From NCBI GenBank assembly GCA_035430005.1, contig DAOMFV010000005.1:15196-79195 (forward strand): a stretch of DNA of 64,000 bases. The letters run 5' to 3'. Shown piece by piece: positions 1-64,000 of the stretch. The position numbers and the translations under genes were made by a program. The notes under the pieces were generated by a model that saw nothing but the letters and a program-made list of their open reading frames with translations, had not been told where the DNA came from and did no database searches. Positions within the stretch are counted from its first letter, which is position 1, and every line of letters begins with the position of its first letter. The stretch is from Gemmatales bacterium. Its GTDB lineage: Bacteria; Planctomycetota; Planctomycetia; Gemmatales; HRBIN36.

Positions 1-338
1 CAGCCGCGCTTCTTGCCCTCCTCACGCAGCCAGTCATACTGAGCATTGGCCAAGTACTGTAACGAGTGTTCAGGAGGACGGAGCAGATAAATATCCAGTC
101 GTTGACAAGCAGCTGCGGCAAATGCGCTACAGTGGGTGTGCGGTTTATTGTCAGTTACAGGCTTGTTCAGCGCCTCACCTGTTTTCCATTCTACATAGTG
201 TCCAGGCAGCCACAACTTTTCAACCTGCATGCTGTCGTAGAATGCAGCGAGGTTTTTACCTTCTGCGGTGATCTCATCGCCTTTTGCATTGAGAGCACAG
301 AGCATCACCACAAAGAAACCTGCAGAATATCGATACAT
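1..338 (-). CDS. hypothetical protein, N-terminal part only (gene runs off the window start)
   Basis: ATG at 338 on the minus strand, preceded by GGGAG. The frame stays open to position 1 with no stop, which explains its absence from the ORF track. Translation is MYRYSAGFFVVMLCALNAKGDEITAEGK...THCSAFAAAACQRLDIYLL...; the N-terminal hydrophobic stretch looks like a signal peptide. No family recognised. Confidence 0.45.
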   Translation of the reverse strand, partial: MYRYSAGFFVVMLCALNAKGDEITAEGKNLAAFYDSMQVEKLWLPGHYVEWKTGEALNKPVTDNKPHTHCSAFAAAACQRLDIYLLRPPEHSLQYLANAQYDWLREEGKKRG

Positions 339-548
339 GGAAGGACTCCCAAGTATGGGTAAGCAATGAAGCCTTGATTGATTTCTCATGCCAGGCTTCT
401 GGTTTTTGCCTCTGAATGATGAGACCTGTGAAAAAGCACTGATACTAAGGGGGCAGACTGATCAAGTGGCAAAGCAAATTCGCTTTCTCGAAGTTGAAAC
501 AAAGGTCCGTGAGTAAACCATTTAGGCCGTTGTACCTAATGCGTCGAA

Positions 549-925
549 CTAGGAGCCCGTTGAACAACCGTTGTTTACGCAGCATGCCATGCTCGACCTC
601 TGGTTGGTATGAAGTACAGGATCACCGTGGTGGTGAGTCGCCACCAGAGCAGAATCGCATGAAGCAGATGGCTCCGCAAGCCTTGGAGGCTCCTGGGGGT
701 ACCCAACTGGAACAACTTTCGCATCACCACTCCCAAATTGAATGCCTTTGACAAGAGCAGATGCCGTTTCTGCACGTTCTCCTTCCCGTGCAGGTACGTT
801 CGTCGGCCGCCACCGGTCTCGCACACATTGGCGAACGAGCGTTCCACCAACTCCCCACGCCGCTTCATCAACTCCTTGCCCTTCGCACTTCTCACACGCT
901 GACGATTGTTGCGGAACCCCAACAC
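549..925 (-). mobile_element. 3' remnant of an IS5/IS1182-like DDE transposase gene with the element terminus
   Basis: ORF 575..925 (RRGELVERSFANVCETGGGRRTYLHGKENVQKRHLLLSKAFNLGVVMRKL) aligns with the C-terminus of ORF 14190..14987. The terminal string CTAGGAGCCCGTTGAA occurs at 549-564 and at 14163-14178. Homology stops at about 925, so the N-terminal two thirds of the transposase are missing. Confidence 0.7.
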
Positions 926-1053
926 TTCAGCAGCGAATAAGCAGGCACAACAACATTAGCGAGTGGCAGGTTCCGTTTTCACAATAGCTCCGGAAAATAG
1001 GCATTTCCGAAAGGCAGTGGCAGGTTTTCCAGAGCCATTATAACTAGTATACA

Positions 1054-1329
1054 TTAGTTCATATTTGTATCGAACTCAGCGCGTAACTGATGCAGATGTC
1101 CATAAACCGTCTCATCGTACCCGATGAAGAGTCCGGTGCTGACTTTCAGTTCATGTTCAATGCTTGACAGCCCAATTGTTGAACCTGAACTTAACTTTAC
1201 TGCACCATTCGTGACAGGCAGACTATGGCAATGAGCTAGATACCACTCTTTGAGTGTTTCCCAGGTTGCTCTGGTTAGAGCAGGTTTTCCGAGAAGGGCC
1301 CGTTCGCTCATACACAGCATCGCCACCAT
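1054..1329 (-). CDS. hypothetical protein
   Basis: 91-aa ORF with no recognisable motif and no clear RBS. Confidence 0.25.
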   Translation of the reverse strand: MVAMLCMSERALLGKPALTRATWETLKEWYLAHCHSLPVTNGAVKLSSGSTIGLSSIEHELKVSTGLFIGYDETVYGHLHQLRAEFDTNMN

Positions 1330-1502
1330 GACTTGATTCAGTTCAGGGAACTTCCGCTCTCTCCATTGGCATCCTCGCTCCGGCTCTCTACTTTGCGGTT
1401 CAGAGTCCGAAGGCGGCCAGCCATAAGACTCCCCATTAGACTTACATCATCGTCTGATATTCAATTGAGAACCCTTTGCCTGGATAGTTTGTTCAATTGC
1501 TG

Positions 1503-1871
1503 TCAAGCGCTATTCGACTTCGAGAAATGGATCATACAGGCGAGCGTGGGAGGATGATCGACTCCAAGCTTACTTTTTTTGAGTCTTAGAGACTTCTCGA
1601 ATAGAGGCAGTGCCAAATCTAACTTGCCGGATTCCGCATAAGCCCCGGCGAGATTTGTCATCCCAATCAAAGTATCAGGATGGTCGTGGCCGATTTTGTT
1701 TTTTTTGAGTTTGAGAGCCTCCTCGTAGAGTGGCACGGCTTTATCAAGTTTCTTGGCCTTTCGATATGCCTCGGCATAATTATTCATGCAGGTTAGAGTG
1801 AGAGGATTGTCTAGCCCCAGTTTGCTTTTTTTGAGTTTGAGAGTTTCCTCGAACGCAAATGACATGCTCAT
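1503..1871 (-). pseudogene. orphan TPR_12-type repeat fragment (kinase-TPR C-terminal-like)
   Basis: Three 42-aa units of the form LGxDHPxTLxxMxNLAxAYxxxGKLDxAxPLxExxLxLKKxK. The same unit is repeated in the kinase at 10799..13996. The ORF starts inside a repeat unit and has no kinase domain. Confidence 0.5.
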
Positions 1872-1882
1872 AACTCATCGAC

Positions 1883-2043
1883 GTGATGGCCACTGAGGGG
1901 TTGTGGACTAGTCCAGGTGGTAAGACGCCAGCGGCTACGTTATATGCGCCCTATCGCGGAGTATCAAAGAGGAGGGGAAGGCGTCCCCGTTCCGGAAGAG
2001 TGAGCGAGGGATGTTTGAGGCGAAGATTGTGCCGAAGCAATAG
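1883..2043 (+). pseudogene. HARE-HTH-like small gene, copy 1, frameshifted
   Basis: DNA-level homolog of 2236..2397. It has a 1-nt deletion after TTATATGCG (about 1950). Read in the restored frame it gives LSRSIKEEGKASPFRKSERGMFEAKIVPKQ*, matching copy 2. Confidence 0.55.
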
Positions 2044-2178
2044 CTTGCAGTTAGTGTTAGGTTGAGACCGCAAAGCGAAAACATCACAAGCCCGGTCCCG
2101 TGCGTGGTCGAGCTTGTGATGCTGCATCGAAACCCCCATGAACCTACATGGCTCAAGGGGATGATAAAAGTAACATGA

Positions 2179-2397
2179 TTGAAATCAGGGTCAAGAAAAA
2201 TACCCACCCGGAAGAGCTGCCCGGAACTCATCGAAATGATGGCCACTGAAGACCTATGGACAAGTCCGGGTGGCAAGACGCCAGCGGCTAAGTTATATGC
2301 GGCCTTGGCGCGGAGTATCAAGGATTTGGGCAAGGCTTCGCCGGTTCGCAAGGCTTGGCGGGGGAAGTTTGAGGCGAAGTTTCTGTCAAAGGAGTAG
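2179..2397 (+). CDS. HARE-HTH-like winged-helix small protein, copy 2 (probably N-terminally truncated)
   Basis: The sequence CPELIEMMATEDLWTSPGGKTPAAKLYAALARSIKDLGKASPVRKAWRGKFEAKF resembles the C-terminal half of HARE-HTH domains (GKTPxATLYxA....RG.F). The first ~25 residues of the domain are not evident. Confidence 0.4.
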   Translation: MKSGSRKIPTRKSCPELIEMMATEDLWTSPGGKTPAAKLYAALARSIKDLGKASPVRKAWRGKFEAKFLSKE

Positions 2398-2489
2398 CTG
2401 GAAAATTGGTGCTGTGACGACGGGCGAGGTTGGCTCGCCCGTTTTTGCTGTTCTATTCCGTTATTTGTGAAACCTAACTTAGAGATCGG

Positions 2490-3254
2490 TCACGGCCTCT
2501 GATTCACAACTTTTTCAATCGCATTGATGACATAGTTTTGCACACCAGTATCATTTGTGATGTTGATATGATTCAGTTCGTGGATTTTGACTGGCGAGCT
2601 TGGTGCATTCAAATCCACATTCTCGATTATTGTCTGAGAACCGATTGTTGGTTTGAGTTTCTCGGCCGGATAAATGCGGTGTTGTGTCATATACAGATTG
2701 AGCGCTTTTCGCACATTGCTTGGGACCGTCGTTGGAGCAGCCACATCTAAGCACACGAGCAGATCAACAATGAAACCAGACTTTTGCAATTCATGGGCTG
2801 CATCAAGAATATGCCGTCCCCCACGTGAGTGGCCTACCATAATGATTGGCCCCTTCAAACGCCCTGCTTTCCGTTCCTCAATCAAATGTTTAACAATCCA
2901 TGACTCACCAGCCGATCCAAGGTCTTCTGCCCAGACTCCATCGCGTCGTAGCCTAGTGCAGATGTCTCCAAAACCCGGACTGAACATCGTTCCGGTCCCA
3001 CGTAAAAGAAACACGTTCGCCCTAGCTTCGCGTTGGCTAGGGTTATGAGCCGAAGCTGTTACCCAACCGAGCCTACTACCCAGTGGAGCCTGCCAAAGTA
3101 AGTCAATCATGTAAGGCACCGACGTAGCAGCCAAAACCATTTGTGTTGCGATTTTCTTGTCTTCCGACATCGGCGTTGCTGTGTTAGGAGATTGGGAATA
3201 AAGAACGTTGGTGATTAGACAAGCAATTGCGATGGTGAGAATGCTTGATTTCAT
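2490..3254 (-). CDS. secreted alpha/beta-hydrolase-like protein
   Basis: Start chosen at MKSSILTIAIACLITNVLYS (signal-like). A GHSRGG nucleophile-elbow (GxSxG) motif is present. No closer family assignment is possible by eye. Confidence 0.6.
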   Translation of the reverse strand: MKSSILTIAIACLITNVLYSQSPNTATPMSEDKKIATQMVLAATSVPYMIDLLWQAPLGSRLGWVTASAHNPSQREARANVFLLRGTGTMFSPGFGDICTRLRRDGVWAEDLGSAGESWIVKHLIEERKAGRLKGPIIMVGHSRGGRHILDAAHELQKSGFIVDLLVCLDVAAPTTVPSNVRKALNLYMTQHRIYPAEKLKPTIGSQTIIENVDLNAPSSPVKIHELNHINITNDTGVQNYVINAIEKVVNQRP

Positions 3255-3603
3255 GTAGAACTCCGATTGCTCAAGACGATTCGCATCATGATGCAAATCG
3301 CAAATCCACAGAACAGCCTTTCTTCTTCAGTTCATCTCGCCAAGTCCAAAACTCTTTTCGTGACATCAGCATCTTCGGTGGAACGACATGGTCTTTTCCA
3401 GTAATGAGCAACAACTGTCTAGGGCCTGCCACTAATTCTGCTGCCGAACTTCTGGTTAGCAAGACCTGGCCATCTTCTGTGTCGCCTATGAAAAACGATT
3501 CGTTCGCTTCGCTGAACAAGATGAATCTCCTTCTGTTAGTGAAGTGAGAACCATAGCCAAGTTCGTAGTTTTGTAAATGCGGGTTAGCCTTGATCGTTAG
3601 CGT

Positions 3604-3706
3604 AAAACGCCAGCGGCTAGGCTCTACGCCGCCATATCGCGGTCTATCAAGACGAGGGTAAGAGTTCACCGTAACGCTAAACGGGGACCGTCGATTCGAG
3701 GAGAAG
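3604..3706 (+). pseudogene. HARE-HTH-like gene, copy 3, degenerate fragment
   Basis: AAAACGCCAGCGGCTAGGCTCTACGCCGCC... is about 75% identical to 2277..2380. It reads KTPAARLYAAISRSIK, but stop codons lie immediately upstream. Confidence 0.4.
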
Positions 3707-3789
3707 TAGTGTGTATTGTCGTTTCTGAAGCACATCCCTTTCGCTTAAGCTAAGACTTTTCTCGTTCCATCAAGATGAACCTTAAGCTC

Positions 3790-4899
3790 TCATTTCATTT
3801 GATTTCTATTGTCCCTTTCACTGTCTGCCTTCGTATCAATAAACACATCCAACAGTTGTCCGACAAGCACCTTTTTTTCGGTCGCTGATTTACTCTTAGG
3901 ATCAAGTGCATAAATGACTTGGACGACTCGTGTATCCACTCGTTCGATATTAGTGCCTGTCAACGATGTCTTAGGGACTATGCTAGGTTCGAGCCTTACA
4001 AACTTGAGCTCCAATTCTTCCTGTTGAAAACTACCTCGTATTTTGGCACGAGCAGGACCATTGAACAACAATCGCGGCAAGTCTTCTTCATCTATATTTA
4101 CTCGAACATGAAGTGGATTAAGATTTCCCATCTGGATTAATGACTGCCCCCCAATGGTTGATATGTATTCTCCCTGCCGAACGTTGATCTGAAGAATCGT
4201 CCCCGAAACCGGAGCCTGTATCTGTAAGATGCGTAACATTGTTTCAGCTTGTGCAACTTGAGCTTTTGCTTGTTCGACGGCAGCACTGGCTATCAGCTTG
4301 TCAGCTTCCCAGGCTCCGGCTTTTATTAAGGCCAAGTTTGCCTTAGCAAATTGAAGCAAGGACTTTGCATTGATATTTGCCTGTTCATGTGCAACACGGT
4401 CCTGCTCTGATAATGCCCCCGTTCCTGCCAAAGTGCGATCACGTTCCATCTGATCCTGCGTTTGGCGAACATTAGTTTCTGCGGCATCGACTTGTGCTTG
4501 ACTGACAGGAACTTCTTCTGGCCGAGGTTGAAGGTTAAGCTTACGTAACTGCGATTCTGCAGCAGTTAATGCAGTCTTGCGAACCGCTAATTCAGCATCG
4601 GCCACACGGCTGTCCAACTCAATAAGCAGGTCTCCTTTTTTTACTTCTTGGCCAATAGATACGTTAATCTTGGATACCACCCCCGCAATTTGCGAACCTA
4701 CGTTAATGACACCGGTGCCGCTGGCTTGGGTATTCGGTTCAACCATGCCAGCCCCAGCCACAGTATTGCCATAAGGGCTTCGTGTTGGAGCAGCAGGCGG
4801 TGGCGTATCCATTTCTGGTCTCTGAACATACAGAGAATATGCAATAGCGAAAATAAAAAGAGCAACAGCCACTATGGGAAGAAACCATTTGCGAATCAT
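3790..4899 (-). CDS. HlyD-family periplasmic adaptor (DevB/MacA-like)
   Basis: N-terminal TM segment, barrel-sandwich motif (KKGDLLIELD), a long coiled-coil middle, and position directly downstream of the ABC ATPase and permease genes. Confidence 0.85.
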   Translation of the reverse strand: MIRKWFLPIVAVALFIFAIAYSLYVQRPEMDTPPPAAPTRSPYGNTVAGAGMVEPNTQASGTGVINVGSQIAGVVSKINVSIGQEVKKGDLLIELDSRVADAELAVRKTALTAAESQLRKLNLQPRPEEVPVSQAQVDAAETNVRQTQDQMERDRTLAGTGALSEQDRVAHEQANINAKSLLQFAKANLALIKAGAWEADKLIASAAVEQAKAQVAQAETMLRILQIQAPVSGTILQINVRQGEYISTIGGQSLIQMGNLNPLHVRVNIDEEDLPRLLFNGPARAKIRGSFQQEELELKFVRLEPSIVPKTSLTGTNIERVDTRVVQVIYALDPKSKSATEKKVLVGQLLDVFIDTKADSERDNRNQMK

Positions 4900-4911
4900 G
4901 ACAGACCTCTC

Positions 4912-5667
4912 TCAGGCTACCTTAGTGTTTTCAGGATTCCTTACATGCTTGTCTTGTGCAACACGACCATCTTCCAAGGTGACAATACGGTCGCCAAATT
5001 CCAATACACGCGGATCGTGTGTCACAATTACAGCGACTCGATCTGGCCTAACTGCTATTTGTTTGATTAATTCCATTATGGTTTGACCTGTCTTTGCATC
5101 GATGCTCGAGGTAGGCTCATCACAAACAAGCAAACTGGGTTGATGTATCAATGCTCGTGCAATAGCAACTCGCTGTTGTTGGCCACCAGAAAGTTGAGCT
5201 GGGAGTGATTGCAGTTTATCTTGCAACCCAACAGCATGCATAACCTCGGCTACTTTCGCCATTGCGTTTCCTCTGGGAAAGCCATTAATGATTAGTGGGA
5301 CGGCGACATTTTCAGCTGCAGTTAACGAGGGCAAGAGGTTGAATTGCTGAAAAACAAAACCCACATGCTTTGCCCTGAAAATGGCTTTCTCATATTTAGA
5401 GAGTTCTTTCAGATCAACGCCCAACACACTGATTTCGCCACTGGTCACATCAAGTGTTCCGGCAAAAATAGAAATCAAAGTCGTCTTACCGCAACCACTT
5501 GGACCTACAAGTAGTGTTAGTTCTCCTGGCGAAATCTCCAGGTTGACTCCTCGCAAGGCTCGAACCTTTGAGTCACCAGTTCCGTAATCTTTGGTAATCT
5601 CACGACAGATGATTCCAGCTATCGCATGTGACGGAACCAGGCTGGGATGAGAAGGAGGCGAGCTCAT
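4912..5667 (-). CDS. ABC transporter ATP-binding protein (DevA/MacB-NBD/LolD-like)
   Basis: Walker A GPSGCGKTT, ABC signature LSGGQQQRVAIARAL, Walker B LLVCDEPTS. The start overlaps the permease stop (ATGA). Confidence 0.9.
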   Translation of the reverse strand: MSSPPSHPSLVPSHAIAGIICREITKDYGTGDSKVRALRGVNLEISPGELTLLVGPSGCGKTTLISIFAGTLDVTSGEISVLGVDLKELSKYEKAIFRAKHVGFVFQQFNLLPSLTAAENVAVPLIINGFPRGNAMAKVAEVMHAVGLQDKLQSLPAQLSGGQQQRVAIARALIHQPSLLVCDEPTSSIDAKTGQTIMELIKQIAVRPDRVAVIVTHDPRVLEFGDRIVTLEDGRVAQDKHVRNPENTKVA

Positions 5668-6809
5668 GCTCCCCCCTGAAATACTGTAGCTGGCTCTAAG
5701 ACTAAGACTCGCTTAATACTGAGCAAGCTGCTTATGAGCGAAATGAACAGGACGCAAATACCACTGATGAGTACAACTTGCCAAGGTAGATAAAAGGCTA
5801 GAAGCTCCATCCGTGCCTGTGCTACGATGCCAAATATGGAGGCTGTTCCAACCCCCAGGCCATATCCAATGCCTCCAACTACCAAAGCTTGAATGAGTAT
5901 CATCGCCACGATACGGCGATCGGTCACCCCCATAGCCTTTAGCGTGCCGAACTGCTTCAGGTTCTCCACGGTGAATAAATAGAAGGTTTGTCCTGCAATT
6001 GCACATCCAACTAGAAACGCCAGAATCACTGTGGTTCCGAAATTAATCGGAATACCAGTATGTTGCAGGTAGTACATCATTGTCATCGTAATGAAACCAT
6101 CCTTGGTTAACGCTTTCAGTTCTGTTTGAGACTCGATTCGTCGCGCAACTTCTTCGGCTGAAACATTAGATCGACACTTCGCAAGGACAAATGACATCAT
6201 TCTTCTGTACTGTGGGACAAAAAGTGTGGCCTGGCTGAAGCGTGTATAGACCATGGGCATAGTCATGAATGTTTGTGCCGAACGGAAGATTCCGACAATC
6301 ACGGCACGGCGATCGTTCATTTCAATTACTTTACCAACTCGAAGCGGTTCTCTTGGCCACATCTGATGGAACCCTGCTTCGTCAACGATAATGGCATCAG
6401 GCATTTGAAGATCGCCAAGTTTGCCAAGAATCATCTGTGTTGGACATCCAGCGAGAGTCGAATCATCCACACCCATAAGAATCACGCCTTGATATTTGCC
6501 ATTCCCTAGTTGAGCTTGCCCTTGGCCTCGATACAAATTCACTGCCCATGCCACTCCAGGAACGCTACGAACACGAAAGACATCGTTATCCGAAATGGCT
6601 TTGAGATCGTCAGCATAACGTACGCCTGAATTCATAGCCCATATATCAACGCCATGGGTATCTCTAATGACACTAGTAGTCCGCAGCATGATACCGCAAA
6701 AGATTGCGCTTTGTTCAGTAATTAAAAAACAGGCAAATGTGACGCCAAAAATGATCGCAAAGTACTTGCTGCGATCTCCAATCAACATTTTGATTGCGAT
6801 CCAAGTCAT
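5664..6809 (-). CDS. ABC transporter permease, FtsX/MacB/DevC-type
   Basis: N-terminal TM, a large periplasmic domain, then a C-terminal 3-TM FtsX-like block (GTLKAMGVTDRRIVAMILIQALVVG). First gene of the three-gene exporter operon. Confidence 0.85.
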   Translation of the reverse strand: MTWIAIKMLIGDRSKYFAIIFGVTFACFLITEQSAIFCGIMLRTTSVIRDTHGVDIWAMNSGVRYADDLKAISDNDVFRVRSVPGVAWAVNLYRGQGQAQLGNGKYQGVILMGVDDSTLAGCPTQMILGKLGDLQMPDAIIVDEAGFHQMWPREPLRVGKVIEMNDRRAVIVGIFRSAQTFMTMPMVYTRFSQATLFVPQYRRMMSFVLAKCRSNVSAEEVARRIESQTELKALTKDGFITMTMMYYLQHTGIPINFGTTVILAFLVGCAIAGQTFYLFTVENLKQFGTLKAMGVTDRRIVAMILIQALVVGGIGYGLGVGTASIFGIVAQARMELLAFYLPWQVVLISGICVLFISLISSLLSIKRVLVLEPATVFQGGA

Positions 6810-7100
6810 GGCGTTATGTTCATGATTCTGCCCCTTTAAGCACTAGAGACGCGACTTAGATGGAGCTCAATAGATAGGCTCATTTGCTTATTCTATTTTT
6901 TTTTTATTCACTGGCTGTGCCGCATATCCCTTCGATTGGCCTAGGCCGTATTGACTGAAGTTGGGCAAGTAGCGATACCACAAGCGAGACTGAAAAGCTA
7001 ATTGGGGTTGATTCCTGAAAGAAACTCATAGCTTGACGACATGGCAACCAGAATCAACCGGCCGGGTCAGGTGCAACGGTTGGTTCGGCGAGGTCTCCTC

Positions 7101-7439
7101 TTACCCGAACAGGCGACGCCACCAACTTACTCGAGCATTATCCAGCACCTCGCGGCAGTCGATCACCTCCGAGATAATCAACTCTCGCTCGAAGCGGCCA
7201 TTCGGTCCATAAAGTCCAGGAGGTCCCAGACGGCCCACGACTCGCATCTTAAAGGCACGTCGAACGGTCATCGTATCATAGGGATGGTTCGTTCCTTCGG
7301 AAGGGAACTGAAAGTCATGTGGGAAACGCGGTACGACGAACCTGCAATTCTGTGGCTTCAGCCACGGAACTTCGATTGAGAAGTGGGTCCCGACCCATCC
7401 GTCCGCGTATTCCCCAACGAACTCCTGTTCCGGTTGCAT
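7101..7439 (-). CDS. hypothetical protein
   Basis: GGAGGAG lies 4 nt upstream of the ATG at 7439. I preferred this ORF over the overlapping + ORF 7041..7379, which lacks an RBS. No family recognised. Confidence 0.5.
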   Translation of the reverse strand: MQPEQEFVGEYADGWVGTHFSIEVPWLKPQNCRFVVPRFPHDFQFPSEGTNHPYDTMTVRRAFKMRVVGRLGPPGLYGPNGRFERELIISEVIDCREVLDNARVSWWRRLFG

Positions 7440-7594
7440 GTCTCCTCCGCCAAACTAGCATTAGACAAAATCGTTTCTGCATAATAATGATACTCAACGA
7501 CTAGTTAGCGGCGTGATATAGTCGCTAGGCTAAACTTTCAAAATCCTACAAGCAACACAGAAACGATCAGAATCCGCCGTTAACTCCTCTGGAA

Positions 7595-7755
7595 CCTCTC
7601 TCCCCCACCCCAGAGAGTATTTCGATCAGCTAGCGACTGTCACGCCCGAATCCATGACGATTCCCCAGCTGTCTCCAATGGCGACAGCCCCCTGTCACAA
7701 CCCTAACAATACTCAAAAACCCGACGACAAAACGCCAGACTCTCTGCCTGGCGTT
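7595..7755 (+). repeat. ~160-bp structured intergenic repeat, copy 1
   Basis: About 85% identical to 9569..9728. It contains the CTCTCT..AGAGAG and GACAG..CTGTC inverted repeats and ends in the hairpin ACGCCAG-N9-CTGGCGT. That hairpin is followed by a T-rich run on the minus strand. Confidence 0.75.
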
Positions 7756-7793
7756 TGCGCGTTGCGAATCATCATTTCAATGCGGTTCAAGCA

Positions 7794-8273
7794 TTACGGT
7801 TCAAGTTGATTCTTCCCGTTATCAAACTGCTTGTGGCAAGCATTGCAGTGATTGAGCATAGATCGATAAGCCTTCATGGCTCTGTCCGCGTCTTTCTTTT
7901 TCGCTGCCTTAAATAGTTCTGCGCCTGCATCTCTTGAAGCTACGCTATACTTCAACCAATCTTCGACATCCTTCTTCGGCTTTCGCAAGAGTAAGAGATT
8001 TCCACCTTCTGCCAGGATCAAAGTTTCGCCACGAATCGCCTTCCAAGTTGCATTAGTCTTATTTTCTGTAGACATCGATTGTTTAAGACGACGATATGGC
8101 CCTTGAAAAACTCCTTCCATGAAGTCATGCATACTTGTGTCAAGAGCCTTCCCTTGTTCAGATGGTTTAGCATCGTCCAAGAGTACTGGTTGACTCAGTG
8201 ACGCATTGCCTGAGGAACTGCATAAACAGCACAGCAAAAAAAGTGCAGCTAGAGATGAGCAGTTACAAAGCAT
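7794..8273 (-). CDS. class II cytochrome c (cytochrome c-prime-like), secreted
   Basis: A single CNACH haem motif lies 13 residues from the C-terminus, which is the hallmark of class II four-helix-bundle cytochromes. Signal/lipobox-like N-terminus MLCNCSSLAALFLLCCLCSSSG. An alternative upstream start is at 8312. Confidence 0.6.
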   Translation of the reverse strand: MLCNCSSLAALFLLCCLCSSSGNASLSQPVLLDDAKPSEQGKALDTSMHDFMEGVFQGPYRRLKQSMSTENKTNATWKAIRGETLILAEGGNLLLLRKPKKDVEDWLKYSVASRDAGAELFKAAKKKDADRAMKAYRSMLNHCNACHKQFDNGKNQLEP

Positions 8274-8478
8274 GGCAGATTCCCATAGGTCGATTGATGT
8301 GTCCGTCAGCATGCTTGTAACACACTATGATCTGCCCTGATAGTGAAATCCAGGCACTGCTCAGCTTTATTAGTCGGTGTGGAGACAGTAGTTGTGCAGA
8401 CCAAGCGGATCAAATGGAGGCGATTAAGATTAACTCTCATTCTTGGTCTGAGAACCAAGGTCTATCTATTGTTCTGCT

Positions 8479-9333
8479 TTAGCCTTTAATCCCTGCCCCT
8501 GTCAATATGCGTACCTGAACTGCTATGCCACACCGCAGTTTCTCTTGTGGATTTGTAAATCGAATCAGGACTGGTATTGGGCCTCCCTCCTTTTCAGCAG
8601 CAAAAGCGATGAACGTGACTTTTCCCAGGATAACTTCACCGGGAGTGAGAAGCGTTCCCTGACGTCGAATCTCCACTTTCTGGCCAACTTCAATTTGGTC
8701 TGCTTGCTCTGACGAAACAAGGCAGCGAACATCCAGTTCTTTCAGATTAAGAATCTCGCCCCAAATGGTTGTTCCTGGCCGAGAGACCATTCCCAAATGG
8801 ACATCAAGCTTGTTAATAACTCCATCGATAGGAGCTGTAACTACATAATGTTCTAACTCGGCCTTGGCTCCATCCAGTGCTGCAACTGCTGCGCGTTCAT
8901 CCATTTCATTCTTGAGCGTTTGTGCGCGTAGGTCATGAAGCTTTTGCTCCGAGACAACACCCATATGGAGAGGCAATTCAATCTTAGCAAGATAGCGTCG
9001 ATTTTCTTTTAAGCTCACTCGAGCATTTTCCAGTATTGCTTGTTTATTTCGTACATCAGCTTGAGGTTCGTCATCATCAAGTTTGACCAAAGGTTGATCT
9101 TTTTTGACACGATCACCTGGTTTTACGAGCACTTCCACAACTGGATGCAGCACAGCCGGAGCAATGATTGCTTTGTTGGAGGGAATACATTGGGTGAATC
9201 CGGTAACCTCAATCACATTACTTCGACGTACAGTCTGAGTTACTGGTTTGATGTCTTCAGCAGACAGATAGGCAGCAGTGCCAGCTGTGATAAGGAAGAA
9301 TGAGAGATAAAAGGGCTGGGTTAGTCTGCTCAT
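8479..9333 (-). CDS. orphan HlyD/RND-type periplasmic adaptor subunit
   Basis: Signal/TM N-terminus, barrel-sandwich motif (VKPGDRVKKDQPLVKLDD), a coiled-coil hairpin and a beta-barrel C-terminus. No transporter gene is adjacent. Confidence 0.75.
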   Translation of the reverse strand: MSRLTQPFYLSFFLITAGTAAYLSAEDIKPVTQTVRRSNVIEVTGFTQCIPSNKAIIAPAVLHPVVEVLVKPGDRVKKDQPLVKLDDDEPQADVRNKQAILENARVSLKENRRYLAKIELPLHMGVVSEQKLHDLRAQTLKNEMDERAAVAALDGAKAELEHYVVTAPIDGVINKLDVHLGMVSRPGTTIWGEILNLKELDVRCLVSSEQADQIEVGQKVEIRRQGTLLTPGEVILGKVTFIAFAAEKEGGPIPVLIRFTNPQEKLRCGIAVQVRILTGAGIKG

Positions 9334-9568
9334 GATACAGTCATAACCTGGTGTAAGAAGAGAATGACATACGCCAAAACAGCTTACACCAAAGAATGAA
9401 TAGCCAAAAGCAAAAATCTAGGAGAACATGTGTTGAGTTGCATCAGTTCATGAAGTGGACCCAATCGGCCGCCAACTTAGAATTGCTGCCCAACTTCGGA
9501 GCCCCAGGAGAGAACCTGAGGCTTTGTGTCCACTCAGCGAAGTGCTCGGAGCGTTAACCCCCTTGTCC

Positions 9569-9728
9569 CCTCTCTCCCCCACCCCAGAGAGTTTTTCGAT
9601 CAGCTTTGGCCAATCACGCTTGACTCCATGACGATTCCCGTGCTCTCTCCCTCAACGACAGCCCCCTGACACAACCCTAACAATACTCAAAACCCAACGA
9701 AGAAACGCCAGACTCTCTGCCTGGCGTT
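9569..9728 (+). repeat. ~160-bp structured intergenic repeat, copy 2
   Basis: See copy 1. Same orientation and the same terminal hairpin ACGCCAGACTCTCTGCCTGGCGT. Confidence 0.75.
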
Positions 9729-10182
9729 CGCTGTAAACCACTCTGTAAAATCGGCCTCGATACTGGGAGGCAAGCTCCCCTTGTACAGCGCGTTTGCGAA
9801 CTGTCTCTGACTCAAGGAGATAGGTTTTCTCATCAGTGGAACATGATGGTGGATAATGGGTTACAGCAAGTGGTTCTGAAAGAGCTGTTAACCGCCACAC
9901 CTATCTCTTTCGGTGAGGGAGAGATGTTTTGCCTCGAAACCTCTTTTGGAAGGGCATCGCTGTTAAGCAGGCTGTATGCGCGATGTTCATTGATACACCC
10001 CGCCTGGGTGGGCTGCTCTAGAGTTACCACCGCCGAGCAGCGTGATCTGGTGCCCGCCCGATCCTCGTAGCCATGTGTAATGTCCTGATTCGCCATCATG
10101 GTAGCCGTCCGGTAACGCTGCTGATGTCCCCAACGACCGCTTTCTCGTTGCCCGTCTTCAGCCCCGTGGTTACACTCAGCCC

Positions 10183-10722
10183 ATGTCCGAAGTGACCCGT
10201 ATTCTCGTAGCTGCCCAGCAGGGAGACCGCCAAGCTGCCGCCAACCTGCTCCCGCTCGTTTACGACGAGTTGCGGAAGCTGGCTGCTGTACGCCTAGCCG
10301 CGGAAGCCCCGGGCCACACCCTAGACGCAACCGCTCTCGTCCATGAGGCGTACGTCAGGCTCGTCGGGGACCAGCAATTCGACGGCCGGGGCCACTTCTT
10401 TGCAGCAGCTGCCGAAGCCATGCGCCGCATTCTGGTCGATCATGCACGACATAAAACCAGACTAAAGCATGGAGGCGGACAGCACCGTGTCGAGATGGGT
10501 GATGTTGCCGCGACAACTGCCGATGATCGGCTTCTGGCACTCGACGAGGCATTAACTTTACTAGCGTCCGAAGATGCCACGATTGCCCGGGTCGTGGAAT
10601 TGCGGCATTTTGGCGGGTTACATCACGAACAGATCGCTGTAGCCATGGGCATTACCGTCTACGAAGCTCGGCAAAAATGGACTTACGCCCGTGCCTGGCT
10701 GCAGGACAAACTCCACGAGTAA
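10183..10722 (+). CDS. ECF-type RNA polymerase sigma factor (TIGR02999-like by recollection)
   Basis: N-terminus ...ILVAAQQGDRQAAANLLPLVYDELRKLAAVRLAAEAPGHTLDATALVHEAYVRLVG...FFAAAAEAMRRILVDHAR, which carries sigma2 and sigma4 features. Confidence 0.9.
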   Translation: MSEVTRILVAAQQGDRQAAANLLPLVYDELRKLAAVRLAAEAPGHTLDATALVHEAYVRLVGDQQFDGRGHFFAAAAEAMRRILVDHARHKTRLKHGGGQHRVEMGDVAATTADDRLLALDEALTLLASEDATIARVVELRHFGGLHHEQIAVAMGITVYEARQKWTYARAWLQDKLHE

Positions 10723-10798
10723 CTTATTTTTGTTATTTTTCGACAGCTGGCCCCGATTTCGACGCATTGCTAGATAGAAGCCCCTTGGGAGCCGTCTG

Positions 10799-13700
10799 AT
10801 GCCCATCGATCCGAAACGTGTTCAGGCTGTTTTTCTTGCAGCAGTTGAACAAACCGAACGGTCTGCTCGTGCTGCCGTGCTGGACCACGAATGCAGCGGC
10901 GACAATGAATTACGCCGCCGTGTTGAAGCACTGTTACGGGCCAATGACGAGCCAGGCAGCTATCTCGATCAGCCAGCGGTGGGGCTTCCCGACAAGCAAG
11001 CAGCGACGGAGGCGACTACTGGGTTTGAAGCCACCCAGAGCTATACCTCGGCTGATCCAACACCGGGTGTGGTCATTGCCGGTCGTTACACGCTCGAACA
11101 GAAGATCGGCGAAGGTGGCATGGGCGAAGTCTGGGTCGCCAAGCAGAGTGAGCCGGTCAAGCGTAAGGTGGCGCTGAAGCTCATTAAGGCAGGAATGGAT
11201 TCCAAGTCCGTCGTGCAGCGATTCGAACAGGAACGGCAGGCTCTGGCGATGATGGATCACCCCAACATTGCCAAGGTTCTGGATGGCGGGCTGAATGCAG
11301 ATCGCCGACCCTTCTTCGTCATGGAACTCGTTAACGGTTTACCCCTCACCAAGTTCTGTGATGAAACCAAGCTGGGTATCAAAGAACGACTGGAGCTCTT
11401 TATTCCAATCTGCCAGGCTGTACAGCATGCCCATCAGAAAGGTATTGTCCACCGCGATCTGAAGCCAAGCAACATTCTCGTCACCATGATCGATGGCAAA
11501 CCCGTTCCCAAGGTGATCGACTTTGGAGTAGCGAAAGCTACTTCGGGCCGGCTGACCGAAGATTCGCTTTCGACCCAATTCGGTGCTGTCGTCGGTACGT
11601 TGGAGTACATGTCCCCCGAACAGGCGGAGTTCTCCGGTGATGATATCGATACCCGCGCTGATATTTATTCGCTGGGGGTCATCCTCTACGAGCTGCTCAC
11701 CGGACTACGTCCGATTGATTCTAAGCGTCTGAAGAAGGCAGCGTTGACGGAGATGATCCGAATCATTCAGAAAGAAGAACCGAGCAAGCCGTCTAGACGT
11801 CTGTCAACGGATGCATCACTACCCTCCATGGCAGCAATCAGGCAGATTGATCCCAGGAAACTGACGAATCTATTGCGTGGTGAACTCGACTGGGTGGTGA
11901 TGAAATGTCTGGAGAAGCAGCGCGATCGTCGCTATGAAACCGCCAATGGCCTGGCCCGGGATATTCAACGTTATCTGGCAGACGAGGTAGTCGAAGCCCG
12001 CCCGCCAAGTCTGGCATATAAGCTACGCAAATTTGCCCTTCGTAATAAGGTGAAAGTAATCGCTGCAGGCCTTGTTTTCTGCACCCTCCTCGCTGGTGTA
12101 CTAGGCACTCTGGCTGGTTTGCTGGAAGCAAGGCGACAGGCTGATGCAAAGGAGTTAGCTAGGCAGGATGAAGCTCGACAACGTGCACTTGCGGAGCAAC
12201 GTGAACGAGAAGCGGTTGGTGAACGGCAAAAAGCTGAAGTAGCCAGAGAGCAAGAGATTGTTGCCAAAAATGATGCAGTGGCGAAGAGGCGAGAGGCAGA
12301 AATCAACTTGGGTTATGCCAGAAAAGGCAATGAAATATTGAGCTCTATTTTTACTGGATTAGATACCAAAACACAGTATGCAGAAGTAGGTGAGTTCCGC
12401 CTGGCATTGAGCAATAATCTGTTAAAAGCTGTTCGCGAACTGGAAGGGTCGTCCATTGGAGATCCTCTGGTTGTTGCGGAGATGCAAATGAATCTGGGTG
12501 AATCATTGCTGGCGCTTGGAGAAGCAAACTTAGCGATTGAAGTATTGGAGAAAGCACATCATACACGCGAAGCCAAATTGGGATTAGACCATCCAGACAC
12601 ATTGGCAAGCATGCATAGCCAAGCAATGAGTTACAGCTTATCCGGTAATCTTGATAAAGCAGTCGCTCTGTTAGAGCAAACTCTTAAACTACGTACCGCA
12701 AAGCTTGGCCCTGATCACCATGAAACCATCAACACAATGTATTCGTTAGCGATCAGTTATGGGGAGAAAGGCAATTTGAATCAGGCATTAGCATTATTAG
12801 AACAAACATGGAAGATGCAGAAAAGTAAGTTAGGTGAAAACCACGTCAAGACGCTAACTACGATGAATAGTTTAGGAACGGCGTATGGTAAAATCGGGAG
12901 GCTAGACGAGGCTCACACTTTACTTGAACAGACACTGAAGTTAATGAGAACCAACCTGGGAACCGATCATCCAGAAACACTTCGTTGCATGAAAAACCTG
13001 GCAGGCAGTTATAACGTCGTGCGGAAGCTTGACCTTGCAATCCCTTTGATGGAACAGATTCTTAAGCATCAGACTGCCAATCTCGGAGCAAATCACCCTA
13101 GTACCCTATCAACCCTGACAAGCTTGGCAGACGGTTACCGTACAGTTGGAAAGCTTGAACAAGCTCTTCCACTGTTAGAACAATCGCTAAAAGTACAGAC
13201 AATGAAGCTTGGGAGCGATCATCCAGAGACTCTGAGAAGTATCAATAATCTTGGTGGATTGTACTACTCGACAGGAAAAACAGACCAAGCGATACCACTA
13301 CTTGAAAAAGCATATTATCTTCGAAAGGCAAAACTAGGAGCTGAACACCCTGATACATTGACCAGTATGAATAATCTTGCAGGCATTTATCAAGTATCCG
13401 GCAAGCCAGAACTAGCACTGCCATTGGTTAAGCAATCGCTTGAACTACGAACAGCTAAGCTTGGCCAGGATCATCCAGATACATTAACTAGCTTAAATAA
13501 CCTGGCAATGGTCTATCGGGAAGCTGGAAAGCTTGACGAAGCGTTGCCATTAATGGAACAAACAGTCAAGCGCCGTACAGCCAAGTTGGGGGCTACTCAC
13601 CCAGATACTCTCAGCAGCTTGGCAAATCTGGGCGTTATACTTCTACGGCAGAAAAAAGGGATAGAAGCAGAGGGTATCTTTCGTGAACACTTGGCATTAC

Positions 13701-13996
13701 GGCTCAAGACAAATCCAAGCGATTGGACGACGTTTGATGCATATTCCCTTCTCGGTGATTCATTGCTGACTCAGAAGAAATACGCAGAAGCGGAATCAAA
13801 CTTACTAAAGAGTTACCAAGGATTGAAGGAACAAATAAACTCCATCCCAAAGCGATACATTATTCGCGTGTCCGATACTCTTGACCGCATGATTCAACTC
13901 TACTCGGAGATCGACAAAGCAGATGAAGTCAAGAAGTGGCAGGCAGAGAGGGCAAAGTACCCGAAAGCAAAAGACCTGCCTCCCAAGCCTAAATAG
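10799..13996 (+). CDS. Ser/Thr protein kinase with TM segment, coiled coil and ~10 TPR_12 repeats
   Basis: GEGGMGEVW...VALKLIK, HRDLKPSNILV, DFGVAK, MSPEQ. A TM segment (VIAAGLVFCTLLAGVLGTLAGLL), a charged coiled coil, then repeated LGxDHPDTLxSMNNLAxxY units. Confidence 0.9.
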   Translation: MPIDPKRVQAVFLAAVEQTERSARAAVLDHECSGDNELRRRVEALLRANDEPGSYLDQPAVGLPDKQAATEATTGFEATQSYTSADPTPGVVIAGRYTLEQKIGEGGMGEVWVAKQSEPVKRKVALKLIKAGMDSKSVVQRFEQERQALAMMDHPNIAKVLDGGLNADRRPFFVMELVNGLPLTKFCDETKLGIKERLELFIPICQAVQHAHQKGIVHRDLKPSNILVTMIDGKPVPKVIDFGVAKATSGRLTEDSLSTQFGAVVGTLEYMSPEQAEFSGDDIDTRADIYSLGVILYELLTGLRPIDSKRLKKAALTEMIRIIQKEEPSKPSRRLSTDASLPSMAAIRQIDPRKLTNLLRGELDWVVMKCLEKQRDRRYETANGLARDIQRYLADEVVEARPPSLAYKLRKFALRNKVKVIAAGLVFCTLLAGVLGTLAGLLEARRQADAKELARQDEARQRALAEQREREAVGERQKAEVAREQEIVAKNDAVAKRREAEINLGYARKGNEILSSIFTGLDTKTQYAEVGEFRLALSNNLLKAVRELEGSSIGDPLVVAEMQMNLGESLLALGEANLAIEVLEKAHHTREAKLGLDHPDTLASMHSQAMSYSLSGNLDKAVALLEQTLKLRTAKLGPDHHETINTMYSLAISYGEKGNLNQALALLEQTWKMQKSKLGENHVKTLTTMNSLGTAYGKIGRLDEAHTLLEQTLKLMRTNLGTDHPETLRCMKNLAGSYNVVRKLDLAIPLMEQILKHQTANLGANHPSTLSTLTSLADGYRTVGKLEQALPLLEQSLKVQTMKLGSDHPETLRSINNLGGLYYSTGKTDQAIPLLEKAYYLRKAKLGAEHPDTLTSMNNLAGIYQVSGKPELALPLVKQSLELRTAKLGQDHPDTLTSLNNLAMVYREAGKLDEALPLMEQTVKRRTAKLGATHPDTLSSLANLGVILLRQKKGIEAEGIFREHLALRLKTNPSDWTTFDAYSLLGDSLLTQKKYAEAESNLLKSYQGLKEQINSIPKRYIIRVSDTLDRMIQLYSEIDKADEVKKWQAERAKYPKAKDLPPKPK

Positions 13997-14162
13997 GACT
14001 TACGCTGTAGACCAAAGGCGATCTCCTCAAGTTGCGCAAGAGTCGCAAGAGTCGCGGGATGAGCTTAACCTAAGTCACTTCCACTGATTATTTGATTCCC
14101 AATAGTCAGCCAGTGTCAGCGATGACGGCGGAGCGGACTCAGCTTAAAGCCAAGGTTCCAAG

Positions 14163-14905
14163 CTAGGAGCCCGTTGAATAACGGGTATTTTACGCAGCAT
14201 GAGATGACGCACTTCGGTATGTCATGAAGGAGCAGTAGCTGGGGATAGTGAACCGCCACCAGAGGAGAATGATGTGAAGCAGACGGCCCCATCCGTCTTG
14301 CAGGCTTCGGGGAGTGCCTGTCTTGAACAGCTTCCGCATCATGACGCCCAAGTTGAACGCCATGGAAAAGAGCAGGTGCCGCAGTTGCACTTTCGCCAGG
14401 CCACGCAGCCAGGTTCGTCTGCCGGCGCCCGTCTCGCACACGTGAGCGAACGACCGTTCCACCAACTCGCCTCGCTTCTTCATCAGTGACTTACCATTGT
14501 CACTCCGCACGTGCCGACGGTTGTTGCGGAACCGCCTCTCCTGATCCAAATCCTTGTCTACCCACTTGAACGTCCTCCGCCTGCCGCCGGGCTTCTTCTC
14601 CGAGATGAACGTCCGCACTTCCAGTTCCTCGCACTCCTCCAGCGTATCGATGGCGAAGTAACCCTTGTCTGCCACCACTTCCTCAATGTCACTGTCGCTG
14701 CCGCCTCGCACCAGATTGATCTGAGCATCCTCCAGCGTCGTCGCCAGCGTGGCGCTGTCGTGCTTTGTCGCTCGATACACTGGCGACGCCACGATCAAAC
14801 TCGATTCCACGTCCACCGCGTGCTCCACCTTGTACGCCAGGTGCGTCGTGCCGTCCTTCATCTTCGTGATCCGCGCCTCGGGATCGCTCGGCGACTGCCA
14901 ATCGG
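14163..14905 (-). mobile_element. 5'-truncated IS5/IS1182-like DDE transposase remnant, second copy
   Basis: ORF 14190..14987. The transposase-like sequence begins at about SPSDPEARITKMKDGTTHLAYKVEHAVD and runs through ...DKGY...RRGELVERSFAHVCETGAGRRTWLRG. The N-terminal DNA-binding part is missing. Same terminus string as at 549. Confidence 0.75.
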
Positions 14906-15048
14906 CGAGTTCTAAAAAATGGACAATCATCACGTAATCGTGGCGGATGACTGATAGCAATCCTGCTCCTGAGTGTGAACCAGTCACCAGCCCTTGCCTG
15001 TGCCAGGCAAGTCAGCCCCGTTGGCGACCACATTTTGAGGAGTTTCCC

Positions 15049-15381
15049 ATGTTTCGAGTGTTGATGAGTCGTTCGTTGGTACTGGCTCTCTTGAGCCTGT
15101 TTGTCGTCACAGCCGTGCTGCAAGCTGATCAAAAAGGCAAGAAGCCCAAGCCTGGCGCTAGCGCCAGCGTGGAAGGCACCATTAGCGCGGTTGGGGCTGC
15201 ATCTGTCACCATTACCAAACGCAACGGTGTCAGTGTCACAGTCGCGATAGATGCCACGACCAAGATTGAGCGGAATGATCGCCACGTGGCGCTCTCTTCC
15301 ATTCTCGTCGGCGACCGGGGCGAGGCCAAGTATAACCCCGCCACTTTGCTCGCCGGCAAGGTCGAAGCGACTGGGCCATAA
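15049..15381 (+). CDS. small secreted protein (DUF5666-like beta-rich domain, tentative)
   Basis: GAGGAG lies 7 nt upstream of the ATG at 15049. Signal peptide MFRVLMSRSLVLALLSLFVVTAVLQA. The pattern VEGTISAV...VTITKRNG..VTVAIDATTKIERN is present. Confidence 0.55.
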   Translation: MFRVLMSRSLVLALLSLFVVTAVLQADQKGKKPKPGASASVEGTISAVGAASVTITKRNGVSVTVAIDATTKIERNDRHVALSSILVGDRGEAKYNPATLLAGKVEATGP

Positions 15382-15469
15382 GCGTGTTCAGCTTCATCAT
15401 CCCTTTCGATGAGTAGAGAGGGATGATGATAGCAAGCTGACTTCCTTCTGCTGGTGCTATAATGATAAG

Positions 15470-16108
15470 GTGGAGACACGCATCGTGGTCACCCAGGCAC
15501 GCTGGAGCAGATACATGTCGCAAGAAGGGGCGGGCAATTCGGGCTACCACGCCTCGGATCGCTCCCTGCTTGTCGAACTGCATAAAGGCCAGGATGATGC
15601 CGCCACTCAACTATACCTGCGCTATGCGGATCGCCTGAGATCCCTGGCAAGCAAACAAACCGCGGGTGACTTGCGGGCACGCGTCGATCCGGAAGACATC
15701 GTGCAGTCGGTCTTTCGGACGTTTTTTCGTCGCGCCTCTGAGGGACATTACCAGGTGCCCGAAGGCGAGGAGCTCTGGAAGCTCTTCCTGGTGATTGCCT
15801 TAAACAAGATCCGAACCACGGGAGCTTGGCACCATGCCGCCAAGCGGGACAGCCGAGCTACCGTCGGCAACGATGCGATAGCGGAAGGACAGACGGAGGA
15901 CGAAACCCCGCTGACGATCTTGAACATGGTGATCGAAGAGATGCTGGCCGAGATGTCTGAATCCACTCGTGAGATTATCAAGCAGCGTATCGCCGGGCAC
16001 GAAGTCAGCGACATAGCCTCACAGTCAGGTCGGTCTAAACGGTCGGTTGAACGAGTGTTGCAGGAGTTCCGGGCCAGGCTCGGAGCCAGTTTGATGGAAC
16101 CTCAATGA
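15470..16108 (+). CDS. ECF-type sigma factor (second pair)
   Basis: Sigma2-like DPEDIVQSVFRTFFRR and sigma4-like HTH SDIASQSGRSKRSVERVL. The start is uncertain (GTG 15470, GTG 15485 or ATG 15515). An AAGGTGGAG SD-like string sits at 15467-15475 and TATAAT at 15458-15463. Confidence 0.8.
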   Translation: METRIVVTQARWSRYMSQEGAGNSGYHASDRSLLVELHKGQDDAATQLYLRYADRLRSLASKQTAGDLRARVDPEDIVQSVFRTFFRRASEGHYQVPEGEELWKLFLVIALNKIRTTGAWHHAAKRDSRATVGNDAIAEGQTEDETPLTILNMVIEEMLAEMSESTREIIKQRIAGHEVSDIASQSGRSKRSVERVLQEFRARLGASLMEPQ

Positions 16109-16153
16109 CAGGTTGAATTAATCAACAAGTGTCATGTTAATGGAGCGAGTGCT

Positions 16154-19100
16154 ATGAACGCTGCCCTGATGATCGACAGCGTCATTGAGTCATTCGAGCG
16201 TCAGCGTTCGCACAATCGCGGCACGTCTTTGAGCGATTTCCTGCCCTCGGAAAACTCTGCTGAATTCAACATCATCCTGACCGAACTGGTGCGAGTCGAT
16301 CTCGAATTCAGCTGGGAAGAAGGCAAGCCGAATCGACTGGAAGAGTATCTCGATAGTTATCCACAATTAAAAGACGATCCATCCTCTTTGGGCGCCGTTG
16401 CCTTTGAAGAATATCGGCAGCGGCAACGGGCCGGGGAAACGCCCTCGGCAGCCGAGTATCATCGTCGTTATCGGATTGATACCCGCCAATGGCCGGTTTC
16501 CATGCCTCCTGACGATGCCATTCACGACACCCCGCTGGCAGGTGAAGATCAGCCCACGCTCAGGCGTACACCTACCCAACCTGTTGCCGGTTCAGAGATA
16601 TCATCGCAGCTCTCTTATCTTCTGGATGGCACCGCGCAGAAGTTGCCGCACGTAGGCAGTCATTTCCTTGATTTCATTCTTGAGGCCGAACTGGGGCAGG
16701 GGGCTTTCGGCAAAGTCTATCTCGCTCGACAAATCAGCCTGGCGAAGCGGCAGGTCGCTCTCAAGATTACTGCCCGTAAGCAGCACGAGCCGCAAACCCT
16801 GGCCCGGCTTCGGCACACAAATATCATGCCGATCTATTCAGTGCATAATGCGGGTTCCTGCCAGGCCATTTGCATGCCTTTCCTGGGCCGTACCACGTTG
16901 GCCGACATCCTGCTCGCCTTACGTCAAGAAGCACGCATGCCAGTTTCAGGTTTGTGGTGGTCCCTGTTGATTGAAGGCAACGAGGCGGCGGCACTTGCCT
17001 CTCAATGGAAGCAATCGAGCTATGGCGAAGTGGCGCTTTGTCTGGCGGAGAAGATGGTAGCCGGTTTGGCACATGCCCATGCAGCCGGCATTATTCATCG
17101 TGATATCAAACCCGCCAATATTCTCTTCAGCCAGGATGGCGAGCCGTTGTTGCTCGATTTCAATTTGGCCATCATTCTCGATAACGGCGGCGCGCTAGCG
17201 GAGATGGCGGGCACGTTGCCTTACCTGGCTCCGGAACAACTCGAATCGCTTGTCAAAGGACAGGGCACGACAGGTTCTAAAGCGGCTGACATCTATGCGA
17301 TGGGCCTCATCTTTTATGAACTGTTGACGGGGAAACCTGCATACTCCGGCATCAAGCGTGATTCACTGTTGAGTTATCTGGCTGACCTGGCCAAGCAACG
17401 CCGTGTGCCTGCGGGCCTGGTGCGAACCATCAGTCCTGCCCTGGCGGCCATACTTGCCCGATGCCTGGCTGTCTCGCCAGAAGATCGTTATGCCGATGCT
17501 CAAGAATTGCTTGAGGACCTTCAGCGGCAACGCCGAAATCAGGTGCTGCGTTATGCCCCTGATCGTTCACTGGCGGAACGCTGGTCGAAATGGAACAGGC
17601 GGCATCCCAAGTTCCTCCGCTACGGGCTGATCCTGGGCGTCGCTCTTTTGCTTGTCGCCGGCGGGGTGACCTACTCGCAGTATCGTGAATCGGAGCAGCG
17701 GCTCAACTCTCGAACGCAATTCACTCGTTCTGTGAAAGACTTGCAGCGTGCCGAACGGTTGGCCACCACCATCTGGCCGACCGAGTTAGCGGAAGCTGAG
17801 GCGTTAGTCAAAGAGTTCATCAGCAAGACGCTGGGGATCAATCTGGCGACGCCGGCAACGCTCTTGAATGCGGCGGGTGTGCGCTATCTCACGGAGCAGG
17901 ATCAGCAGCGACTTCCAGCTCTCACTGCCAATGCCCTACTGCTGCAGGCTCATATCTATCGATTGCAGGAACACCGAGCCAAAACTGCCCAGGAGAAGGA
18001 AAAGCTTCGTCAACAATCGCTTCATGCCAACGAACTGGCCCAGCCCTGGTGCCAGGCAGCAGGCTTTGCTTCGGTATGCTCCTGGCAACGTAAGCTGCTC
18101 TTGAACGAGAGTTGGGCCGATGACTGGAAGGCTTTGATTCAGTCGCCACGAGATGCCTTACCCGCAAAACAGTTGGCGGGAATAGCGCATACACTCCTTG
18201 CTCAGCAACATTGGTCCGAAGCAGCGGCGCTGGCCCGGCAAGTGATTGACCGTGAACCGGGTTGGAGCGGCGGATGGTACCTTTATGGCGAAGTCCATGC
18301 CCGTGGAGGCCAACTCCTTCAAGCCTTGCATGGCTTCGATACCGCGCTTGCCTTAGAGCCTGATGTCGCTGTGGCACTTCATTTCCGTGGTCAATTGCGC
18401 ATGCAACTAGGCGATGAAGAAGGCGCTCTGGCTGATTTCGACAAGGCTCTGGCACTCGGCGCCCGGCCGGCATTAGTGCTTGCTGATCGCGCACTGGTCT
18501 TCCTCAACAAACAAAAGCCGAAAGAGGCACTCGATGCCCTGGATCAGGCATTGGCCGCCGACGACACTCAGGTACGCCTCTATTTTCAGCGTGCCAGGGC
18601 TAAGGCTTTGCTTGGCGATAAGAAAGGCGCTGCGGAAGATCGCCGACTTGGCCTGGCGGTAACACCGCTCAATGAACTCGATTTTGTCACTCGTGGCATC
18701 GCCCGCCGGGATGTCGGTGATTGGAAGGGCGCTCTCGATGAATTCAAGAAAGCTGAAGAAGTGGCACCTGCCTATTTGCCGGCCCTGGAGAATCAGTCTG
18801 AAATCCTGGGCGAACAACTACAGAAACCAGCCGAGGCGCTGGCTGTGCTCAATCGTGCCATCGAACGTATTCCGGAATCGACATTGCTCTACGCTTCTCG
18901 GGCCGTCTACCATGCCCGCCTGGGACATCGGGCTGATGCCCTCAGCGATGTGAATTCCGCTCTCAAGCATGATGCTATGCCCAAGCCGTTGACGCTGTAT
19001 CAGATCGGCTGCGTGTATGCTCTGACCAGCAAGAGTCATCCTCCCGATCTATTTCAGGCGATAGCATATCTTTCCATCGCACTAGAGCAACACTTTGGCA

Positions 19101-19186
19101 AAGAGTATTTGGCCATCGATACTGATCTCAACCCTATTCGATCACGACCAGAGTTCCAGGAGCTGATCAAGCGATACCCGAAATAA
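16154..19186 (+). CDS. Ser/Thr protein kinase with TM segment and C-terminal TPR domain
   Basis: GQGAFGKVY...VALKI, HRDIKPANILF, DFN (in place of DFG), LAPEQ. TM segment LILGVALLLVAGGV, then TPR-like repeats in the C-terminal 350 aa. Confidence 0.85.
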   Translation: MNAALMIDSVIESFERQRSHNRGTSLSDFLPSENSAEFNIILTELVRVDLEFSWEEGKPNRLEEYLDSYPQLKDDPSSLGAVAFEEYRQRQRAGETPSAAEYHRRYRIDTRQWPVSMPPDDAIHDTPLAGEDQPTLRRTPTQPVAGSEISSQLSYLLDGTAQKLPHVGSHFLDFILEAELGQGAFGKVYLARQISLAKRQVALKITARKQHEPQTLARLRHTNIMPIYSVHNAGSCQAICMPFLGRTTLADILLALRQEARMPVSGLWWSLLIEGNEAAALASQWKQSSYGEVALCLAEKMVAGLAHAHAAGIIHRDIKPANILFSQDGEPLLLDFNLAIILDNGGALAEMAGTLPYLAPEQLESLVKGQGTTGSKAADIYAMGLIFYELLTGKPAYSGIKRDSLLSYLADLAKQRRVPAGLVRTISPALAAILARCLAVSPEDRYADAQELLEDLQRQRRNQVLRYAPDRSLAERWSKWNRRHPKFLRYGLILGVALLLVAGGVTYSQYRESEQRLNSRTQFTRSVKDLQRAERLATTIWPTELAEAEALVKEFISKTLGINLATPATLLNAAGVRYLTEQDQQRLPALTANALLLQAHIYRLQEHRAKTAQEKEKLRQQSLHANELAQPWCQAAGFASVCSWQRKLLLNESWADDWKALIQSPRDALPAKQLAGIAHTLLAQQHWSEAAALARQVIDREPGWSGGWYLYGEVHARGGQLLQALHGFDTALALEPDVAVALHFRGQLRMQLGDEEGALADFDKALALGARPALVLADRALVFLNKQKPKEALDALDQALAADDTQVRLYFQRARAKALLGDKKGAAEDRRLGLAVTPLNELDFVTRGIARRDVGDWKGALDEFKKAEEVAPAYLPALENQSEILGEQLQKPAEALAVLNRAIERIPESTLLYASRAVYHARLGHRADALSDVNSALKHDAMPKPLTLYQIGCVYALTSKSHPPDLFQAIAYLSIALEQHFGKEYLAIDTDLNPIRSRPEFQELIKRYPK

Positions 19187-19349
19187 CTTCTACGAGAGGA
19201 AATAGGTGGTTTTGGTGGCGTTCTCCAGACGTGTGCAGCCAGAAAGCCTATAGTTATCTTTTCGTTGGCGGATCGGGGCATGTATTCCGACTACTCGCTG
19301 TAGCAGTGAGATGTGCATGTATTTTTGCTATTCTGCAGGTTGAGGTATT

Positions 19350-21308
19350 GTGATGAAGCGATCTGCGCGTTTGACAATCGAATCCCTGGAAGATCGCAAC
19401 ACGCCGGCTACTTTTGGCATTCCGCAAAGCGATCCGTTGCATCTGACCATTAGCTTCGTTCCTGATGGCACCAATGTCGCTGGCACACCCAGTGCCTTGT
19501 TTCAAACGCTGAACGCACTCTCTTCGACCAGCGCGTGGCAGAACGAAATCCTTCGTGCCGCCGGGGCTTGGGCGAATGTGGCCAACATCAACTTTGGCGT
19601 CGTCAGCGACAATGGCGTTCCGCTTGGCGCAGCGACACCAATTGACGGCAACGCCTCCTTTGGCGTGATTCGCATTGCCGCCAAGCCCTTAGCCAACAAT
19701 GTGCTGGCGGTAGGCATTCCTCCCAATGAGTTTGGCGCCGGCACCTGGGCGGGTGACATTATCTTCAACACCAACACCAACCTGGCGAAGCAGAAGACCG
19801 ATCTCTACACCGTGTTCCTGCATGAAATCGGCCATGCATTGGGCTTGCCTGGTTCAGCCGACCCCCGTTCGGTGATGTATCAAAAGATCGCCGGGAAACG
19901 CATCGGCCTGGCACTCAGCGATGTGGTTACGGTTGATAATCTCTATGGCACGAGGTTGCCGGATCAGAACGAAACGCCTGGTAAAGGCAACGACACGCTC
20001 AAGCTGGCGACACGCATGAAGTATGAAGACACAGGACTGGAAGCGTGGACAGGCACGGTTCCCCTGGTTTCCTTTGGCGATATTACCCGGAGCACCGATG
20101 TAGACGTTTTTTCTTTCCAGAACCTTCTTGATTACCATGGGCCGATCAGCTTCCGTCTGCTCACGCAGGGCATTAGCCTGCTGAATCCCAAAATCAGCGT
20201 ACTCGATGCTCAGGGAAAAGTCATTGACTCCCGGCTCAGCCAGCAGACAGCCGGCGCCGACCTTGTGGTGACGTTGCCCGCCAGTACGGCAGGCGCTAAG
20301 TATTTCATTCGCGTGGAAGCCGAGAGCATCAGTGGTTTTTTCAGCGTTGGTCGTTATGCTCTGTCGCTGACTCTCGATCAACGACTCACCACCCCGGCAT
20401 CGACCATCACCAGCGTCCTGCGTGGCCCGTTCGACGCTTTTCCGGCCGGCGATCTGGAGTCGCTCTTCAGCCAAAATCCGGAAGACGCCCTTTTCCACCA
20501 GGATGATTCCAGCGATGACACGGCTAAGAATGCCGGTCGTCTTACCAGCAATAATGCCGTGGGCTCCACGTTCGATGTGGTGGGCAGCCTGCAATCAGCG
20601 GACGATGTGGATTTCTATCGTGTCCGAGTACCTCGGCTCAACGTCGATCCTGTATCGAACATGACCGTTACGATAACGCCCTATTCCATTCACGGCGTGA
20701 TGCCTGATGTTCAGCTCTTTGACAAGAACCAGAAACCGGTAGCCTTCAATGTGCTCAGCAATGGCAACGGCGTGTTAGTCATCCAGTCGGTCGGCCTCAA
20801 GGTCAACGATGACTATTTCATTCGCATCGCCAACGCACCGGGGCAGGCGAGCACGGGAAACTATCATGCCAACTTTCGCTTTGGCAGGACAGCAACCACA
20901 CTCGAGACGTTCTTTTCCGGCTCCGTAGCAGCCACAGGCGCCACGTCCAAGGTCTATGTCGCCGAGCCACAGCTTTTCCACTTGTTGCTGTCATCCAATA
21001 ACGGCGTCGCTTTGACAATGACCATCGAAGATACGGCAGGCAACACATTGTTTACTTTGACCAGCAACGGTCCTCCGGCAAGCGGCCAGCCGTTGCTGCT
21101 TCAGCCTGGCGAATATCACATCCGTTTGAGCAGCAATGGCCAACCGACCAGGGCGACGCTTCGCGGCGATTTGATCAGCGACCCCATCGGTTCCGTGGTC
21201 GTCGATCCTAACTCGACTCCGCCATACACCAACCCCGATGGCACCAATACCTATCCCAATGGGACGAAAACGACCAAGCCTTTCCTGTGGCTGGCGTTGA
21301 CTGTTTGA
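19350..21308 (+). CDS. metzincin-like zinc metalloprotease with PPC-like domains (paralog 1)
   Basis: HEIGHALGLPGSADPRSVMY (HExxHxxG plus a Met-turn-like SVMY). DVDVFSF and DVDFYRV pre-peptidase-C-terminal-like motifs. N-terminus MMKRSARLTIESLEDRNTPA has no hydrophobic signal peptide. Confidence 0.75.
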   Translation: MMKRSARLTIESLEDRNTPATFGIPQSDPLHLTISFVPDGTNVAGTPSALFQTLNALSSTSAWQNEILRAAGAWANVANINFGVVSDNGVPLGAATPIDGNASFGVIRIAAKPLANNVLAVGIPPNEFGAGTWAGDIIFNTNTNLAKQKTDLYTVFLHEIGHALGLPGSADPRSVMYQKIAGKRIGLALSDVVTVDNLYGTRLPDQNETPGKGNDTLKLATRMKYEDTGLEAWTGTVPLVSFGDITRSTDVDVFSFQNLLDYHGPISFRLLTQGISLLNPKISVLDAQGKVIDSRLSQQTAGADLVVTLPASTAGAKYFIRVEAESISGFFSVGRYALSLTLDQRLTTPASTITSVLRGPFDAFPAGDLESLFSQNPEDALFHQDDSSDDTAKNAGRLTSNNAVGSTFDVVGSLQSADDVDFYRVRVPRLNVDPVSNMTVTITPYSIHGVMPDVQLFDKNQKPVAFNVLSNGNGVLVIQSVGLKVNDDYFIRIANAPGQASTGNYHANFRFGRTATTLETFFSGSVAATGATSKVYVAEPQLFHLLLSSNNGVALTMTIEDTAGNTLFTLTSNGPPASGQPLLLQPGEYHIRLSSNGQPTRATLRGDLISDPIGSVVVDPNSTPPYTNPDGTNTYPNGTKTTKPFLWLALTV

Positions 21309-21354
21309 TGCCTAACCAAGAGCAAGCAGCGTGTTGAAGAATAATATAGTCGTG

Positions 21355-21387
21355 GCAGGGGCACGATGTACTCATCGTGCCCCCTGC
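21355..21387 (+). terminator. stem-loop downstream of protease 1
   Basis: GCAGGGGCACGATG-TACT-CATCGTGCCCCCTGC, a ~14-bp stem with one bulge. It is followed by AAAACA, not a T-run, so its terminator function is uncertain. Confidence 0.4.
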
Positions 21388-21676
21388 AAAACAGCCAGGA
21401 TGATGCGCATTCAGCAGCCAAGTTGGGGGCGAGCGCTAAAGTACTATGTGATGTGCGCTCTCGCGGCGCTAAGCTCGTCCCACTTATTGCTTCAGCCCAC
21501 CAATTGAATTGCGCTAGCCGATGCCCGGCACGTTGAACGAAAAAGTTTTCCAAATTAGTGGCGGATGAAGCAGCGAGATACTGCTACTTGTCTACAGCGG
21601 ATGGTCACGACTGTCGACTTAAGACAACTCTGCTCATCCATTATTCTGTTCTTCTTATCATGTTCGGAGTTGTCTT

Positions 21677-24600
21677 ATGTCGCTCTCATGGTTTCGTCGG
21701 CTTGCGAAGCAGCCAAAAGTAAACCGTCCTGTTCAAACCCCACGTCGGAAACCTTACCGTCTGATGATGGAAGCACTCGAAGACCGAACGGTGCCGGCCT
21801 ACCTGGCCCCCGTAACCTTCGCTGCCGGACTGAACCCGGTAGGTGTTGCTGTTGGTGATTACAATGGCGACGGCAAGTCCGACATGGCTGTTGCCAACAA
21901 TGCTGCCGTGGGAATGGTCAGTATTCTCCTCAGCAATGGGGACGGCACTTTTGGAACTCCAGTCTCCTACCCTGCCGGTGCCTATCCGATTGATGCCGTC
22001 GCTGGTGATCTCAATGGTGATGGAAAGATCGATCTCGCCGTCGCCGACACCTCCGGTACGGTCAATGTTCTTCTAGGCAACGGCGATGGCACCTTTGGTG
22101 CAGCTGCCTCCTATGCTGCCGGTCTCAATGCCCACTCGATCAAAGTCGGCGACTTCAATAATGATGCCGTTCCTGACATCGCCACCATGAATTACGGCTC
22201 TGCCAGTGTCCTGATAGGCAATGGCGATGGGACCTTCCAACCTGCTTTAACTACTTCCCTTCCTGGCAACAACATCAACATGGTCGTTGGAGACTTCAAC
22301 CGAGATGGCAATCTTGATATGGCCACCTCGAACACCACGAGCATCGGTGCTATCTCCGTTCTCAGCGGGCATGGCGATGGTTCATTCGGCCCAGCGACCA
22401 GCTACTATGCCTACTCAGCACCAGTCTATCTGGCTTGTGGCGATTTCAACCATGATGGCTACGACGATTTCTGCGTCGCCAATTCCTACGCTGCAACGGC
22501 GATGAGCGTCGTCATGAACAAGGGGGATGGCACTTACGCTCCTCCCGTCACATACAACATCGCCCAGACCGGTTGGGAGATCGAGGTGGCCGACTTCAAC
22601 AATGATGGCAACCAGGATTTTGCTGTCCGTGGCTCCTCGCAATACATGGTCGGGCTGGGCAAAGGTGACGGCACCTTCTTCGCACCTGTGAGCTACCCCA
22701 CCTCAGCCGGTCGCTTTGAAATGGGCACGCATGGCGACTTCAATGCTGATGGAGCTGTCGACTTCGCCTACCCTGCCACCAATGGCGTGACCGTATTGAT
22801 GAACGCCAACACCGACATGGGGAACACCGCTGTCGGGTTCCAAGTTACCATGCCGAGCTCTACTACTGCCGGCTCGTCGCTGCCGATTACAGTGACAGCT
22901 ATCGATAAGGATGGAAACAAGGCGAGCGGGTTTTACGGCAACGTTTACATCACCAGTAGCGATCCGGGTGCAACGCTGGCTGTCCCATACACATTCACTC
23001 CTGCTGATAATGGCACACACACTTTTGATGGATCAGTGCGCCTGGTCACTCTGGGTGATCAAACCGTAACCATCGCATCACCCATGATGACAGCCTTCAC
23101 AGGCACGGTCCACGTGACACCTGCTGTGACACGGTTTGGCGTCTCTGCACCGGTAGCTTCAGCCGCTGGTGACGTTTTTAATGTAACTGTCACAGCCTAC
23201 GATGCGTTGGGCAATGTCGGTACAGGCTACACCAGCACGGTTCATTTCGCCAGTACCGATGGACAGGCTGGGCTGCCTGCTGATTACACGTTCACCCCAG
23301 AGGACGCTGGCGTTCACACATTCTCGGTCACGCTCAAGACCGCTGGTTTCAAGTACATCAGTGCCACCGAGATCAGCTCAACGAAGACTGGCGGGGCGTT
23401 CGTAAATGTCACCCCCATCGCTGCCTCGAGTCTTACGCTGGCTGGTGCCGGTGGCGCCATTGGTGTAGCTCGCCCGGTTACGGTCGTGGCCCGCGACATC
23501 TATGGCAACCTTGCTGCCAGCTACACTGGCACGGTACACTTCACCAGTTCGGATCCACAGGCGGTCTTGCCTGCGGATGTCGCTTTGGTGAACGGCACTG
23601 CCACGGCTAATGTGACGCTGTATACCATCGGAACTCAGACGATCACCGCTACCGATGTGGCCGTATCCTCTATCAATGGCACCCTATCGAGTGCGGCCAC
23701 AGCACCAATTGCCAAACTCTTTGTCGTCACAGGTTATCCAGCCAGCACAGCGGGTGTCGCACAGACATTCACCGTCACGGTCATTGATACCATTGATCAG
23801 ATCGCCGCAGGGTATGCCGGGACAATTTACTTCTCCAGTTCCGATGTCCAGGCCGGGCTGCCCGCGAGCTATACGTTTACACCTGGGCCAGGAGGTGGCC
23901 GAGCTTCTTTTACTGCTGCACTGAAGACTGCTGGAACCCAATCGATCACGGTTCGAGATGCCAACGGCGTTGTCGGTTCGCAAATGGGCATCAATATCAA
24001 TGCCGCAGCATTCTCCGGCTTCCGACTTTCCGTTCCTAATCCGACGGATAGTCATGGCCATATGCTGGTGACAGCCGGAGATGTTACCACCTTGACTGTC
24101 AAGGCTTCAGATGCCTTTGGCAACAGTGTTTCAGGCTACAAGGGTAAGGTCAAGTTCAGCAGTACGGATACCCTGGCCAGTGTACCTGTAGATTACAACT
24201 TCACCGCAGCAGACGCAGGAACACACACGTTCAATGTGGTTCTTAAAACAGCGACAGCGAACGGCGTGGTATGGTCGTTCAATGCCGTCGATGCGTCGAA
24301 TGCAACCACGTTAACAACAATCACGAACTTTGAGGTGATCAACGCAGCTGCCTCAAAGTTCGTCCTGAATGTCCCTTCGAATATCACAGCTGGGTCTCCA
24401 TTCGCCCTCAAAGTCTCCGTCCTGGATGCTTACGGGAACCGGGTGAAAAACTACTTTGGCAAGATCCACTTCAGCAACACTGCCGGGGCTGTTGGACTCC
24501 CTGCAGACTACACCTTTGACAGCATCGATGCCGGGGTTCACAGCTTTATGATCACGCTGAACACTATCGGCAATCAGACCATCAGCATTACCGATGTAGC

Positions 24601-24706
24601 CAACGCGCTATTGAGTGCCAGCACGACAGTCAGTGTGAAAGCCGGCACAGGAACAGGTGGCGGTGGCGGCGGTGGTGGCGGTGGTGGCGGCGGCAAGCCA
24701 GTTTAA
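21677..24706 (+). CDS. FG-GAP seven-repeat beta-propeller protein with six tandem Ig-like modules and a poly-Gly tail
   Basis: Seven GDxNxDGxxDxxxxN repeats within aa ~55-385. Six ~95-aa modules of the form Y.G.VHF.S.D..A.LPADYTFT..D.G.H.F.V.L.T.G.Q.I. Ends in G13-KPV. N-terminus ...RLMMEALEDRTVPA. Confidence 0.8.
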   Translation: MSLSWFRRLAKQPKVNRPVQTPRRKPYRLMMEALEDRTVPAYLAPVTFAAGLNPVGVAVGDYNGDGKSDMAVANNAAVGMVSILLSNGDGTFGTPVSYPAGAYPIDAVAGDLNGDGKIDLAVADTSGTVNVLLGNGDGTFGAAASYAAGLNAHSIKVGDFNNDAVPDIATMNYGSASVLIGNGDGTFQPALTTSLPGNNINMVVGDFNRDGNLDMATSNTTSIGAISVLSGHGDGSFGPATSYYAYSAPVYLACGDFNHDGYDDFCVANSYAATAMSVVMNKGDGTYAPPVTYNIAQTGWEIEVADFNNDGNQDFAVRGSSQYMVGLGKGDGTFFAPVSYPTSAGRFEMGTHGDFNADGAVDFAYPATNGVTVLMNANTDMGNTAVGFQVTMPSSTTAGSSLPITVTAIDKDGNKASGFYGNVYITSSDPGATLAVPYTFTPADNGTHTFDGSVRLVTLGDQTVTIASPMMTAFTGTVHVTPAVTRFGVSAPVASAAGDVFNVTVTAYDALGNVGTGYTSTVHFASTDGQAGLPADYTFTPEDAGVHTFSVTLKTAGFKYISATEISSTKTGGAFVNVTPIAASSLTLAGAGGAIGVARPVTVVARDIYGNLAASYTGTVHFTSSDPQAVLPADVALVNGTATANVTLYTIGTQTITATDVAVSSINGTLSSAATAPIAKLFVVTGYPASTAGVAQTFTVTVIDTIDQIAAGYAGTIYFSSSDVQAGLPASYTFTPGPGGGRASFTAALKTAGTQSITVRDANGVVGSQMGININAAAFSGFRLSVPNPTDSHGHMLVTAGDVTTLTVKASDAFGNSVSGYKGKVKFSSTDTLASVPVDYNFTAADAGTHTFNVVLKTATANGVVWSFNAVDASNATTLTTITNFEVINAAASKFVLNVPSNITAGSPFALKVSVLDAYGNRVKNYFGKIHFSNTAGAVGLPADYTFDSIDAGVHSFMITLNTIGNQTISITDVANALLSASTTVSVKAGTGTGGGGGGGGGGGGGKPV
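24656..24694 (+). repeat. (GGY)13 trinucleotide microsatellite encoding 13 glycines
   Basis: GGTGGCGGTGGCGGCGGTGGTGGCGGTGGTGGCGGCGGC, located 3 codons before the stop. Confidence 0.9.
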
Positions 24707-24730
24707 ACGACTCTTTTATGAAAATTACTG

Positions 24731-24768
24731 CCAAGGAGATTCTCATGGTCTCCTTGGCTCATCTTTTT
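24731..24768 (+). terminator. rho-independent terminator after the FG-GAP gene
   Basis: CCAAGGAGA-TTCTCATGG-TCTCCTTGG (9-bp stem) followed by CTCATCTTTTT. Confidence 0.6.
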
Positions 24769-24949
24769 GACTATTTTTTAGCAGTTTGGAATAGATCGCA
24801 AGCACATCAGGTCAAATGAGTTACGTCACATGGTCAACCAAGGATGACAACTCGTTTTATGAAACGATAATAATTTGTGGCGGTTAGGAGGAGACGATCC
24901 CGCTCTTCATGGCGTAGCTGAAGTATTGTTTCGAGCGAACAGGTGAGAT

Positions 24950-26875
24950 ATGCGACGTACCCTTTTGCAAATCGACAGCCTTGAAGACCGTTGCGTACCT
25001 GCGACTTTCGGTGTGCCCTGGACAGATCCGCGCCATTTGACGCTCAGTTTTGTACCCGATGGCACGGATGTGGGTGGGGTTCCCAGCAGCCTGTTCAGTA
25101 CCTTGGATAGCCTCGCTCCGCGAGCCACCTGGCAGAGCGATATATTACGTGCAGTACAGTCATGGGTCGCACCAGGCAATTTGAATGTCGGAGTAGTATC
25201 TGACAATGGCGATGCGATGGGCATCTCCGGCTTGGCTCAAAATGATTCTCGTTTCGGCACCATCCGCATCGCCGCGAAACCGATGGCCAACAACGTATTA
25301 GCCATCGGCATACCTCCTGATCCGTATTTCTCAGGTACCTGGTCCGGCGATATTGTCTTCAATACGAATACCAACCTCTCCAGTCAGAACACCGACCTCT
25401 ATTCCATCTTTCTTCACGAAGTAGGGCATGCGTTAGGGCTGCCCGATTCAGATGATCCATCCTCTGCGCTGTTTGAATCTGCCGGCGGCTATAGGTCTGG
25501 GATCAGCGCTGCTGATTTTTCGGCGTTGACCGCTCTCTATGGAGCGCGCACTTCAGATTCACATGAATTCAATGACACGTTGTCTGCCGCGACCAGACTG
25601 CAAGCATCCAATGGCTGGACGGGGACGACCCCTGTTGTGGGCTTTGGAGAAATCAGCACGAGTCAGGATGTAGACTATTATCAGTATCAGGCCCCCTCAG
25701 GCTATTCCGGCGCTACTACCTTTCGTGTGCAATCCAGCGGGCTTAGTTTGCTGACAGCCAAAGTCAGCCTGGTTGATAACAAGGGCCATGACATCGTCAG
25801 TCCCGTGACATCCAATTTGCTGGGCGATACCTTGTTCCTGCGAGTGCCCCAGTCAACGCCGGGCGCTAACTATTATTTGCGCATTGAACGGGGCCCGGGC
25901 GATGGCAGTCGAATCGGTCGATATGCCGTAGCCATCACATTGGATAGCAGATTGACCACGACAGAATCCACGTTGGATTCCATTCTACGCGGGCCGTACG
26001 ACACGCTCTCGTCTAGCGATCTGGATAAGTTGTTGATTGATGGCCCCAGCGCTTTCATCTCGAACGATGCTCATTCTGATGATAGCCTGGGAACAGCCAA
26101 GTCGCTTCAGCCTGCTCCTGGAGTGGTCGGCGGAACCGCTTACAAGACCTTCGGATCATTCAGTGACAGCGCCGATGTCGATGTCTATCGTGTTCGAGCT
26201 CCTCGAACAGACAACGGATCAACCATCAACATGACGATTAATGTCACGCCGATGATGGTTCACGGCGTGGTTCCGAAGATTCAGGTGTATGATCGCAATT
26301 CTAACCTGGTCAACAGCGATATTCTGGCGAGTGACGACGGTCTCTTCGTCGTGCAGGCCATCGGGCTGCAAGGCAATGTCGATTACTTCGTTCGTTTGGA
26401 AAGCGCTGCTAATTCACCAGCCGGCAACTATTCACTGAATATTCTATTTGGCGCACAGTCAGCAACTCTTGAGACTTTTGTGGATGGCACTGTCCCAGCA
26501 GCGGGCACAACTACTTCGGTGTTTATCGCAAAGCCACAATTGTTTCACCTGCTTCTTTCGAGCATTGATGGCGGAGTATCGGTCGTTATTCAAGGCAACA
26601 ACTCTTCGTTCACACTCACCAGCACTGATGGCGGTGCCGTTAGTTCTTCCATCTTATTGCAGCCTGGCGAGTACAGCGTTACCTTCGTGCCGACAAATCC
26701 ATCAGCAGGCTCGATCAATTTCAGCTTGCGTGGGGCGCTATTGTCAGACCCTATCGGTTCCGTGGTGGTTGATCCGAACTCGACGCCTCCATTCACCAAT
26801 CCTGATGGGACAAACACCTATCCGAATGGGACCACAACGAAAAAAAGCTACTTGTGGCTTTCGCTGGTGGCTTGA
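24950..26875 (+). CDS. metzincin-like zinc metalloprotease with PPC-like domains (paralog 2)
   Basis: HEVGHALGLPDSDD (HExxHxxGxxD, snapalysin-like third-ligand position). Collinear with 19350..21308. N-terminus MRRTLLQIDSLEDRCVPA. The C-terminal 32 aa are nearly identical to paralog 1. Confidence 0.75.
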   Translation: MRRTLLQIDSLEDRCVPATFGVPWTDPRHLTLSFVPDGTDVGGVPSSLFSTLDSLAPRATWQSDILRAVQSWVAPGNLNVGVVSDNGDAMGISGLAQNDSRFGTIRIAAKPMANNVLAIGIPPDPYFSGTWSGDIVFNTNTNLSSQNTDLYSIFLHEVGHALGLPDSDDPSSALFESAGGYRSGISAADFSALTALYGARTSDSHEFNDTLSAATRLQASNGWTGTTPVVGFGEISTSQDVDYYQYQAPSGYSGATTFRVQSSGLSLLTAKVSLVDNKGHDIVSPVTSNLLGDTLFLRVPQSTPGANYYLRIERGPGDGSRIGRYAVAITLDSRLTTTESTLDSILRGPYDTLSSSDLDKLLIDGPSAFISNDAHSDDSLGTAKSLQPAPGVVGGTAYKTFGSFSDSADVDVYRVRAPRTDNGSTINMTINVTPMMVHGVVPKIQVYDRNSNLVNSDILASDDGLFVVQAIGLQGNVDYFVRLESAANSPAGNYSLNILFGAQSATLETFVDGTVPAAGTTTSVFIAKPQLFHLLLSSIDGGVSVVIQGNNSSFTLTSTDGGAVSSSILLQPGEYSVTFVPTNPSAGSINFSLRGALLSDPIGSVVVDPNSTPPFTNPDGTNTYPNGTTTKKSYLWLSLVA

Positions 26876-27075
26876 TCATTTAGGTTCTTGCCTCACCAAG
26901 TCTATTCAAGATGCGGGAGATAACGACCAGCGAAGGCTGTTAACCCCTGTCCCTACCGAAAATGCCATAAAAGGCAGTAAACGCTTATTTTATGTGAGCG
27001 TCGAAGTTTCGGTACGCACCGAGCGGTACCCCATTCTGCATGTTTTCATTTCTACTGCAAAACCGATGGCCAGCC

Positions 27076-27258
27076 TCACGTAACCCAATCGGGGAGTTGC
27101 GGCTTGGCATTTCCCAAGCCCGCGATGAACCGCAGGCCAAGTAGTACGACAAACGTAATACCGGCAAACTGTATTGACTTCCAAAAGCTGTTGTTGTCCG
27201 ATTGTCGAAAAGTCTCTCGACGATACGGACGAGGTTCAGTCCATTTGATTTGATTCAT
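27076..27258 (-). CDS. small hypothetical membrane protein
   Basis: 60 aa from MNQIKW with one hydrophobic helix (FAGITFVVLLGLRFIAGL). No RBS. Weak call. Confidence 0.25.
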   Translation of the reverse strand: MNQIKWTEPRPYRRETFRQSDNNSFWKSIQFAGITFVVLLGLRFIAGLGNAKPQLPDWVT

Positions 27259-27400
27259 GTTTGCATTGTAACAGCTATGGGTGCCAACAAACACTATCTC
27301 CAAACGCAAGTGTAACACACAGTTGGCAGTCAGCACGAGCCATGGCTATTGACTCTGCATGTGATCGATAGCAGTTGTCACGTAAGAAACCAAGAATCAT

Positions 27401-27480
27401 ACATATTCCTGCTTATCCCTCCTCCATTCATCCCCACCGCACTGTAACTGTCATCCTGCGTAAGCCGCATCACGGCGCAA
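27401..27480 (+). repeat. dispersed repeat family, copy A
   Basis: Core CTGTAACTGTCATCCTGCGTAAGCCGCATCA at 27442-27472. The upstream CCTCC-rich part is shared with copies B and D. Confidence 0.65.
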
Positions 27481-27879
27481 CCATCCTTTCGCGCGAGGAA
27501 CGATCATTGTTATCGCCGCAGCGATGAGCAGGCAAATGATGATATTGAAAAGCAATGGCAGCACGCTGAACCATGTGACGCCACGAAGCACAGCCCAGGA
27601 TCGCTCGTCCACTGGGTTATAGGTAGGATCGAGAGTGCCATCTGGAAACTCGATGTGAAACTTGGTGAAGCGGGTAAGGAAACGCAACGGCCAACCATGG
27701 ACCCAATTGACTTGGTGCCAATTGACACGGTACATCTCACTTGCAAAGCTTCGACCGGAGAAATCTGTGACGGCTATGTCGGTAGTGCCGTGATTTTCCT
27801 CCCTTCCACATAACTGTAGCCAGATGAGCAGTAAAGCGGTAATGAGAAGAACCACGAAACCATAAGTTAGCCGAGACAT
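27451..27879 (-). CDS. hypothetical membrane protein
   Basis: Start chosen at MSRLTYGFVVLLITALLLIWL. A second TM lies near the C-terminus (VLPLLFNIIICLLIAAAITMIV). The 3' end runs into repeat copy A. Confidence 0.4.
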   Translation of the reverse strand: MSRLTYGFVVLLITALLLIWLQLCGREENHGTTDIAVTDFSGRSFASEMYRVNWHQVNWVHGWPLRFLTRFTKFHIEFPDGTLDPTYNPVDERSWAVLRGVTWFSVLPLLFNIIICLLIAAAITMIVPRAKGWLRRDAAYAG

Positions 27880-27964
27880 TCTGTGGCCCCCATCTTGTCG
27901 GGTAAAGCATACTATCAATTAGTGCGATATTACCCCGAAATTCGTTGAAACATTCAGCAAAACC

Positions 27965-28050
27965 TCCCACATTCCAACTGAATCCCACCTCCCTTTTTCC
28001 CACATCCCTGTAACTGTCATCCTGCGTAAGCAGCATCATATCGACGCGGC
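27965..28050 (+). repeat. dispersed repeat family, copy B
   Basis: Core CTGTAACTGTCATCCTGCGTAAGCAGCATCA at 28008-28038. Confidence 0.65.
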
Positions 28051-28124
28051 CAAAAGTAGGGCTTCGAACTCCTAACACGGCTAATCTCAAGAAACGGACA
28101 TAGCGTGAGTTTAGGATTTGAAGT

Positions 28125-29603
28125 ATGTTATCGCTGTACCCCGCCAGTCCTACCACCATGAATCCTCGACACAATCATAGCCACGCTTTCGATTTGTTCC
28201 ATCCTCATTCACGGGAAGGAGTTTCCGTAGTCACCAGACGAAACTTCCTCAAAGCGAGCTTGGCTGGAATGGGAGCGTTAAGTGTCCCAGCACTCCTACA
28301 ACAGCGTGCCTTGGCAACGGAACGAGGCAAGTCGATCTCTAGCCATAAGAGTGTGATTCTTCTGTGGATGTCAGGCGGACCAAGCCAAATCGATACCTGG
28401 GACCCAAAGCCAACACGACCACTGCAAAATCGTGGGCCGTTCGGGGTCATCCGGACGAAGTTGCCTGGAGTGTTCGTCTGCGAGCACCTTCCCAAGCAGG
28501 CGGCGATGCTCGATAAGTTCACCATCATTCGTTCTGTTGATGCTGAAAAAAGCAATCATGAACCGAATCGAGTCTTTCAGACAGGAAATTTAGAAGCGGA
28601 GCCACGCCTCAATCCTATCGGCCATCTCTACCCAGGCATTGGCTCCATTGTCTCGAAGTATCACGGAGCCAATCAACCAGGCATGCCACCATACGTCTCA
28701 TTCCATCGATCCCGCGATCACGTTGCCTTCGCCGGTTACCTCGGCATGGAGTACGACCCTTTTCCAGGTAACCTCGCCTGCAATCTGCCGATCTACGACA
28801 ACGTGGGCAAGGACACGGGACGTATTTCAAGGACAAACCTCTTCCAGGCTGTGAAGGGGATGACCTCTAGAGAGATGAGTCAGCGACTGACATTGACGCA
28901 ACAACTCGATCATCTGCGGCGAGACATCGATGCTAGCGGGGCGATGGCAGCGATGGATCGCTATCAGCAGCAGGCCGTCGAACTGGTACTGGGCGGTAAG
29001 GCAAGAACAGCTTTTAGCTTAACTGATGAGCCAGCCAAGAATCGTGAACGATATGGAATGCACCTCTGGTGCCAACAGGCCCTCATCGCCCGGCGATTGG
29101 TGCAAGCAGGCGTCGCCTTTGTCACCATTGATCTCAATTACCATCCAGCTTCGGGAACTTGGGATACACATGGCGACAACATCCCTCCCTATGGCGGTAT
29201 CAGTAAGGGCTTGAAGCCGCTGCTGCCCCTATTCGATCACTTGATAACCACTCTAGTGAGCGATCTCCAGGAGCATGATCTTCTCAATGATGTCCTGGTT
29301 ATTGCCATGGGAGAGTTTGGTCGCACACCGCAGATGGGCACGCAGGACAGCACCGATGGGCGGAACCATTGGCCGAACATTATGTCAATGTGCCTCGCGG
29401 GGGGCGGTCTGCGGCATGGACAGGTCATCGGTGAATCGGAGCAGGATGGCGGAGCGATCAAATCGAACCCTGTCACTCCCAGCGATCTGGCTGCTACGAT
29501 CTATCGCCACATGGAGGTGCCGCTTGACACGACGTACCTTGATACTATAGGTCGGCCGAGGGCGATTGTTGATGCTGGGAAGCCGATTGCGGAATTGTTT
29601 TGA
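28125..29603 (+). CDS. DUF1501 domain protein (sulfatase-fold, Tat signal)
   Basis: Tat-like TRRNFLKASLAGMGALSV, SVILLWMSGGPSQIDTWDPKP, ...GEFGRTP...DGRNHWP. This is typical of planctomycete DUF1501. An alternative start is at 28158. Confidence 0.85.
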   Translation: MLSLYPASPTTMNPRHNHSHAFDLFHPHSREGVSVVTRRNFLKASLAGMGALSVPALLQQRALATERGKSISSHKSVILLWMSGGPSQIDTWDPKPTRPLQNRGPFGVIRTKLPGVFVCEHLPKQAAMLDKFTIIRSVDAEKSNHEPNRVFQTGNLEAEPRLNPIGHLYPGIGSIVSKYHGANQPGMPPYVSFHRSRDHVAFAGYLGMEYDPFPGNLACNLPIYDNVGKDTGRISRTNLFQAVKGMTSREMSQRLTLTQQLDHLRRDIDASGAMAAMDRYQQQAVELVLGGKARTAFSLTDEPAKNRERYGMHLWCQQALIARRLVQAGVAFVTIDLNYHPASGTWDTHGDNIPPYGGISKGLKPLLPLFDHLITTLVSDLQEHDLLNDVLVIAMGEFGRTPQMGTQDSTDGRNHWPNIMSMCLAGGGLRHGQVIGESEQDGGAIKSNPVTPSDLAATIYRHMEVPLDTTYLDTIGRPRAIVDAGKPIAELF

Positions 29604-29794
29604 TCTCCCAGGAGAACATGATGAAGCATCGTCGTCATTTCATCACCACGGCTGCTCTTGGCTTTGCCGCCATGGCAGCACTGGTGTACGGTCGCATTGT
29701 TGGAGCCAATGAAACGTCAAGCTCGGAATTAAGGGGAAGAGCCGGGGTAGAAACCTGGCAAGCAGTTTCTCCAAAACGTCTCATGCAGAGATAG
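29600..29794 (+). pseudogene. possible remnant of a Tat-signal oxidoreductase N-terminus
   Basis: MMKHRRHFITTAALGFAAMAAL..RIVGAN resembles the Tat signal plus the start of the Rossmann fold of Gfo/Idh/MocA proteins, then terminates early. ATGA overlap with the DUF1501 stop. Confidence 0.25.
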
Positions 29795-29999
29795 TGACCA
29801 TTAGTGATGTCTATCAAGAACGGCTCACCTTTGCTGCATCGGTAGTCATGATCTGATTAAACTCAGGCACTTGCAGGCGTTGGCGCTGCAGAGGGAATGG
29901 GGGAGGCAGAGGGAAAGGTGGAATACTGTTTTCGTTGATCGTTGCTTCTAGGTTATATTGTAGTTGATCCTAACTCCTGCTTCTTCACCAGGCCAATCC

Positions 30000-31319
30000 A
30001 TGAAGACACAATCCATTTCTCGTCGCCAAGCCATGAAGGCGATTGCTGCAGGACTAACTGCACCGATGGTCTTTCGCTCATTTGCGCACGCCACTCCATC
30101 TGAAACGGTACTCCATGTCAGTGTGGGATCAGGTGGAATGGCTGCCTCAGACATTGGGTCGCTAACCGCCAGTAAGAATCTAAGATTGGTTGCCATTGCT
30201 GACGTGGATTCGATCAAGGCAGCAGAAATGGCCAAGAAGCATCCGGGTGTCAAAATATACCAGGACTGGCGAGTCATGTTCGAAAAGGAAACTTTTGATT
30301 CAGTAAATGTCTCGACACCTGACCATATGCATGCTGCTCCAACCATGCGTGCTATTCGTATGGGCAAGGCTGTATATACCCAGAAGCCACTCACTCAGAC
30401 CATTTATGAAGCGCGGCAACTTGCGAACGCTGCAGCTGGGAAGAATACGATTTCTCAAATGGGGATTCAAATTCATTCGGCAAGCGAGCATAAGACAGCT
30501 GTCGCAACAATTCAGTCTGGAGCTATCGGCAAAGTAAAAGAAGTACACAGCTGGAGTGGCAAAGACTGGGGTGACCCCCGTCCACGACCCGATCGGCACG
30601 ATCCTATCCCACCTACGTTCAATTGGGACCTATGGTTGGGCATAGCGGACGAAAGGCCCTTCCTTGGAAATGGATATTACCATCCTGGCAACTGGCGTAA
30701 ACGACTCGACTTTGGCACGGGAACTTTTGGTGACATGGGATGTCACATTCTAGACCCAGTGTTTGGCTCACTCGGCGTGAAATATGCCAATGCAGTCAAA
30801 TCGATTGGTGAAGCACCTAACGAACACAATTGGCCACTACACTGTGAAGTAATCTTTACCTTTCCAGGCAGCCAATTCACAACAGACTCGGTTACCGTAC
30901 ATTGGTACAACGGCAACCGGCGACCCTCTGAGGAAATTGTGAAACTTATCGAACCGCACAAACTACCTGGGCAAGGTTCTATCTATCTCGGCACAGATGG
31001 CGTGATGTTCTCGCCTTACATTGGTATGCCTGTACTCCTTGGGAGCGCTTCGGCCAAGAAAGTAACTCCGATTCCCTCAAACAATCACTATCTACAGTTT
31101 GTTGACGCAGTCCGTGGCAAGGAAAAGACTTCAGCACCTTTCTCGTATGCCGGACCGCTTTCTGAAATGGTGCTGCTCGGCTGCCTTGCGACGCGGTTTC
31201 CCCAACAGATGATTGAATGGGATGCAGCTAAAATGCAATCATCGAACTTTGCTAAGGCAAATGACTTCGTTCAGCGCCGGTATCGCAAAGGGTGGGAAGA
31301 ACAAGGGATTTCAAGATAA
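30000..31319 (+). CDS. Gfo/Idh/MocA-family oxidoreductase with Tat signal
   Basis: MKTQSISRRQAMKAIAAGLTAPMVF (twin-arginine), a Rossmann-like VSVGSGGMAASD...LVAIADVD, and DSVNVSTPDHMHA. Confidence 0.85.
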   Translation: MKTQSISRRQAMKAIAAGLTAPMVFRSFAHATPSETVLHVSVGSGGMAASDIGSLTASKNLRLVAIADVDSIKAAEMAKKHPGVKIYQDWRVMFEKETFDSVNVSTPDHMHAAPTMRAIRMGKAVYTQKPLTQTIYEARQLANAAAGKNTISQMGIQIHSASEHKTAVATIQSGAIGKVKEVHSWSGKDWGDPRPRPDRHDPIPPTFNWDLWLGIADERPFLGNGYYHPGNWRKRLDFGTGTFGDMGCHILDPVFGSLGVKYANAVKSIGEAPNEHNWPLHCEVIFTFPGSQFTTDSVTVHWYNGNRRPSEEIVKLIEPHKLPGQGSIYLGTDGVMFSPYIGMPVLLGSASAKKVTPIPSNNHYLQFVDAVRGKEKTSAPFSYAGPLSEMVLLGCLATRFPQQMIEWDAAKMQSSNFAKANDFVQRRYRKGWEEQGISR

Positions 31320-31339
31320 GTCTTAATCCTTACTAAACG

Positions 31340-31408
31340 CCTTCCCTTCTCCGCACCATGCTCTAACTCACTGTCGCGTCAGCAGCATCACAGCGATGCC
31401 GCACGCAG
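31340..31408 (+). repeat. dispersed repeat family, copy C (degenerate)
   Basis: CTCTAACTCACTGTCGCGTCAGCAGCATCACAGCGATGCCGCACGCAG. The 3' half matches copy D (GCATCACATCGATGCCGCACGCAC). Confidence 0.45.
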
Positions 31409-31495
31409 ATAAGAATCGTGTGCAAAAAAAAACGCAAGCCTACGGAATCACCGTAGGCTGTTGTCTTGTTCGAGGAAGGAAGTCGCTCCGTTGAT

Positions 31496-32275
31496 CTAAA
31501 CCCGGAGTTGCGCCATACTTGCTTTTATGGCTAATTGCCTCTTTCTCCAAGCGACTACGCCTGCTCCCAGGGTTCCAACACCTATCAATGCCCAGGTAGT
31601 TGGTTCAGGGACGGCAAACGTAAACTGCGTTACCAGACCAAGGGTATCAGTATTGCCTGTGGCATCATTCACGCTATCCGGCGGAACGCTATAAAGACGA
31701 GAGACAGAATCCCCCAGAGTGTTTTCAGCATCAAATTGAGTAGTGGTGCCAGCGCCGAAATTTCTTACATCCATGAGCAAGTTTCCCAAAGCTGGATCAT
31801 ACAGGAAGGGTGTTTGGAGCGTGATTACAATATCAAAGTTATGTGGCGGGCCGCCTGTATTTGTTGAGGACAGGGTCAAGGCACCGTTATAAACCATGCT
31901 GTCATCACTGCCCACATTGCTGGCAAACGTTGAGCTGAGGCCGTCTGGTAATGCGGAAGTAGTAGAGAGATTGATCTGCATACTCGGTAAGGTGGTACTG
32001 AAGGCGGAACCAAATGTAATGTCAGTGCGAAAACTGATAGCAGTAATGAGAGCTGGCCCACCGAAAGAACTGAATTGCGAGGATGCGTATACCTGTTGAA
32101 CGCGTTGACTGGTACGCCCAAAATCACTGATGTTAAATGGCGCACCGTTATTGAGATTTCCCTCAACGTTAGCCAGGGCATTGGGCACTACCACATTTTG
32201 GGCGGGAGCTAGGCCCGGCATGCTAACAAGCGCCAGGCAGCCTAACATTCCTACCAACTTTCTTCGCAGCTTCAT
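31496..32275 (-). CDS. PEP-CTERM sorting-domain protein
   Basis: Signal peptide MKLRRKLVGMLGCLALVSMPGLAPA. C-terminus VPEPTTWALIGVGTLGAGVVAWRKRQ, i.e. PEP motif + TM + basic tail. Confidence 0.8.
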   Translation of the reverse strand: MKLRRKLVGMLGCLALVSMPGLAPAQNVVVPNALANVEGNLNNGAPFNISDFGRTSQRVQQVYASSQFSSFGGPALITAISFRTDITFGSAFSTTLPSMQINLSTTSALPDGLSSTFASNVGSDDSMVYNGALTLSSTNTGGPPHNFDIVITLQTPFLYDPALGNLLMDVRNFGAGTTTQFDAENTLGDSVSRLYSVPPDSVNDATGNTDTLGLVTQFTFAVPEPTTWALIGVGTLGAGVVAWRKRQLAIKASMAQLRV

Positions 32276-32442
32276 TTGATTGCAAGCTTGGATGACTAGG
32301 TGTGTAACATGGAGGAGTGTCGATTTAAGCATGTGAACAAAACAGAGTCAAACTTATTCTTAAAGCTTCGTGTTTCTGAAGCTCCGAGCACATCATAACT
32401 GAGTGCCTAACCGTTTATGAATCTGACACTACCCCGCAGAAC

Positions 32443-32540
32443 CTTCCACATTCCTGCCAATTCCCTCCTCCTTATTCCACACAGCCCTGTAACTGTCATC
32501 CTACGTAAGCTGCATCACATCGATGCCGCACGCACCTGGA
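32443..32540 (+). repeat. dispersed repeat family, copy D
   Basis: Core CTGTAACTGTCATCCTACGTAAGCTGCATCA at 32487-32517. It abuts the truncated helicase reading frame, which stays open back through the repeat. Confidence 0.65.
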
Positions 32541-32547
32541 CCTAGCT

Positions 32548-33027
32548 TTGGTAACCGATTGTTCAAGAAATGACTTGATATTCAACGATCTGTTGAAAGC
32601 GATTAAAGCTGGCAAATCACCAATATTGCTGACTGAACGCACTGGTCATCTTGATGAGTTTGCAACACGCTTGAATGGACTTGTGAAAAATGTAATCGTC
32701 ATGAAGGGGGGCATGGGAGTCAAGCAAAGACGTTCTATCGCTGAGCAACGGGTGTCAATTCCTGATGTTGAGGAAAGAGTGCTGCTGGCTACCGGTCGTT
32801 ACATAGGTGAGGGGTTCGACGATGCCAGGCTTGGTACCTTGTTCCTAGCGCTACCAATATCATGGCGTGGAACTCTCCAGCAATACTTTGGGCGATTACA
32901 CCGTTTACATGACAACAAGCGAGAAGTGATTGTCTACGACTATTTGGACACCTTTTCCCCTGTATTGAAGAGCATGTACCGGAAGCGAGTCAAAGGCTAT
33001 CAGGCCATTGGTTACGAAGTTCAGTAA
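32548..33027 (+). pseudogene. C-terminal fragment of an SF2 (DEAD/DEAH, restriction-Res-like) helicase
   Basis: Only the helicase C-terminal lobe is present (...VLLATGRYIGEGFDDARLGTLFLALPISWRGTLQQYFGRLHR = motifs V-VI, QxxGRxxR). There is no ATPase N-lobe, and the 5' end is replaced by repeat D. Confidence 0.7.
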
Positions 33028-34090
33028 TCAGGAGTCTTTGCGGTTGCTTACCTTGGTGATCTGTGATTGTGCAAAACTCACTGCTTGGTGCAGTCGTTTT
33101 TCTAAGACTGGACGAGGCGGCAGTTCGGTGAGGTACGTCGCTATTCGAATGCCGCTCTTATCCAGTTGCAACAACTCGATTTGTTCCGCCTTCTTGTCTG
33201 AGCAGATTGAAGCCCAAGGGACGTTCTTCACCTGGCTGCATTTCGTGTTTTTCCAGCCACCTCAAGTAGAGTTCCATTTGTCCCTTATCACCGGCCTGTA
33301 GTTTCCCCAATTTCAGCTCAACAGCAACCAAGCGGCGAATTATGCGATGGTAAAATAGTAAATCGAGATAATAGTCCTCTCCATCAATCACAATTCTCTT
33401 TTGTCGAGCGACAAAACTAAAGCCAGCACCAAGTTCAAGCATGAACTGTTCAATCTCTCGGAGTATTGCTGACTCTAAATCGGCTTCGGTGTATGCTCCC
33501 TTCAATCCCAGAAAATGGAGCAAGTATTGATCACGAAACACGAGGTCTGCTGACAACAGATCATCATGGCGAAGCTTTGAGAGTTCCTGTTTAGCCAATG
33601 CTTCTGGCTTCTTTGAGAGCGCTGTTCGCTCGAAAAGCATGCCCTGTATTTTGGCTCGAAGTGTTCGGACGCTCCACCGTTCAACTCGACAAAGCTCTGC
33701 GTAAAACTCACGTTTCAACGGATCATCGATTGGGTTGATTTCAACAAAGTGGCTCCATCCTAATTGTCTCGACAGTGTCGAGACAATTCGATGATCCGGA
33801 AACATCTCGGCAAATCGAACCATGCGGAAAAGGTTAGGTCTGGAAAAACCGTCACCGAATTCAGAAGTTAAAGCAGTGGCCAACGTTGGGATCACTGCCT
33901 CACCATAGTCTGCTCTTTTGGGCATTGAGTATTTCGGTGTGAATGCGTCTACCAATTTCCCAATACAGCATCACCAGCGTCGAGTTTACTGCTTGTGCGA
34001 CCCGTTCTTTAGTTTCTCGGATCAGAGACTGAATATCGGTCAACAACGAGCCACTCTTTGTAGCTGTCAGCTGGTGTCAGTAATAGAACC
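33028..34090 (-). pseudogene. DUF1016 (YhcG-like PD-(D/E)xK nuclease) gene broken by two frameshifts
   Basis: Three consecutive frames carry consecutive parts of the protein. Frame 1 (~34075-33920): SLLTDIQSLIRETKERVAQAVNSTLVMLYWEIGRRIHTEIL. Frame 2 (ORF 33158..33955): KRADYGEAVIPTLATALTSEFGDGF...YYLDLLFYHRIIRRLVAVELKLGK. Frame 3 (ORF 33028..33231): ICSDKKAEQIELLQLDKSGIRIATYLTELPP. No start codon is evident. Confidence 0.75.
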
Positions 34091-34352
34091 CTTCTGTTTT
34101 GATGTTTTTCTAGCGATGGCAATGCCCCCAAACTGAGTACGAAAATAGAAAGTGAACGGCGGGATCAAGCCATTCTACTAACGGCAAACAGCACTGCAGA
34201 TTCCAAAATTTGTAGGCATCCACCATTGATGAGCGATGGAGATTAGCAAGGAAGTATCATTCTACTGTTCAAAAGGCTACTACCGTCGACTACCGTTTTT
34301 CAAACTGCAATACCGCTAATACACGCTTGTTTTTGCATTTCTTTGCATCAGT

Positions 34353-34381
34353 TTGCAATGCTTATTTTCAATCGCTATAAT
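34353..34381 (+). promoter_or_regulatory. orphan sigma70-like promoter
   Basis: TTGCAA (34353-34358), a 17-nt spacer, then a perfect TATAAT (34376-34381), in an AT-rich tract. It is preceded by three phased TTTGCA motifs. There is no protein-coding ORF downstream on this strand. Confidence 0.4.
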
Positions 34382-34451
34382 GCGTAAAATCACTGGTTTT
34401 CAGGTTGAAATTACGTTTTTAACGTGGAGCCTTTTGAGCGTTTCGTAAAGC

Positions 34452-34483
34452 GGGGGTCGTGGGTTCAAATCCCACGGGCGGCT
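34452..34483 (+). other. tRNA 3'-half-like fragment (T-arm + acceptor 3' strand), not a complete tRNA
   Basis: GTGGG-TTCAAAT-CCCAC T-arm, followed by GGGCGGC and T. No complementary GCCGCCC 5' acceptor strand, D-arm or anticodon stem can be built from the 100 nt upstream. Confidence 0.5.
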
Positions 34484-34512
34484 TTGGTCCTAACTGATCA
34501 AATCACAATATG

Positions 34513-34833
34513 TTACGATTTCAACAGCAACAGCAGCATGCAAACTGGTGTTTGAGCGAGAATACTGTGAGGTAGTCGCACTGGCATGTGTATCCAAGTG
34601 CCAACTGATGCCGTTACCTTATCCTGGCCAAGGACGACATCGGCGTTGCCTTTGAGAAAATGAATGATCGCCGGCGTCGATGCAGTATGTTCTGAAAGTT
34701 CCTGGCCAGCAGCAAATCCAAATAACACTGCCTTCAGACGCTCATCCTGATATATCGTGTGGCTGAGTATTCCGTTTACCGGAGGTTCGATCTCGACATC
34801 CAGATTCTTCAAAAGGGTGTATGCGTTCATCAT
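34513..34833 (-). CDS. cupin-domain protein
   Basis: AGGAGA lies 5 nt upstream of the ATG at 34833. Cupin-like G.ELSEHTAS....IHFLKG.A.V..G......V..G.WIHMP. Confidence 0.7.
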   Translation of the reverse strand: MMNAYTLLKNLDVEIEPPVNGILSHTIYQDERLKAVLFGFAAGQELSEHTASTPAIIHFLKGNADVVLGQDKVTASVGTWIHMPVRLPHSILAQTPVCMLLLLLKS

Positions 34834-34890
34834 TTCGTCTCCTGGTGTCTGGTGGCAATGGTATGGCATCATCACTTTCGGTATATCTCG

Positions 34891-35211
34891 TTAGATCAAA
34901 CAGGCCCGATCGAGAGATCTCTGCATCATGCGAACCAACTTTACTCCCAAGGCCTGATGCAATAACGTGTCGCACCATTCCTGGTCTTCAAAGCGATAGC
35001 GTATCTGAACTGCACGCACCTCACCCGTCATCATCTTCTCGCGTGCGAGAGGCAGATCTATGGGGTTTTCGCCTACATGATCACTCGGTGATTGTTTCTC
35101 ATGCACACTGATAATCTCGGCATATGTCGCCAGATCCTTGAAGTACTGATCCAGCGTAGCTGAGTCTAACAGTTTGTCCCAGATGGCCGGCAACGGTTCC
35201 AATTGGTTCAT
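34891..35211 (-). CDS. hypothetical protein translationally coupled to napB
   Basis: ATGA start/stop overlap with the upstream tetrahaem gene. 106 aa with no Cys motifs, TM or signal peptide. No family recognised. Confidence 0.55.
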   Translation of the reverse strand: MNQLEPLPAIWDKLLDSATLDQYFKDLATYAEIISVHEKQSPSDHVGENPIDLPLAREKMMTGEVRAVQIRYRFEDQEWCDTLLHQALGVKLVRMMQRSLDRACLI

Positions 35212-36011
35212 GGCTGCCCTTTCTGAAAATCAACTTGATCCAAGGCGGCAGAGGGTGCATGGCACTGGGTACAGTTGGTGAGCCAGGGATGTGTTGTGCG
35301 AATGCCGGCCCGGGCGACTAAGCCATGGCAACTGGTGCAATCCTGCCGCATCCAGGTAGTGTGCGGTATGGTCGGCGGCGCTCCGGGCCAGGCGCGAGTG
35401 CCCGGACCGGCGCGTTTCGTGCCTTCGAAGTCATTCTCACTGAGGAAATGCCTAACGAGTGCAGATTCTGAACGGTTCTCTTCGACATGACATTGGGTGC
35501 AATTGGTGTAATGCGGATGACTGACTTTGGTAGCAATCCGATCACCCACTTTGATGCCTTCCGCATGACAAGCCAGGCAGTTAGAGACCTGTGGTTGGTT
35601 AATAGCATGGGGAATCACTGGAGGGGCTGAGTCATAGGCTCGATTGCGAGTTCGATCAGCCAATGCCACTTGCTTCATTTCATCGGTACGAATGACAGGA
35701 TCGAAAGGGCCTGGCTTGGCGAAACTCAACTTGCTGAGATCGGAGGACCAGCCACTATTGGCCTTGAGTTTGGCATTCGGCAACTCACTGTACGTGACAG
35801 CCTCTGGCACGTCACTCAAATTGATGCTCGCTTCAGCTCGTGTTTTCTCCAGCGGCAAAGGCTCGTTGATGCCTCGAAGAAAGCCCACGAGAGTAATGCC
35901 CAACGCGATCACGACGAACAGAACCACATACCGTTGCAGGATACCCGGCATGATCGCCGTGGCATCTCGTGGCAAGGCCTCATGAGAATCAGGCGGATGG
36001 GAGTGTTGCAT
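35208..36011 (-). CDS. napB: membrane-anchored tetrahaem cytochrome c made of two NapB-like dihaem units
   Basis: Two copies of the NapB signature: APPVIPH..(N9)..CLACH...SHPHYTNCTQCH and APPTIPH..(N7)..CTSCH...THPWLTNCTQCH. TM helix YVVLFVVIALGITLVGFL. GGAGG lies 6 nt before the ATG at 36011, directly after the napA stop. Confidence 0.8.
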   Translation of the reverse strand: MQHSHPPDSHEALPRDATAIMPGILQRYVVLFVVIALGITLVGFLRGINEPLPLEKTRAEASINLSDVPEAVTYSELPNAKLKANSGWSSDLSKLSFAKPGPFDPVIRTDEMKQVALADRTRNRAYDSAPPVIPHAINQPQVSNCLACHAEGIKVGDRIATKVSHPHYTNCTQCHVEENRSESALVRHFLSENDFEGTKRAGPGTRAWPGAPPTIPHTTWMRQDCTSCHGLVARAGIRTTHPWLTNCTQCHAPSAALDQVDFQKGQP

Positions 36012-36013
36012 GA

Positions 36014-38488
36014 TTAGCCTCCGCTGACCGGTGTCGTTTGATTCGCCTTGACCATACGCACCGCACACTTCTTGTAATCAGGCTGCTTGCTGTAAGGACA
36101 ATGTGCTTCCAGCGTCAGCAGGTTGCAGAGCAGCTTTTCATCAAAGAACGGGATGAAGAGATGCCCTGGCGGGCACTTGCCACGCCCATCGACCCAAGCT
36201 GGCAGCGTCAACGTGCCACGCCGGGTTTCGAGGCGAACGTGATCGCCCGTCTTGATGCCCAGTTGCCCTGCATCTTCCCGGCTGACTTCGACGTAGGAAC
36301 CAGGCATCGCTCTTCGCAATTGTGGTATCCGCATGGTCATGGTGCCAGTATGCCAATGTTCAAGTACACGGCCGGTATCAAGCCAAAGCGGATAGTCCTT
36401 GTCAGGCACTTCAGGTGGTGCCAGGTAAGGCCGGAACCAGATCAGCGCCTTGTCGTCCTTAGTGACAGAGTGATAAAACTGGATACCTTTTCCCTTCTCG
36501 ACATAGCTGTCGTAGCCTTCGATGAAGCGATAGCGGGTCTCCTGCCAGTCGCCGTTAGGCTTTTGAATCACGGGCCAGCGTAGCCCTCGAGCCTTGACCA
36601 GCTCAGCATACGGTGCCACATCCTTGTGCTTGATCTTGGTGAATTGTCGGTACTCGGTGAAGAGCTTTTCATCGACGTTGACTTTGCCATAGTAGTTCTC
36701 CCATTTCCAGATCTCGACGGGTTCACCCTTTTGATCTGTGACATGGAAGAGGAACTTGCCATCCTTGTCCTTCATACCGGGATGTCCCAGTTCGAGCAGC
36801 CGGTGGGCGACGGCGATCGTTTGCCAGCAGTCATCACGTGCCTGGCCGGGGGGAGGAACCATCTTGAACCACTGATGGGTTCGACGTTCGGAGTTACCAA
36901 ACACGCCATTCTTCTCGACCCACAGGGCTGAGGGTAAAATCAGGTCAGCCAGTTCAGTGGTGGCTGTCGGATAGACATCGGAGACGATGAGGAACTTGTT
37001 TTCCAGCCCTTTTTTGCTCCGGAACAACTTGTTGATGTTCGGCAGCGACTGGCCCGGATTGGTCACCTGCACCCAGATGGTATCAATATCACCGCCTTTG
37101 TCGGAAGGGGTGCAGAACTTCTCCCACATCAGCACGGTATGGTAGCCGATCTTGGGATTGATCCGGCCAGCGGGGAGGTTCCACAGATGTTCAGCCTTGG
37201 CACGCTGAACATCATCATCGACTTTGAGATCACCCGGAAGCGCATGGCACAGTGTCCCCACTTCTCGAACGGTACCACAGGCAGAAGGTTGCCCGGTCAA
37301 ACTTTGCGGTCCATCACCGGGTCTTCCAAAGTGCCCACTGAGCAAATGAATGCCATGTACCAGGTTATTAATGGCCGTACCCATGGTGTGCTGGTTCATG
37401 CCCATGCACCAGAGGCTGACGATCTTGAGCTGCGGATTACCAAACAACTTACCCAGCAGCTTCAGGTCATCTACGGAAAGCCCACTTAGTTCGCTGGCTT
37501 TCTCCGGGGTGTAGGTCGCCACCATCTGCTGAAATTGCTCAAAGGTAATCGGCTTGCCCATCAGGGTGCCAAACGTCTTGTATTCATCCCAATTCTTGAG
37601 CGTGTCGTAACGGGCAGGCTCCGCATCAGCACGGAAGTTGCAGTACTTTGTGACAAACTCAGCGTTGTAGGTCTTGTTAGCGATGAGTTGCTGAGCGATG
37701 CAATTCGCAATAGCCAGGTCGCCATTCGGCTTCATCGTCATGACGTGGTTGGCTTGCTCCGAAGTACGAGTGCGACGCTGGCTGATGTCCACCAGAACCA
37801 CTTTGTCGCCACGTAACCGACGGTCGATGATTCGGCTGAAGAGGACGGGGTGCATCTCGGCTGGGTTGTTGCCCCAGAGGATGACCACATCCGCCTGGTC
37901 GAGATCGTCGTAACAGTTGTACGGCTCATCCACGCCATAGGTACTGATGTATCCTGTGACGGCGGAGGCCATGCAGAGGCGGGCGTTAGGCTCGATCTGA
38001 TTACTTGCCAAGCCACCCTTCATGAACTTGTTGGCAGCATAGCCTTCTGGCACCGTCCACTGCCCCGAGCCATAAAAGGCAAAGCGATTGGGAGCACGCA
38101 TCACTCTTTGAGCAATGGTATTGATCGCTTCCTCCCAACTGATCGGCTCCATCTTGCCATTCTTGCGAAGCAGGGGAGTGGTCAGGCGATCTTTGCCATA
38201 AAGCACTGAGCCAACGTGATAGCCTTTGACGCAGAGCAAGCCTTTGTTAACCTCAGCTTGCCGATCCCCAGCGATAGCAACGACTCGGTTATCCTTGACC
38301 GCTACCTGTACGTGGCAGCCTGTACCGCAGAAACGGCATGGCGCTTTGTTCCAGGTAACATCGGGAATGACTGGCAGTTCCGTGCGTGGTGGCTGCCCGG
38401 CTGGAGCATTCTGTTCCATGGCCAGGGCGGTAGCAGCAGCCATGGCGCTGGTTCTGACAAAATCACGCCGGCTCAGTTCGTTAGTCAT
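36014..38488 (-). CDS. napA: periplasmic nitrate reductase catalytic subunit
   Basis: Tat signal SRRDFVRTSAMAAATALA. 4Fe-4S motif CRFCGTGC...C. ARLCMASAV (region of the Mo-ligand Cys). 824 aa. Flanked by napD and napB. Confidence 0.95.
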   Translation of the reverse strand: MTNELSRRDFVRTSAMAAATALAMEQNAPAGQPPRTELPVIPDVTWNKAPCRFCGTGCHVQVAVKDNRVVAIAGDRQAEVNKGLLCVKGYHVGSVLYGKDRLTTPLLRKNGKMEPISWEEAINTIAQRVMRAPNRFAFYGSGQWTVPEGYAANKFMKGGLASNQIEPNARLCMASAVTGYISTYGVDEPYNCYDDLDQADVVILWGNNPAEMHPVLFSRIIDRRLRGDKVVLVDISQRRTRTSEQANHVMTMKPNGDLAIANCIAQQLIANKTYNAEFVTKYCNFRADAEPARYDTLKNWDEYKTFGTLMGKPITFEQFQQMVATYTPEKASELSGLSVDDLKLLGKLFGNPQLKIVSLWCMGMNQHTMGTAINNLVHGIHLLSGHFGRPGDGPQSLTGQPSACGTVREVGTLCHALPGDLKVDDDVQRAKAEHLWNLPAGRINPKIGYHTVLMWEKFCTPSDKGGDIDTIWVQVTNPGQSLPNINKLFRSKKGLENKFLIVSDVYPTATTELADLILPSALWVEKNGVFGNSERRTHQWFKMVPPPGQARDDCWQTIAVAHRLLELGHPGMKDKDGKFLFHVTDQKGEPVEIWKWENYYGKVNVDEKLFTEYRQFTKIKHKDVAPYAELVKARGLRWPVIQKPNGDWQETRYRFIEGYDSYVEKGKGIQFYHSVTKDDKALIWFRPYLAPPEVPDKDYPLWLDTGRVLEHWHTGTMTMRIPQLRRAMPGSYVEVSREDAGQLGIKTGDHVRLETRRGTLTLPAWVDGRGKCPPGHLFIPFFDEKLLCNLLTLEAHCPYSKQPDYKKCAVRMVKANQTTPVSGG

Positions 38489-38754
38489 GACTGTGCTCCC
38501 TGGGCCAGTACCTCGGGTTCGTGATCAGCAACGGAAACGTAGGCAACATGGACATCGAGTACGCCGGGCAACTCGCTGAGCCAGCGATGCCAGCGTAGCG
38601 AATCCTCCGGTGCTGTCACCTCCATCACAACTGACAGGCGTTGACCAGCCAACTCACCGACAGTAAATGGGCCAGCTTGCTGAATAGCTGCCATGGCTGA
38701 TTGGATAACGTCAACTTCTGGTTCGAATGCCACTACTAAACCGGAGATGTACAT
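38485..38754 (-). CDS. napD: NapD chaperone
   Basis: MYISGLVVAFEPE... (the NapD-type H/YISSLVV start). ~89 aa. The stop overlaps the napA start (ATGA). An alternative upstream start is at 38787. Confidence 0.8.
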   Translation of the reverse strand: MYISGLVVAFEPEVDVIQSAMAAIQQAGPFTVGELAGQRLSVVMEVTAPEDSLRWHRWLSELPGVLDVHVAYVSVADHEPEVLAQGAQS

Positions 38755-38813
38755 GGCGCTCTCACTCCGTTCGAGAAGAACTCCCAAGGTAATCTAGCAG
38801 AGCCATCGTCTAT

Positions 38814-38843
38814 ATCAAGAATAAAAGAATGATTATTCTTGAT
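38814..38843. promoter_or_regulatory. operator-like inverted repeat in the divergent napD / cytochrome c promoter region
   Basis: ATCAAGAATA-N10-TATTCTTGAT, with perfect 10-bp arms; the hexamer AAGAAT also recurs in the spacer. Each arm contains a TTGAT(A/T) -35-like hexamer. On the + strand: TTGATT 38839-44, 17 nt, TAAGTT. On the - strand: TTGATA, 16 nt, TAGATT. Confidence 0.5.
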
Positions 38844-38892
38844 TTAATCCTCTATCCCGTGTAAGTTGACGATGTACCTCGGGGAGATGCTT

Positions 38893-39570
38893 ATGCCACA
38901 CGCCCCTGAACCTGTGCCGTCCTTCGCACGATCTAGAATGGTCAAAGGACTAAGCTTTGTCTTGGTGATTGCTCTATTAGCAGTACTATTGCTGTTCCCC
39001 AAGCCTCAAAGTGTGGTCGTACCTGAGAAAGTTCAAACCGCATCTGCTGTTAATGAAGAACGCCATTTCGAAACCTTCATCCGCAAACCTGCTGGACCAC
39101 CTTCGGTTAAGACTGGCCTGCTTGATCCCCATGGGCAGCCGGTCAGTGTAGCTTGCAATACCTGTCATGCCACCAGGTCGCCCAATGCCGAACTGCGTGT
39201 CGGTGGAAATCTTTCGACATTTCATCAAGGTCTGAAGGGCAATCACGGCAACTTGACTTGTGTCTCCTGTCACAATGGTAACGAAGGCTATCAGACCCTT
39301 CGCCTTGCCGACGGTAAGTCATTGCCCTTCACCGAAGTGATGCAACTCTGTGCCCAGTGCCATGGCCCGCAGTTTCGTGATTATTCCCACGGAGCCCATG
39401 GCGGCATGACAGGTTACTGGGATCTCACCCAGGGGCCACGGCAACGCAACAACTGCATTGATTGCCACGATCCACATTTCCCCAAGTATCCCACCGTGCG
39501 TCCCGCTCAAGGGCCTCACGACCGTTTTCAGTCCTCCCCTCATGACCAGAAAGGAACAGGCCATGAGTAA
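38893..39570 (+). CDS. membrane-anchored tetrahaem cytochrome c (c3/ActA-like)
   Basis: CNTCH, CVSCH, CAQCH and CIDCH at ~35-aa spacing. TM helix LSFVLVIALLAVLLLF. Start set at ATG 38893 (GGGGAG 6 nt upstream). The ORF track begins at TTG 38866, which would overlap the predicted -10. Confidence 0.8.
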   Translation: MPHAPEPVPSFARSRMVKGLSFVLVIALLAVLLLFPKPQSVVVPEKVQTASAVNEERHFETFIRKPAGPPSVKTGLLDPHGQPVSVACNTCHATRSPNAELRVGGNLSTFHQGLKGNHGNLTCVSCHNGNEGYQTLRLADGKSLPFTEVMQLCAQCHGPQFRDYSHGAHGGMTGYWDLTQGPRQRNNCIDCHDPHFPKYPTVRPAQGPHDRFQSSPHDQKGTGHE

Positions 39571-40495
39571 CAAGAAATTCTCGCTTCCTGTTCTCGGCGA
39601 GGTAGACCGTCGCACTGCTGTCAAAGCGGGAGCTGTCACCCTGGGCCTGGCCATGCTGGCCAAGGCGATTCAACCCGTGATGGAGTGGAGTTCCAATCTC
39701 ACCGCCGACGAGTTCCTGCAGAAGCACTACAAGGAACTGAAACCCAAGGAACTTGATGTTGTCATCAAACGACTTCAGGAAGAAGCACTGCATGAATATG
39801 GGCGTGAGGTGAAGATCAAGAACCCGCAGGCTAAGTCTGGTGTGAAGTATGCTTACGCTCTCAATCTCAGCATCTGTATCGGGTGCCGCAAGTGTGCGGA
39901 AGCCTGTCACCTCGAAAACAATCACGACCGGGCAACACATAACAGCTACATCCGCGTCTTTGAAATGCAGAAGGGTGGCATCGATTTCGAGAAGGGCAAC
40001 TGCACCTACGATAATCCGGTGCCTGCTCCTGACAAGTTCTACATGCCCGTCCAATGTCAGCAGTGCGATAACCCTCCCTGTGTGAGTGTTTGCCCGGTCG
40101 AAGCCACCTGGAAAGAAAAGGATGGCCTTGTCGTCGTCGATTACAACTGGTGCATTGGCTGCAGATATTGCGAAGCAGCCTGCCCTTACCATGCCCGCCG
40201 ATTTAACTGGACTAAGCCCGAGATCAGCCCGAAAGAAATCAATCCGAACCAGGGGTATCTCTCCAATCGTGTCAGGCCTCAGGGCGTGATGGAGAAATGC
40301 ACGTTCTGCCTGCATCGGGTACGGGAAGGGCGACTGCCCGCCTGTTTGGAAGCCTGCCCCACGGGTGCCCGTGTCTTTGGGAATATCCTCGATCCCAAAT
40401 CGGAGATACGCTGGGTGCTGGAAAACAAGCGAGTCTTCGTTCTCAAGGAAGAACTCGGTACCAAACCTAACTTCTTCTACTTCTTTGACAAGTAA
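39563..40495 (+). CDS. periplasmic 4x[4Fe-4S] ferredoxin-type subunit (NrfC/PsrB/HybA-like)
   Basis: Tat-like DRRTAVKAGAVTLGLAML. Four Cys clusters: CIGCRKCAEAC, CQQCDNPPCVSVCP, CIGCRYCEAACP, CTFCLHR...CLEACP. The ATG overlaps the upstream stop. Confidence 0.85.
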   Translation: MSNKKFSLPVLGEVDRRTAVKAGAVTLGLAMLAKAIQPVMEWSSNLTADEFLQKHYKELKPKELDVVIKRLQEEALHEYGREVKIKNPQAKSGVKYAYALNLSICIGCRKCAEACHLENNHDRATHNSYIRVFEMQKGGIDFEKGNCTYDNPVPAPDKFYMPVQCQQCDNPPCVSVCPVEATWKEKDGLVVVDYNWCIGCRYCEAACPYHARRFNWTKPEISPKEINPNQGYLSNRVRPQGVMEKCTFCLHRVREGRLPACLEACPTGARVFGNILDPKSEIRWVLENKRVFVLKEELGTKPNFFYFFDK

Positions 40496-40506
40496 GGGAG
40501 GTACTC

Positions 40507-41781
40507 ATGAGTTCCCTTGCTACACCATCGAAAGAGCCTTCCTCGGCACTACTCAGCTATCCACGCTTCCTGCGACAAGCACTTCATGTCTCAACAGAAG
40601 GCACTTGGGTCTTCTATCTCTGGATGACCGTGCTGACTGCGGTATCGCTCGTGGGCGCCAACGCCTGGGCTGTCCAGGTGCGAGACGGCATGGCCCGAAC
40701 CGGGATGTCCGACCATGTTAGCTGGGGGCTTTACATCGCCAACTTCACCTTTTGCGTCGGGCTGGCTGCCGGCGGTGTGATGATGGTGATTCCTGCCTAT
40801 CTCTACCACGATGAAGAAATGCATGATGTGGTCATTGTCGGCGAAATCGTCGCCATTGCTGCCATCATCATGAGTACCTTATCGGTCGTCGTCGATCTGG
40901 GCCGTCCCGATCGTTTCTGGCATCTCATGCCCGGTATCGGTCGATTCAATTGGCCCATTTCGATGCTGACCTGGGATATCATTGTTCTAAACGGCTACCT
41001 GCTCATCAATCTGCACATCGTTGGCTACCTGCTCTACATGCGTTTTCTCGGTCGCAAGCCTAACCCGAAGTGGTACATGCCTTTTGTGTTTCTCTCCATT
41101 ATCTGGGCTATCAGCATTCATACGGTAACTGCTTTTCTTTACTGTGGCCTGGGTGGTCGTCCCTTCTGGAACACGGCACTGCTGGCCCCACGCTTCCTGG
41201 CTTCGGCTTTTGTCTCGGGACCATGCTTTATCATCCTGTTGCTACAACTCATTCGTGCCACCAGCCGTTTCAACATCGGTGAAGCGCCCATCCGCACGTT
41301 GATACAGATCATTCGGGTGGCTATCTGCATTAATCTGCTGATGACAGTCTCGGAGTTGTTCACCCTTTTTTACACGGGCGGAGGACATGCTGCAGCAGGA
41401 CAGTACCTTTTCTTTGGTTCTCACGGAAAGACAGGTCTTGTTCCCTGGATATGGACATCCTTGATACTCAGTATCCTCGGTTGCCTGCTCTTCTTGTCTC
41501 CCGGAGTGATGAAGAAAGGCTGGCTGTTAACCCTGGCCTGCATCATCTGCTTTGTGGCCATATGGATCGAAAAAGGCATGGGGCTGATCATCCCCGGCTT
41601 TATTCCATCCACCCTGCATGAGGTAGTAGAGTACGTTCCTAGCCTGACAGAGTGGAAGATAACGGTGGGTATCTGGGCTTTTGGTATGGTAGTCTTAACC
41701 GTCATCTTGAAGATTGCTATAGCCGTCTTCAACAACGAGATGAAACTCAACGGCAACACTATCCAGCAAGAAGCAGTATGA
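40507..41781 (+). CDS. NrfD/PsrC-family integral membrane quinol-interacting subunit
   Basis: 424 aa, ~10 TM helices, NrfD-like sequence (WGLYIANFTFCVGLAAGG...RPDRFWH...). It follows the FeS subunit after an 11-nt gap. Confidence 0.85.
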   Translation: MSSLATPSKEPSSALLSYPRFLRQALHVSTEGTWVFYLWMTVLTAVSLVGANAWAVQVRDGMARTGMSDHVSWGLYIANFTFCVGLAAGGVMMVIPAYLYHDEEMHDVVIVGEIVAIAAIIMSTLSVVVDLGRPDRFWHLMPGIGRFNWPISMLTWDIIVLNGYLLINLHIVGYLLYMRFLGRKPNPKWYMPFVFLSIIWAISIHTVTAFLYCGLGGRPFWNTALLAPRFLASAFVSGPCFIILLLQLIRATSRFNIGEAPIRTLIQIIRVAICINLLMTVSELFTLFYTGGGHAAAGQYLFFGSHGKTGLVPWIWTSLILSILGCLLFLSPGVMKKGWLLTLACIICFVAIWIEKGMGLIIPGFIPSTLHEVVEYVPSLTEWKITVGIWAFGMVVLTVILKIAIAVFNNEMKLNGNTIQQEAV

Positions 41782-42224
41782 CTCCCTACGGTAAGACAGC
41801 ACAGCATGCCATCGCCGCAGTCAGCCTGCTGGCCCAGGTCTATTCTCAGAATAAGAAACTGAGTTCGATCGATATCGCCAAAGAACGTGGATTGCCCAAG
41901 CCAGTCGTCGCCAAGGTGTTGACTGTCTTATCGCAAGCCGGCATCGTTGCCGGCGCTCCGGGACCTGGAGGCGGCTACTGCCTGGCCAAGCCTCCTGAGA
42001 AAATCACCCTGGCTGATGTGGCTGAGTGCTTCGACCGCCAGAAGGAAACTGTCTGCTGTCCCTTTGGACCTACCTATTGTGGAACGGGGAATCCCTGTCC
42101 ATTGCATCATCAACTAACTGCTATTCGTGATCGGTTAGTTCATTTCTTGAATACGAATACGCTTGCATCCTTCACGAAAGTTGCCAGACTGAAGAAAATC
42201 CCTGCCTCAGACGCCGAGGAATAG
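41778..42224 (+). CDS. Rrf2-family transcriptional regulator (NsrR/IscR-like)
   Basis: [20 protein letters not shown]...[28 protein letters not shown]...[10 protein letters not shown] (Rrf2 wHTH). Cys cluster [23 protein letters not shown] overlap with the nrfD-like stop, and the gene ends 2 nt before the nrfH ATG. Confidence 0.85.
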
Positions 42225-42226
42225 GC

Positions 42227-42706
42227 ATGAAAGTACTCAAGTGGTTGATTGGTGGCAGCCTGGCGAGTCTTCTCGTCTGGATCATGCTGGGTCTGTGTGT
42301 CGGTTCGGGTACCTATACCGTCTACTATGGCGAAGGTCTTTCTTATCTCAGCAGCAATCCCAAAGCCTGCGTCAACTGCCACATCATGCGTGAGCAATAT
42401 GATGGATGGCAAAAGTCGAGTCATCACGCTGCTGCCACCTGCGTCGATTGCCATCTACCCCATGAGTTCGTCGGCAAATGGATAGCCAAAGCTGAGAATG
42501 GCTTCTGGCATTCCAAGGGCTTCACTCTGCAGGACTTTCACGAACCGATCCGCATTCATCAGAAGAACGCCAATATTCTGCAGGCGAACTGCGTTCAGTG
42601 CCATCAGGATTTCGTCCATGATGTGGCAGTTACTTCCACAGCCAACCATGAAAGTCTGAAGTGCACCCATTGTCACATGCATGTGGGTCATGGTCCCACT
42701 CGCTGA
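42227..42706 (+). CDS. nrfH: NrfH, membrane tetrahaem quinol dehydrogenase (NapC/NirT family)
   Basis: N-terminal TM. CVNCH, CVDCH, CVQCH, CTHCH. 159 aa. Directly upstream of nrfA. Confidence 0.9.
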
Positions 42707-42741
42707 CCTGATTATTCGCTGTAACTCTTTGCCTTTGAGGA

Positions 42742-44187
42742 TTGATCGTGTCTAACCAAGCAACTACGAAACCACGAAGCTGGCTGGGACAACTCGTTCT
42801 CTGCCTGATCATCGCCGGCGTTACCTTTGGTGTCATGCTGCTCTGGCAGAACATTGCAGAGCGAAAGCAGGAATCCAGGCACCAGGTTTTCAAGGTCACT
42901 GATGTTTCAGAAGAGACTATCGACCCCAGCATCTGGGGGAAGAATTACCCTCGGCAATACGACAGCTACTTGCGCACCGTCGATATCGAACGCACCAAGC
43001 ATGGCGGTTCCGAAGCCTTCCAGAAGCTCGATGAAGATCCGCGCTGGCGAACGCTGTTTAAAGGCTACGCCTTTGGAGTGGATTACCGCGAAGAGCGTGG
43101 CCACGCTTACATGCTGTCTGACCAGGATCAAACAGAACGAGTCAAGCAGTTCAAACAACCGGGAGCCTGCCTGCACTGCCATGCTTCGATCATTCCCGCC
43201 TACAGAGAACAAGGAGTCAAAGCAGGCATTCCTAAGGATGAAGCTCATCGCCAGGAAGCCATCATGAAAGGATTCGAAACAGTCTGTGCCATGCCCTATG
43301 CCGAAGGACGCAAGCTCGTTTCGCATCCAGTGAGTTGTGTCGATTGTCACCATCCCGATACCATGGCACTTCGTGTGACCCGCCCCGGGTTTCTCAATGG
43401 CGTCAAAGCGCTTGCGGAATCGAACGACCCAACGCCCCATCTCCCCAGCATCGAACGCTGGCGCAAAGGTTCTCGCAAAACACCCTACGACCCCAACACG
43501 GAGGCCAGCCGGCAGGAGATGCGTTCGATGGCCTGTGGGCAGTGTCACGTCGAATACTATTTCAAGGGCGAAGGCAAACTGCTGACCTACCCTTGGCAGA
43601 AGGGCCTCAAGGCTGATCAAATCGAGAGTTACTACGACGAGGTGGGCTGGAAGGATTGGGTTCATGCTGACTCAGGTGCCCCGGCGCTGAAGGCGCAGCA
43701 TCCGGAGTTTGAAATGTGGTCGCAGGGTATTCATGCCCGTTCAGGTGTCTCCTGTGCCGATTGCCACATGCCGTACAAGCGGGAAGGAGCCATCAAAGTC
43801 AGCGATCACCATGTTCGCAGTCCCATGCTCAATATCTCCCGGGCCTGCCAGACCTGTCACCACTATCCCGAACAGGAGATCTTGAATCGTGTCACTGCCA
43901 TTCAGGACCGCACCAAGGCACTCATGTTACGGGCGGAAGACGCAACGGTAGATCTAATCAAGAACTTAGCTGCTGCAAAATTGGAAGGCATGAATGATGA
44001 GCAATTGAAAGCTGCCCGTGCTCTACACCGCAAGGCCCAATGGCGGCTCGATTTCGTCGCCGCTGAGAACTCGATGGGTTTCCATGCACCTCAGGAAGCA
44101 GCACGGCTACTCGGTGAAGCCATCGATTACGCCCGACAAGGGCAAGTGAAGGTACTGGAACTCAGCAAGCCCAAGCCAGGCAAGTAA
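42742..44187 (+). CDS. nrfA: pentahaem cytochrome c nitrite reductase (ammonia-forming)
   Basis: NrfA-like blocks: YPRQYDSY, GYAFGVDYREERGH, CGQCHVEYYF, KAQHPEFEMW, CADCHMPY, CQTCHH. Five haem motifs: CLHCH, CVDCH, CGQCH, CADCH, CQTCH. The start may be TTG 42742 or GTG 42748 (GAGGA upstream). Confidence 0.9.
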   Translation: MIVSNQATTKPRSWLGQLVLCLIIAGVTFGVMLLWQNIAERKQESRHQVFKVTDVSEETIDPSIWGKNYPRQYDSYLRTVDIERTKHGGSEAFQKLDEDPRWRTLFKGYAFGVDYREERGHAYMLSDQDQTERVKQFKQPGACLHCHASIIPAYREQGVKAGIPKDEAHRQEAIMKGFETVCAMPYAEGRKLVSHPVSCVDCHHPDTMALRVTRPGFLNGVKALAESNDPTPHLPSIERWRKGSRKTPYDPNTEASRQEMRSMACGQCHVEYYFKGEGKLLTYPWQKGLKADQIESYYDEVGWKDWVHADSGAPALKAQHPEFEMWSQGIHARSGVSCADCHMPYKREGAIKVSDHHVRSPMLNISRACQTCHHYPEQEILNRVTAIQDRTKALMLRAEDATVDLIKNLAAAKLEGMNDEQLKAARALHRKAQWRLDFVAAENSMGFHAPQEAARLLGEAIDYARQGQVKVLELSKPKPGK

Positions 44188-44204
44188 CGAACCAGGCAAA
44201 AACC

Positions 44205-44232
44205 AAAAGGGGCAGACAATGTCTGCCCCTTC
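44205..44232. terminator. bidirectional stem-loop between convergent nrfA and the outer-membrane protein gene
   Basis: AAAA-GGGGCAGACA-A-TGTCTGCCCC-TT. 10-nt complementary arms, an A-run on one side and TT on the other. Confidence 0.6.
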
Positions 44233-44254
44233 TGCAGGTGTGATCAATAGATCA

Positions 44255-45898
44255 TTACCAGCGATAGCCATAAATGATGTAAAGCAAGTCTGAGTCAACC
44301 GCTTTGTTTGGCCCAGCGGTGTTCTCCAGGAAGCTGCCGCCGAAAAGTTTGCTGTAGCCCACCATCAAGTCCGAATGCTTGGTCAGATGGAAGTTGGCGG
44401 TGAAATCAAGTTCGGTACCCACATCACGCCCGGCTGATCCATTGGGAGAACGGCGATAGGCGCTGCCTGCTGCGTTGTAAAGGGCGTCCTCACTCTCAGC
44501 CAGCCAGAAATGATGGGCCTGGAACCAGAGTGTCATCCAGTTGACGGGGTACAGGAATAAGTGAGCATTTAGATCCTGGATATTCTGCCTGCCTACCAGG
44601 TCAGCCCAACCCAGGTAGTAGTGGCCAAAAGGAAAGAGCTGATTGAAAGTGTTGTAGTTACCAGAGTTGGGATTCGAATCACCACTGGCATAGTCGTAGT
44701 AGAGCCAGAAGGTCGGATTCATAGGCAACTGATCAAAGTGATAGCCAGCACCTGCGGTAGCCATGCCGGCAACGATGCTTTCTTTGCCTCGTTCACCGAG
44801 TTGCAGTGCGACTTCGCCATCCCATAAGAAGTTGTACTTATCGCCAGAGTAACGAGTGCCCAGGGTATGAGCCTGGAAGGGGGCACGAGCAATACCTTGT
44901 TGGACAACGGTGTTCTCGTTATCGAGATAGAGATAATAGAAATCGACAGACTGCCCTTTTTCTGGTCGATACGTTGTCCAGAGACCGGCAAAGTTCTGCT
45001 TCTCATCCCATGAATCGAGCTTGTTGGCATCGGGAATGACAGGCCTGACCCAGAACGCGGTGACATCCCAATCCTCACCCTGCCTGAAAGCTGACACACC
45101 CTGGAACGTACGGCGAGTATTAGCCCAATCCAGCGATGAGATCAGTCGCTGGGAGCCAAGGAGCATTTCCTGACGACCGACTCGCACATAGACGGGTTTA
45201 CCATCGACTTCGCCCAGTTTCATGTCCATGAACAAGTTGAGGAAGTCAGCCCGGTTAACATCATTAGGCAGGGGAGGTAGATCATATCCTGTGATATCGG
45301 CTGAGATAAACTCGGTGTAGATTCGGAACTTGTCTTGGTACCAGAGGTCGCCATAAGCACGAACTCGTTCAACGGTGTATGTATTATTCACCTCGGTCAG
45401 TCGGCTGTTGCCTTCGTTCATATTGCGAATCCAGGCTTGGCCACCTGTAGAAAAGAGCCAATTGTCGCCAATACGAATTCGCTTGAGGGGATCAAAGAAA
45501 TCGTGACTGGTGTTATTTGGATCATCCAAATATCGGAAATCAGCGTTGAAGAGGCCGGGCTGCATCAAAGCAAAGGGCGGGTAACCATACTTGGGCGGAC
45601 TCTCTCTCCATTCGCCACGAAGTTCATCCAGCACCGAATAGTAGCCAGGTCCCTTGGGAGGGTTAGGAAAATTGCCGGTCCGTGGCGTGGGCCAGATGGG
45701 TGGCACGTTTTTGAAGTCAAATGCTCCATTCCCTGAGCATGTGTCACAGGGTGCAACGACAACTACAGGAGCTGCGATTTCCTTAACTGGTGCTTCTTGA
45801 GCACATATAGTAGGTGATTCTGCCAAAAAAGCGCTGATACACCCCACCATCAGAACGTGGCACCAGGGCCAATGGTTTCGGACCATGACACCCTCCAT
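44255..45898 (-). CDS. putative outer-membrane beta-barrel protein (alginate-export/porin-like, tentative)
   Basis: Signal-like N-terminus, alternating beta-strand pattern with aromatic girdles, and a C-terminal ...LLYIIYGYRW ending in an aromatic residue, as in OMP beta-signals. Confidence 0.45.
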   Translation of the reverse strand: MEGVMVRNHWPWCHVLMVGCISAFLAESPTICAQEAPVKEIAAPVVVVAPCDTCSGNGAFDFKNVPPIWPTPRTGNFPNPPKGPGYYSVLDELRGEWRESPPKYGYPPFALMQPGLFNADFRYLDDPNNTSHDFFDPLKRIRIGDNWLFSTGGQAWIRNMNEGNSRLTEVNNTYTVERVRAYGDLWYQDKFRIYTEFISADITGYDLPPLPNDVNRADFLNLFMDMKLGEVDGKPVYVRVGRQEMLLGSQRLISSLDWANTRRTFQGVSAFRQGEDWDVTAFWVRPVIPDANKLDSWDEKQNFAGLWTTYRPEKGQSVDFYYLYLDNENTVVQQGIARAPFQAHTLGTRYSGDKYNFLWDGEVALQLGERGKESIVAGMATAGAGYHFDQLPMNPTFWLYYDYASGDSNPNSGNYNTFNQLFPFGHYYLGWADLVGRQNIQDLNAHLFLYPVNWMTLWFQAHHFWLAESEDALYNAAGSAYRRSPNGSAGRDVGTELDFTANFHLTKHSDLMVGYSKLFGGSFLENTAGPNKAVDSDLLYIIYGYRW

Positions 45899-46200
45899 GA
45901 TAGTCTGTCGTGCTCAGCTTCCTGCTGAGATCTCAGGTTCAGCATCGACACTTTCAAAGTGGATAGTTGCATCTTATTAGACAGACTTCTGCCTTTTTTG
46001 GCAGGAGCCAACATAAGCACGCAGATTCGCTACAGATTAACAGGGTTTGTAATCTGAACATTGGTGACAATGCGAAGGACCAGAGAAAATGACCTTAATT
46101 AACGAAACAATGGTAGTTTATTCTCTATATTATCGATAACTGCCCTGTTCACCCTTATGATAGGCTATTCCGCCCATCAGATTGCACGAACCGGTGACTT

Positions 46201-47493
46201 ATGTTTGCCATTCGTTTCTACGCAGTCCTGCTGCTCTACATTCTCGGTCTACCATCACTCCGTGCCGATGATATCGAACACGATCCCATCAATTACTCCA
46301 AAGCAACACCGAACAACATCATCACTCAACTCCAGGAACGCCTGAATGGTGGAAAAACTTCAATTCATTATGACGATGACACCGGCTATTTGAAAGGTGT
46401 TCTCAAAGAACTGAAGATTCCCCTTTCTTCTCAGGTTCTGGTTTTCTCCAAGACCAGCATGCAACGACCACGCATCAATCCCAAGACTCCTCGAGCGCTC
46501 TACTTCAACGATGACACCTATATAGGGTTTTGCCTGCATGGTTCCGTGCTGGAAGTTTCTACTACGGACTCCACTTTAGGCACCGTGTTCTACACCGTCG
46601 ATCAGGAGCGTCACAACAAACCAGTCATCACAAGGCAGACCGATAGTTGTCTCATTTGTCATGCCTCATCGTACAATCACGGCCTACCAGGACACCTCGT
46701 CCGATCAGTTTATCCTGATCGGAACGGAGAGCCATTGCTCGCTTCTGGTTCCTATCGAACGGATCAGACCAGCCCCTTCTCCGAACGTTGGGGCGGCTGG
46801 TATGTCACTGGAACGCATGGCAAACAGGAACACCTCGGTAATCGCTTCTATCACAAACGAAATGAAGCGATCGATGATTCTCTTCGTACTCAGAACGTCA
46901 CTGATCTTTCACAACACTTTACCGTAGGCCTCTATCCTTCGCCTCACAGCGATCTCGTCGCTCTCATGGTGCTGGAACATCAAACAGCGATGCATAATCG
47001 AATCACCAGGGCAACGCTCGATACCCGATTGGCGCTCTACTACCAGGATGACATGAATAAATCGTTCAACGAAAAGCCTGGAACGGTCTTTGATTCGACT
47101 AAAAGACGTATCCAAAGTGTCAGCGATGAACTGGTTAGATATCTACTTTTTAGCGGCGAAGCCAGACTGACTGATCCCATTGCAGGCTCATCTACTTTTG
47201 CCCAGGAGTTCAGTCAGCGTGGGCCCTTAGACAAGCAAGGCCGATCGCTTCGACAGTTTGATCTGAAGACCAGGCTGTTTCGCTATCCATGCAGCTATCT
47301 TATCTATTCGGAATCCTTTGACGGCATGCCTGTCGCTGTTCGTGAAGTAGTTCTAAAACAACTGTTCGATACTTTGACCGGCAAAGATCAATCAGCTGCC
47401 TACGCCCATCTTAGCCCAGCCGACCGCAAGGCTATTCTGGAGATTTTGCGAGAGACCAAGCCAAATCTGCCTGATTACTGGAGAATGAAATAG
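46201..47493 (+). CDS. secreted mono-haem (single CxxCH) protein of unknown function
   Basis: Signal peptide MFAIRFYAVLLLYILGLPSLRA. A single CLICH. Conserved-looking blocks VLVFSKTSMQ, PRALYFNDD, RWGGWYVTGTHG, RYPCSYLIYS. Confidence 0.55.
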   Translation: MFAIRFYAVLLLYILGLPSLRADDIEHDPINYSKATPNNIITQLQERLNGGKTSIHYDDDTGYLKGVLKELKIPLSSQVLVFSKTSMQRPRINPKTPRALYFNDDTYIGFCLHGSVLEVSTTDSTLGTVFYTVDQERHNKPVITRQTDSCLICHASSYNHGLPGHLVRSVYPDRNGEPLLASGSYRTDQTSPFSERWGGWYVTGTHGKQEHLGNRFYHKRNEAIDDSLRTQNVTDLSQHFTVGLYPSPHSDLVALMVLEHQTAMHNRITRATLDTRLALYYQDDMNKSFNEKPGTVFDSTKRRIQSVSDELVRYLLFSGEARLTDPIAGSSTFAQEFSQRGPLDKQGRSLRQFDLKTRLFRYPCSYLIYSESFDGMPVAVREVVLKQLFDTLTGKDQSAAYAHLSPADRKAILEILRETKPNLPDYWRMK

Positions 47494-47522
47494 GAATTAC
47501 GATACTACCATTCTAAGTTCTC

Positions 47523-47608
47523 CTACATAGGTAGTTGTGCGGTGGGCCAGACATTCTTGTCTGGCCTGCACAGACAAGAATGTCTGTGCCACCTAATCTC
47601 ATATGTAG
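47523..47608. repeat. 86-nt imperfect palindrome with a 15-bp perfect central stem
   Basis: AGACATTCTTGTCTG (47549-47563), loop GCCTGCA, then CAGACAAGAATGTCT (47571-47585). Outer arms CTACATA (47523-29) and TATGTAG (47602-08). Confidence 0.6.
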
Positions 47609-47620
47609 AGGCGCTTAGGA

Positions 47621-47636
47621 TGGCGTTCTTGTTGCA
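47621..47636 (+). promoter_or_regulatory. sigma54 (-24/-12) type promoter upstream of the sensor-kinase operon
   Basis: TGGCGTTCTTGTTGCA against the consensus TGGCACG-N4-TTGCW. The GG and GC dinucleotides have the canonical spacing. It lies 26 nt upstream of the ATG at 47662. Confidence 0.5.
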
Positions 47637-47661
47637 GATCATGCCCTTCTTCATCCTGTGA

Positions 47662-48888
47662 ATGAGAATGCTGCAAACCATCAACGAGAAGTTTGGCCAT
47701 CTGCGCCAGTATTTGAATTGGTCTGTAGAAGATGACAGGCATATTACGCAAATTCGCTCACTCTTGCTTCCCTTTGCTCCAGTCTTCATTGAAGACTTTT
47801 ATGCAGAGATTGTGCGGCACCCGACGATTGCACGTGTCATCACCGGCGGTGATCAGCAGATCGCCCGGCTGCAACAGAGCCTGCTCCGCTGGATCGATGA
47901 GCTGCTCTCCGGTCGGTACGATGTGGAGTATGTGCAGCGGCGCTGGAAAGTCGGCTATCGGCACGTGGAAATCGGGCTGGATCAAACCTACGTCAACATC
48001 GCCCATGCCCGATTGCGGATGCAAATGCAGTGCATCCTGCTCGAAGAGCTGAAGAAGGCGCCGGATCAACTTCGTGACTGTGAGATTACTCTCCACAAAC
48101 TGCTTGATCTGGATCTGGCCCTGATCTCAGCGGCCTACGCCGCGGAATTGCAGGAACGACAACACAAGCAGGCCAAGCAGGATGAGCGCCTGGCAACGAT
48201 AGGGCAGATGATTACCGGGCTGGCCCATGAAGCCCGCAATGCACTGCAGCGGATGCGGGCTTCGACGGAGAGCCTGGAACTGGATCTGGAAGAACAACCC
48301 AATCTGCATCCCGATCTGCACAGGCTGGGTGTTGCCCAGGATGATCTCACCAGGCTCTTTACGGAGGTGCAGAACTATGCCGCCCCGCTTGCCCTGGAAC
48401 GGGAGTGGGTTGCTATCAGTCATATCGCCCAGCAGGCCTGGGAGAGCCTGACTCGGCAACGCCAGGGGCGAGACGCTCAACTGAAAATGATCATCCCAGC
48501 TGATCTCAATCATGGAAATCATGATGCCTTCCGGCTGCAACAGGTCTTCCGTAACTTCTTTGAAAACTCGCTAGCTGCCTGCAAAGATCCGGCCATCCTC
48601 GAAGTAACTGCCCAGCCACAAAGCATTGACGGACAAAGCTTCGCCGAGTTCCGTGTGCAGGATAACGGACCAGGACTGAGCGAATCCGCACGGTTGCATG
48701 TCTTCGACCCCTTTTTTACGACGAAAACCAAGGGAACTGGCTTAGGCATGGCAATTGCACTACGTATTGTCGATGCTCATGGTGGCCGCTTACAACTGGG
48801 CCCTGTTGGATCGACAGGAGCCGATTTCCGATTGCTTTTGCCTCGAGTGGAACATGTCCCCTCCGCTAAGGATCGCCATCGCGGATGA
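47662..48888 (+). CDS. globin-coupled (protoglobin-domain) sensor histidine kinase, cytoplasmic
   Basis: N-terminal ~150 aa are protoglobin/GCS-like (..DFYAEIVRHP...RWKVGYRHVEIGLDQTYV, with a candidate proximal His in the H-V-E-I-G block). H-box LAHEARNAL, N-box FRNFFENS, G1 QDNGPGL, G2 GTGLGMA. No TM segment. Confidence 0.85.
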   Translation: MRMLQTINEKFGHLRQYLNWSVEDDRHITQIRSLLLPFAPVFIEDFYAEIVRHPTIARVITGGDQQIARLQQSLLRWIDELLSGRYDVEYVQRRWKVGYRHVEIGLDQTYVNIAHARLRMQMQCILLEELKKAPDQLRDCEITLHKLLDLDLALISAAYAAELQERQHKQAKQDERLATIGQMITGLAHEARNALQRMRASTESLELDLEEQPNLHPDLHRLGVAQDDLTRLFTEVQNYAAPLALEREWVAISHIAQQAWESLTRQRQGRDAQLKMIIPADLNHGNHDAFRLQQVFRNFFENSLAACKDPAILEVTAQPQSIDGQSFAEFRVQDNGPGLSESARLHVFDPFFTTKTKGTGLGMAIALRIVDAHGGRLQLGPVGSTGADFRLLLPRVEHVPSAKDRHRG

Positions 48889-49234
48889 TGAATCCGAGAT
48901 TCGCGATCACTACAGCAAGATCATCAAACGGCTCGGTCATGAAGTAGTGGCTGCGGTCGATACGGGGAATGCGCTCATCGAAGTCTGCCAACGTCTGCAT
49001 CCTGATCTGATCATCACCGATGTCCACATGCCTGGACTCGATGGGGATCAAGCGGTACGGGAAGTGTGGAAGTGCGAGACCATCCCGACAATTCTGATCT
49101 CTGCCTATGATCAACCCAAGGACTTTCCGCCGGCTGGTATCAACGTAGCCTGGGCCTATCTGAGCAAGCCCGTCAAAAGGCTCGACTTTGAAGCAGCCAT
49201 TCGTGCTACAATGAATACAGCAACTTTCGAATGA
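48854..49234 (+). CDS. single-domain response regulator (REC only)
   Basis: RIAIADDE...DLIITDVHMPGLDG...LSKP. It overlaps the kinase 3' end by 35 nt. Confidence 0.8.
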   Translation: MSPPLRIAIADDESEIRDHYSKIIKRLGHEVVAAVDTGNALIEVCQRLHPDLIITDVHMPGLDGDQAVREVWKCETIPTILISAYDQPKDFPPAGINVAWAYLSKPVKRLDFEAAIRATMNTATFE

Positions 49235-49256
49235 GAAGCTCCCGCTCAGGGTAGAT

Positions 49257-50591
49257 ATGTCGTCTCACGAGATCCTTCTGGTTGATGATGAACAGGATTT
49301 GCGGGAACCAATGGCCCGCAACCTGGAGCGCTGCGGCTATCATGTCAAACAAGCGGCAAATGTCAAAACTGCCTTAGCTCTCCTGGAACAGCACGACATC
49401 GCCTGTGCGGTGGTAGATCACTTCATGCCCGAAGCAACGGGGATGGAGTTTCTCGAAAGTCTCCAAAAGCTGGGGCATGATTGTGGCGTGATCATGATGT
49501 CAGGCCAGGGGACGGTGCCTCTGGCTGTGGAAGCCATGAAGAAGGGGGCGGTGGACTTCCTGGTAAAGCCGGTGCGGTTACCTGAGTTGCAGGCTGCCAT
49601 CGAAAGGCAGATCAATCATCTCCGGCTGCAACGGGAAAATGCTCATCTGAAGGGACTCCTGCGTCAGCAACGGCAGTCAGTACAGCTCATTGGTGAGTCT
49701 TCGGTCATATTGGAAGTGGAGCGGCTGATCGCCCGTATGGGCCCGACGAAGATGCCGGTCTTGATTCAGGGCGAAAGCGGCACGGGAAAAGAACTGGTTG
49801 CACGAGCATTGGTAGAGCACAGCGAACTCATTGACCAGCCGATGGTTACGATCAACTGTGCAGCATTACCCGAACCGTTACTGGAGAGCGAGCTGTTTGG
49901 GCATGAAAAAGGGGCGTTTACCGGTGCTGCCTCCGCCAAGCCAGGGCTGTTTGAAGTGGCTGATGGGGGGACGCTGTTCATCGATGAAATCGGCGAACTG
50001 GCTCCATCTCTTCAACCCAAGTTGTTGCGTGTCCTGGAAGATGGAAGCCTGAGACGGGTCGGTTCCATCAAGGAACGTCGAGTGAAGGTACGGCTCATAG
50101 CAGCCACCAATCGTGACCTGGCTCTGGAAGTCAAACAGGGTCGGTTCCGTGAAGACTTGTTCTATCGCATCAACATGCTGACACTTGATCTGCCGCCGCT
50201 GCGTGAACGGGGCAACGATATCGTTCAACTGGTTCATCATTTTGTTGGCCCTGGCTGGCAGATCGCTGATGGCGTGCTGAAAGCACTGCAACAGTATGAT
50301 TGGCCGGGCAATGTTCGTCAGTTGCGCAATGCCATCGACCGATCCAAAGTCCTGGCTGATGAGAATGTGATCGAACTTCGCAACTTCCCCGCTGAGATTG
50401 TGGAGACAAATCAATCGGCTATCAGTGAATCGGCTCAAGAAACCCAGGCACTAAGTGTGGTGACCAGACAGCATCTGATGGAAGTAATGCAGCGGGCGGG
50501 CAACAATAAGTCTCATGCAGCCAAGCTGGTGGGCGTGACGAGGCGGTCGCTCTACCGGCTGCTGGAAAAGTACGGAATAGGGACGAATTAG
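49257..50591 (+). CDS. sigma54-dependent response regulator (NtrC-type: REC + AAA+ + Fis-HTH)
   Basis: REC domain (ILLVDDE...[11 protein letters not shown]). Walker [15 protein letters not shown] sigma54-contact motif (EKGAFTGAA). C-terminal [24 protein letters not shown]. Confidence 0.9.
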
Positions 50592-50613
50592 TTCCATACC
50601 CGCCTCTCACACC

Positions 50614-50629
50614 TGTGCGGCTCCGCACA
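50614..50629. promoter_or_regulatory. candidate enhancer (UAS) palindrome upstream of ccoNO
   Basis: TGTGCGG-CT-CCGCACA (7-bp perfect arms). An extra CCGCACA half-site sits at 50642-50648. The palindrome lies ~100 nt upstream of the -24 element. Confidence 0.45.
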
Positions 50630-50725
50630 CTTTGAGGTCGACCGCACACCAAAACCGAAACGCTAGTGTTGGTATTTCCTGCTTTTTTTGCAGACCATTC
50701 GTGAAACTGCTGTACCCGTTTCCTT

Positions 50726-50742
50726 CGGTACGGCACTTGCTT
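50726..50742 (+). promoter_or_regulatory. sigma54 (-24/-12) type promoter upstream of ccoNO
   Basis: CGGTACGGCACTTGCTT against TGGCACG-N4-TTGCW. GG at 50727-28 and GC at 50739-40 (canonical spacing). 10 of 12 consensus positions match. ~45 nt upstream of the ATG at 50785. Confidence 0.6.
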
Positions 50743-50784
50743 GACTCGATGTTGAACTGTCTCGACTTCGAGGAAGTGCCTTTC

Positions 50785-53079
50785 ATGAGTAATGCAGCGG
50801 GTCTAATGCCGGGCGTACAGCTCGAAGAATACAAATACGACGACAAGATTGTCCGGGCCTTCGCGCTGGTCACGGTCATCTGGGCTTTGGTTGCCATGCT
50901 GGCCGGTGTCCTTATCGCGCTGCAGATGGTGATCCCCGGATTGAACCTGGGACTGACTTATACCTCCTTTGGCAGATTGCGGCCACTGCATACCAATGCG
51001 GCCATCTTTGCTTTTGGTGGCAATGCCATCTTTGCGGCAGTCTATTACTCCACCCAGCGATTGTGCAAGGCTCGGATGTGGAGTGACCGGTTGAGCTGGC
51101 TGCACTTCTGGGGCTGGCAGGCGATCATCGTCTCAGCAGCCATCACCTTACCCCTGGGTTTCACACAGGGTAAGGAATACGCCGAGCTGGAATGGCCCAT
51201 TGATATTGCCATTGCCGTGGTCTGGGTGGCTTTCTTTGGCGTCAACTTCTTCATGACACTTGCTTGCCGCCGGGAACGCCACATGTATGTCGCTCTCTGG
51301 TTTTACATAGCCACCATTGTGACCGTGGCGGTGTTGCATGTGTTCAACAGCCTTGTCATTCCGGTCGGCTTGTTCAAAAGCTATTCGATTTATGCCGGGG
51401 TACAGGATGCCTTCATGCAGTGGTGGTATGGCCACAATGCGGTAGCATTCTTTCTGACGACACCGTTTCTGGGTCTGATGTACTACTTCCTGCCGAAGGC
51501 GGCGGAACGGCCCATCTTCTCGTATCGGTTGAGCATTATTCACTTCTGGTCGCTGGTCTTCATTTACATCTGGGCTGGTCCGCACCATCTGCACTACACC
51601 GCGATGCCGGAATGGTCGACAACGCTGGGCATGCTCTTTTCCCTGATGCTCTGGATGCCTTCGTGGGGCGGCATGATCAATGGACTGCTTACCCTGCGTG
51701 GAGCCTGGCGGAAAGTGACCGAAGACCCCGTGCTGAAGTTCTTTGTCGTCGGTATCACCTTTTATGGCATGGCGACGTTCGAAGGGCCGGTGCTTTCCAT
51801 CAAATCGGTCAATGCCCTGTCCCACTACACAGACTGGACGATTGCCCACGTGCATGGGGGAGCGCTTGGCTGGAACGGCATGATGACCTTCGGCATGATC
51901 TACTGGTTGCTGCCCCGACTCTTCCAGACCAAACTCTACAGCAAGAAGCTGGCCGAGTGGCACTTCTGGCTCGGCACGATTGGCATCCTGCTGTATATCG
52001 TCCCCATCTATGTCGCCGGGCTTACTCAAGGCCTGATGTGGCGAGCTATCGATAATCAGGGTAACCTGATGTATCCGAAGTTCATCGAAACCGTGATGGT
52101 ACTCGCCCCCATGTACTGGATTCGAGTCTTCGGAGGCTTGCTCTTCGTCAGCGGCGTGTTCCTCTTGCTCTATAATTTCATCCGCACCTGGATGACCCGA
52201 CCAGCTGTGTACGAAGAGCCTGTCTACACTGCACCGGCACTGTCGGCTGAGTATCAGGATGCCCCAGCACCTGTCTCGAAACTGGAAAACGTGACTGAAT
52301 TCGGGAAATCGGTCGATGTCTGGTCAACCTTCTGGTGGCACCGGGTGTGGGAACGGATGCCGCTCAAGTTCACCGTGTGGGTGATTATTGCTGTGGTTTC
52401 TGCGACGCTGTTTGAACTGATCCCGACGTTTCTGATTCGTTCCAACATCCCTGCGTTGCCGGGCGTGAAGCCTTACACTCCGCTGGAACTCGCCGGGCGT
52501 GATCTCTACATCGCCAACGGCTGTTACAACTGCCATTCGCAGATGATCCGCCCGATTCTGTCGGAAACGAAGAGGTATGGTCCCTATTCAAAGCCGGGCG
52601 AGTTTGTCTTCGACCACCCATTCCAATGGGGATCACGGCGCATCGGCCCTGACCTGGCACGTGAAGGCGGAGCTCAGAATGCCCTTTGGCACACGACTCA
52701 CTTCCGTGATCCGACCAATACCAGCCCAGGCTCCATCATGCCGGCTTACCCTTCATTCGAGCAGACGGAACTAAACTTCCGTACCATTCCGGAACGGGTG
52801 CAGGCCAACAACTTCCTTGCTGGTGGCCAGGCCTATTCACCTTCCGAACTCGAGAATGCCGAGAAACTGGCTCATGAGCAGGCCAGGAAGATCGCCACGG
52901 ATATCGTCCAGCAGAACGGCAGCCAGGGCAGCCTTCCTGCCAACCTGGATCAGACGCAACTGGTGGCGCTCATTGCCTACCTGCAACGGTTAGGCGTCGA
53001 ACAGGCCGATGCACCGCCAAGCAAGCCTGTCACTGCCCCTGTAGATGCAGGCAAGCCTGCAGCAACCCCGGTCAAATAA
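50785..53079 (+). CDS. ccoN: cbb3-type cytochrome c oxidase, fused subunits I and II (CcoN-CcoO)
   Basis: CcoN blocks [13 protein letters not shown] and GPHHLHYT. C-terminal CcoO block [16 protein letters not shown]. Start set at ATG 50785 (GAGGAAG upstream, downstream of the sigma54 promoter), not at ORF-track position 50632. Confidence 0.9.
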
Positions 53080-53091
53080 ACGGAGGCGCCT

Positions 53092-53268
53092 GTGATTCGC
53101 GAGTTGATGAAGTATCTGGATGCGTCATTCTGTGCGGAAGCGGCACTGGTGCTCTTCCTCGGGGCGTTCTTCGCCGTCACCCTGCGTGCCCTGCTGACAC
53201 AGGGATACCTCGCCAGGAAACAGGCAGCCATCCCACTTTCGGACGGTCAGGAGGTTACACGATCATGA
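53092..53268 (+). CDS. CcoQ/FixQ-like small membrane protein (58 aa, below the ORF-track size cut-off)
   Basis: GGAGG lies 5 nt upstream of GTG 53092. VIRELMKYLDASFCAEAALVLFLGAFFAVTLRALL... contains one TM helix. The stop overlaps the ccoP ATG (ATGA). Position between ccoO and ccoP is as in ccoNOQP operons. Confidence 0.5.
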   Translation: MIRELMKYLDASFCAEAALVLFLGAFFAVTLRALLTQGYLARKQAAIPLSDGQEVTRS

Positions 53269-53834
53269 GCGAGAAGAAGGCTGAACTTCTGGATCACATG
53301 TACGACGGCATCCAGGAGTATGACAATCCGCTGCCTGGCTGGTGGTCGTGGCTGTTTATCGGAAGCATCGTCTTCAGCATTGGCTATTGGCTCTACTACC
53401 AGACCAACGTCGAGGGGCGGTCCAGCATGGAAGAGTATACCCGAGACGTGGCAGACGATCTACGAATACGATTCTCAGAGATCGGTACCCTGTCTCCCGA
53501 CCGTGCCACCATGCTTAAGTATCTCGATGATCCCAAGTGGCGCGTCGTCGGCGAGATCGTCTTCAAAACCAATTGCGTCTCCTGCCATGGCGACAAGGCC
53601 GAAGGCAAAGTTGGCCCCAATCTGTGTGACGACAACTGGAAGAACGTCAAGAAGCTCGAAGACATCCCCACCGTGGTCGCCAACGGGGCTAATGGCCAGG
53701 CGATGCCGGCGTGGAAAAACCGTCTGCATCCTAACGAACTGGTTCTGGTAAGTTGTTATGTCGCCTCGCTAAGGGGTTCCAAGCCGGCTGGAGGCAAGGC
53801 TCCGGAAGGCGACATCATTCCGCCATGGAAGTAA
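53265..53834 (+). CDS. ccoP: cbb3 oxidase subunit III, mono-haem form
   Basis: FixP N-terminal motif DGIQEYDNPLPGWWSWLF + TM. A single CVSCH with a downstream GQAMPAW. 189 aa, whereas classical CcoP is dihaem and ~290 aa. Confidence 0.8.
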   Translation: MSEKKAELLDHMYDGIQEYDNPLPGWWSWLFIGSIVFSIGYWLYYQTNVEGRSSMEEYTRDVADDLRIRFSEIGTLSPDRATMLKYLDDPKWRVVGEIVFKTNCVSCHGDKAEGKVGPNLCDDNWKNVKKLEDIPTVVANGANGQAMPAWKNRLHPNELVLVSCYVASLRGSKPAGGKAPEGDIIPPWK

Positions 53835-53854
53835 TTATCTCACGAGCCTGATTT

Positions 53855-55252
53855 ATGTCCTCGCTGCTGATGCCTGAAGAACATGTGCTCTCGACTCTGG
53901 AGAAAGACGGATCGCGGCGCTGGCTCTTTCCACGACTGTCGCCTGGAGTTTTCTGGAAAGTTCGATGGGTGGTGGCGTATGGCCTGATTCTGCTGTTCGT
54001 CCTGCTGCCTCATTGGCGAATTGGGGGCAAGCCGGCCATCCTGCTCGACCTCATCAACCGCCAGTTCTCCTTTTTCGGATTGACGCTGCTTCCGACCGAT
54101 ACCTTGTTGCTGGCCTTGTTCATGGTCTCGGTGTTTCTCACCATCTTTCTGCTAACAGCCCTCTTTGGCCGGGTCTGGTGTGGCTGGGCCTGTCCGCAGA
54201 CGGTGTACATGGAGTATGTTTTCCGGCCTATCGAACGACTCTTTGATGGGACCAGGGGCAAAGGCGGGCGTCCTTCTTCTCAGACGCCGTTCTGGCGGCG
54301 CAGCCTGAAGTATGTGGCTTATCTTCTGATAGCCATGCTCCTGGCTCATACGTTCCTGGCTTACTTCGTGGGTGTCGAACAACTGTCGCACTGGATCAGA
54401 CGATCTCCCGTCGAACATCCTGCGGCCTTCATTGTGATGGCTGTCGTAACAGGATTGATGCTCTTTGACTTCTGTTACTTTCGTGAACAATTGTGCCTGG
54501 TGGCCTGCCCCTACGGACGGCTCCAATCGGTGCTGCTCGATAAGCAGTCACTGATTGTCGCCTACGATGTCAAACGGGGCGAACCACGTGGCAAGTTCAC
54601 CAAAGAACTACCGATGGCGGAAAGTCATCAAGGTGATTGCATCGATTGCAAGCTGTGTGTCCGTACTTGCCCAACGGGAATCGACATTCGCAACGGCTTG
54701 CAGATGGAATGCATCCACTGCACCCAGTGCATCGATGCCTGCGATGAGATCATGGACAAGATCAGCAAGCCGCGCGGCCTCATCCGTTACTCGTGCCAGG
54801 AAGCTATTGAAGGTTTGCCCCATCAGGGGTTTCGGCCAAGGCTTGTTATCTATCCGCTTCTGCTCCTCGTGGCGATCTCCGCCTTCATCATCGTGCTGAT
54901 CAATCGTGCACCGGTAGATGTGACGGTGTTACGCAACATAGGCAGCCCCTTTAACCTGACTCCCGATGGCCAGGTGCAGAACACCATGCTCATCAAGCTG
55001 GTAAACAGGCAGACCGAGAGCAAAGACTACACCATTGAACTGCTGGACACCGGGGCCACTCCACGTGACCAGGTGAAACTGGTAGTGGAAGGGTTGCCCT
55101 GGCGGCTGGAGCCACTGCAACTGACGACCCATTCAATTCTGATTACCGTCCCTCCATCAGCCTTCACTTTTGGACACTATGACCTCAAGCTGGCAGTGAA
55201 AGAAGGCAACACTCTCAGGAAGGAAATTACATGTCGTCTCCTGGGACCTTAG
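53855..55252 (+). CDS. ccoG: cbb3 oxidase accessory protein CcoG/FixG (4Fe-4S)
   Basis: CGWACPQT, CPYGRLQS, CIDCKLCVRTCPTGIDIR, CIHCTQCIDAC. Confidence 0.9.
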   Translation: MSSLLMPEEHVLSTLEKDGSRRWLFPRLSPGVFWKVRWVVAYGLILLFVLLPHWRIGGKPAILLDLINRQFSFFGLTLLPTDTLLLALFMVSVFLTIFLLTALFGRVWCGWACPQTVYMEYVFRPIERLFDGTRGKGGRPSSQTPFWRRSLKYVAYLLIAMLLAHTFLAYFVGVEQLSHWIRRSPVEHPAAFIVMAVVTGLMLFDFCYFREQLCLVACPYGRLQSVLLDKQSLIVAYDVKRGEPRGKFTKELPMAESHQGDCIDCKLCVRTCPTGIDIRNGLQMECIHCTQCIDACDEIMDKISKPRGLIRYSCQEAIEGLPHQGFRPRLVIYPLLLLVAISAFIIVLINRAPVDVTVLRNIGSPFNLTPDGQVQNTMLIKLVNRQTESKDYTIELLDTGATPRDQVKLVVEGLPWRLEPLQLTTHSILITVPPSAFTFGHYDLKLAVKEGNTLRKEITCRLLGP

Positions 55253-55266
55253 AACCTGAAGCCAGC

Positions 55267-55776
55267 ATGGAGAATCGTGAACTCTTCGCCAAGTGGAAAT
55301 GGGTGGGCCTGATCGTAGGTCTCCTGGCTATCCAGGTGGTGGTGGGCGGCATGGCTATCTTCCTTGCCAACATCGATCCGGCCCATTCGGTTGTCCCAAA
55401 CTACCACCAGCAGGCGATGGAATATGACAAAGTGCTGGCAGCTCGGCAGGTCAGCCATCAGCTGGGCTGGACTTGGACGATTGTTCTCGGCCAGCAGATC
55501 GACAGTACTGGCAAACGGCAACTGATGATTCAGCTTCAGGATGGAAAGGTACAACCCATTTCTGAGGCCCATGTGGCTATCCAATTGTGGCATCATGCTC
55601 GGGGTAACTCTCGGCAGAACATCGCTCTCACACCCATACTACACAAGCCAGGTTGGTACCAGGGAGAAGCGGTCGTAGATCGTACGGGCCTCTGGCAAGT
55701 CGACCTGAGTGTTGATCGGCTGAAGGACCATTTCGTTGACCGCCGGGAGAACTACTGGAGCCTGACCAAGCCATGA
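55267..55776 (+). CDS. FixH-family protein
   Basis: N-terminal TM (WKWVGLIVGLLAIQVVVGGMAIF) plus a periplasmic Ig-like domain. Its position after ccoG fits a FixH/CcoH-type accessory protein. Confidence 0.65.
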   Translation: MENRELFAKWKWVGLIVGLLAIQVVVGGMAIFLANIDPAHSVVPNYHQQAMEYDKVLAARQVSHQLGWTWTIVLGQQIDSTGKRQLMIQLQDGKVQPISEAHVAIQLWHHARGNSRQNIALTPILHKPGWYQGEAVVDRTGLWQVDLSVDRLKDHFVDRRENYWSLTKP

Positions 55777-56558
55777 GCGCGGAGTTGGTGCTTACCATTG
55801 TGTCAGCCAGTCTGCTGGGCAGCACGCACTGTGCCGGGATGTGTGGGCCTATTGTCCTTTTGATGTTGGGCCGTGGCACAACAACGCAACCTGCTGCATC
55901 AACACAGAACGTGGCGGGACGCTTGCTCTTCTATCATCTCGGTCGATTAACCACATATGTCACTCTCGGCATGCTGGCCGGCACGCTGGGGATGACCCTC
56001 AACAAGACAGGTTCTTTGCTGGGCTGGCAACGACTGGCTGCTTACCTGGCTGGCATCACCATGCTGGTGAGCGCAGCAGTGTTGCTGTTGCGTCAACTGG
56101 GTGTCAGGCTACAACATCTGCCAGTGCCACAGCGCTGGGTGAAGGGCATCTATGCCGGCTTCCGATGGGCAAAGCAATGGCCGGTGCTGTTACGTTCCTG
56201 GTGGATCGGGCTGCTGACCACCTGGATTCCCTGTGGCTGGCTCTATGCTTTTGTCATTGTGGCGGCTGGTGCGAGCGATCCTCTTATCGGCGGTGTGGTC
56301 ATGCTGGCCTTCTGGCTGGGCACCGTCCCCATGCTGAGCTTGTTCGGACTGGGTGTCGTCCACCTGTCTCCTCTCTGGCGGCAGGCGACGCCGTGGATCG
56401 CCATCGCCGCATGTCTCCTTCTGGGTTGGAACATGCTCTTCCATCGTTCGGTGTTAAACCTCGAATCACTCCATCGACAACTCGATGGGGGCAAGCTAAC
56501 CACCAGCACAATACTACAACTCAACGAAACCAAACTACCTTGCTGCCATGACGACTAG
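55773..56558 (+). CDS. TauE/SafE- or DsbD_2-like membrane protein
   Basis: LLGSTHCAGMCGPIV motif, ~7 TM helices, ends in CCHDD. Start/stop overlaps with both neighbouring genes. Confidence 0.6.
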   Translation: MSAELVLTIVSASLLGSTHCAGMCGPIVLLMLGRGTTTQPAASTQNVAGRLLFYHLGRLTTYVTLGMLAGTLGMTLNKTGSLLGWQRLAAYLAGITMLVSAAVLLLRQLGVRLQHLPVPQRWVKGIYAGFRWAKQWPVLLRSWWIGLLTTWIPCGWLYAFVIVAAGASDPLIGGVVMLAFWLGTVPMLSLFGLGVVHLSPLWRQATPWIAIAACLLLGWNMLFHRSVLNLESLHRQLDGGKLTTSTILQLNETKLPCCHDD

Positions 56559-59046
56559 CCTGCTGTTACCTTCCCCTGTTTCTCGTCCAACTTCTCAGTC
56601 ACAGAAGAAGGTCGTGGTAGCCTGCACCCATTGCCAGTTGCCCGTTCCGAGCGGTCTGCTGGTGCAGGGCGTCTCTGAGCAGTTCTGCTGCACCGGTTGC
56701 CAAACCGTCTCGAGGTTGCTCCATGCTGAGGGGTTGGAGGCGTTCTATGCTATCTGTGATCAGGTTGCGTCAAAGCCACTCCAGGCCCGTTCTATCAACG
56801 ATGATTTCACCGAATTCGATGACGCAGGATTCCATGCCAGTTACGTCCGTGACCTTGGCCAGAATATCAAAGAAGTAAAGATCATCCTGGAAGGCATTCA
56901 CTGTGCTGCCTGTGTCTGGCTGATCGAAAAGCTGCCAGTCCTCTGTCACGGTGTGCTGGATGCTCGGGTGCAATTGATGGGGCAGCAGGCTACCATCCGC
57001 TGGAACCCTGAACAGACTCGGCTATCACTCGTCGCCAAGTCACTGGCTCAGCTTGGCTACTTGGCACATCCCGCAACGGATGAACGACGCGTGGCAGTAC
57101 AACAACGCGAGAATCATAGCCACCTGCTCAATCTCGGTATCGCCGGATTGTGCGCCGGCAACGCTATGCTCCTGGCGTTTGCGTTGTACGGTGGCCTGTT
57201 CGATGGCATTTCACCTGAGCATGCGACGTTGCTGCGCTGGGTCAGCGCCTTCCTGGGAATCATCGCACTCGTTTGGCCCGGCTCCACATTCTTCCGGGGG
57301 GCCTGGCAGGCGCTGCGCACCAGAACGCCCCACATGGATGTCTCGCTCTCCATCGGCCTGGCCGCTGGAGCCATCATGGGCGTAATCAACACGGTGCTGG
57401 GCACTGGTGAAATCTACTTCGATTCTTTATGTATGCTGATCTTTGTGCTGCTCATTGGTCGTTACCTGCAGTTTCGTCAACAGCGGCGAGCCGCGGAGAG
57501 TCTTTCACTTCTACGCAGTCTGACGCCAAGGATAGCCCAGAGAGTGCAGCCTGACGGTCAGATCGTTCGGGTTCCCACCAGTTCACTGCGACCGGGTGAT
57601 GAAGTCGAAGTACGTGTCGGCGACCTGGTGCCCGCTGATGGCATCATCCTTACCGGGCGTTCCACGCTGGATCAATCATTGCTTACTGGCGAATCAGTGG
57701 GCGTGGTGATTGAGCCCGGGCAGATCGTCACCGCAGGCGCAACTAATCTCTCGGCGGCGCTGCGCGTCCGGGTGGCGGCGATTGGCAAGTCGAGTCGCAT
57801 AGGTCGCTTGATGGATCTGGTAGAGTCGGTGTCGCTGGCTCGCGCGCCAATCATCGAACTGGCCAATCGCATTTCGGGAGTGTTCCTGTATGTGGTGCTC
57901 TTCCTGGCCTGTTGCACCCTGGCACTCTGGTGGAGCGCCGGCCCAGAAACAGCGTTGAACCACGTCATCGCTTTGCTCATCGTGGCTTGCCCTTGTGCCC
58001 TGGGGTTGGCCACGCCGATGACCATTGCTATCGCTCAGGGACGCGCTGCCCGGCAAAAGATCCTCATACGTCAGTCTGATGTCTTTGAACGACTGCAAGA
58101 CAAGGGCATGCTCTGGCTCGATAAAACCGGCACACTCACCGAAGGGAAAGTGAAGATGAAAGCCTGGCATGGCAACAAAGAGATCATGCCGCATGTTATC
58201 GCACTGGAAACAGGCATTGTTCATCCACTTGCTCAGGCTTTGTGTCAGTCACTTCGTGAACGTCTGGGTGAACAAGTTGCTGTTCCAACGGTGCAGGAGC
58301 AAACATACGAAGCCGGCATGGGGGTGCATGGGAAAATTAATCATCTTACTCTTCATGTGGGCACCCAAGCCTTCCTCATCAAACACGGCATCGAGATAGG
58401 TATGGAACATACCGGCCAAGTGGAAGAATACCTCGAACAAGGTTGGACACCTGTTTACCTGGCCTCACAGGGGAAGCTCCTTGCTGTCGCTGCTTTAGGT
58501 GATACCCTTCGACCTGAGGCATATAGCTCTCTCGAAACGCTTCGTAAACAAGGCTGGCAGATCGGCATCCTCTCCGGAGATCATCAAGCGGTGGTGTCAC
58601 ACATCGCCCGGCAATTAGACGTACCTGCTGAGTTAGCTCGTGGTGATGTCTTACCAGAAGAAAAAATGACTATCGTGAAGAACTTCCTGCCCCAGGGACA
58701 AAAGGTTGTCATGGTGGGTGATGGTGTCAACGATGCCGCTGCATTGGCTGCTGCTTCAGTGGGTATTGCAGTGCATGGTGGTGCCGAAGCAGCATTGCAG
58801 GCTGCACCTGTCTATCTGGGCCGACCCGGTCTCGAACCCCTCGTCGAACTATTCGATGGCAGCAAACGTACGCTGAACGCCATTCGTCGTGGCTTGATCG
58901 TCTCACTGGCATACAACCTCACCGCCATCGGCCTGGCGATCGCCGGTTGCATCACGCCTTTGGTGGCAGCTATCCTGATGCCGATCAGTTCACTGACAGT
59001 GACATTATTGGCCATCAGGCAGCACACTTTTACGAGGAAGCCATGA
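56548..59046 (+). CDS. ccoI: copper-translocating P1B-type ATPase (CcoI/FixI)
   Basis: N-terminal Cys pairs (CTHCQ, CCTGCQ), HMA-like [13 protein letters not shown] motif ([11 protein letters not shown]), [17 protein letters not shown]. Confidence 0.9.
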
Positions 59047-59222
59047 GCGTGATGTATCTCGCTTTGCCCATTGCTTTGTTACTGGTGGGAGCAGCATTCA
59101 TGGCGTTCCGCTGGACGGTTCGCAGCGGTCAACTCGATGACCTGGACACGCCTGCTTATCGTGCACTCTTTGATGACGAATCAGCTTCACCAAAACAGAA
59201 AGACTCTGGCGATCCATTTTGA
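59043..59222 (+). CDS. ccoS: CcoS/FixS cbb3 assembly protein
   Basis: [46 protein letters not shown] is typical CcoS. The ATG overlaps the ccoI stop. Confidence 0.75.
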
Positions 59223-59287
59223 ACACGACGAATAGGAGCTCCTACACCGAAGCATTTTGTTCCCTTTGCCAGCAACTACATCCTCGA

Positions 59288-60712
59288 TTATCCCAGCAAT
59301 TCCGCAATCGCCTTGCCGTGATCGACAATCGCCGTGGGGCGGCCGTTGAAGTCTTTGATGAAGGTCTTGGCGTAATCGATTCCGAGGTGGTGGTAGATGG
59401 TGGCCAGAAAGTCGCCAGGGCCGCAGACACGGTCGATAGCGTTTTCACCACGTTTATCGGTGGCACCCACGAAGCGACCGGTGGTAATGCCACCACCGGC
59501 CCAGATATTGGAGAAACCGGCGGGCCAATGGTCGCGGCCAGGCTGGGTGGTGCCGGCTGGGGCGCTGGCGACCCCGGCACCAGTGCTGGGGGCGTAACTG
59601 ATCCTGGGCGTGCGGCCGAACTCGCCGGTGAAGACGACCAGCACACGCTTGTCGAGGCCGCGGAGGTAGATGTCCTCAATCAATGCCGAGACAGCCTGAT
59701 CGTAGGTCGGCATGCGGAATTTCATGGCATCGAAAACATGTTGATTGACGGCGTGATCATCCCAGTTCCCCACTCGTCCACACAAAGGGCCGCTGAGACT
59801 GGTCGTCAGCACATCGACCCCGGCTTCGATGAGACGCCGTGCCAGCAGCAACTGTTGCCCCCAGGCGTTGCGGCCATAACGATCACGGGTGCGCGGATCT
59901 TCGAGGTTCAGATCAAAAGCAATCTTCGTCTGCGGGTTCGTGAGCAGGGTCATCGCCTGGGATTCGAACTCATCTAGTGCTGACAGTTCGCGGGCATGAT
60001 CAAAGCTGCGTTCAAGAGTGTCGAGCTTTTGACGCAGCGAGGCCCGGCGACCCAGTCGGCGAACTTCATCAGCATCGGTCAACCCGATATTTGGCACCGA
60101 GAACGTTGGTGCGCTCGGATCACCTGAAACGACAAAGGGCGAATAGGTATCACCCAGGTAGGCCGGGCCGTTGTATTCCAGCGGCGGGTTGATGCCGACG
60201 TAGGAAGGCAGCGGATTCTGTCGTTGCTCCCGTTGGGCCAGCAGGTAGTTGGAAACCGTCATCCAGTCGGGGTACTTGGGCTTTGGTTTGTCGCGCGTGT
60301 CAGGGTCGCCCGAGAGCAACTGCATCGAACCGGCAGGGTGACCGCCCGCGGACTGCCTCATCGACCGTAGCACCACCATCTTGTCGGCGATGGCTGCCTG
60401 CCGGGGCATCAGTTCGGTGAACTGCAGTCCGGGTACTTTCGTGGGAATCAGTTTGAACGGCCCACGATACTCGCTTCCTGCGTTCGGCTTCGGGTCGTAC
60501 GAATCCAGGTGCGAGAGCCCGCCTGGCAGCCAGACCATGATGACCGCTTTCTTCTCGGTCTTGGCACTCGCTGGTGCTATGGCACTGCTCTGCAATTTCA
60601 GAATGTTCGGCAAGCTCAGCGAGGCGAACCCCGCCAGGCCCGCTTGCAGAAACGCTCGGCGTCCGGTGGCACCAAACTGAATCGGTCCATGGCAATGGTA
60701 GTTGGAAGCCAT
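59288..60712 (-). CDS. DUF1501 domain protein (Tat signal)
   Basis: GRRAFLQAGLAGFASLSL, AVIMVWLPGGLSHLDSYDPKP, GEFGRTPR...GRDHWP. Start set at ATG 60712, which overlaps the upstream stop (TGATG). Confidence 0.85.
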   Translation of the reverse strand: MASNYHCHGPIQFGATGRRAFLQAGLAGFASLSLPNILKLQSSAIAPASAKTEKKAVIMVWLPGGLSHLDSYDPKPNAGSEYRGPFKLIPTKVPGLQFTELMPRQAAIADKMVVLRSMRQSAGGHPAGSMQLLSGDPDTRDKPKPKYPDWMTVSNYLLAQREQRQNPLPSYVGINPPLEYNGPAYLGDTYSPFVVSGDPSAPTFSVPNIGLTDADEVRRLGRRASLRQKLDTLERSFDHARELSALDEFESQAMTLLTNPQTKIAFDLNLEDPRTRDRYGRNAWGQQLLLARRLIEAGVDVLTTSLSGPLCGRVGNWDDHAVNQHVFDAMKFRMPTYDQAVSALIEDIYLRGLDKRVLVVFTGEFGRTPRISYAPSTGAGVASAPAGTTQPGRDHWPAGFSNIWAGGGITTGRFVGATDKRGENAIDRVCGPGDFLATIYHHLGIDYAKTFIKDFNGRPTAIVDHGKAIAELLG

Positions 60713-62979
60713 CACTTCTTCTCCACGGGCTTGACACGGATCGTAATAGGCTCGCACACCACAATATCGACGATATCTCTGGGCTCGGCTGCCGCCTTCA
60801 CCTGATTGAGCTGCTGCTTGGTAGCATTCAGAGCATCACTGGCTGCTTTCATCCTGGCGTTCATCGATGCCAGAGTCTTGGTCATTTGTTCTTTCTTGGG
60901 AGGTGGAGCGTTTTGGGCCTCAGTGGAGACCTTCTTCAGTTCCGTTTCCAATGTCTTCACCTCTAGCTGCTTTTTCTGGGAATCCGCTTCGACAGTTGCC
61001 ACCAGTTCTGGTCGATGGCGATACTTGGCCACGCCGCCTCCCAGGAATGACACATGGTACTCACCAGGAGGAATCTTCAGCGTCTTTAGGTCAAGTACCA
61101 CCTGCGAACTGTTCGCTTTGATCGGAAGATCGAACCCAGGCGCTTTTTCAAAACCAGTACCGATCACTCTCATCTGGATCGTATCGCCGGAAAAGTCACT
61201 GGTGCGTTTGTGTATCAGCGGGATGGTCAGCTTTTCACCTGCCTTGGCTTCCACGACCGGAGTCTTGGCAGCAATCGTCAGCGGGGCCCGATCACTGCCA
61301 CTCACCGAGACCGGCACATCGGCCAGCAGCCGGGGGCTGGGAATCTCACCCCACGAATCGGGGATAGGCCAGGCGACTGAGGCCAGGCGGCAGGGACGGG
61401 TTACCGATTTGCCGGCGATGGTGGAACGTCCCACGAACGTGGCGTTGGCATAGCCCCGGGGAGCATCGGCCTGGGCGGTGATGAGCATCATCCCCCTCGA
61501 CTGCCCGGCTGGAATTTTGAGCCCCTGAGCAGTCACCCCTTTAGGCAACCCTTCCATCGCCAGCTCAATCTCGCCATCAAAACCATCTCGGCGGAAGGCG
61601 ACGACTTCCAGTGCCATCGTCGTGCCGCCTCGCAATGAGATTGGCTTCGACAGGGCGTTGCGGTCGCCATTGCGTAACTCCATGTGCAGCGCCCAGGCCA
61701 CCAGAGCAAAGTCAGGAGCGGCGCGACGAATCACCAGACGATAGTTATTACCCGGATCACTCCGTGTGCCTCCGAAGAGATCGGTGAGCTGCATGCGATA
61801 GAGGCCATCTTCCTTGATCGTCAGCTTGCCGAGAATGTCCGAAGTGCCGGCGTTGTAGGGAGGGCCATCGTAGGCATAGCCGTTGCTCGATACTTTCATC
61901 GGACTGGGGATATCGGAAAGTTCGAGGACATCAATCAGCTTATCGGGACTTCCTTTTTCGCCTTTGACCACCTGCTGCACGACGAGGGAGGGATCTGTCC
62001 GCAACCCCAGCCGCTCGGAGGCTACTTCGATCCACCACTCCTCGCCCTTCTTGGCGTTGAACTCGAAGACATCCACATCAGCAGCTGGATAGAATCGGCC
62101 GGCGATGTCGCAAGGCAGGGTGATTCGCTGAGCATGTCCACCATCGTTGTTCGGCTCCACTTCTTTTTGTGCAGCTTGTATCGGCAGTCCCTGGGGTGGC
62201 CAGGAGAATGAATGGACCGGCTTTGTGGACGGTTGCCGAATAATGGGCGTTCCAGCAGGCTGCTCCCAGAGGCCCAGTCGATAGTAAAAGGCCGGGCCAC
62301 CCTTGAACGTCAGTTCGTGGACCTTGATGACATAAGTGCCGTCTTTGGGTACTGAGAAGTCGATCACTCCGGCACGTCGTTCGACCAGCAGATCGCGCCC
62401 TGCCTCATCGCCAAGAATCACGGTGGCGTTGAGTTTGGAATCGATGCCGACCGTGGCACAATCGATAACGAGCCGCTGACCCTTCCTTGCATGGAACTTG
62501 TAGAAGTCAATCGATCGGTCAGCGGTAACGCCGTTGCACACGCAGTTGAGTGGCAGTTCCGGGGCGGCAGCCAGCGTTCTGTTGGGCTTGATCTGCACAA
62601 TCTCGTTCAGAGTACCCACAGCGAAGATGCGTGAGGACGAGATACCGAGCCGCGTCATGACACGCGCTTCGTAGAGGCCAACCGGGCAATCTGATCCGAT
62701 GGTCACCACATACATATTGGCGATGGGCGCACCGGCTGCATCAAGCTTACGCTCGGCAGTAATGCGGGGGTCGGAAAAGATCAAGTCGCCGACCTCTTCG
62801 AGATGCTCACCCGTGATGGTGACTTCCAGCTCGGTGCCCACTTTGCCACCCATGGGCATAGTCGTCAGCAGCCGTGGCGAGGGCAGCCCCACCGATTGTG
62901 CCACCACCAGGGAAGCACAACTCAGGAGCACCACCCAGGCAACCGCCGTCCCAGAGATATGTCGTTTGGTATTCACCAT
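60712..62979 (-). CDS. secreted protein with PPC (pre-peptidase C-terminal)-like domains and a C-terminal coiled coil
   Basis: Signal peptide ...AVAWVVLLSCASLVVAQS. DFYKFHARKGQRLVIDC and DVDVFEFNAKKGEEWWIEV motifs. Coiled-coil tail KKQLEVKTLETELKKV...NATKQQLNQVKAA. Confidence 0.6.
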   Translation of the reverse strand: MVNTKRHISGTAVAWVVLLSCASLVVAQSVGLPSPRLLTTMPMGGKVGTELEVTITGEHLEEVGDLIFSDPRITAERKLDAAGAPIANMYVVTIGSDCPVGLYEARVMTRLGISSSRIFAVGTLNEIVQIKPNRTLAAAPELPLNCVCNGVTADRSIDFYKFHARKGQRLVIDCATVGIDSKLNATVILGDEAGRDLLVERRAGVIDFSVPKDGTYVIKVHELTFKGGPAFYYRLGLWEQPAGTPIIRQPSTKPVHSFSWPPQGLPIQAAQKEVEPNNDGGHAQRITLPCDIAGRFYPAADVDVFEFNAKKGEEWWIEVASERLGLRTDPSLVVQQVVKGEKGSPDKLIDVLELSDIPSPMKVSSNGYAYDGPPYNAGTSDILGKLTIKEDGLYRMQLTDLFGGTRSDPGNNYRLVIRRAAPDFALVAWALHMELRNGDRNALSKPISLRGGTTMALEVVAFRRDGFDGEIELAMEGLPKGVTAQGLKIPAGQSRGMMLITAQADAPRGYANATFVGRSTIAGKSVTRPCRLASVAWPIPDSWGEIPSPRLLADVPVSVSGSDRAPLTIAAKTPVVEAKAGEKLTIPLIHKRTSDFSGDTIQMRVIGTGFEKAPGFDLPIKANSSQVVLDLKTLKIPPGEYHVSFLGGGVAKYRHRPELVATVEADSQKKQLEVKTLETELKKVSTEAQNAPPPKKEQMTKTLASMNARMKAASDALNATKQQLNQVKAAAEPRDIVDIVVCEPITIRVKPVEKK

Positions 62980-62988
62980 GTCTGTGCT

Positions 62989-64000
62989 CTAGTGATTGAA
63001 CAGGAACTCTTTAGCCGACATCATGGCCCAAAGAAGATCCTGGAAATTCTCTCGGGCGGCCTTCTGTGCATCGAGCTTCTGACCAGCAGCATTGACTCGT
63101 GGCTCTGCGAGGTAGCTGAGTGCCGCTTTCATTTCATCGGAGCGTGGCTCTCGGGCGAATGCCAGCAGGTACAACTCTTTGACCTTAGCTTCGGATGGGC
63201 GTGGGTCTTTGGCTAACTGCTCCGCTCGACCATTCGCATGAGCCAGCTTACCCCGAATATCCGAGGCGTTGATCATGTGCAGGCTCTGAGCCAGGTTTGA
63301 TGATTGCACTCGTTCACATTCACAGACACTTTCTCCTTCCGGCCGACCGAAGACCCGCAGAAACGGCGACGCGCGGTTATAACTGTTGTCGGGCAAGGCC
63401 ACCGCACGGGTGCCGGCAGGCAAGTTGGCGAAGTCAGTCTGAGTGCCAGCCAACTGATCGATGGCATCCAGCATCACTTCAGCAGACAGTCGACGGGGAT
63501 AGTACCGTGAATAGTTCTGACGGTCGCCGACGTTGTACTGGTTGGGAATGGCACTCAACTGGTAGGCATTGGATCGAGTGATGGCACGCACCAGTTCCTT
63601 CAGATCGTAACCACTCTTGATGAAGTGCTGTTCGAGCGCAGCCAGCAGTTCGGGGTTCGAGGGCGGGTTTGAGTCTCGAATGTCATCTTCGGGCTCGATC
63701 AGGCCACGCTGGAAGAAGTGCTTCCAGTAGCGGTTGACGAGCACCTTGGCGAAGAAAGGGTTCTTCGGCGACTTGAGCCAGTCTGCCAGACGAAGGCGGG
63801 GGTCTTCATCGGGTGCGATGGTCGGGACCTGGTCGCCGAACGCCGCCGGCTTGAGCGGCTTGCGGGTACGGGTATTGATAGCTGTCGGCATACCGCGCTT
63901 GTGGAAGATCAAATCTTCGCCACGAGTGCCGGAGGGCTTGCGACCAACCTGACCGAAGAAGGCGGCCAGCGCGTAGTAATCGTCCTGGCTCCAGCGTTCA
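62989..64000 (-). CDS. DUF1553 (PSD1) domain protein, C-terminal part (gene continues beyond the window end)
   Basis: ...ERWSQDDYYALAAFFGQV...VNRYWKHFFQRGLIEPEDDIRDSNPPSNPELL...CECER...LWAMMSAKEFLFNH*. The frame is open to position 64000. Confidence 0.85.
   Translation of the reverse strand, partial: ERWSQDDYYALAAFFGQVGRKPSGTRGEDLIFHKRGMPTAINTRTRKPLKPAAFGDQVPTIAPDEDPRLRLADWLKSPKNPFFAKVLVNRYWKHFFQRGLIEPEDDIRDSNPPSNPELLAALEQHFIKSGYDLKELVRAITRSNAYQLSAIPNQYNVGDRQNYSRYYPRRLSAEVMLDAIDQLAGTQTDFANLPAGTRAVALPDNSYNRASPFLRVFGRPEGESVCECERVQSSNLAQSLHMINASDIRGKLAHANGRAEQLAKDPRPSEAKVKELYLLAFAREPRSDEMKAALSYLAEPRVNAAGQKLDAQKAARENFQDLLWAMMSAKEFLFNH

Follow-up and report, generated by a model that had tools for sequence, protein, structure and literature searches.

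Three adjacent genes begin with the same charged leader

Three consecutive plus-strand genes in the window, by which we mean the whole 64-kb stretch of Gemmatales DNA analysed here, start with a shared N-terminal leader. This leader is the Gemmatales form of the PF07595 N-terminal motif, which is already described and not new. As a whole, the evidence is best explained by a PF07595-type leader that probably acts in the stead of a Sec signal on three independent carriers. The N-termini of the three ORFs are as quoted in the initial annotation, and all contain LEDRxxPA. ORF calls and a six-frame motif search place the leader of gene 1 (19353..21308) at 19353..19409 (core 19371-19409), where it reads MKRSAR-LTIESLEDRNTPA. 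In gene 2 (21677..24706), the leader (21677..21799, core 21761-21799) consists of a K/R-rich stretch of 28 aa followed by LMMEALEDRTVPA, and in gene 3 (24950..26875) it reads MRRTL-LQIDSLEDRCVPA (24950..25003, core 24965-25003). The cores are LTIESLEDR, LMMEALEDR and LQIDSLEDR, the last with its first Glu exchanged for Asp, and the leaders end in NTPA, TVPA and CVPA, respectively.

Searching the six-frame translation of the window for LE[DEN]R..[PL] gave three matches, all at these three N-termini. At the DNA level, the pattern CTN GAR GAY CGN N6 CCN GC was observed 3 times compared to 0.01 times expected (100 shuffles). Synonymous third positions vary among the three sites (CTG/CTC/CTT, GAT/GAC, CGC/CGA/CGT), so it is the peptide that is under selection. 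Upstream of LEDR, an in-frame stop is reached after 14, 51 and 11 codons in genes 1, 2 and 3. The initial annotation had raised the possibility that true starts further upstream reveal ordinary signal peptides; the stops 14 and 11 codons upstream rule this out for genes 1 and 3. The ORF check found no start codon upstream of the called one for gene 2, and a homologue 92% identical to its product (P0121) has the same leader layout.

Genes 1 and 3 encode matrixin-type (M10) proteins of 651 and 641 aa that are 49% identical to each other, and both pass the PF00413 threshold (46.5 bits, E 4.8e-12, and 30.4 bits, E 4.1e-07, with a cut-off of 24). A protein 100% identical to the gene 1 product is named 'matrixin family metalloprotease [Gemmatales bacterium]' at NCBI (P0001); it starts at the ATG at 19353 rather than at 19350 and hence with MKRSARL, not MMKRSARL. 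Behind the leader, the gene 1 product combines a catalytic domain of the MMP type with beta-sandwich domains that resemble PPC and collagen-binding domains. Its predicted structure (AF2, pLDDT 88.3) resembles MMP catalytic domains in Foldseek (target-length normalised TM-score 0.7-0.77; MMP-8, -12, -13) and also matches the tandem collagen-binding domains of ColG. Both proteases share with the catalytic domain of matrix metalloproteinases and karilysin (MEROPS M10A) the fold and the HExxHxxG...M Met-turn region. They differ in the third zinc ligand, which is Gly in gene 1 (HEIGHALGLPG) and Asp in gene 3 (HEVGHALGLPD), so that neither has the complete HExxHxxGxxH motif. They also lack the cysteine-switch pro-domain and carry three PPC-like beta-sandwich domains where MMPs have hemopexin. 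Gene 2 encodes a 1009-aa protein ending in G13-KPV, whose FG-GAP beta-propeller (PF13517, E 1.8e-45, 7 stretches; PF01839, E 8.5e-17) is accompanied by about six Ig-like repeats, each ~100 aa long and with weak Pfam matches.

The leader is the Gemmatales form of PF07595

The Pfam family PF07595 (Planc_extracel, 'Planctomycete extracellular') was described in Rhodopirellula baltica with the consensus RRLxxExLExRxLLA (Studholme, Fuerst & Bateman 2004), and other published work handles it as a family of signal peptides. Tolerating up to four mismatches to this consensus, Seeger et al. 2021 derived LxLExLExRxxP, which is present on 52 proteins of Tuwongella immobilis (PMC8567305). The window leaders (LTIESLEDRNTP, LMMEALEDRTVP, LQIDSLEDRCVP) match this motif, including its Pro, apart from one or two conservative changes in each gene (I/M for L, D for E). 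Tuwongella belongs to the same order, Gemmatales, and its carriers also include proteases, Ig-like and FG-GAP-annotated proteins (PMC8567305). Nothing essential separates the two sets, and the window leaders are further members from an uncultured Gemmatales genome.

Compared to the original PF07595 description, the window leaders share the N-terminal position after a basic stretch, the core LxxExLExR, the Planctomycete host and extracellular-type cargo, but they end in xxPA rather than xLLA. No Pfam family other than PF07595 matches these N-termini. Formal membership fails on score for all three, since genes 1 and 2 reach 15.2-16.2 and 11.3 bits with a gathering cut-off of 25.5 bits, and gene 3, whose leader fits the family alignment (A2), has no match at E <= 10. 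Among related N-termini, 25 of 73 match at E <= 1, and those ending in LL[AST] reach the best value (E 2.3e-8). Orthologous matrixins, one of which (P0112) has a precomputed PF07595 match, carry LEDRxxPA, LEPRNLLT, LEERRLLA or LEDRNLLS at the same position ahead of FGVPW. The endings xxPA and xLL[AST] are interchangeable at one column among these orthologues, and the LLA-ending ones align column for column. The link of the window leaders to PF07595 comes from the orthologue alignment and the 2021 paper, not from the score.

The leader lies at the place of a signal peptide but has no hydrophobic core

The initial annotation had reported that the three N-termini lack an h-region, a lipobox and a twin-arginine signal, and this was borne out by hydropathy and sequence inspection. 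Over the first 70 aa, 10-residue Kyte-Doolittle hydropathy peaks at 1.12, 1.73 and 1.03 in genes 1, 2 and 3, compared to 2.4-3.3 for clear signal or anchor segments of the same window; the peak of 1.73 in gene 2 falls on the first FG-GAP blade. None of the three has a Sec h-region (about 7-15 residues), and the leader core carries four charged residues. No lipobox ([LVI][ASTVI][GAS]C after an h-region) was found in the three N-termini. A Tat signal was considered for gene 3 (MRRTLL) and rejected, since acidic residues and no uncharged h-region follow; the neighbouring DUF1501 gene (28125-29603) has a canonical TRRNFLK with an h-region.

A genome scan for the motif, of the kind suggested with the initial annotation, placed the leader at N-termini: 29 of 31 Planctomycetota-labelled matches are in frame, adjoin a start codon and precede long ORFs. 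A further 89 matches in other taxa are mostly in random frames. Carriers include GH18 chitinases with dockerin, subtilases with a P-domain, and proteins with FG-GAP, Big_12/13, SdrD_B, Calx-beta and DUF4114 domains, as well as beta-helix and Ig-repeat proteins. The leader opens with about 5-40 residues that are rich in K/R and free of acidic side chains. The charged core, R-[L/P]-x-[L/V/I]-E-x-L-E-[D/E]-R, comes next, and x-[A/T/V/C]-P-A, interchangeable with x-L-L-[A/S/T] in orthologues, forms the short end. The first folded domain starts about 2 residues further on. Among 26 independent carriers, K+R number 2-7 in the 15 residues upstream, where D/E occurs no more than once (not at all in 20/26). 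Counting from a putative cut after Pro-Ala, position -3 is A/T/V/C in 26/26 and the last residue is A; across the leader variants of the family the last residue is A, S or T. A cut after Pro-Ala is plausible given these small residues and a fold that begins 2 residues on.

The position of the leader corresponds to that of signal peptides in homologues. In Planctomycete FG-GAP homologues, the leader lies about 19 residues ahead of the first GDxNxDG, and in Acidobacteria-type FG-GAP homologues a hydrophobic signal peptide with AxA is found at its place. In a GH18 carrier, the Pfam domain begins at residue 21, directly after the leader. The mature parts of carriers are acidic and almost cysteine-free; FG-GAP homologues with a signal peptide are equally acidic and cysteine-poor, and therefore these properties are not diagnostic of the export route.

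Since the leader shares with Sec-type (SPase I) signal peptides the N-terminal position, the basic n-region, the small -3/-1 residues (T/V/V and A in the window, assuming a cut after Pro-Ala) and the location with respect to the first folded domain, it may be asked whether it is an atypical Sec signal, with SecA/SecYEG accepting the charged core and signal peptidase I cutting after x-[ATVC]-P-A or L-L-A. The same genome does use classical Sec and Tat signals. However, where the h-region would be, the leader has a conserved charged core with two Glu, one Asp/Glu and one Arg within 9 residues, and its peak hydropathy (1.0-1.7) stays below that of genuine signals in the window. For presentation of its site, signal peptidase I depends on an h-region that spans the membrane. 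We therefore regard an atypical Sec signal as the leading alternative, though an unlikely one.

The leader is predicted to lie outside the fold of its carriers

In protease 1, AlphaFold gives residues 9-19 a pLDDT <50, compared to 84-95 from residue 21 on, although L12 and R15 do not vary across 64 homologues. This predicts that the leader is disordered though conserved and lies outside the fold. The evidence on where the Tuwongella carriers are located is indirect: 20 were detected by mass spectrometry, of which 8 were exclusive to the SDS-soluble (wall/outer membrane) fraction, and homologues are present in a Gemmata fraction of pore-containing membranes (PMC8567305). These fractions would suit a motif that is kept on the mature protein as an envelope docking or anchoring tag, with export driven by something else. 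On the other hand, the three proteins have no other export signal, the leader occupies the position of signal peptides that are cleaved in homologues, and the motif is predicted to be disordered, so we consider a retained tag improbable, more so than an atypical Sec signal.

It is highly improbable that the motif is a family-specific pro-peptide that maintains latency of the metalloproteases in the manner of the cysteine switch of MMP zymogens. The leader does directly precede the catalytic domain, and gene 3 (LEDRCVPA) and some other members have Cys at the x positions, but Cys is not conserved in the matrixin family, and the presence of the same leader on unrelated FG-GAP, GH18, subtilase, beta-helix and Ig-repeat proteins contradicts a role in latency. 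Chance or misannotated starts, for which we found no support, are refuted by the upstream stops, the excess of the DNA pattern over expectation and the recurrence of the layout in the majority of the 120 listed matrixin homologues as well as in dozens of unrelated carriers.

A conserved module of the three genes is not supported

The initial annotation had proposed that the adhesin-like protein and two dedicated proteases form a functional unit. Our results do not support such a unit, and we regard the three genes as independent leader carriers. Upstream of gene 1 lie genes for an ECF sigma factor (15515..16108, + strand) and a Ser/Thr kinase of ~1000 aa with TPR repeats (16154..19186, + strand), according to gene calls and Pfam matches for a locus identical to the window (L121). 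The order ECF sigma factor, Ser/Thr kinase and protease recurs in 4/4 relatives of protease 1 (L123-L126), with the first two as its conserved upstream neighbours, whereas these loci have neither the FG-GAP gene nor the second protease. Likewise, no matrixin flanks the FG-GAP homologues (two homologues, three contigs). Within the cluster, a consensus scan places a terminator-like hairpin of 12 pairs with a T run just past gene 2 (24730..24758, + strand) and a 10/12 sigma-70-like promoter match upstream of gene 3 (24844..24871, + strand). Both also speak against a unit, although promoter-like sites in the region do not outnumber those expected from shuffles.

A proposed route for leader-bearing proteins

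Non-classical targeting or processing by the shared motif, as originally suggested, agrees with the published reading of PF07595 and the Tuwongella motif, the census of carriers, the structure prediction and the comparison with homologues in which the signal is swapped. Double-glycine leaders and type I secretion offer an analogy only. The former, which are exported by peptidase-containing ABC transporters, are likewise N-terminal, non-hydrophobic and conserved; the window leader, however, has no Gly-Gly site, and neither a C39 ABC transporter nor a membrane fusion protein lies nearby. No ABC/MFP pair is present in the cluster, and an ABC gene near one relative has no C39 domain. The carriers also resemble type I secretion cargo such as RTX proteins, serralysins and giant adhesins, since they are acidic, have hardly any cysteine and abound in Ca-binding and adhesin-type repeats, but such properties are common to Sec-exported homologues, and none of the three window proteins has RTX repeats (no HemolysinCabind match) or a C-terminal signal. 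As to co-occurrence with a specific secretion or sortase-like gene, another early suggestion, no transporter or peptidase gene recurs in the carrier neighbourhoods. We found no experiment in the literature consulted on the sufficiency or necessity of the leader for export, on its cleavage or on its machinery.

Most likely, a putative dedicated Planctomycete factor or translocon would recognise the leader as a linear motif without structure, and no hydrophobic core would insert into SecYEG. The leader may then be cut off after its small last residue, in the proteases between Pro-Ala and Thr-Phe-Gly. The proteases continue with a FG(V/I)PWxDxxHLT(L/I)SF segment, which we take, from established MMP sequences, to correspond to the start of the mature MMP domain; the cut would leave them with an N-terminus where activated matrix metalloproteinases have their mature one. 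Taken together, these results support, short of proof, that the leader replaces the Sec-type signal peptide on proteins bound for the cell envelope or exterior.

Results

ORF calling returned the three plus-strand genes and the N-termini given in the initial annotation: protease 1 (gene 1, 19353-21308), an FG-GAP/Ig protein (gene 2, 21677-24706) and protease 3 (gene 3, 24950-26875), whose products all start with a leader made of a K/R stretch, a charged core (LEDR) and Pro-Ala. In NCBI the gene 1 product has an identical record of 651 aa, P0001, named "matrixin family metalloprotease [Gemmatales bacterium]", which places the window in an uncultured Gemmatales planctomycete. Its start is the ATG at 19353, one codon after a GTG; an exact-sequence look-up found no record of the 652-aa GTG-start product. 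A six-frame scan of the 64 kb gave three matches to LE[DEN]R..[PL], all at these N-termini, and the codon pattern CTN-GAR-GAY-CGN-N6-CCN-GC matched three times in the window versus 0.01 expected. Since synonymous positions vary among the three sites, it is the peptide that selection maintains. An in-frame stop is found 14 codons before LEDR in gene 1, 51 before it in gene 2 and 11 in gene 3, and gene 2 has no start codon earlier than the called one; thus, the objection that the real starts lie upstream and reveal ordinary signal peptides falls. The lack of a hydrophobic h-region was borne out, as the 10-residue hydropathy of the first 70 aa peaks at 1.12, 1.73 and 1.03 (genes 1-3), compared to 2.4-3.3 where other parts of the window encode clear signal or anchor segments. 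Judged by defining features, the leader belongs to none of the Sec, Tat and lipoprotein signal classes, and the leader-bearing window proteins are not type I secretion substrates. Several other window ORFs have ordinary hydrophobic signal peptides and a DUF1501 protein (28125-29603) has a canonical twin-arginine signal (TRRNFLKASLAGMGALSVPALL), which shows that classical signals and the leader coexist in this genome.

The initial annotation could not verify whether the motif has a formal description; it does, as Pfam family PF07595 (Planc_extracel) and as LxLExLExRxxP. According to PMC8567305, Studholme et al. (2004) described RRLxxExLExRxLLA (PF07595) as a motif of Rhodopirellula baltica that may be a novel export signal at the N-terminus. 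In Tuwongella immobilis, the equivalent motif LxLExLExRxxP is found on 52 genes; 20 of the products were detected by proteomics, 8 of them only in the SDS-soluble fraction, 8 of the 10 longest proteins bear the motif, and motif carriers occur in envelope fractions (Seeger et al. 2021, PMC8567305). Other papers handle PF07595 as a signal-peptide family. PF07595 is also the sole Pfam match on the window N-termini (15.2 bits for gene 1, 11.3 bits for gene 2 and none for gene 3; cut-off 25.5), and formal membership fails by score alone. The match spans the LxxExLExR core and ends where Pfam expects LLA but the window has Pro-Ala. NCBIfam holds no model of the leader. Most of the best 120 matrixin homologues, from Gemmatales, Isosphaeraceae such as Aquisphaera, Urbifossiella and Limnoglobus, have a basic stretch and hExLE(D/E)RxxPA right before FG(V/I)PWxDxxHLT(L/I)SFxPDGT. 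In some orthologues the same column reads LEPRNLLT, LEERRLLA or LEDRNLLS, and one homologue (P0112) has a precomputed PF07595 match. Leader variants in the FG-GAP family include LEDRSVPT, LEGRRLLA, LEGRVVLS, LEGRALMA and LEAREMMT. When 73 N-termini were each scanned singly, 25 matched PF07595 at E <= 1 (best E-value 2.3e-8). Because orthologues carry either ending at the same column and PF07595 matches are found, the window motif is the Gemmatales dialect of PF07595. The window leaders add one more case to a motif already on record (PF07595 and its 2021 Gemmataceae variant) and are as such already known; the role proposed for it dates from the 2004 and 2021 papers. No paper on its mechanism, its cleavage or its exporter came up in literature searches, and the motif is not taken up in the fucoidan and Frigoriglobus papers.

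A census of codons for E.LEDR..PA, using one genome per GTDB species, gave at least 120 loci. Among the matches listed, 29 of the 31 Planctomycetota-labelled loci have the motif in frame, between a few and a few dozen codons past a start codon, with a K/R-rich stretch before it and a long ORF after it, which is not the picture of a motif spread equally over cytoplasmic proteins or random positions. Most of the 89 listed matches from other taxa lie in random frames within unrelated reading frames. About ten of the listed non-Planctomycetota loci look genuine, with a basic stretch, hEhLEDRxxPA and a long ORF (L007, L010, L024, L028, L030, L041, L071, L098, L100 and L108); these are in metagenome-assembled genomes labelled Chthoniobacteraceae, Alcaligenaceae, Bacteroidales, Peribacteria or plain "bacterium". 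Either these genomes were wrongly binned or labelled, or the motif also occurs outside Planctomycetota. Pfam domains in 10 carriers were GH18 with dockerin, DUF4114, FG-GAP with dockerin, Big_12/13 with a cyclophilin-type domain, subtilase with a P-domain, SdrD_B/CarboxypepD_reg and BNR/Calx-beta. The leader is also found on neighbours of matrixin orthologues: a dockerin-bearing aspartic protease, and a PKD protein in L125, the locus of a protease 1 relative. Taken together, the leader is N-terminal, phylum-biased and placed on extracytoplasmic-type cargo.

The anatomy of the leader was counted in 26 independent carriers at positions outside the search pattern. The 15 upstream residues hold 2-7 K+R and hardly any D/E; counting back from the first Glu, position -1 is L/V/I in 23 of 26, and position -3 has L in 14 carriers and P in 8. 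Ahead of Pro-Ala, the second residue back is mostly T/L/I/C, and the one right before Pro (-3 to the putative cut) is A/T/V/C in all 26. Past Pro-Ala comes V/T/A/G, followed by a beta-strand-like pattern. Cys is frequent in the variable pair of residues that separates Arg from Pro-Ala, occurring there in 6 of the 26 carriers (L043, L113, L007, L010, L041 and L108) and in gene 3, where Cys15 (24992-24994) sits at such a position; the mature parts of four of these carriers and of the gene 3 product lack Cys entirely, and the other two, given as L042 and L043, have a few. AlphaFold2 modelled protease 1 with 64 homologues at a mean pLDDT of 88.3 and a pTM of 0.86. Residues 9-19 (IESLEDRNTPA) have a pLDDT below 50, and L12 and R15 are nonetheless invariant, while confidence is 84-95 from residue 21 on, so that the fold begins about 2 residues after Pro-Ala. 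The leader is conserved but unstructured and has no hydrophobic core; being conserved, unstructured and immediately before the fold, it has the look of a linear recognition signal.

Homologues show what stands in its place elsewhere. Planctomycete FG-GAP propeller homologues have the leader about 19 residues ahead of the first GDxNxDG, and those of Bryobacteraceae and other Acidobacteria-type bacteria have a hydrophobic signal peptide ending AxA about 20 residues ahead of it. One GH18 carrier has a 17-residue leader with the Pfam domain right behind it, from residue 21. A 110-aa plus-strand ORF with a classical signal peptide (15049-15381) is homologous to the C-terminal domain of relatives' 385-aa RTX-repeat proteins, which start with the leader variant LTLESLGERIAPA. 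This ORF adjoins a DDE transposase (14190-14987, minus strand) lying between two sigma/kinase modules, and is either another leader/signal-peptide swap or a truncated gene. These results show that the leader is positionally equivalent to a signal peptide and fills its structural and evolutionary slot.

The two proteases share 49 % identity and have an MMP-type catalytic domain (PF00413; PDB sequence matches to MMP-12, MMP-13 and karilysin), with a Foldseek TM-score, normalised by target length, of 0.7-0.77. The beta-sandwich domains that follow resemble the tandem collagen-binding (PPC-type) domains of ColG, which roughly supports the earlier PPC label. At the third-ligand position of HExxHxxGxxH, protease 3 has Asp (HEVGHALGLPDSDD, 25415-25456), as in snapalysin, and protease 1 has Gly (HEIGHALGLPGSAD, 19821-19862), as do P0001-P0008; H, D, P, N and E occur there in other homologues. 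Protease 1 may lack activity or rely on a different ligand. Both proteases keep the C-terminal tail of the family (21177-21308 and 26744-26875), SDPIGP..DPT..P.Y..P..YP.G..T..P(F/Y)LWL with a few hydrophobic residues at the very end. The tail was dropped as a possible sorting signal because its last ~30 residues, which follow a low-confidence linker (residues 610-621), are modelled by AlphaFold with fair confidence, and the strand at the very end seems to belong to the fold. Gene 2 encodes an FG-GAP propeller, then about six Ig-like repeats of ~100 aa, and ends in 13 glycines and Lys-Pro-Val (G13-KPV, 24656-24703, plus strand). Carriers have a median of 0.00 % Cys and a pI of 4.46, compared to 0.91 % and 8.46 for other window ORFs, and 74 of 94 matrixin homologues lack Cys; this acidity and Cys scarcity fit an extracellular fate.

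The proposal that the three genes form a protease/adhesin/protease functional unit did not hold. In all four loci of protease 1 relatives (L123-L126, 54-74 % identity, at about position 6200-12000), an ECF sigma factor gene (PF07638) is followed by a ~1000-aa Ser/Thr kinase with TPR repeats and a leader-bearing matrixin, the same order as at 15515-21308 of the window, and none of the four has an FG-GAP gene or a second matrixin downstream. No matrixins flank the two FG-GAP homologues examined (59-60 % identity) on three contigs (L127-L129). One of these homologues, on L128 and L129, adjoins another ECF sigma/kinase pair in divergent orientation; the window has a second such pair at about 10180-13996. 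An ECF sigma/kinase pair beside a leader-bearing matrixin or FG-GAP gene may be a module that regulates surface proteins. Genes 1 and 2 are 368 bp apart and genes 2 and 3 are 243 bp apart; between the latter two, consensus scans alone place a terminator-like hairpin with a 12-bp stem (24730-24758) and, at 24844-24871, a promoter-like site (10/12). The evidence says that the cluster is not a unit. All-against-all clustering of ORFs from 44 leader-bearing loci found no recurrent transporter or peptidase beside the leaders. An apparent ABC cluster was merely nucleotide-binding-domain similarity, and an ABC exporter near one relative (L123) was rejected, having no C39 peptidase domain and neighbours without Pfam matches. 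Ser/Thr kinases were the commonest neighbour family (12 of 44 loci, 7 outside the orthologous set); by rough estimate, this is near chance given their high copy number in Gemmatales.

Discussion

It is probable that the motif itself acts as an export or sorting signal. Cleavage after the small last residue of the leader is plausible; in the proteases, such a cut would leave T/F-G-(V/I)-P-W at the front, where activated MMPs have their mature N-terminus. The charged core cannot serve as an h-region, which argues for recognition by a dedicated factor, not for SecYEG insertion, and we give a dedicated non-Sec export route a little less than an even chance. A more specific form of this route is a tentative suggestion: a Planctomycetia-specific, Sec-independent route would recognise a linear, non-hydrophobic signal at the N-terminus (K/R stretch, then hxhExLE(D/E)R, with x[ATVC]PA or xLL[AS] as its end), and a dedicated peptidase would cut at the small last residue. 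In function, such a route would be akin to type I secretion or to ABC export that depends on a leader, except that the N-terminus would move first, which, if true, would suit giant (> 4,000 aa) leader-bearing surface proteins. In a variant, the charged, Pro-containing motif would act on the nascent chain and couple translation to targeting. No exporter or peptidase candidate emerged from the gene neighbourhoods.

Sec-dependent export of the leader proteins is unlikely; homologues with Sec signals at the same position are on its side, and the charged core is against it. Low Cys and low pI were removed as evidence for a type I-like route by a control: FG-GAP homologues with a classical signal peptide are similarly Cys-poor and acidic (0.29 % Cys, pI 4.06), so both properties are silent on the route. 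Readings of the leader as a retained tag, and others, take up the remaining probability.

For the window, two MMP-like proteins and one FG-GAP/Ig protein are to be treated as exported. The acid-free basic stretch, the invariant core Leu and Arg, A/T/V/C at -3, a fold that sets in about 2 residues past Pro-Ala and the positional swap with Sec signals in homologues are handles for experiments, and together they make the question of the export route testable. In Planctomycetes, the motif labels a large share of the big surface and secreted proteins (52 proteins in T. immobilis, among them 8 of its 10 longest), and since standard predictors miss it, secretome, CAZyme and adhesin inventories of Planctomycetes are systematically underestimated.

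What the first reader, a model, noticed from the sequence alone, without database searches (positions are those of the whole stretch)
38788..38892. Symmetric operator-like repeat covering both -35 elements of the divergent napDAB and cytochrome c-FeS-NrfD-rrf2-nrfHA promoters
Seen in sequence: the 105-bp divergent intergenic region contains ATCAAGAATA-N10-TATTCTTGAT (38814-38843), with perfect 10-bp arms. The hexamer AAGAAT appears three times (twice direct, once inverted). Each arm supplies a TTGAT(T/A) hexamer at the correct distance from a -10-like hexamer: 17 nt to TAAGTT on the + strand, 16 nt to TAGATT on the - strand. Established knowledge: the FNR/CRP consensus is TTGAT-N4-ATCAA, and this site does not match it because the half-site orientation and spacing differ. 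Rrf2 regulators such as NsrR bind AT-rich inverted repeats of roughly this size. Inference: a single dimeric or tetrameric regulator could control both operons at once. The obvious candidate is the Rrf2 protein encoded inside the rightward operon, which would tie nitrate and nitrite reduction to an NO or Fe-S signal.
Basis: partly seen in the sequence, partly recalled or inferred. Interest (0 to 1): 0.55.

Follow-up and report, generated by a model that had tools for sequence, protein, structure and literature searches.

The report
Conserved Rrf2 operator between nap promoters
A 28-bp DNA palindrome between two back-to-back nitrate/nitrite-respiration operons of a planctomycete is conserved at the same spot across two bacterial phyla, and is most likely the docking site of an uncharacterised iron-sulfur (Rrf2-type) regulator encoded in one of those operons.

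Summary
The core at 38815-38842 reads TCAAGAA-N14-TTCTTGA, with 11-bp perfect arms, and no comparable match occurs in shuffled sequence. Each arm supplies a TTGAnn -35 hexamer, with a TAnnnT -10 hexamer 16-17 nt away.

It is also a strong phylogenetic footprint. The divergent napBA(D) <-> cytC-FeS-NrfD arrangement recurs in 80 Planctomycetota/Verrucomicrobiota loci. Of these, 28 carry the same palindrome (<=1 arm mismatch) in that intergenic region. In 1.24 Mb of loci, every matrix hit >=18 bits lies there.

Motif presence tracks a window-type Rrf2 gene in the locus (19/26 vs 7/37; Fisher p 2e-5, not corrected for phylogeny). Searching from the regulator side, all 13 nap loci whose contig reaches that region carry the site. 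In addition, 9 of 48 stand-alone rrf2 genes have a motif-like site just upstream, against 3 of 1167 background windows.

The regulator has an Rrf2 fold and invariant Cys94/Cys101/Cys107/His110. It is only 20-26% identical to IscR, NsrR, RsrR or CymR, and no paper in the searched library describes it.

Best reading: this is the operator of a new Rrf2 clade, most likely a repressor occluding both -35 elements. The signal (O2/redox vs NO) is unresolved, and binding has not been shown experimentally. I class it as a new member of a known kind.

The parts
38815..38842 (.). Operator core: 28-bp palindrome TCAAGAATAAAAGAATGATTATTCTTGA (TCAAGAA-N14-TTCTTGA)
   Evidence: Scores 49.1 bits with the PWM built from 26 orthologous sites. 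It is the only hit >=18 bits in the 64-kb window.
38812..38845 (.). Extended block that is nearly invariant among the five closest relatives (ATATCAAGAATAAAAGAAT[G/A]ATTATTCTTGA[T/A]TT)
   Evidence: Alignment A2: flanking intergenic bases vary, whereas only 2 positions of this block vary.
38817..38830 (+). Two direct AAGAAT copies (38817-38822, 38825-38830). The second gives the conserved central G (matrix column 13).
   Evidence: G at column 13 in 22 of 26 sites.
38835..38840 (+). Inverted copy ATTCTT, part of the right arm
38839..38867 (+). Predicted rightward promoter: -35 TTGATT (38839-38844), 17-nt spacer, -10 TAAGTT (38862-38867). Predicted TSS near 38874.
   Evidence: the same TTGAnn-16/17-TAnnnT geometry in 20 of 26 loci. 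TSS not mapped.
38791..38818 (-). Predicted leftward promoter: -35 TTGATA (38818-38813), 16-nt spacer, -10 TAGATT (38796-38791). Predicted TSS near 38784.
   Evidence: The -10 block GGTA[A/C]TCTAGC is invariant in close relatives.
35208..38754 (-). Leftward operon: napD (38485-38754), napA (36014-38488), napB-like multihaem cytochrome (35208-36068)
   Evidence: Pfam. Overlapping stop/start junctions.
38893..44187 (+). Rightward operon: cytochrome c (38887/38893-39570), FeS DsrO-like (39563-40495), NrfD/DsrP-like (40507-41781), rrf2 (41778-42224), nrfH (42227-42706), nrfA (42742-44187)
   Evidence: Pfam/NCBIfam. Junctions of -8 to +35 nt, including an ATGA overlap of nrfD/rrf2. Same order in L161/L164.
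41778..42224 (+). Candidate regulator: 148-aa Rrf2-family protein with invariant C94, C101, C107, H110
   Evidence: PF02082 91 bits, TIGR00738 83 bits. Ligand alignment to IscR. Invariance. AF2 model pLDDT 84, and the top 37 PDB hits are all Rrf2 proteins.
44207..44231 (.). GC-rich hairpin between convergent nrfA and the AlgE-like gene. Probable terminator that closes the rightward operon.
   Evidence: 11-bp perfect palindrome AAGGGGCAGAC..GTCTGCCCCTT. Sequence.
46100..46127 (.). Possible weak second site (TAACGAAACAATGGTAGTTTATTCTCTA) in the divergent region between the AlgE-like porin gene and ORF 46201
   Evidence: 14.6 bits, the second-best hit in the window. Hits of 10-18 bits outside nap regions are rare in 1.24 Mb. 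Not conserved in L001. Tentative.

Best explanation
The palindrome is the operator of the Rrf2-family iron-sulfur transcription factor encoded at 41778-42224, inside the rightward operon. The protein belongs to an uncharacterised clade with IscR-like Cys3His ligand positions. Its 28-bp site is centred midway between two back-to-back sigma-70-type promoters, and each outer arm (TTCTTGA) contains one -35 hexamer. A bound regulator therefore controls napDAB and cytC-FeS-NrfD-rrf2-nrfHA together, including its own gene.

Most likely it represses by blocking RNA polymerase from both -35 elements, and it leaves the DNA when its cluster changes state.

Shown here: the site, its conservation, the promoter geometry, co-occurrence with the regulator gene, and the regulator's fold and conserved ligands. 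Inferred: physical binding, the sign of regulation, and the signal (O2/redox or NO).

I put about 0.8 on 'operator of this Rrf2 clade' and about 0.6 on the whole statement including repression.
For: (1) The site is real and non-random.

(2) Orthologous conservation. 28 of 80 nap loci from Planctomycetota and Verrucomicrobiota have TCAAGAA-N13-15-TTCTTGA with <=1 arm mismatch in the nap/cytC intergenic region. All PWM hits >=18 bits in 1.24 Mb of loci plus the window lie there. At short distance a 33-bp block is invariant while flanks vary.

(3) Link to the regulator. With a window-type Rrf2 in the locus, 19/26 loci have the motif and 4 more have a related variant. Without one, 7/37 do. Odds ratio 11.6, Fisher p 2.4e-5. 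In an independent metagenome set seeded from the Rrf2 protein, all 13 nap-context loci whose contig reaches the nap/cytC intergenic region carry the site there. In the same set, 9/48 stand-alone rrf2 genes have a site >=18 bits within 260 nt upstream, against 3/1167 control windows. More distant orthologues show drifted versions of the same layout.

(4) Promoter overlap. TTGAnn-16/17 nt-TAnnnT occurs on both sides in most planctomycete loci. Near-consensus -35 hexamers inside the operator fit occlusion better than activation.

(5) The protein is a bona fide Rrf2. C94/C101/C107/H110 are invariant and align with IscR C92/C98/C104/H107. The recognition-helix residues A45-K46-V47-L48-T49 are invariant.

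(6) Precedents. E. coli NsrR represses both nrf and nap (PMC12285233). RsrR binds inverted repeats in its divergent nmrA-rsrR region and autoregulates (PMC5015018).
Against: There is no experimental binding, TSS or expression data.

Seven loci have the motif but no window-type rrf2 within the sequenced flank: L002 and five verrucomicrobial loci, plus L008, which has a different Rrf2. Three loci with the rrf2 lack a recognisable site (L004, L007, L072).

The loci are phylogenetically related, so the Fisher p overstates independence.

The two stand-alone rrf2 genes near nap in Luteolibacter (L051, L061) have no site of their own.

The outer arms are 21 bp apart centre to centre. That is wider than characterised Rrf2 operators: the 23-bp NsrR site, the 11-3-11 RsrR site, and the 29-bp fragment used for IscR (PMC9338935, PMC5015018). 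One dimer may not span the site, so stoichiometry is open.

Part of the arm conservation could reflect -35 function.

Repression versus activation cannot be decided from sequence. The centre lies near -45 of both predicted starts.
Confidence: 0.6

Rival explanations
1. Same protein and same site, but the Rrf2 acts as an activator. In this reading a holo-form present only under low oxygen binds at about -45 of both promoters and recruits RNA polymerase to both, like a bidirectional class-II FNR site. This would make the clade a functional analogue of FNR.
For: The regulated genes are anaerobic or micro-oxic respiration genes. Orthologues sit next to cbb3 oxidase (L109, L112, L118, L148, L158) and a Nar/Nxr-like enzyme (L101), the classic FNR/FixK targets. 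The site centre is about 44-46 bp from both predicted starts. Within the family, IscR activates some promoters and RsrR was proposed to do both (PMC5015018).
Against: Both -35 hexamers are already good (TTGATT, TTGATA) and lie inside the arms, which is unusual for activator-dependent promoters. Most characterised Rrf2 proteins repress. About -45 is not the canonical -41.5 register. Sites upstream of stand-alone rrf2 genes suggest negative autoregulation.
Confidence: 0.2
2. The palindrome is a genuine operator, but it is bound by another, unlinked transcription factor. The neighbouring Rrf2 gene would then regulate something else or only a subset of targets.
For: Seven motif-bearing loci lack a window-type rrf2 in the available flank, and three rrf2-bearing loci lack the motif. 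The 21-bp arm spacing is atypical for known Rrf2 sites (PMC9338935).
Against: No other regulator gene is conserved in these loci. The protoglobin kinase/sigma-54 regulator in the window belongs to the cco unit and is found near nap only in L001. Motif-like sites upstream of stand-alone rrf2 genes in unrelated contexts tie the motif to the regulator rather than to nap. Motif variants track Rrf2 divergence.
Confidence: 0.12
3. There is no dedicated regulator. The symmetry is simply two back-to-back -35 elements with an AT-rich, UP-element-like spacer, conserved as promoter architecture.
For: Each arm ends in TTGAnn at the right distance from a -10-like hexamer. The centre is 79% A+T.
Against: The bases outside the -35 hexamer (TTC of TTCTTGA) are invariant in 26/26 sites. 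The arm spacing is fixed at 14 (rarely 13 or 15) bp across two phyla. A central G is conserved in 22/26. The motif also occurs upstream of stand-alone rrf2 genes that have no divergent partner. TTCTTGA is not a general promoter feature: there are only 7 copies in the 64-kb window.
Confidence: 0.05
4. The palindrome acts as an RNA or DNA hairpin (terminator, attenuator, sRNA) or is a mobile-element remnant.
For: As RNA it folds at -10.3 kcal/mol, z = -3.2.
Against: It lies upstream of both predicted transcription starts, between divergent gene starts. The scan finds no terminator and there is no Rfam match. It is a single copy in the window and is conserved at an orthologous position, not dispersed.
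Confidence: 0.02

Closest known systems
NsrR of Escherichia coli (Rrf2 family) at the nrf and nap promoters
   Same: An Rrf2-family Fe-S protein that represses both the nitrite reductase (nrf) and the periplasmic nitrate reductase (nap) operons via an AT-rich inverted repeat (PMC12285233).
   Different: The window protein is not an NsrR orthologue (NF008240: 29 bits against a cut-off of 182; 23% identity to ScNsrR). The operator sequence and width differ (28 bp with outer 7-bp arms, against the 23-bp operator fragment in the ScNsrR-hmpA1 crystal complex, PMC9338935). It appears to be a local, operon-encoded regulator rather than a global one. ScNsrR ligates its cluster with 3 Cys plus Asp8 (PMC5411485), whereas here a His is conserved at the IscR His107 position.
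RsrR of Streptomyces venezuelae (Rrf2 family) at the divergent nmrA(sven6562)-rsrR region
   Same: A regulator gene in one of two divergent units. Inverted-repeat operators in a roughly 107-bp divergent intergenic region. Autoregulation plus repression of the divergent gene. A redox-switching cluster controls DNA binding, and the paper reports spectra like those of Cys3His-ligated [2Fe-2S] clusters (PMC5015018).
   Different: 21-25% identity. RsrR uses 11-3-11 repeats, two of them side by side. Its targets are NAD(P)H and glutamine metabolism, not respiration.
IscR (Rrf2 family)
   Same: It is the best sequence match among solved structures (E 2e-8). The three Cys and the His that ligate the IscR [2Fe-2S] cluster all align with invariant residues here.
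   Different: 42.7 bits against a TIGR02010 cut-off of 207.55. There are no isc/suf genes nearby. The operator is unrelated to the genes IscR is linked to.
Rrf2 of Desulfovibrio vulgaris, downstream of the hmc operon (founding member of the family; recalled from my own knowledge, not checked here)
   Same: The regulator gene sits at the 3' side of an operon for a periplasmic multihaem cytochrome c / FeS (DsrO/HmcB-like) / NrfD-type membrane complex, and it reportedly represses that operon. The gene layout is the same as cytC-FeS-NrfD-rrf2 here.
   Different: Different phylum and a different terminal pathway (sulfate versus nitrate/nitrite). No operator comparison was possible with these tools.
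FNR/CRP-family sites (TTGAT-N4-ATCAA)
   Same: Contains the pentamers TTGAT and ATCAA, overlaps -35 regions, and controls anaerobic respiration genes.
   Different: The half-sites face outward and are 20 bp apart (ATCAA-N20-TTGAT), so this is not an FNR box. No Crp/Fnr gene was found among the window ORFs scanned (31.5-55.3 kb).

Membership tests
Rrf2-family transcription factors (the protein at 41778-42224) | N-terminal winged helix-turn-helix of the Rrf2 type (PF02082 / TIGR00738) above curated cut-offs | tested here: met
   PF02082 91.1 bits (cut-off 30). TIGR00738 83.2 bits (cut-off 73.3).
Rrf2-family transcription factors (the protein at 41778-42224) | Rrf2 three-dimensional fold (wHTH plus long dimerisation helix) | tested here: met
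   AF2 model pLDDT 84.3, pTM 0.76. The 37 best PDB matches are all Rrf2 proteins (IscR, RsrR, CymR, NsrR), TM 0.57-0.74.
Fe-S cluster-containing Rrf2 subgroup | Three conserved Cys in the loop before the dimerisation helix | tested here: met
   C94, C101 and C107 (plus H110) are invariant in 24 and in 37 orthologues. They align to IscR C92/C98/C104/H107.
Fe-S cluster-containing Rrf2 subgroup | The protein actually binds a [2Fe-2S] or [4Fe-4S] cluster that modulates DNA binding | not testable with these tools
   Needs anaerobic purification and spectroscopy.
Rrf2-type operator (the DNA element) | AT-rich inverted repeat of about 23-29 bp within or next to the core promoter of the regulated gene, often in the regulator's own upstream or divergent region | tested here: inconclusive
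   The 28-bp, 79% A+T palindrome overlaps both -35 elements, and motif-like sites lie upstream of stand-alone rrf2 genes. However, the most conserved arms are 21 bp apart centre to centre, wider than 11-1-11 / 11-3-11 sites (PMC9338935, PMC5015018).
NsrR (NO-sensing repressor) | Equivalog-level sequence similarity | tested here: not met
   NF008240: 29.1 bits against a cut-off of 182. 23% identity to ScNsrR structures.
NsrR (NO-sensing repressor) | Control of NO-detoxification genes (hmp, hcp, ytfE and others) through an NsrR box | not tested
   No hmp or hcp genes turned up in the parts of the loci I annotated, but I did not search for them specifically. No NsrR matrix was available for a scan.
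IscR | Equivalog-level similarity and linkage to isc/suf genes | tested here: not met
   TIGR02010 42.7 bits (cut-off 207.55). NF008110 47.3 bits (cut-off 275). Neighbours are nap/nrf, cco or nar-like genes.
FNR/CRP binding site | TTGAT-N4-ATCAA (inward-facing half-sites, 14-bp core) | tested here: not met
   The sequence reads ATCAA-N20-TTGAT.

The most novel reading that the evidence does not exclude
This Rrf2 clade has more than 500 database members, all named only 'Rrf2 family'. It may be a previously unrecognised master switch for low-oxygen respiration in Planctomycetota, Verrucomicrobiota and relatives. On this reading it is an FNR-like function built on an Rrf2 scaffold with an IscR-like Cys3His cluster. 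It would control periplasmic nitrate reductase and its quinol-dehydrogenase module, NrfHA, Nar/Nxr-like enzymes and cbb3 oxidase. Its unusually wide 28-bp operator would double as the -35 elements of two promoters, so that one bound complex gates both.
Probability: 0.3. Interest if true: 0.65.

Novelty: new member of a known kind. Interest (0 to 1): 0.48.

Why it matters
The 2025 review of nrf/nap regulation that I read (PMC12285233) contains no mention of Planctomycetota or Verrucomicrobiota. My library searches found no paper on an Rrf2 regulator of nap in these phyla.

This finding gives a concrete, testable regulator-operator pair: a 148-aa protein, a 28-bp site and a position weight matrix. 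The pair is conserved across two phyla that are abundant in soils, sediments and waters where nitrate is either retained as ammonium (DNRA) or lost.

It also links one Rrf2 clade to three kinds of respiratory enzyme: Nap/Nrf, a Nar/Nxr-like enzyme and cbb3 oxidase. That suggests how these organisms sense the oxic-anoxic transition.

Mechanistically, a single palindrome that supplies both -35 hexamers of a divergent promoter pair is a compact design for co-regulating an enzyme and its electron-supply module.

Tried and rejected
FNR/CRP box: rejected, because half-site orientation and spacing are wrong.

Fur box: compared by eye only. AAGAATGATTATTCTTGAT matches 11/19 of GATAATGATAATCATTATC. I rejected it as weak, and the conserved positions across loci (TCAAGAA arms) are not the Fur positions.

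Known RNA element: none found.

Terminator: none found. The hairpin energy is modest and the site lies upstream of both predicted starts.

Mobile or repeated element: rejected. It is single-copy in the window and orthologously placed.

Protoglobin histidine kinase plus sigma-54 response regulator (47662-50591) as the nap/nrf regulator: rejected. These genes sit directly upstream of ccoNOP-ccoG, and both the kinase and the receiver gene recur near nap only in L001; the sigma-54 regulator also has a homologue in the L032 flank.

The 14-bp-stem palindrome at 47550-47584, which contains CAAGAAT: its arms are in the opposite orientation and it scores nothing with the matrix. It is probably a terminator after ORF 46201-47493.

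L162, where a 95%-identical Rrf2 heads an rrf2-nrfHA unit: I hoped it would be a natural test of autoregulation. Homology to the window starts 44 nt upstream of rrf2, inside the nrfD 3' end, and there is no operator. It is a rearrangement or an assembly chimera, so it is uninformative.

Second site upstream of the AlgE-like gene (46100-46127, 14.6 bits): a similar palindrome exists in L002 but not in L001, so I left it as tentative.

Sites upstream of the Luteolibacter stand-alone rrf2 genes (L051, L061): none.

One Pfam call failed on bad coordinates. One paper query failed on a term that was too short.

Full report
OBSERVATION. The window reads ATCAAGAATAAAAGAATGATTATTCTTGAT at 38814-38843. 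The repeat finder reports 14-nt arms at 93% complementarity (38811-38824 / 38833-38846, 8 nt between). The exact arms are 11 bp. The pattern has one match in the window and none in 100 dinucleotide shuffles, even with 3 mismatches allowed. About 0.2 palindromes with 11-bp arms are expected per 64 kb. AAGAAT lies at 38817 and 38825, and ATTCTT at 38835.

Pfam and NCBIfam confirm the genes. Leftward are NapD, NapA and a NapB-like multihaem protein. Rightward are a multihaem cytochrome c, a DsrO-like FeS protein, a DsrP/NrfD-like membrane protein, Rrf2, NrfH and NrfA. The rightward genes are packed with junctions of -8 to +35 nt, including an ATGA overlap of nrfD and rrf2. They end at a GC-rich hairpin at 44207-44231. 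One transcription unit is therefore plausible.

napD probably starts at ATG 38754 rather than TTG 38787. That makes the non-coding region about 132-138 bp.

CONSERVATION. A search of one genome per species with the cytochrome c protein returned 80 loci. All are labelled, or look like, Planctomycetota or Verrucomicrobiota, and the best is a Gemmatales MAG at 69% identity. Mapping the nine window proteins onto them shows that the divergent arrangement napB-napA-(napD) <-> cytC-FeS-NrfD is the rule. An Rrf2 gene often follows NrfD. nrfHA is adjacent only in the closest relatives.

In the divergent intergenic region, 22 loci carry TCAAGAA-N13/14-TTCTTGA with no arm mismatch, 6 more with one mismatch, and 3 with two. 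A 40-column matrix built from 26 sites gives the consensus wTCAAGAAwwAAaGA....TwwTTCTTGAwTT. The 14 arm positions are essentially invariant, and a central G is present in 22/26 sites. Every hit >=18 bits in 1.24 Mb of loci and in the 64-kb window lies in that intergenic region. Between 10 and 18 bits, almost all hits are weaker versions at the same place.

Among five close relatives, including two contigs whose Rrf2 is 92-95% identical, a 33-bp block is invariant except at two positions while the flanks change. The two -10 regions, a CGATGTAC block and the Shine-Dalgarno sequence are also conserved.

PROMOTER GEOMETRY. Each outer arm read outward is TTCTTGAnn. The TTGAnn part sits 16-17 nt from a TAnnnT hexamer on both sides in most planctomycete loci. 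An ungapped stack shows the TA at fixed distance on both sides. The verrucomicrobial loci are less clear. In the window these elements are TTGATT-17-TAAGTT rightward and TTGATA-16-TAGATT leftward. The generic scan also finds the leftward promoter. The palindrome centre (38828/38829) lies about 45 bp from both predicted starts. No transcription start has been mapped.

THE REGULATOR. The 148-aa protein passes the Rrf2 Pfam and TIGR superfamily cut-offs. It falls far below every equivalog cut-off (SufR-like, IscR, RirA, NsrR, CymR, HypR). Its best solved relative is IscR at E 2e-8. In that alignment the IscR cluster ligand positions (Cys92, Cys98, Cys104, His107) align with C94, C101, C107 and H110. 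These residues are invariant in 24 locus-derived orthologues and in 37 database orthologues. So is the recognition-helix stretch A45-K46-V47-L48-T49.

An AlphaFold model (pLDDT 84) matches only Rrf2 structures among its 37 best PDB hits, at 20-26% identity to IscR, RsrR, CymR and NsrR alike. The large protein database holds 519 relatives at E <= 1e-20. All are named generically.

A second, clearly different Rrf2 clade also occurs in some nap loci. It is 30-35% identical and has the motif CPLGxxSHxxLCPLH. It goes with loci that lack the palindrome.

LINK BETWEEN REGULATOR AND SITE. Among loci that can be scored, a window-type Rrf2 (>=41% identity) is accompanied by the motif in 19 of 26. Four of the seven exceptions carry an evident variant (ACAAnAAC...GTCTTGA in Novipirellula/Rhodopirellula). 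Without such a gene in the flank, 7 of 37 have the motif. The odds ratio is 11.6 and Fisher p is 2.4e-5, not corrected for phylogeny.

The reverse experiment is more telling. I searched metagenome contigs with the Rrf2 alignment and obtained 80 loci. All 13 nap-context loci whose contig reaches the nap/cytC intergenic region carry the site there. Among 48 stand-alone rrf2 genes, 9 have a site >=18 bits within 260 nt upstream, against 3 of 1167 control windows. Many others show drifted versions of the same layout, with GAA...GAcC...TTC arms changing to CCGGA/CGCGAA types. In these cases one arm is usually perfect and the other degenerate, and often there is no divergent partner gene. The motif therefore exists independently of the double -35 arrangement.

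WHAT THE CLADE SITS NEXT TO. In L101, the stand-alone rrf2 with a site upstream is followed by a cytochrome c/EB_dh protein and a 1171-aa molybdopterin enzyme, with a NarH-like FeS gene further on. In L109, L112, L118, L148 and L158, rrf2 is divergent from ccoNO. In L147 it precedes an Alginate_exp-type porin, the same family as the gene convergent with nrfA in the window. The common denominator is respiratory enzymes used at low oxygen.

MECHANISM. I consider it likely (about 0.8) that the palindrome is the operator of this Rrf2 clade. Repression by occlusion of both -35 hexamers is the most economical reading, for three reasons. The hexamers are near-consensus and lie inside the arms. Most Rrf2 proteins repress. 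Sites upstream of the regulator's own gene are typical of negative autoregulation.

Precedents exist. E. coli NsrR represses nrf and nap (PMC12285233). RsrR binds inverted repeats in its own divergent region, and its [2Fe-2S] cluster switches DNA binding with redox state (PMC5015018).

An activator model, a bidirectional FNR-like site at about -45, cannot be excluded, and I give it 0.2. One point does not fit neatly. The arms are 21 bp apart centre to centre. By contrast, the structures of NsrR, IscR and RsrR show recognition helices and wings contacting a 23-29-bp span, with the wings in the minor groove at the operator ends (PMC9338935). One dimer with strong bending, or two dimers, are both possible.

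WHAT IS KNOWN. Full-text searches combining Rrf2 or NsrR with Planctomycetes, Verrucomicrobia, nap or binding motifs found nothing describing this regulator or operator. A 2025 review of nrf/nap regulation lists only proteobacterial and Desulfovibrio systems. Rrf2 genes next to clade II nos clusters have been noted in metagenomes without operator analysis.

I therefore class the finding as a new member of a known kind: an Rrf2 Fe-S regulator with a palindromic operator in a divergent promoter region. It adds a new clade, a new motif and a new target set.

LIMITS. Everything rests on sequence. Binding, cluster type, signal, sign of regulation and transcription starts are all untested. Seven motif-bearing loci lack a linked rrf2, and three rrf2-bearing loci lack a recognisable site. 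Many loci are MAG contigs with uncertain taxonomy: L002 is labelled Bacteroidales and L012 Alcaligenaceae, yet their proteins are planctomycete-like.

Noticed in passing
L023, L030, L031, L038, L047, L049, L050, L055, L063, L077, L079 (cytC-upstream region, 53-145 nt before cytC): Pirellulaceae-type nap loci lack the palindrome. Instead they carry TGGCAC-N5-TTGC[T/A], a canonical sigma-54 -24/-12 element, reading toward cytC and overlapping the napD GTG start. The pattern GGCA[CT]-N5-TTGC gives 13 hits in about 29 kb of cytC-upstream sequence, 11 of them in these Pirellulaceae-type loci (the other two are L011 and L012), against 34 hits in the remaining roughly 2.5 Mb (both strands). A further conserved box (CACCTAAGTGTATACAT) follows. 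This suggests the same operon pair is wired to a sigma-54 activator in that family.
   Followed up: partly
window 46100-46127; L002 8897-8924: The second-best matrix hit in the window (14.6 bits) lies in the divergent region between the AlgE-like porin gene (44255-45898, -) and ORF 46201-47493 (+). In L002, a 9-bp-arm palindrome TCAAGGAAT..ATTCCTTGA sits about 250 nt upstream of the porin homologue. L001 has none. This is a possible extra regulon member.
   Followed up: partly
window 44255-45898 (-) and 46201-47493 (+): An Alginate_exp-family outer-membrane barrel and a 430-aa protein with no Pfam match are conserved neighbours of the nap/nrf cluster. The porin recurs in L001, L002, L007, L030, L031, L034 and L048. 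The 430-aa ORF recurs in L001 (there between rrf2 and nrfH), L026, L027 and L087. In L147, a stand-alone rrf2 is followed by the same porin family. They may be a nitrate/nitrite-related outer-membrane channel and an accessory protein.
   Followed up: partly
window 47662-55252: A protoglobin-coupled histidine kinase, a stand-alone receiver, and a sigma-54-dependent NtrC-type response regulator lie directly upstream of a fused ccoNO gene, ccoP and ccoG. A sigma-54-like GGCAT-N5-TTGCA sits at 48745. This looks like a haem-based gas-sensing two-component system for cbb3 oxidase.
   Followed up: partly
window 47550-47584: A perfect 14-bp-stem palindrome, GACATTCTTGTCTG-N7-CAGACAAGAATGTC, lies 57 nt after ORF 46201-47493 and about 80 nt before the kinase gene. 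It shares CAAGAAT with the operator but in the opposite arm orientation, and it does not score with the matrix. It is probably a terminator.
   Followed up: partly
L008 9741-9768, L028 about 9721: Two loci whose NrfD is followed by the second Rrf2 clade (32-34% identity) keep only the right arm TTCTTGA and have a different inner palindrome, AGATATGAATATCT. This may be the operator of the other Rrf2 clade.
   Followed up: no
L162 (GCA_025356825.1, JANXQM010000655.1) 2142: A contig of exactly 6000 nt carries rrf2-nrfHA that is 87% identical to the window. Homology begins abruptly 44 nt upstream of rrf2, inside what would be the nrfD 3' end, and is preceded by unrelated methyltransferase genes. 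This is a rearrangement or a MAG assembly chimera.
   Followed up: partly
window 33158-33955 (-): A YhcG/DUF1016 PD-(D/E)XK nuclease-family gene and a PEP-CTERM protein (31496-32332) flank the nap side. They appear unrelated to the finding.
   Followed up: no

What the first reader, a model, noticed from the sequence alone, without database searches (positions are those of the whole stretch)
38893..41781. Molybdopterin-less cytochrome c / 4Fe-4S / NrfD-like membrane module placed between nap and nrfHA: candidate alternative quinol dehydrogenase for Nap
Seen in sequence: three tightly linked genes are present. The first encodes a TM-anchored tetrahaem cytochrome c. The second is a Tat-type 4-cluster ferredoxin whose ATG overlaps the upstream stop. 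The third is a 424-aa NrfD/PsrC-type membrane protein after an 11-nt gap. The window contains napD, napA and napB but no napC, napG or napH, while NrfA has its own NrfH. Established knowledge: FeS + NrfD pairs are the quinol-interacting modules of NrfBCD, Psr/Phs/Ttr, Qrc and alternative complex III, and in those systems they are joined to a catalytic or additional subunit. Inference: here the module would pass electrons from menaquinol via the tetrahaem protein to the anchored tetrahaem NapB and NapA. That amounts to a NrfBCD/ActABC-like stripped-down complex recruited to Nap. I do not know of this arrangement being described experimentally and cannot check databases.
Basis: partly seen in the sequence, partly recalled or inferred. 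Interest (0 to 1): 0.6.

Follow-up and report, generated by a model that had tools for sequence, protein, structure and literature searches.

The report
Nap-linked cytochrome/FeS/NrfD quinol dehydrogenase module
Three tightly linked genes (membrane-anchored four-haem cytochrome, four-cluster iron-sulfur protein, NrfD-type membrane protein) sit next to the periplasmic nitrate reductase genes in nearly every related genome from several phyla, so they are very probably the untested, unnamed link that carries electrons from membrane quinol to that enzyme in place of NapC or NapGH.

Summary
Window 38893-41781 (+) holds three translationally coupled genes: a TM-anchored tetrahaem cytochrome c, a Tat-type four-cluster FeS protein and a 424-aa, 10-TM NrfD-family protein. 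The window has no napC, napG or napH.

I examined 82 related loci from Planctomycetota, Verrucomicrobiota, Myxococcota and Methylomirabilota-labelled MAGs. Of the 62 with at least 4 kb of upstream DNA, 61 carry an intact napA beside the triad and one a fragmented napA. In six loci napA lies just downstream on the same strand. In one of these, read in full, the genes form one operon with the NrfD-like stop overlapping the napD start. nrfHA is adjacent only in the window and its closest relative.

By sequence the FeS and NrfD-like pair is closest to DsrO/DsrP, and PGAP labels the Gimesia aquarii copy "DsrP". There is no dsrMK and the cytochrome is not DsrJ. By composition the triad matches Geobacter Cbc4 (CbcSTU).

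The nap linkage has been noticed in passing in two genome papers. I found no name for it and no experimental test. Whether napC or napGH exists elsewhere in these genomes could not be checked.

Verdict: a new variant of a known kind, of moderate to high interest.

The parts
38893..39570 (+). Membrane-anchored tetrahaem cytochrome c (225 aa; Cbc4 CbcS-like by composition). Proposed electron exit of the module towards NapB.
   Evidence: One TM segment at residues 17-35 and four CXXCH motifs. Eight invariant His in 42 homologues: four in the haem motifs plus H111, H118, H169 and H195. This fits four bis-His haems. All 57 orthologues in related loci have exactly four CXXCH.
39563..40495 (+). Tat-exported four-cluster ferredoxin (310 aa; DsrO/CbcT/PsrB-like).
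   Evidence: Pfam Fer4_11 1e-22. NCBIfam DsrO 192.7 bits (cut-off 200), TtrB 154.8, QrcC 153.5, NrfC 123.9. Nearest PDB chains are PsrB 2vpw_B at 1.7e-40, then ArrB and ActB. The RR-x-x-x-K motif is conserved in 56 of 57 homologues and 15 of the 16 cluster Cys are invariant.
40507..41781 (+). NrfD-family integral membrane subunit (424 aa, 10 TM segments). Proposed menaquinol-oxidising subunit.
   Evidence: Pfam NrfD 7e-37. NCBIfam DsrP 425.7 bits (cut-off 350), QrcD 56, HybB 26.5, NrfD 19.8. Nearest solved structure is ActC of alternative complex III (profile against 8k9e_C, 3.4e-9, full length). The NrfD-family loop D130-L-G-R-P-D-R-F-W-H139 and D69/H70 are invariant.
41778..42224 (+). Rrf2-family transcription regulator with a Cys cluster. 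Its ATG overlaps the NrfD-like stop codon (ATGA).
   Evidence: Pfam Rrf2 4e-26 and NCBIfam rrf2_super 84 bits. A homologue directly follows the NrfD-like gene in 21 of the 70 scorable related loci and within the stretch in about 25 of all 82.
38814..38841 (.). Palindrome TCAAGAATAAAAGAATGATTATTCTTGA in the divergent napD/cytochrome promoter region. Candidate operator of the Rrf2 regulator.
   Evidence: Inverted repeat found. TCAAGAA-N14-TTCTTGA occurs upstream of the cytochrome gene in 18 of 21 loci with an adjacent rrf2 gene, against 3 of 49 without (Fisher p=6e-11).
38485..38787 (-). napD (NapA maturation chaperone).
   Evidence: Pfam NapD 6e-5 (23.5 bits, below the cut-off of 28). The position upstream of napA is conserved in related loci.
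36014..38488 (-). napA, catalytic Mo-bisPGD subunit of the periplasmic nitrate reductase.
   Evidence: NCBIfam NapA 875.7 bits, E=3e-263 (cut-off 904). Nearest PDB chains are the heterodimeric-type NapA proteins 3ml1_A, 2nya_A and 1ogy_A (680-705 bits). A Tat motif SRRDFV, a CxxCxxxC motif and RLCMAS are visible in the sequence.
35208..36011 (-). napB variant: 267 aa, N-terminal TM helix, four haems. A tandem duplicate of the dihaem NapB domain.
   Evidence: Pfam NapB 7.7e-13. TM at 30-48 and four CXXCH. The PPxIPH signature occurs twice and the first half aligns weakly to NapB 3ml1_B. Of 50 orthologues, 48 have four haem motifs and two have five, and all have an N-terminal hydrophobic segment.
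34891..35211 (-). Conserved small cytoplasmic ORF (106 aa) after napB. Function unknown.
   Evidence: tblastn finds a homologue in 57 of 82 related loci. No Pfam family. The AlphaFold model has pLDDT 75.5 and no significant PDB fold match.
42227..44187 (+). nrfH (42227-42706) and nrfA (42742-44187). Probably on the same transcript as the triad in this window only.
   Evidence: NCBIfam NrfH 167 bits (cut-off 134) and Pfam Cytochrom_C552 1e-130. The rrf2-nrfH gap is 2 nt. The only strong terminator-like hairpin in 34300-44500 is at 44204-44234. nrfA is adjacent in only 1 of 82 other loci.

Best explanation
The three genes encode a membrane-bound menaquinol:cytochrome c oxidoreductase dedicated to the periplasmic nitrate reductase.

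Inferred mechanism, by analogy with PsrBC and ACIII structures and with the model proposed for Geobacter Cbc4:
1. Quinol is oxidised at a site in the 10-helix NrfD-like subunit near the periplasmic face.
2. Electrons pass through the four Fe-S clusters of the Tat-exported ferredoxin.
3. They then pass through the four bis-His haems of the membrane-anchored cytochrome.
4. They are handed to the membrane-anchored tetrahaem NapB, then to the NapA [4Fe-4S] cluster and the Mo cofactor, where nitrate is reduced to nitrite.

The module therefore takes the place of NapC or NapGH.

Shown here: gene content, cofactor motifs, topology signals, family relationships, and the near-obligate, cross-phylum genetic linkage with napDAB, including single-operon arrangements and a shared control region carrying an Rrf2-associated operator.

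Inferred: the direction of electron flow, the physical contacts, and that no other quinol dehydrogenase serves Nap in these organisms.
For: 1. Linkage. 71 of 82 related loci carry napA (at least 55% identity) within the retrieved stretch. Of 62 loci with at least 4 kb upstream, 61 have an intact napA and one a fragmented napA. nrfA is adjacent in 1 of 82.

2. Breadth. The linked cluster occurs in Planctomycetota (Gemmatales, Pirellulales, Planctomycetales, Phycisphaerae), Verrucomicrobiota, Myxococcota (Sorangium cellulosum So ce56, Archangium) and Methylomirabilota-labelled MAGs.

3. Operon fusion. In six loci napA lies just downstream of the triad on the same strand. In L071, read in full, the order is cyt-FeS-NrfD-napD-napA-napB-orf with a 4-nt overlap of the NrfD-like stop and the napD start.

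4. Co-divergence. Pairwise distances of NapA correlate with those of the FeS protein, the cytochrome and NapB (r=0.72-0.78). That is as well as the triad members correlate with each other.

5. A matching partner. The NapB of these clusters is always a TM-anchored four-haem (rarely five-haem) form. This places NapAB at the membrane beside the anchored cytochrome.

6. Non-catalytic cytochrome. It has four CXXCH plus four further invariant His and no CXXCK.

7. No alternative nearby. There is no NapC, NapG or NapH in the window. No NapC or NapH family recurs in any of the 82 neighbourhoods.

8. Co-regulation. An Rrf2 gene ends the triad operon, and its palindrome sits in the shared divergent nap/triad promoter.

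9. Precedent. The same three-subunit composition in Geobacter Cbc4 is regarded as a quinol:cytochrome c oxidoreductase. [quoted passage not shown]
Against: There is no experimental evidence of any kind.

The rest of each genome could not be searched, so a napC, napGH, cymA or bc1-type route to Nap elsewhere is not excluded.

In 15 related loci a NapG/NapF-like ferredoxin also follows napB, which shows that extra electron-transfer components can be present.

In the window itself the triad shares a strand, and probably a transcript, with nrfHA rather than nap.

The 80 loci are the best hits to this protein, so the linkage is shown for this clade (at least 64% identity) only. Relatives at 46-48% identity keep the triad but are not next to nap.

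The distance correlations are confounded by shared phylogeny.
Confidence: 0.72

Rival explanations
1. The triad is a general quinol:cytochrome c oxidoreductase hub, like alternative complex III or CymA. It would feed several periplasmic acceptors (Nap, Nrf, cbb3 oxidase, others). Nap is then only one client, and the nap linkage reflects co-regulation under low oxygen.
For: More distant relatives of the triad sit in other contexts, such as multihaem cytochrome clusters and a cupredoxin protein. Geobacter CbcS reduces a soluble periplasmic cytochrome in vitro. The window is a low-oxygen respiration island, with nrfHA, a protoglobin sensor kinase and cbb3 oxidase genes nearby.
Against: Within this clade the linkage is to napA specifically (61 of 62 informative loci), not to nrf (1 of 82) or to oxidase genes. 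NrfA has its own NrfH. The operon fusions with napD-napA and the clade-specific anchored tetrahaem NapB point to a dedicated partner.
Confidence: 0.15
2. In this window the triad serves the nitrite reductase. It is co-transcribed with rrf2-nrfH-nrfA and would act as an NrfBCD-like second electron input to NrfA.
For: The genes share a strand, have overlapping or 2-nt gene junctions, and have no terminator before 44204.
Against: A complete NrfH (167 bits, above the cut-off) is present. nrfHA is absent from 81 of the 82 other loci that have the triad. Scores against the NrfC and NrfD models are far below their cut-offs (123.9 against 377.6; 19.8 against 347.6).
Confidence: 0.05
3. The genes are DsrJOP, part of the DsrMKJOP sulfite-reduction or sulfur-oxidation complex, as NCBI's pipeline names the Gimesia aquarii orthologue.
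For: The NCBIfam DsrP equivalog model is passed (425.7 bits against a cut-off of 350). DsrO is just missed (192.7 against 200). The source name 'DsrP' appears.
Against: No dsrM or dsrK family recurs in any neighbourhood. The cytochrome has four haems, not three, and matches no DsrJ model. The hosts are Planctomycetota, Verrucomicrobiota and Myxococcota. The same DsrP model also scores 236-433 bits on relatives that lie in non-dsr contexts, so it is not specific.
Confidence: 0.02
4. The module runs in reverse, as a quinone reductase like Qrc. It would take electrons from a periplasmic donor into the quinone pool.
For: Qrc and Hyd-2 show that NrfD-type modules can reduce quinone (review text).
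Against: Its constant partner is a high-potential terminal reductase, and no periplasmic dehydrogenase recurs in the neighbourhoods. QrcD and QrcC scores are far below their cut-offs, and no QrcB-like protein is present.
Confidence: 0.04

Closest known systems
Geobacter sulfurreducens Cbc4 complex (CbcS/CbcT/CbcU; GSU0068-0070)
   Same: The three-subunit composition is the same: an N-terminally anchored tetrahaem cytochrome with four bis-His haems and a linker, a 4x[4Fe-4S] protein, and an integral membrane subunit. It is regarded as a menaquinol:cytochrome c oxidoreductase. CbcT is described as orthologous to DsrO, which is the best NCBIfam match of the window's FeS protein.
   Different: Cbc4 is linked to extracellular electron transfer and has no assigned acceptor. 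It is not next to nap. Sequence-level orthology to the window's proteins could not be tested because the Geobacter sequences were not obtainable here.
DsrJOP module of DsrMKJOP
   Same: This is the closest named sequence family for the membrane subunit (DsrP model passed) and the FeS subunit (DsrO model nearly passed). The layout is also the same: periplasmic cytochrome, periplasmic FeS protein and a 10-TM NrfD-type subunit.
   Different: There is no DsrM or DsrK. The cytochrome is tetrahaem rather than the trihaem DsrJ. The genetic partner is Nap, not DsrAB/DsrC.
Alternative complex III (ActABCDEF)
   Same: ActC is the nearest solved structure for the membrane subunit. ActB's C-terminal half aligns to the FeS protein (about 1e-33). 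The wiring logic is the same: quinol, then FeS, then an anchored multihaem cytochrome, then the acceptor.
   Different: There is no molybdopterin-like ActB1 domain and no ActD, ActE or ActF. The cytochrome has four haems rather than five. Suarez et al. [quoted passage not shown]
NapC and NapGH, the known quinol dehydrogenases of Nap
   Same: The proposed role is the same: delivering electrons from (mena)quinol to NapB/NapA.
   Different: The proteins are unrelated. NapC is a single NapC/NirT tetrahaem protein that oxidises quinol itself. NapH is a four-TM Fe-S protein paired with NapG. Neither is present in the window.
NrfBCD and Shewanella SirCD
   Same: Both are FeS plus NrfD-type quinol dehydrogenases without a molybdenum subunit that feed periplasmic cytochromes. 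SirCD can replace CymA for several acceptors.
   Different: NrfD has 8 TM helices and scores 19.8 bits here. NrfB is a soluble pentahaem protein. SirCD is reported not to support nitrate reduction.

Membership tests
NrfD/PsrC superfamily (Pfam PF03916) | Significant match to the family model over the two four-helix-bundle core | tested here: met
   128.1 bits, E=7e-37, residues 65-349 against model positions 3-294 of 313. Ten hydrophobic segments.
DsrMKJOP complex | DsrP-type membrane subunit (NCBIfam NF045798, cut-off 350) | tested here: met
   425.7 bits. The model also scores 236-433 bits on relatives in non-dsr contexts, so it is not specific.
DsrMKJOP complex | DsrO-type FeS subunit (NF045797, cut-off 200) | tested here: inconclusive
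   192.7 bits, just below the cut-off.
DsrMKJOP complex | Trihaem DsrJ cytochrome | tested here: not met
   The window protein and all 57 orthologues have four CXXCH motifs. No DsrJ model was matched at E<=0.01.
DsrMKJOP complex | DsrM (dihaem b) and DsrK (HdrD-like) encoded alongside | tested here: not met
   No such genes appear in the window neighbourhood or in the called genes of L001 and L002. No such family recurs in the 82 loci.
Alternative complex III | ActB with an N-terminal molybdopterin-like domain fused to the FeS domain | tested here: not met
   The FeS protein is 310 aa and has ferredoxin domains only. It aligns only to the C-terminal third of ActB.
Alternative complex III | Pentahaem ActA plus the ActD, ActE and ActF subunits | tested here: not met
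   The cytochrome is tetrahaem. There is no second NrfD-like gene and no small membrane or monohaem subunit genes next to the triad.
NrfBCD | NrfC and NrfD equivalog models | tested here: not met
   NrfC 123.9 bits against a cut-off of 377.6. NrfD 19.8 bits against 347.6.
Qrc (QrcABCD) | QrcC and QrcD equivalog models and a QrcB molybdopterin-like subunit | tested here: not met
   QrcC 153.5 bits against 400. QrcD 56.3 bits against 570. No QrcB-like gene is present.
Cbc4 (CbcSTU)-type quinol:cytochrome c oxidoreductase | Composition: anchored tetrahaem bis-His cytochrome, 4x[4Fe-4S] protein and an integral membrane subunit, encoded as one operon | tested here: met
   Searches compared with the description.
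Cbc4 (CbcSTU)-type quinol:cytochrome c oxidoreductase | Sequence orthology to GSU0068-0070 | not tested
The paper's sequence figure is held only as an image.
Periplasmic nitrate reductase (Nap) system | NapA with Tat signal, N-terminal [4Fe-4S] motif and Cys Mo ligand in the C-M-A-S context | tested here: met
   NapA model E=3e-263. The score of 875.7 bits is just under the equivalog cut-off of 904. The motifs are visible. Best PDB matches are NapA proteins.
Periplasmic nitrate reductase (Nap) system | NapB cytochrome and NapD chaperone | tested here: met
   Pfam NapB 49.1 bits (cut-off 25.1). NapD is weak at 23.5 bits (cut-off 28) but positionally conserved.
Periplasmic nitrate reductase (Nap) system | A NapC or NapGH quinol dehydrogenase | tested here: not met
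   Absent from the 64-kb window and not recurrent in the 82 neighbourhoods. The rest of the genome is not testable with these tools.

The most novel reading that the evidence does not exclude
NapAB, the anchored tetrahaem cytochrome, the FeS protein and the NrfD-like subunit form one stable membrane-bound supercomplex. In it the 10-helix NrfD-like subunit couples quinol oxidation to proton translocation. Periplasmic nitrate reduction, textbook non-electrogenic when it runs through NapC, would then be energy-conserving in a large part of the Planctomycetota, Verrucomicrobiota and Myxococcota. The evidence does not exclude this. Both NapB and the cytochrome are membrane-anchored. The cofactor-less membrane subunit is as conserved as the catalytic NapA (mean p-distance 0.32 for each). 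Many charged and polar residues are invariant, as discussed for the ion channels proposed in this family.
Probability: 0.25. Interest if true: 0.8.

Novelty: new variant of a known kind. Interest (0 to 1): 0.6.

Why it matters
Nap is taught as depending on NapC or NapGH, or in Campylobacter on the bc1-type Qcr complex. A 2025 review still calls the NapC replacement in NrfH-containing nitrate respirers poorly understood.

This locus type offers a concrete candidate. It is widespread: at least 587 matching stretches in a one-genome-per-species collection, spread across at least four phylum-level groups. It includes cultured organisms with complete genomes, among them Gimesia aquarii, Stieleria, Adhaeretor, Sorangium cellulosum So ce56 and Archangium.

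There are three consequences:
1. Annotation. NCBI's pipeline names the membrane subunit DsrP, a sulfate-reduction protein, and JGI calls it HybB-like. Gene-marker surveys count nrfC and nrfD as DNRA markers, so homologues such as these could be mis-assigned.
2. Bioenergetics. An NrfD-type module may make Nap-dependent respiration electrogenic.
3. Function of the wider family. The Cbc4/DsrJOP-like three-subunit family currently has no assigned acceptor in Geobacter. Here it would gain a member with a defined physiological partner.

Tried and rejected
- **Cytochrome structure.** The AlphaFold model was unusable (mean pLDDT 52), so no fold comparison was attempted. A sequence search of the PDB gave only haem-motif-level matches.
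- **Literature from memory.** I recalled that Thermogutta terrifontis had a Nap with an ACIII-like partner. This was wrong: the paper describes NarGHI plus bc1.
- **Literature searches.** Ten full-text searches found no paper that analyses or tests the nap-linked triad. Two one-sentence mentions exist (Dedysh 2020; Suarez 2023). The main review of NrfD-like complexes does not mention Nap. The Deferrivibrio, Caldithrix, Thermosulfurimonas and Desulfurivibrio papers describe other Nap arrangements.
- **Names of distant relatives.** Source names for relatives at 36-49% identity were uninformative: 'polysulfide reductase NrfD' or 'HybB-like'.
- **CbcS sequence.** The paper's supplement holds it only as an image.
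- **An error of mine.** My first tblastn used a NapB query that was frame-shifted by one base. I corrected this.
- **Rejected readings.** NrfBCD, Qrc, ACIII and DsrMKJOP membership are rejected; see the membership tests.

Full report
**Observation**

- The first gene (38893-39570) encodes a 225-aa protein with one N-terminal hydrophobic helix and four CXXCH motifs.
- The second gene (39563-40495) starts inside the first gene's last codons (ATGAGTAA). It encodes a 310-aa protein with a twin-arginine motif and 16 cysteines in four complete four-Cys groups.
- The third gene (40507-41781) follows after 11 nt. It encodes a 424-aa NrfD-family protein (Pfam E=7e-37) with ten hydrophobic segments.

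The divergent genes are napD, napA (NCBIfam NapA E=3e-263) and a 267-aa, TM-anchored, four-haem NapB. A search of the whole window found no NapC/NirT protein other than NrfH, and no NapG or NapH. The Fe-S membrane protein at 53855-55252 is CcoG, part of a cbb3 oxidase cluster. The window is a contig of a Gemmatales (Planctomycetota) MAG.

**What the proteins are related to**

Against NCBI's curated models, the membrane subunit passes the DsrP equivalog (425.7 bits, cut-off 350). It scores only 56 bits on QrcD, 26.5 on HybB and 19.8 on NrfD. The FeS protein is closest to DsrO (192.7 bits, cut-off 200), ahead of TtrB, QrcC, ArrB and NrfC.

Among solved structures:
- The membrane subunit's only relatives are ActC subunits of alternative complex III (profile E=3.4e-9 over the full length).
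- The FeS protein is nearest to PsrB, ArrB and the C-terminal part of ActB.
- The cytochrome has no informative relative, and its AlphaFold model was too poor to use.

An alignment of 42 homologues of the cytochrome shows eight invariant histidines. Four are in the haem motifs and four lie elsewhere. This is the pattern expected for four bis-His electron-transfer haems rather than a catalytic haem.

**Comparative genomics: the main result**

The membrane subunit is very strongly conserved. It has more than 8000 database relatives, and the top 120 are 71-100% identical. In Gimesia aquarii and in an 8.3-Mb planctomycete genome the arrangement is the same: napD-napA-napB divergent from cytochrome-FeS-NrfD-rrf2, with no nrfHA.

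A scan of one genome per species returned at least 587 matching stretches, and the best 80 were fetched (64-84% identity). They come from all major planctomycete orders, Verrucomicrobiota, Myxococcota (Sorangium cellulosum So ce56, Archangium, Sandaracinaceae) and MAGs labelled Methylomirabilota.

tblastn with the window's proteins shows the triad intact wherever the contig allows, with the following napA association:
- napA (at least 55% identity) is present in 71 of 82 loci.
- Of the 11 without it, nine are contigs that end less than 2.5 kb upstream of the triad. One has napD, napB and a fragmented napA. One (L057) has 342 nt of upstream DNA.
- Among the 62 loci with at least 4 kb upstream, 61 have an intact napA.
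- nrfA is adjacent in one locus only, the closest Gemmatales relative.

Most clusters are divergent (64 loci). In six loci napA lies just downstream of the triad on the same strand. In the Bythopirellula locus L071, the only one of these read in full, the genes form one operon: cytochrome-FeS-NrfD-napD-napA-napB-small ORF. The NrfD-like stop overlaps the napD start by 4 nt.

The NapB of these clusters always has four haem motifs (rarely five) and an N-terminal hydrophobic segment. It is a tandem duplicate of the dihaem NapB domain, with the PPxIPH signature present twice. NapA itself is closest to the heterodimeric NapAB-type enzymes.

Pairwise distances of NapA track those of the FeS protein, the cytochrome and NapB (r=0.72-0.78). 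This is consistent with inheritance as a unit, although shared phylogeny confounds the measure.

**Limits of the clade**

Relatives of the membrane subunit at 44-48% identity keep the same three-gene layout. One upstream cytochrome has four CXXCH motifs, and another has three CXXCH plus one CXXXCH. These relatives lie in other contexts:
- next to a cupredoxin-domain protein (L083);
- inside a multihaem cytochrome cluster (L085);
- as two tandem triads (L087).

None is accompanied by nap or dsrMK. These relatives also score 236-433 bits on the DsrP model. The nap-linked triad is therefore one branch of a broader family of three-subunit cytochrome/FeS/NrfD modules. The 'DsrP' label that NCBI's pipeline gives the Gimesia copy reflects a broad model, not a Dsr function.

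**Mechanism**

The best-supported reading is a dedicated menaquinol dehydrogenase for Nap. The proposed path runs from a quinol site in the NrfD-like subunit through four Fe-S clusters and four haems of the anchored cytochrome to four haems of the anchored NapB, and then to NapA.

The gene content, cofactor motifs, export and anchor signals, and the linkage are shown here. The electron path and its direction are inferred by analogy with PsrBC and ACIII structures and with the model proposed for Geobacter Cbc4. I put this at about 0.72.

The main rival is a general quinol:cytochrome c hub with Nap as one client (about 0.15). The reading that it serves NrfA in this window has some local support from co-transcription. 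Junctions of 2 nt or less join the NrfD-like gene, rrf2 and nrfH (35 nt separate nrfH from nrfA), and the only strong terminator lies after nrfA. It is contradicted by the presence of NrfH and by the absence of nrfHA from 81 of 82 other loci.

**Regulation**

A palindrome, TCAAGAA-N14-TTCTTGA, lies in the divergent napD/cytochrome promoter region (38814-38841). Across loci it occurs upstream of the cytochrome gene in 18 of 21 loci that have an rrf2 gene directly after the NrfD-like gene. It occurs in 3 of 49 that do not (Fisher p=6e-11). It is therefore the likely operator of this Rrf2 regulator. It implies joint control of nap and the triad, which supports the functional link.

**Comparison with what is known**

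By composition the triad matches the Geobacter sulfurreducens Cbc4 complex: anchored tetrahaem CbcS with four bis-His haems, 4x[4Fe-4S] CbcT and membrane subunit CbcU. Cbc4 is thought to be a quinol:cytochrome c oxidoreductase and its acceptor is unknown. CbcT has been called orthologous to DsrO. I could not test sequence orthology to CbcSTU.

Membership of NrfBCD, Qrc, ACIII and DsrMKJOP fails on defining features, as set out in the membership tests.

The nap linkage itself has been noticed twice in passing. Dedysh et al. [quoted passage not shown] Suarez et al. 2023 note an ACIII-like cluster lacking the molybdopterin subunit next to nap in two MAGs, which are my loci L055 and L070. The review of NrfD-like complexes does not mention Nap. 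A 2025 review calls the NapC replacement in NrfH-containing organisms poorly understood. I found no experimental work.

**Verdict**

It is a new variant of a known kind: a Nap system with a Cbc4/DsrJOP-like quinol dehydrogenase and a duplicated, anchored NapB. Interest is 0.6.

The most novel reading still open is an energy-conserving, membrane-bound Nap supercomplex, at a probability of about 0.25.

Noticed in passing
window 38814-38841 and 41778-42224; related loci L001-L082: The palindrome TCAAGAA-N14-TTCTTGA upstream of the cytochrome gene co-occurs with an rrf2 gene placed directly after the NrfD-like gene: 18 of 21 loci against 3 of 49 (p=6e-11). It is the likely operator of a Cys-containing Rrf2 regulator that controls the divergent nap/triad promoters.
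   Followed up: yes
window 34891-35211 (-): A small cytoplasmic ORF (106 aa) follows napB and is conserved in 57 of 82 related loci. It carries the motif A-x-Q-[IV]-R-Y...W-x-D-T. It has no Pfam family. Its AlphaFold model (pLDDT 75.5, an alpha/beta fold) has no significant PDB fold match. It is an unrecognised member of this nap cluster type.
   Followed up: partly
window 35208-36011 (-): NapB here is a 267-aa, TM-anchored, four-haem protein made of two NapB-like halves, with PPxIPH present twice. This form is universal in the clusters that carry the triad.
   Followed up: partly
window 39563-40495 (+), residues 105-115; related loci: The first cluster motif of the FeS protein is dimorphic across the clade. 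It is C-x-G-C-R-K-C in 26 of 57 homologues, including the window, and C-N-G-N-G-K-C in 31 of 57. The second form lacks one Cys, as in the [3Fe-4S] sites of ActB and QrcC.
   Followed up: partly
L002 3806-4450 (-) and 14 other loci; absent from the window: A 214-247-aa ferredoxin with an N-terminal RR motif follows napB in 15 loci. It scores below the cut-offs on both NapG (111.8 bits) and NapF (62.2 bits), and no NapH is present.
   Followed up: partly
NCBIfam NF045798 (DsrP) against the window protein and P0246-P0296: The DsrP 'equivalog' model scores 236-433 bits on NrfD-like proteins from nap-linked and other non-dsr triads. Several exceed the cut-off of 350, so the automatic name 'DsrMKJOP subunit DsrP' in Planctomycetota genomes is misleading.
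   Followed up: partly
window 34513-34875 (-); L055, L057, L060, L070, L075: A small cupin-domain gene recurs in about 10 loci. In Phycisphaerae it sits between the FeS and NrfD-like genes, which matches the 'barrel' gene in Suarez et al. 2023, Fig. 6.
   Followed up: no
window 44255-45898 (-): An outer-membrane 'alginate export' family beta-barrel (Pfam 7.5e-94) lies next to nrfA, and homologues recur in 13 of the related loci. It may be an anion porin for nitrate or nitrite.
   Followed up: no
window 46201-59046 (+): Downstream genes make the region a low-oxygen respiration island. They include a 430-aa protein with one CXXCH and no family match (also present in 5 loci), a protoglobin-domain histidine kinase, a sigma-54 response regulator, a fused ccoNO, ccoP, ccoG and a copper P-type ATPase.
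   Followed up: no
L083, L085, L087: More distant triads (44-48% identity of the membrane subunit) occur away from nap. One lies next to an 860-aa cupredoxin-domain protein, one inside a multihaem cytochrome cluster, and one as two tandem triads.
   Followed up: partly
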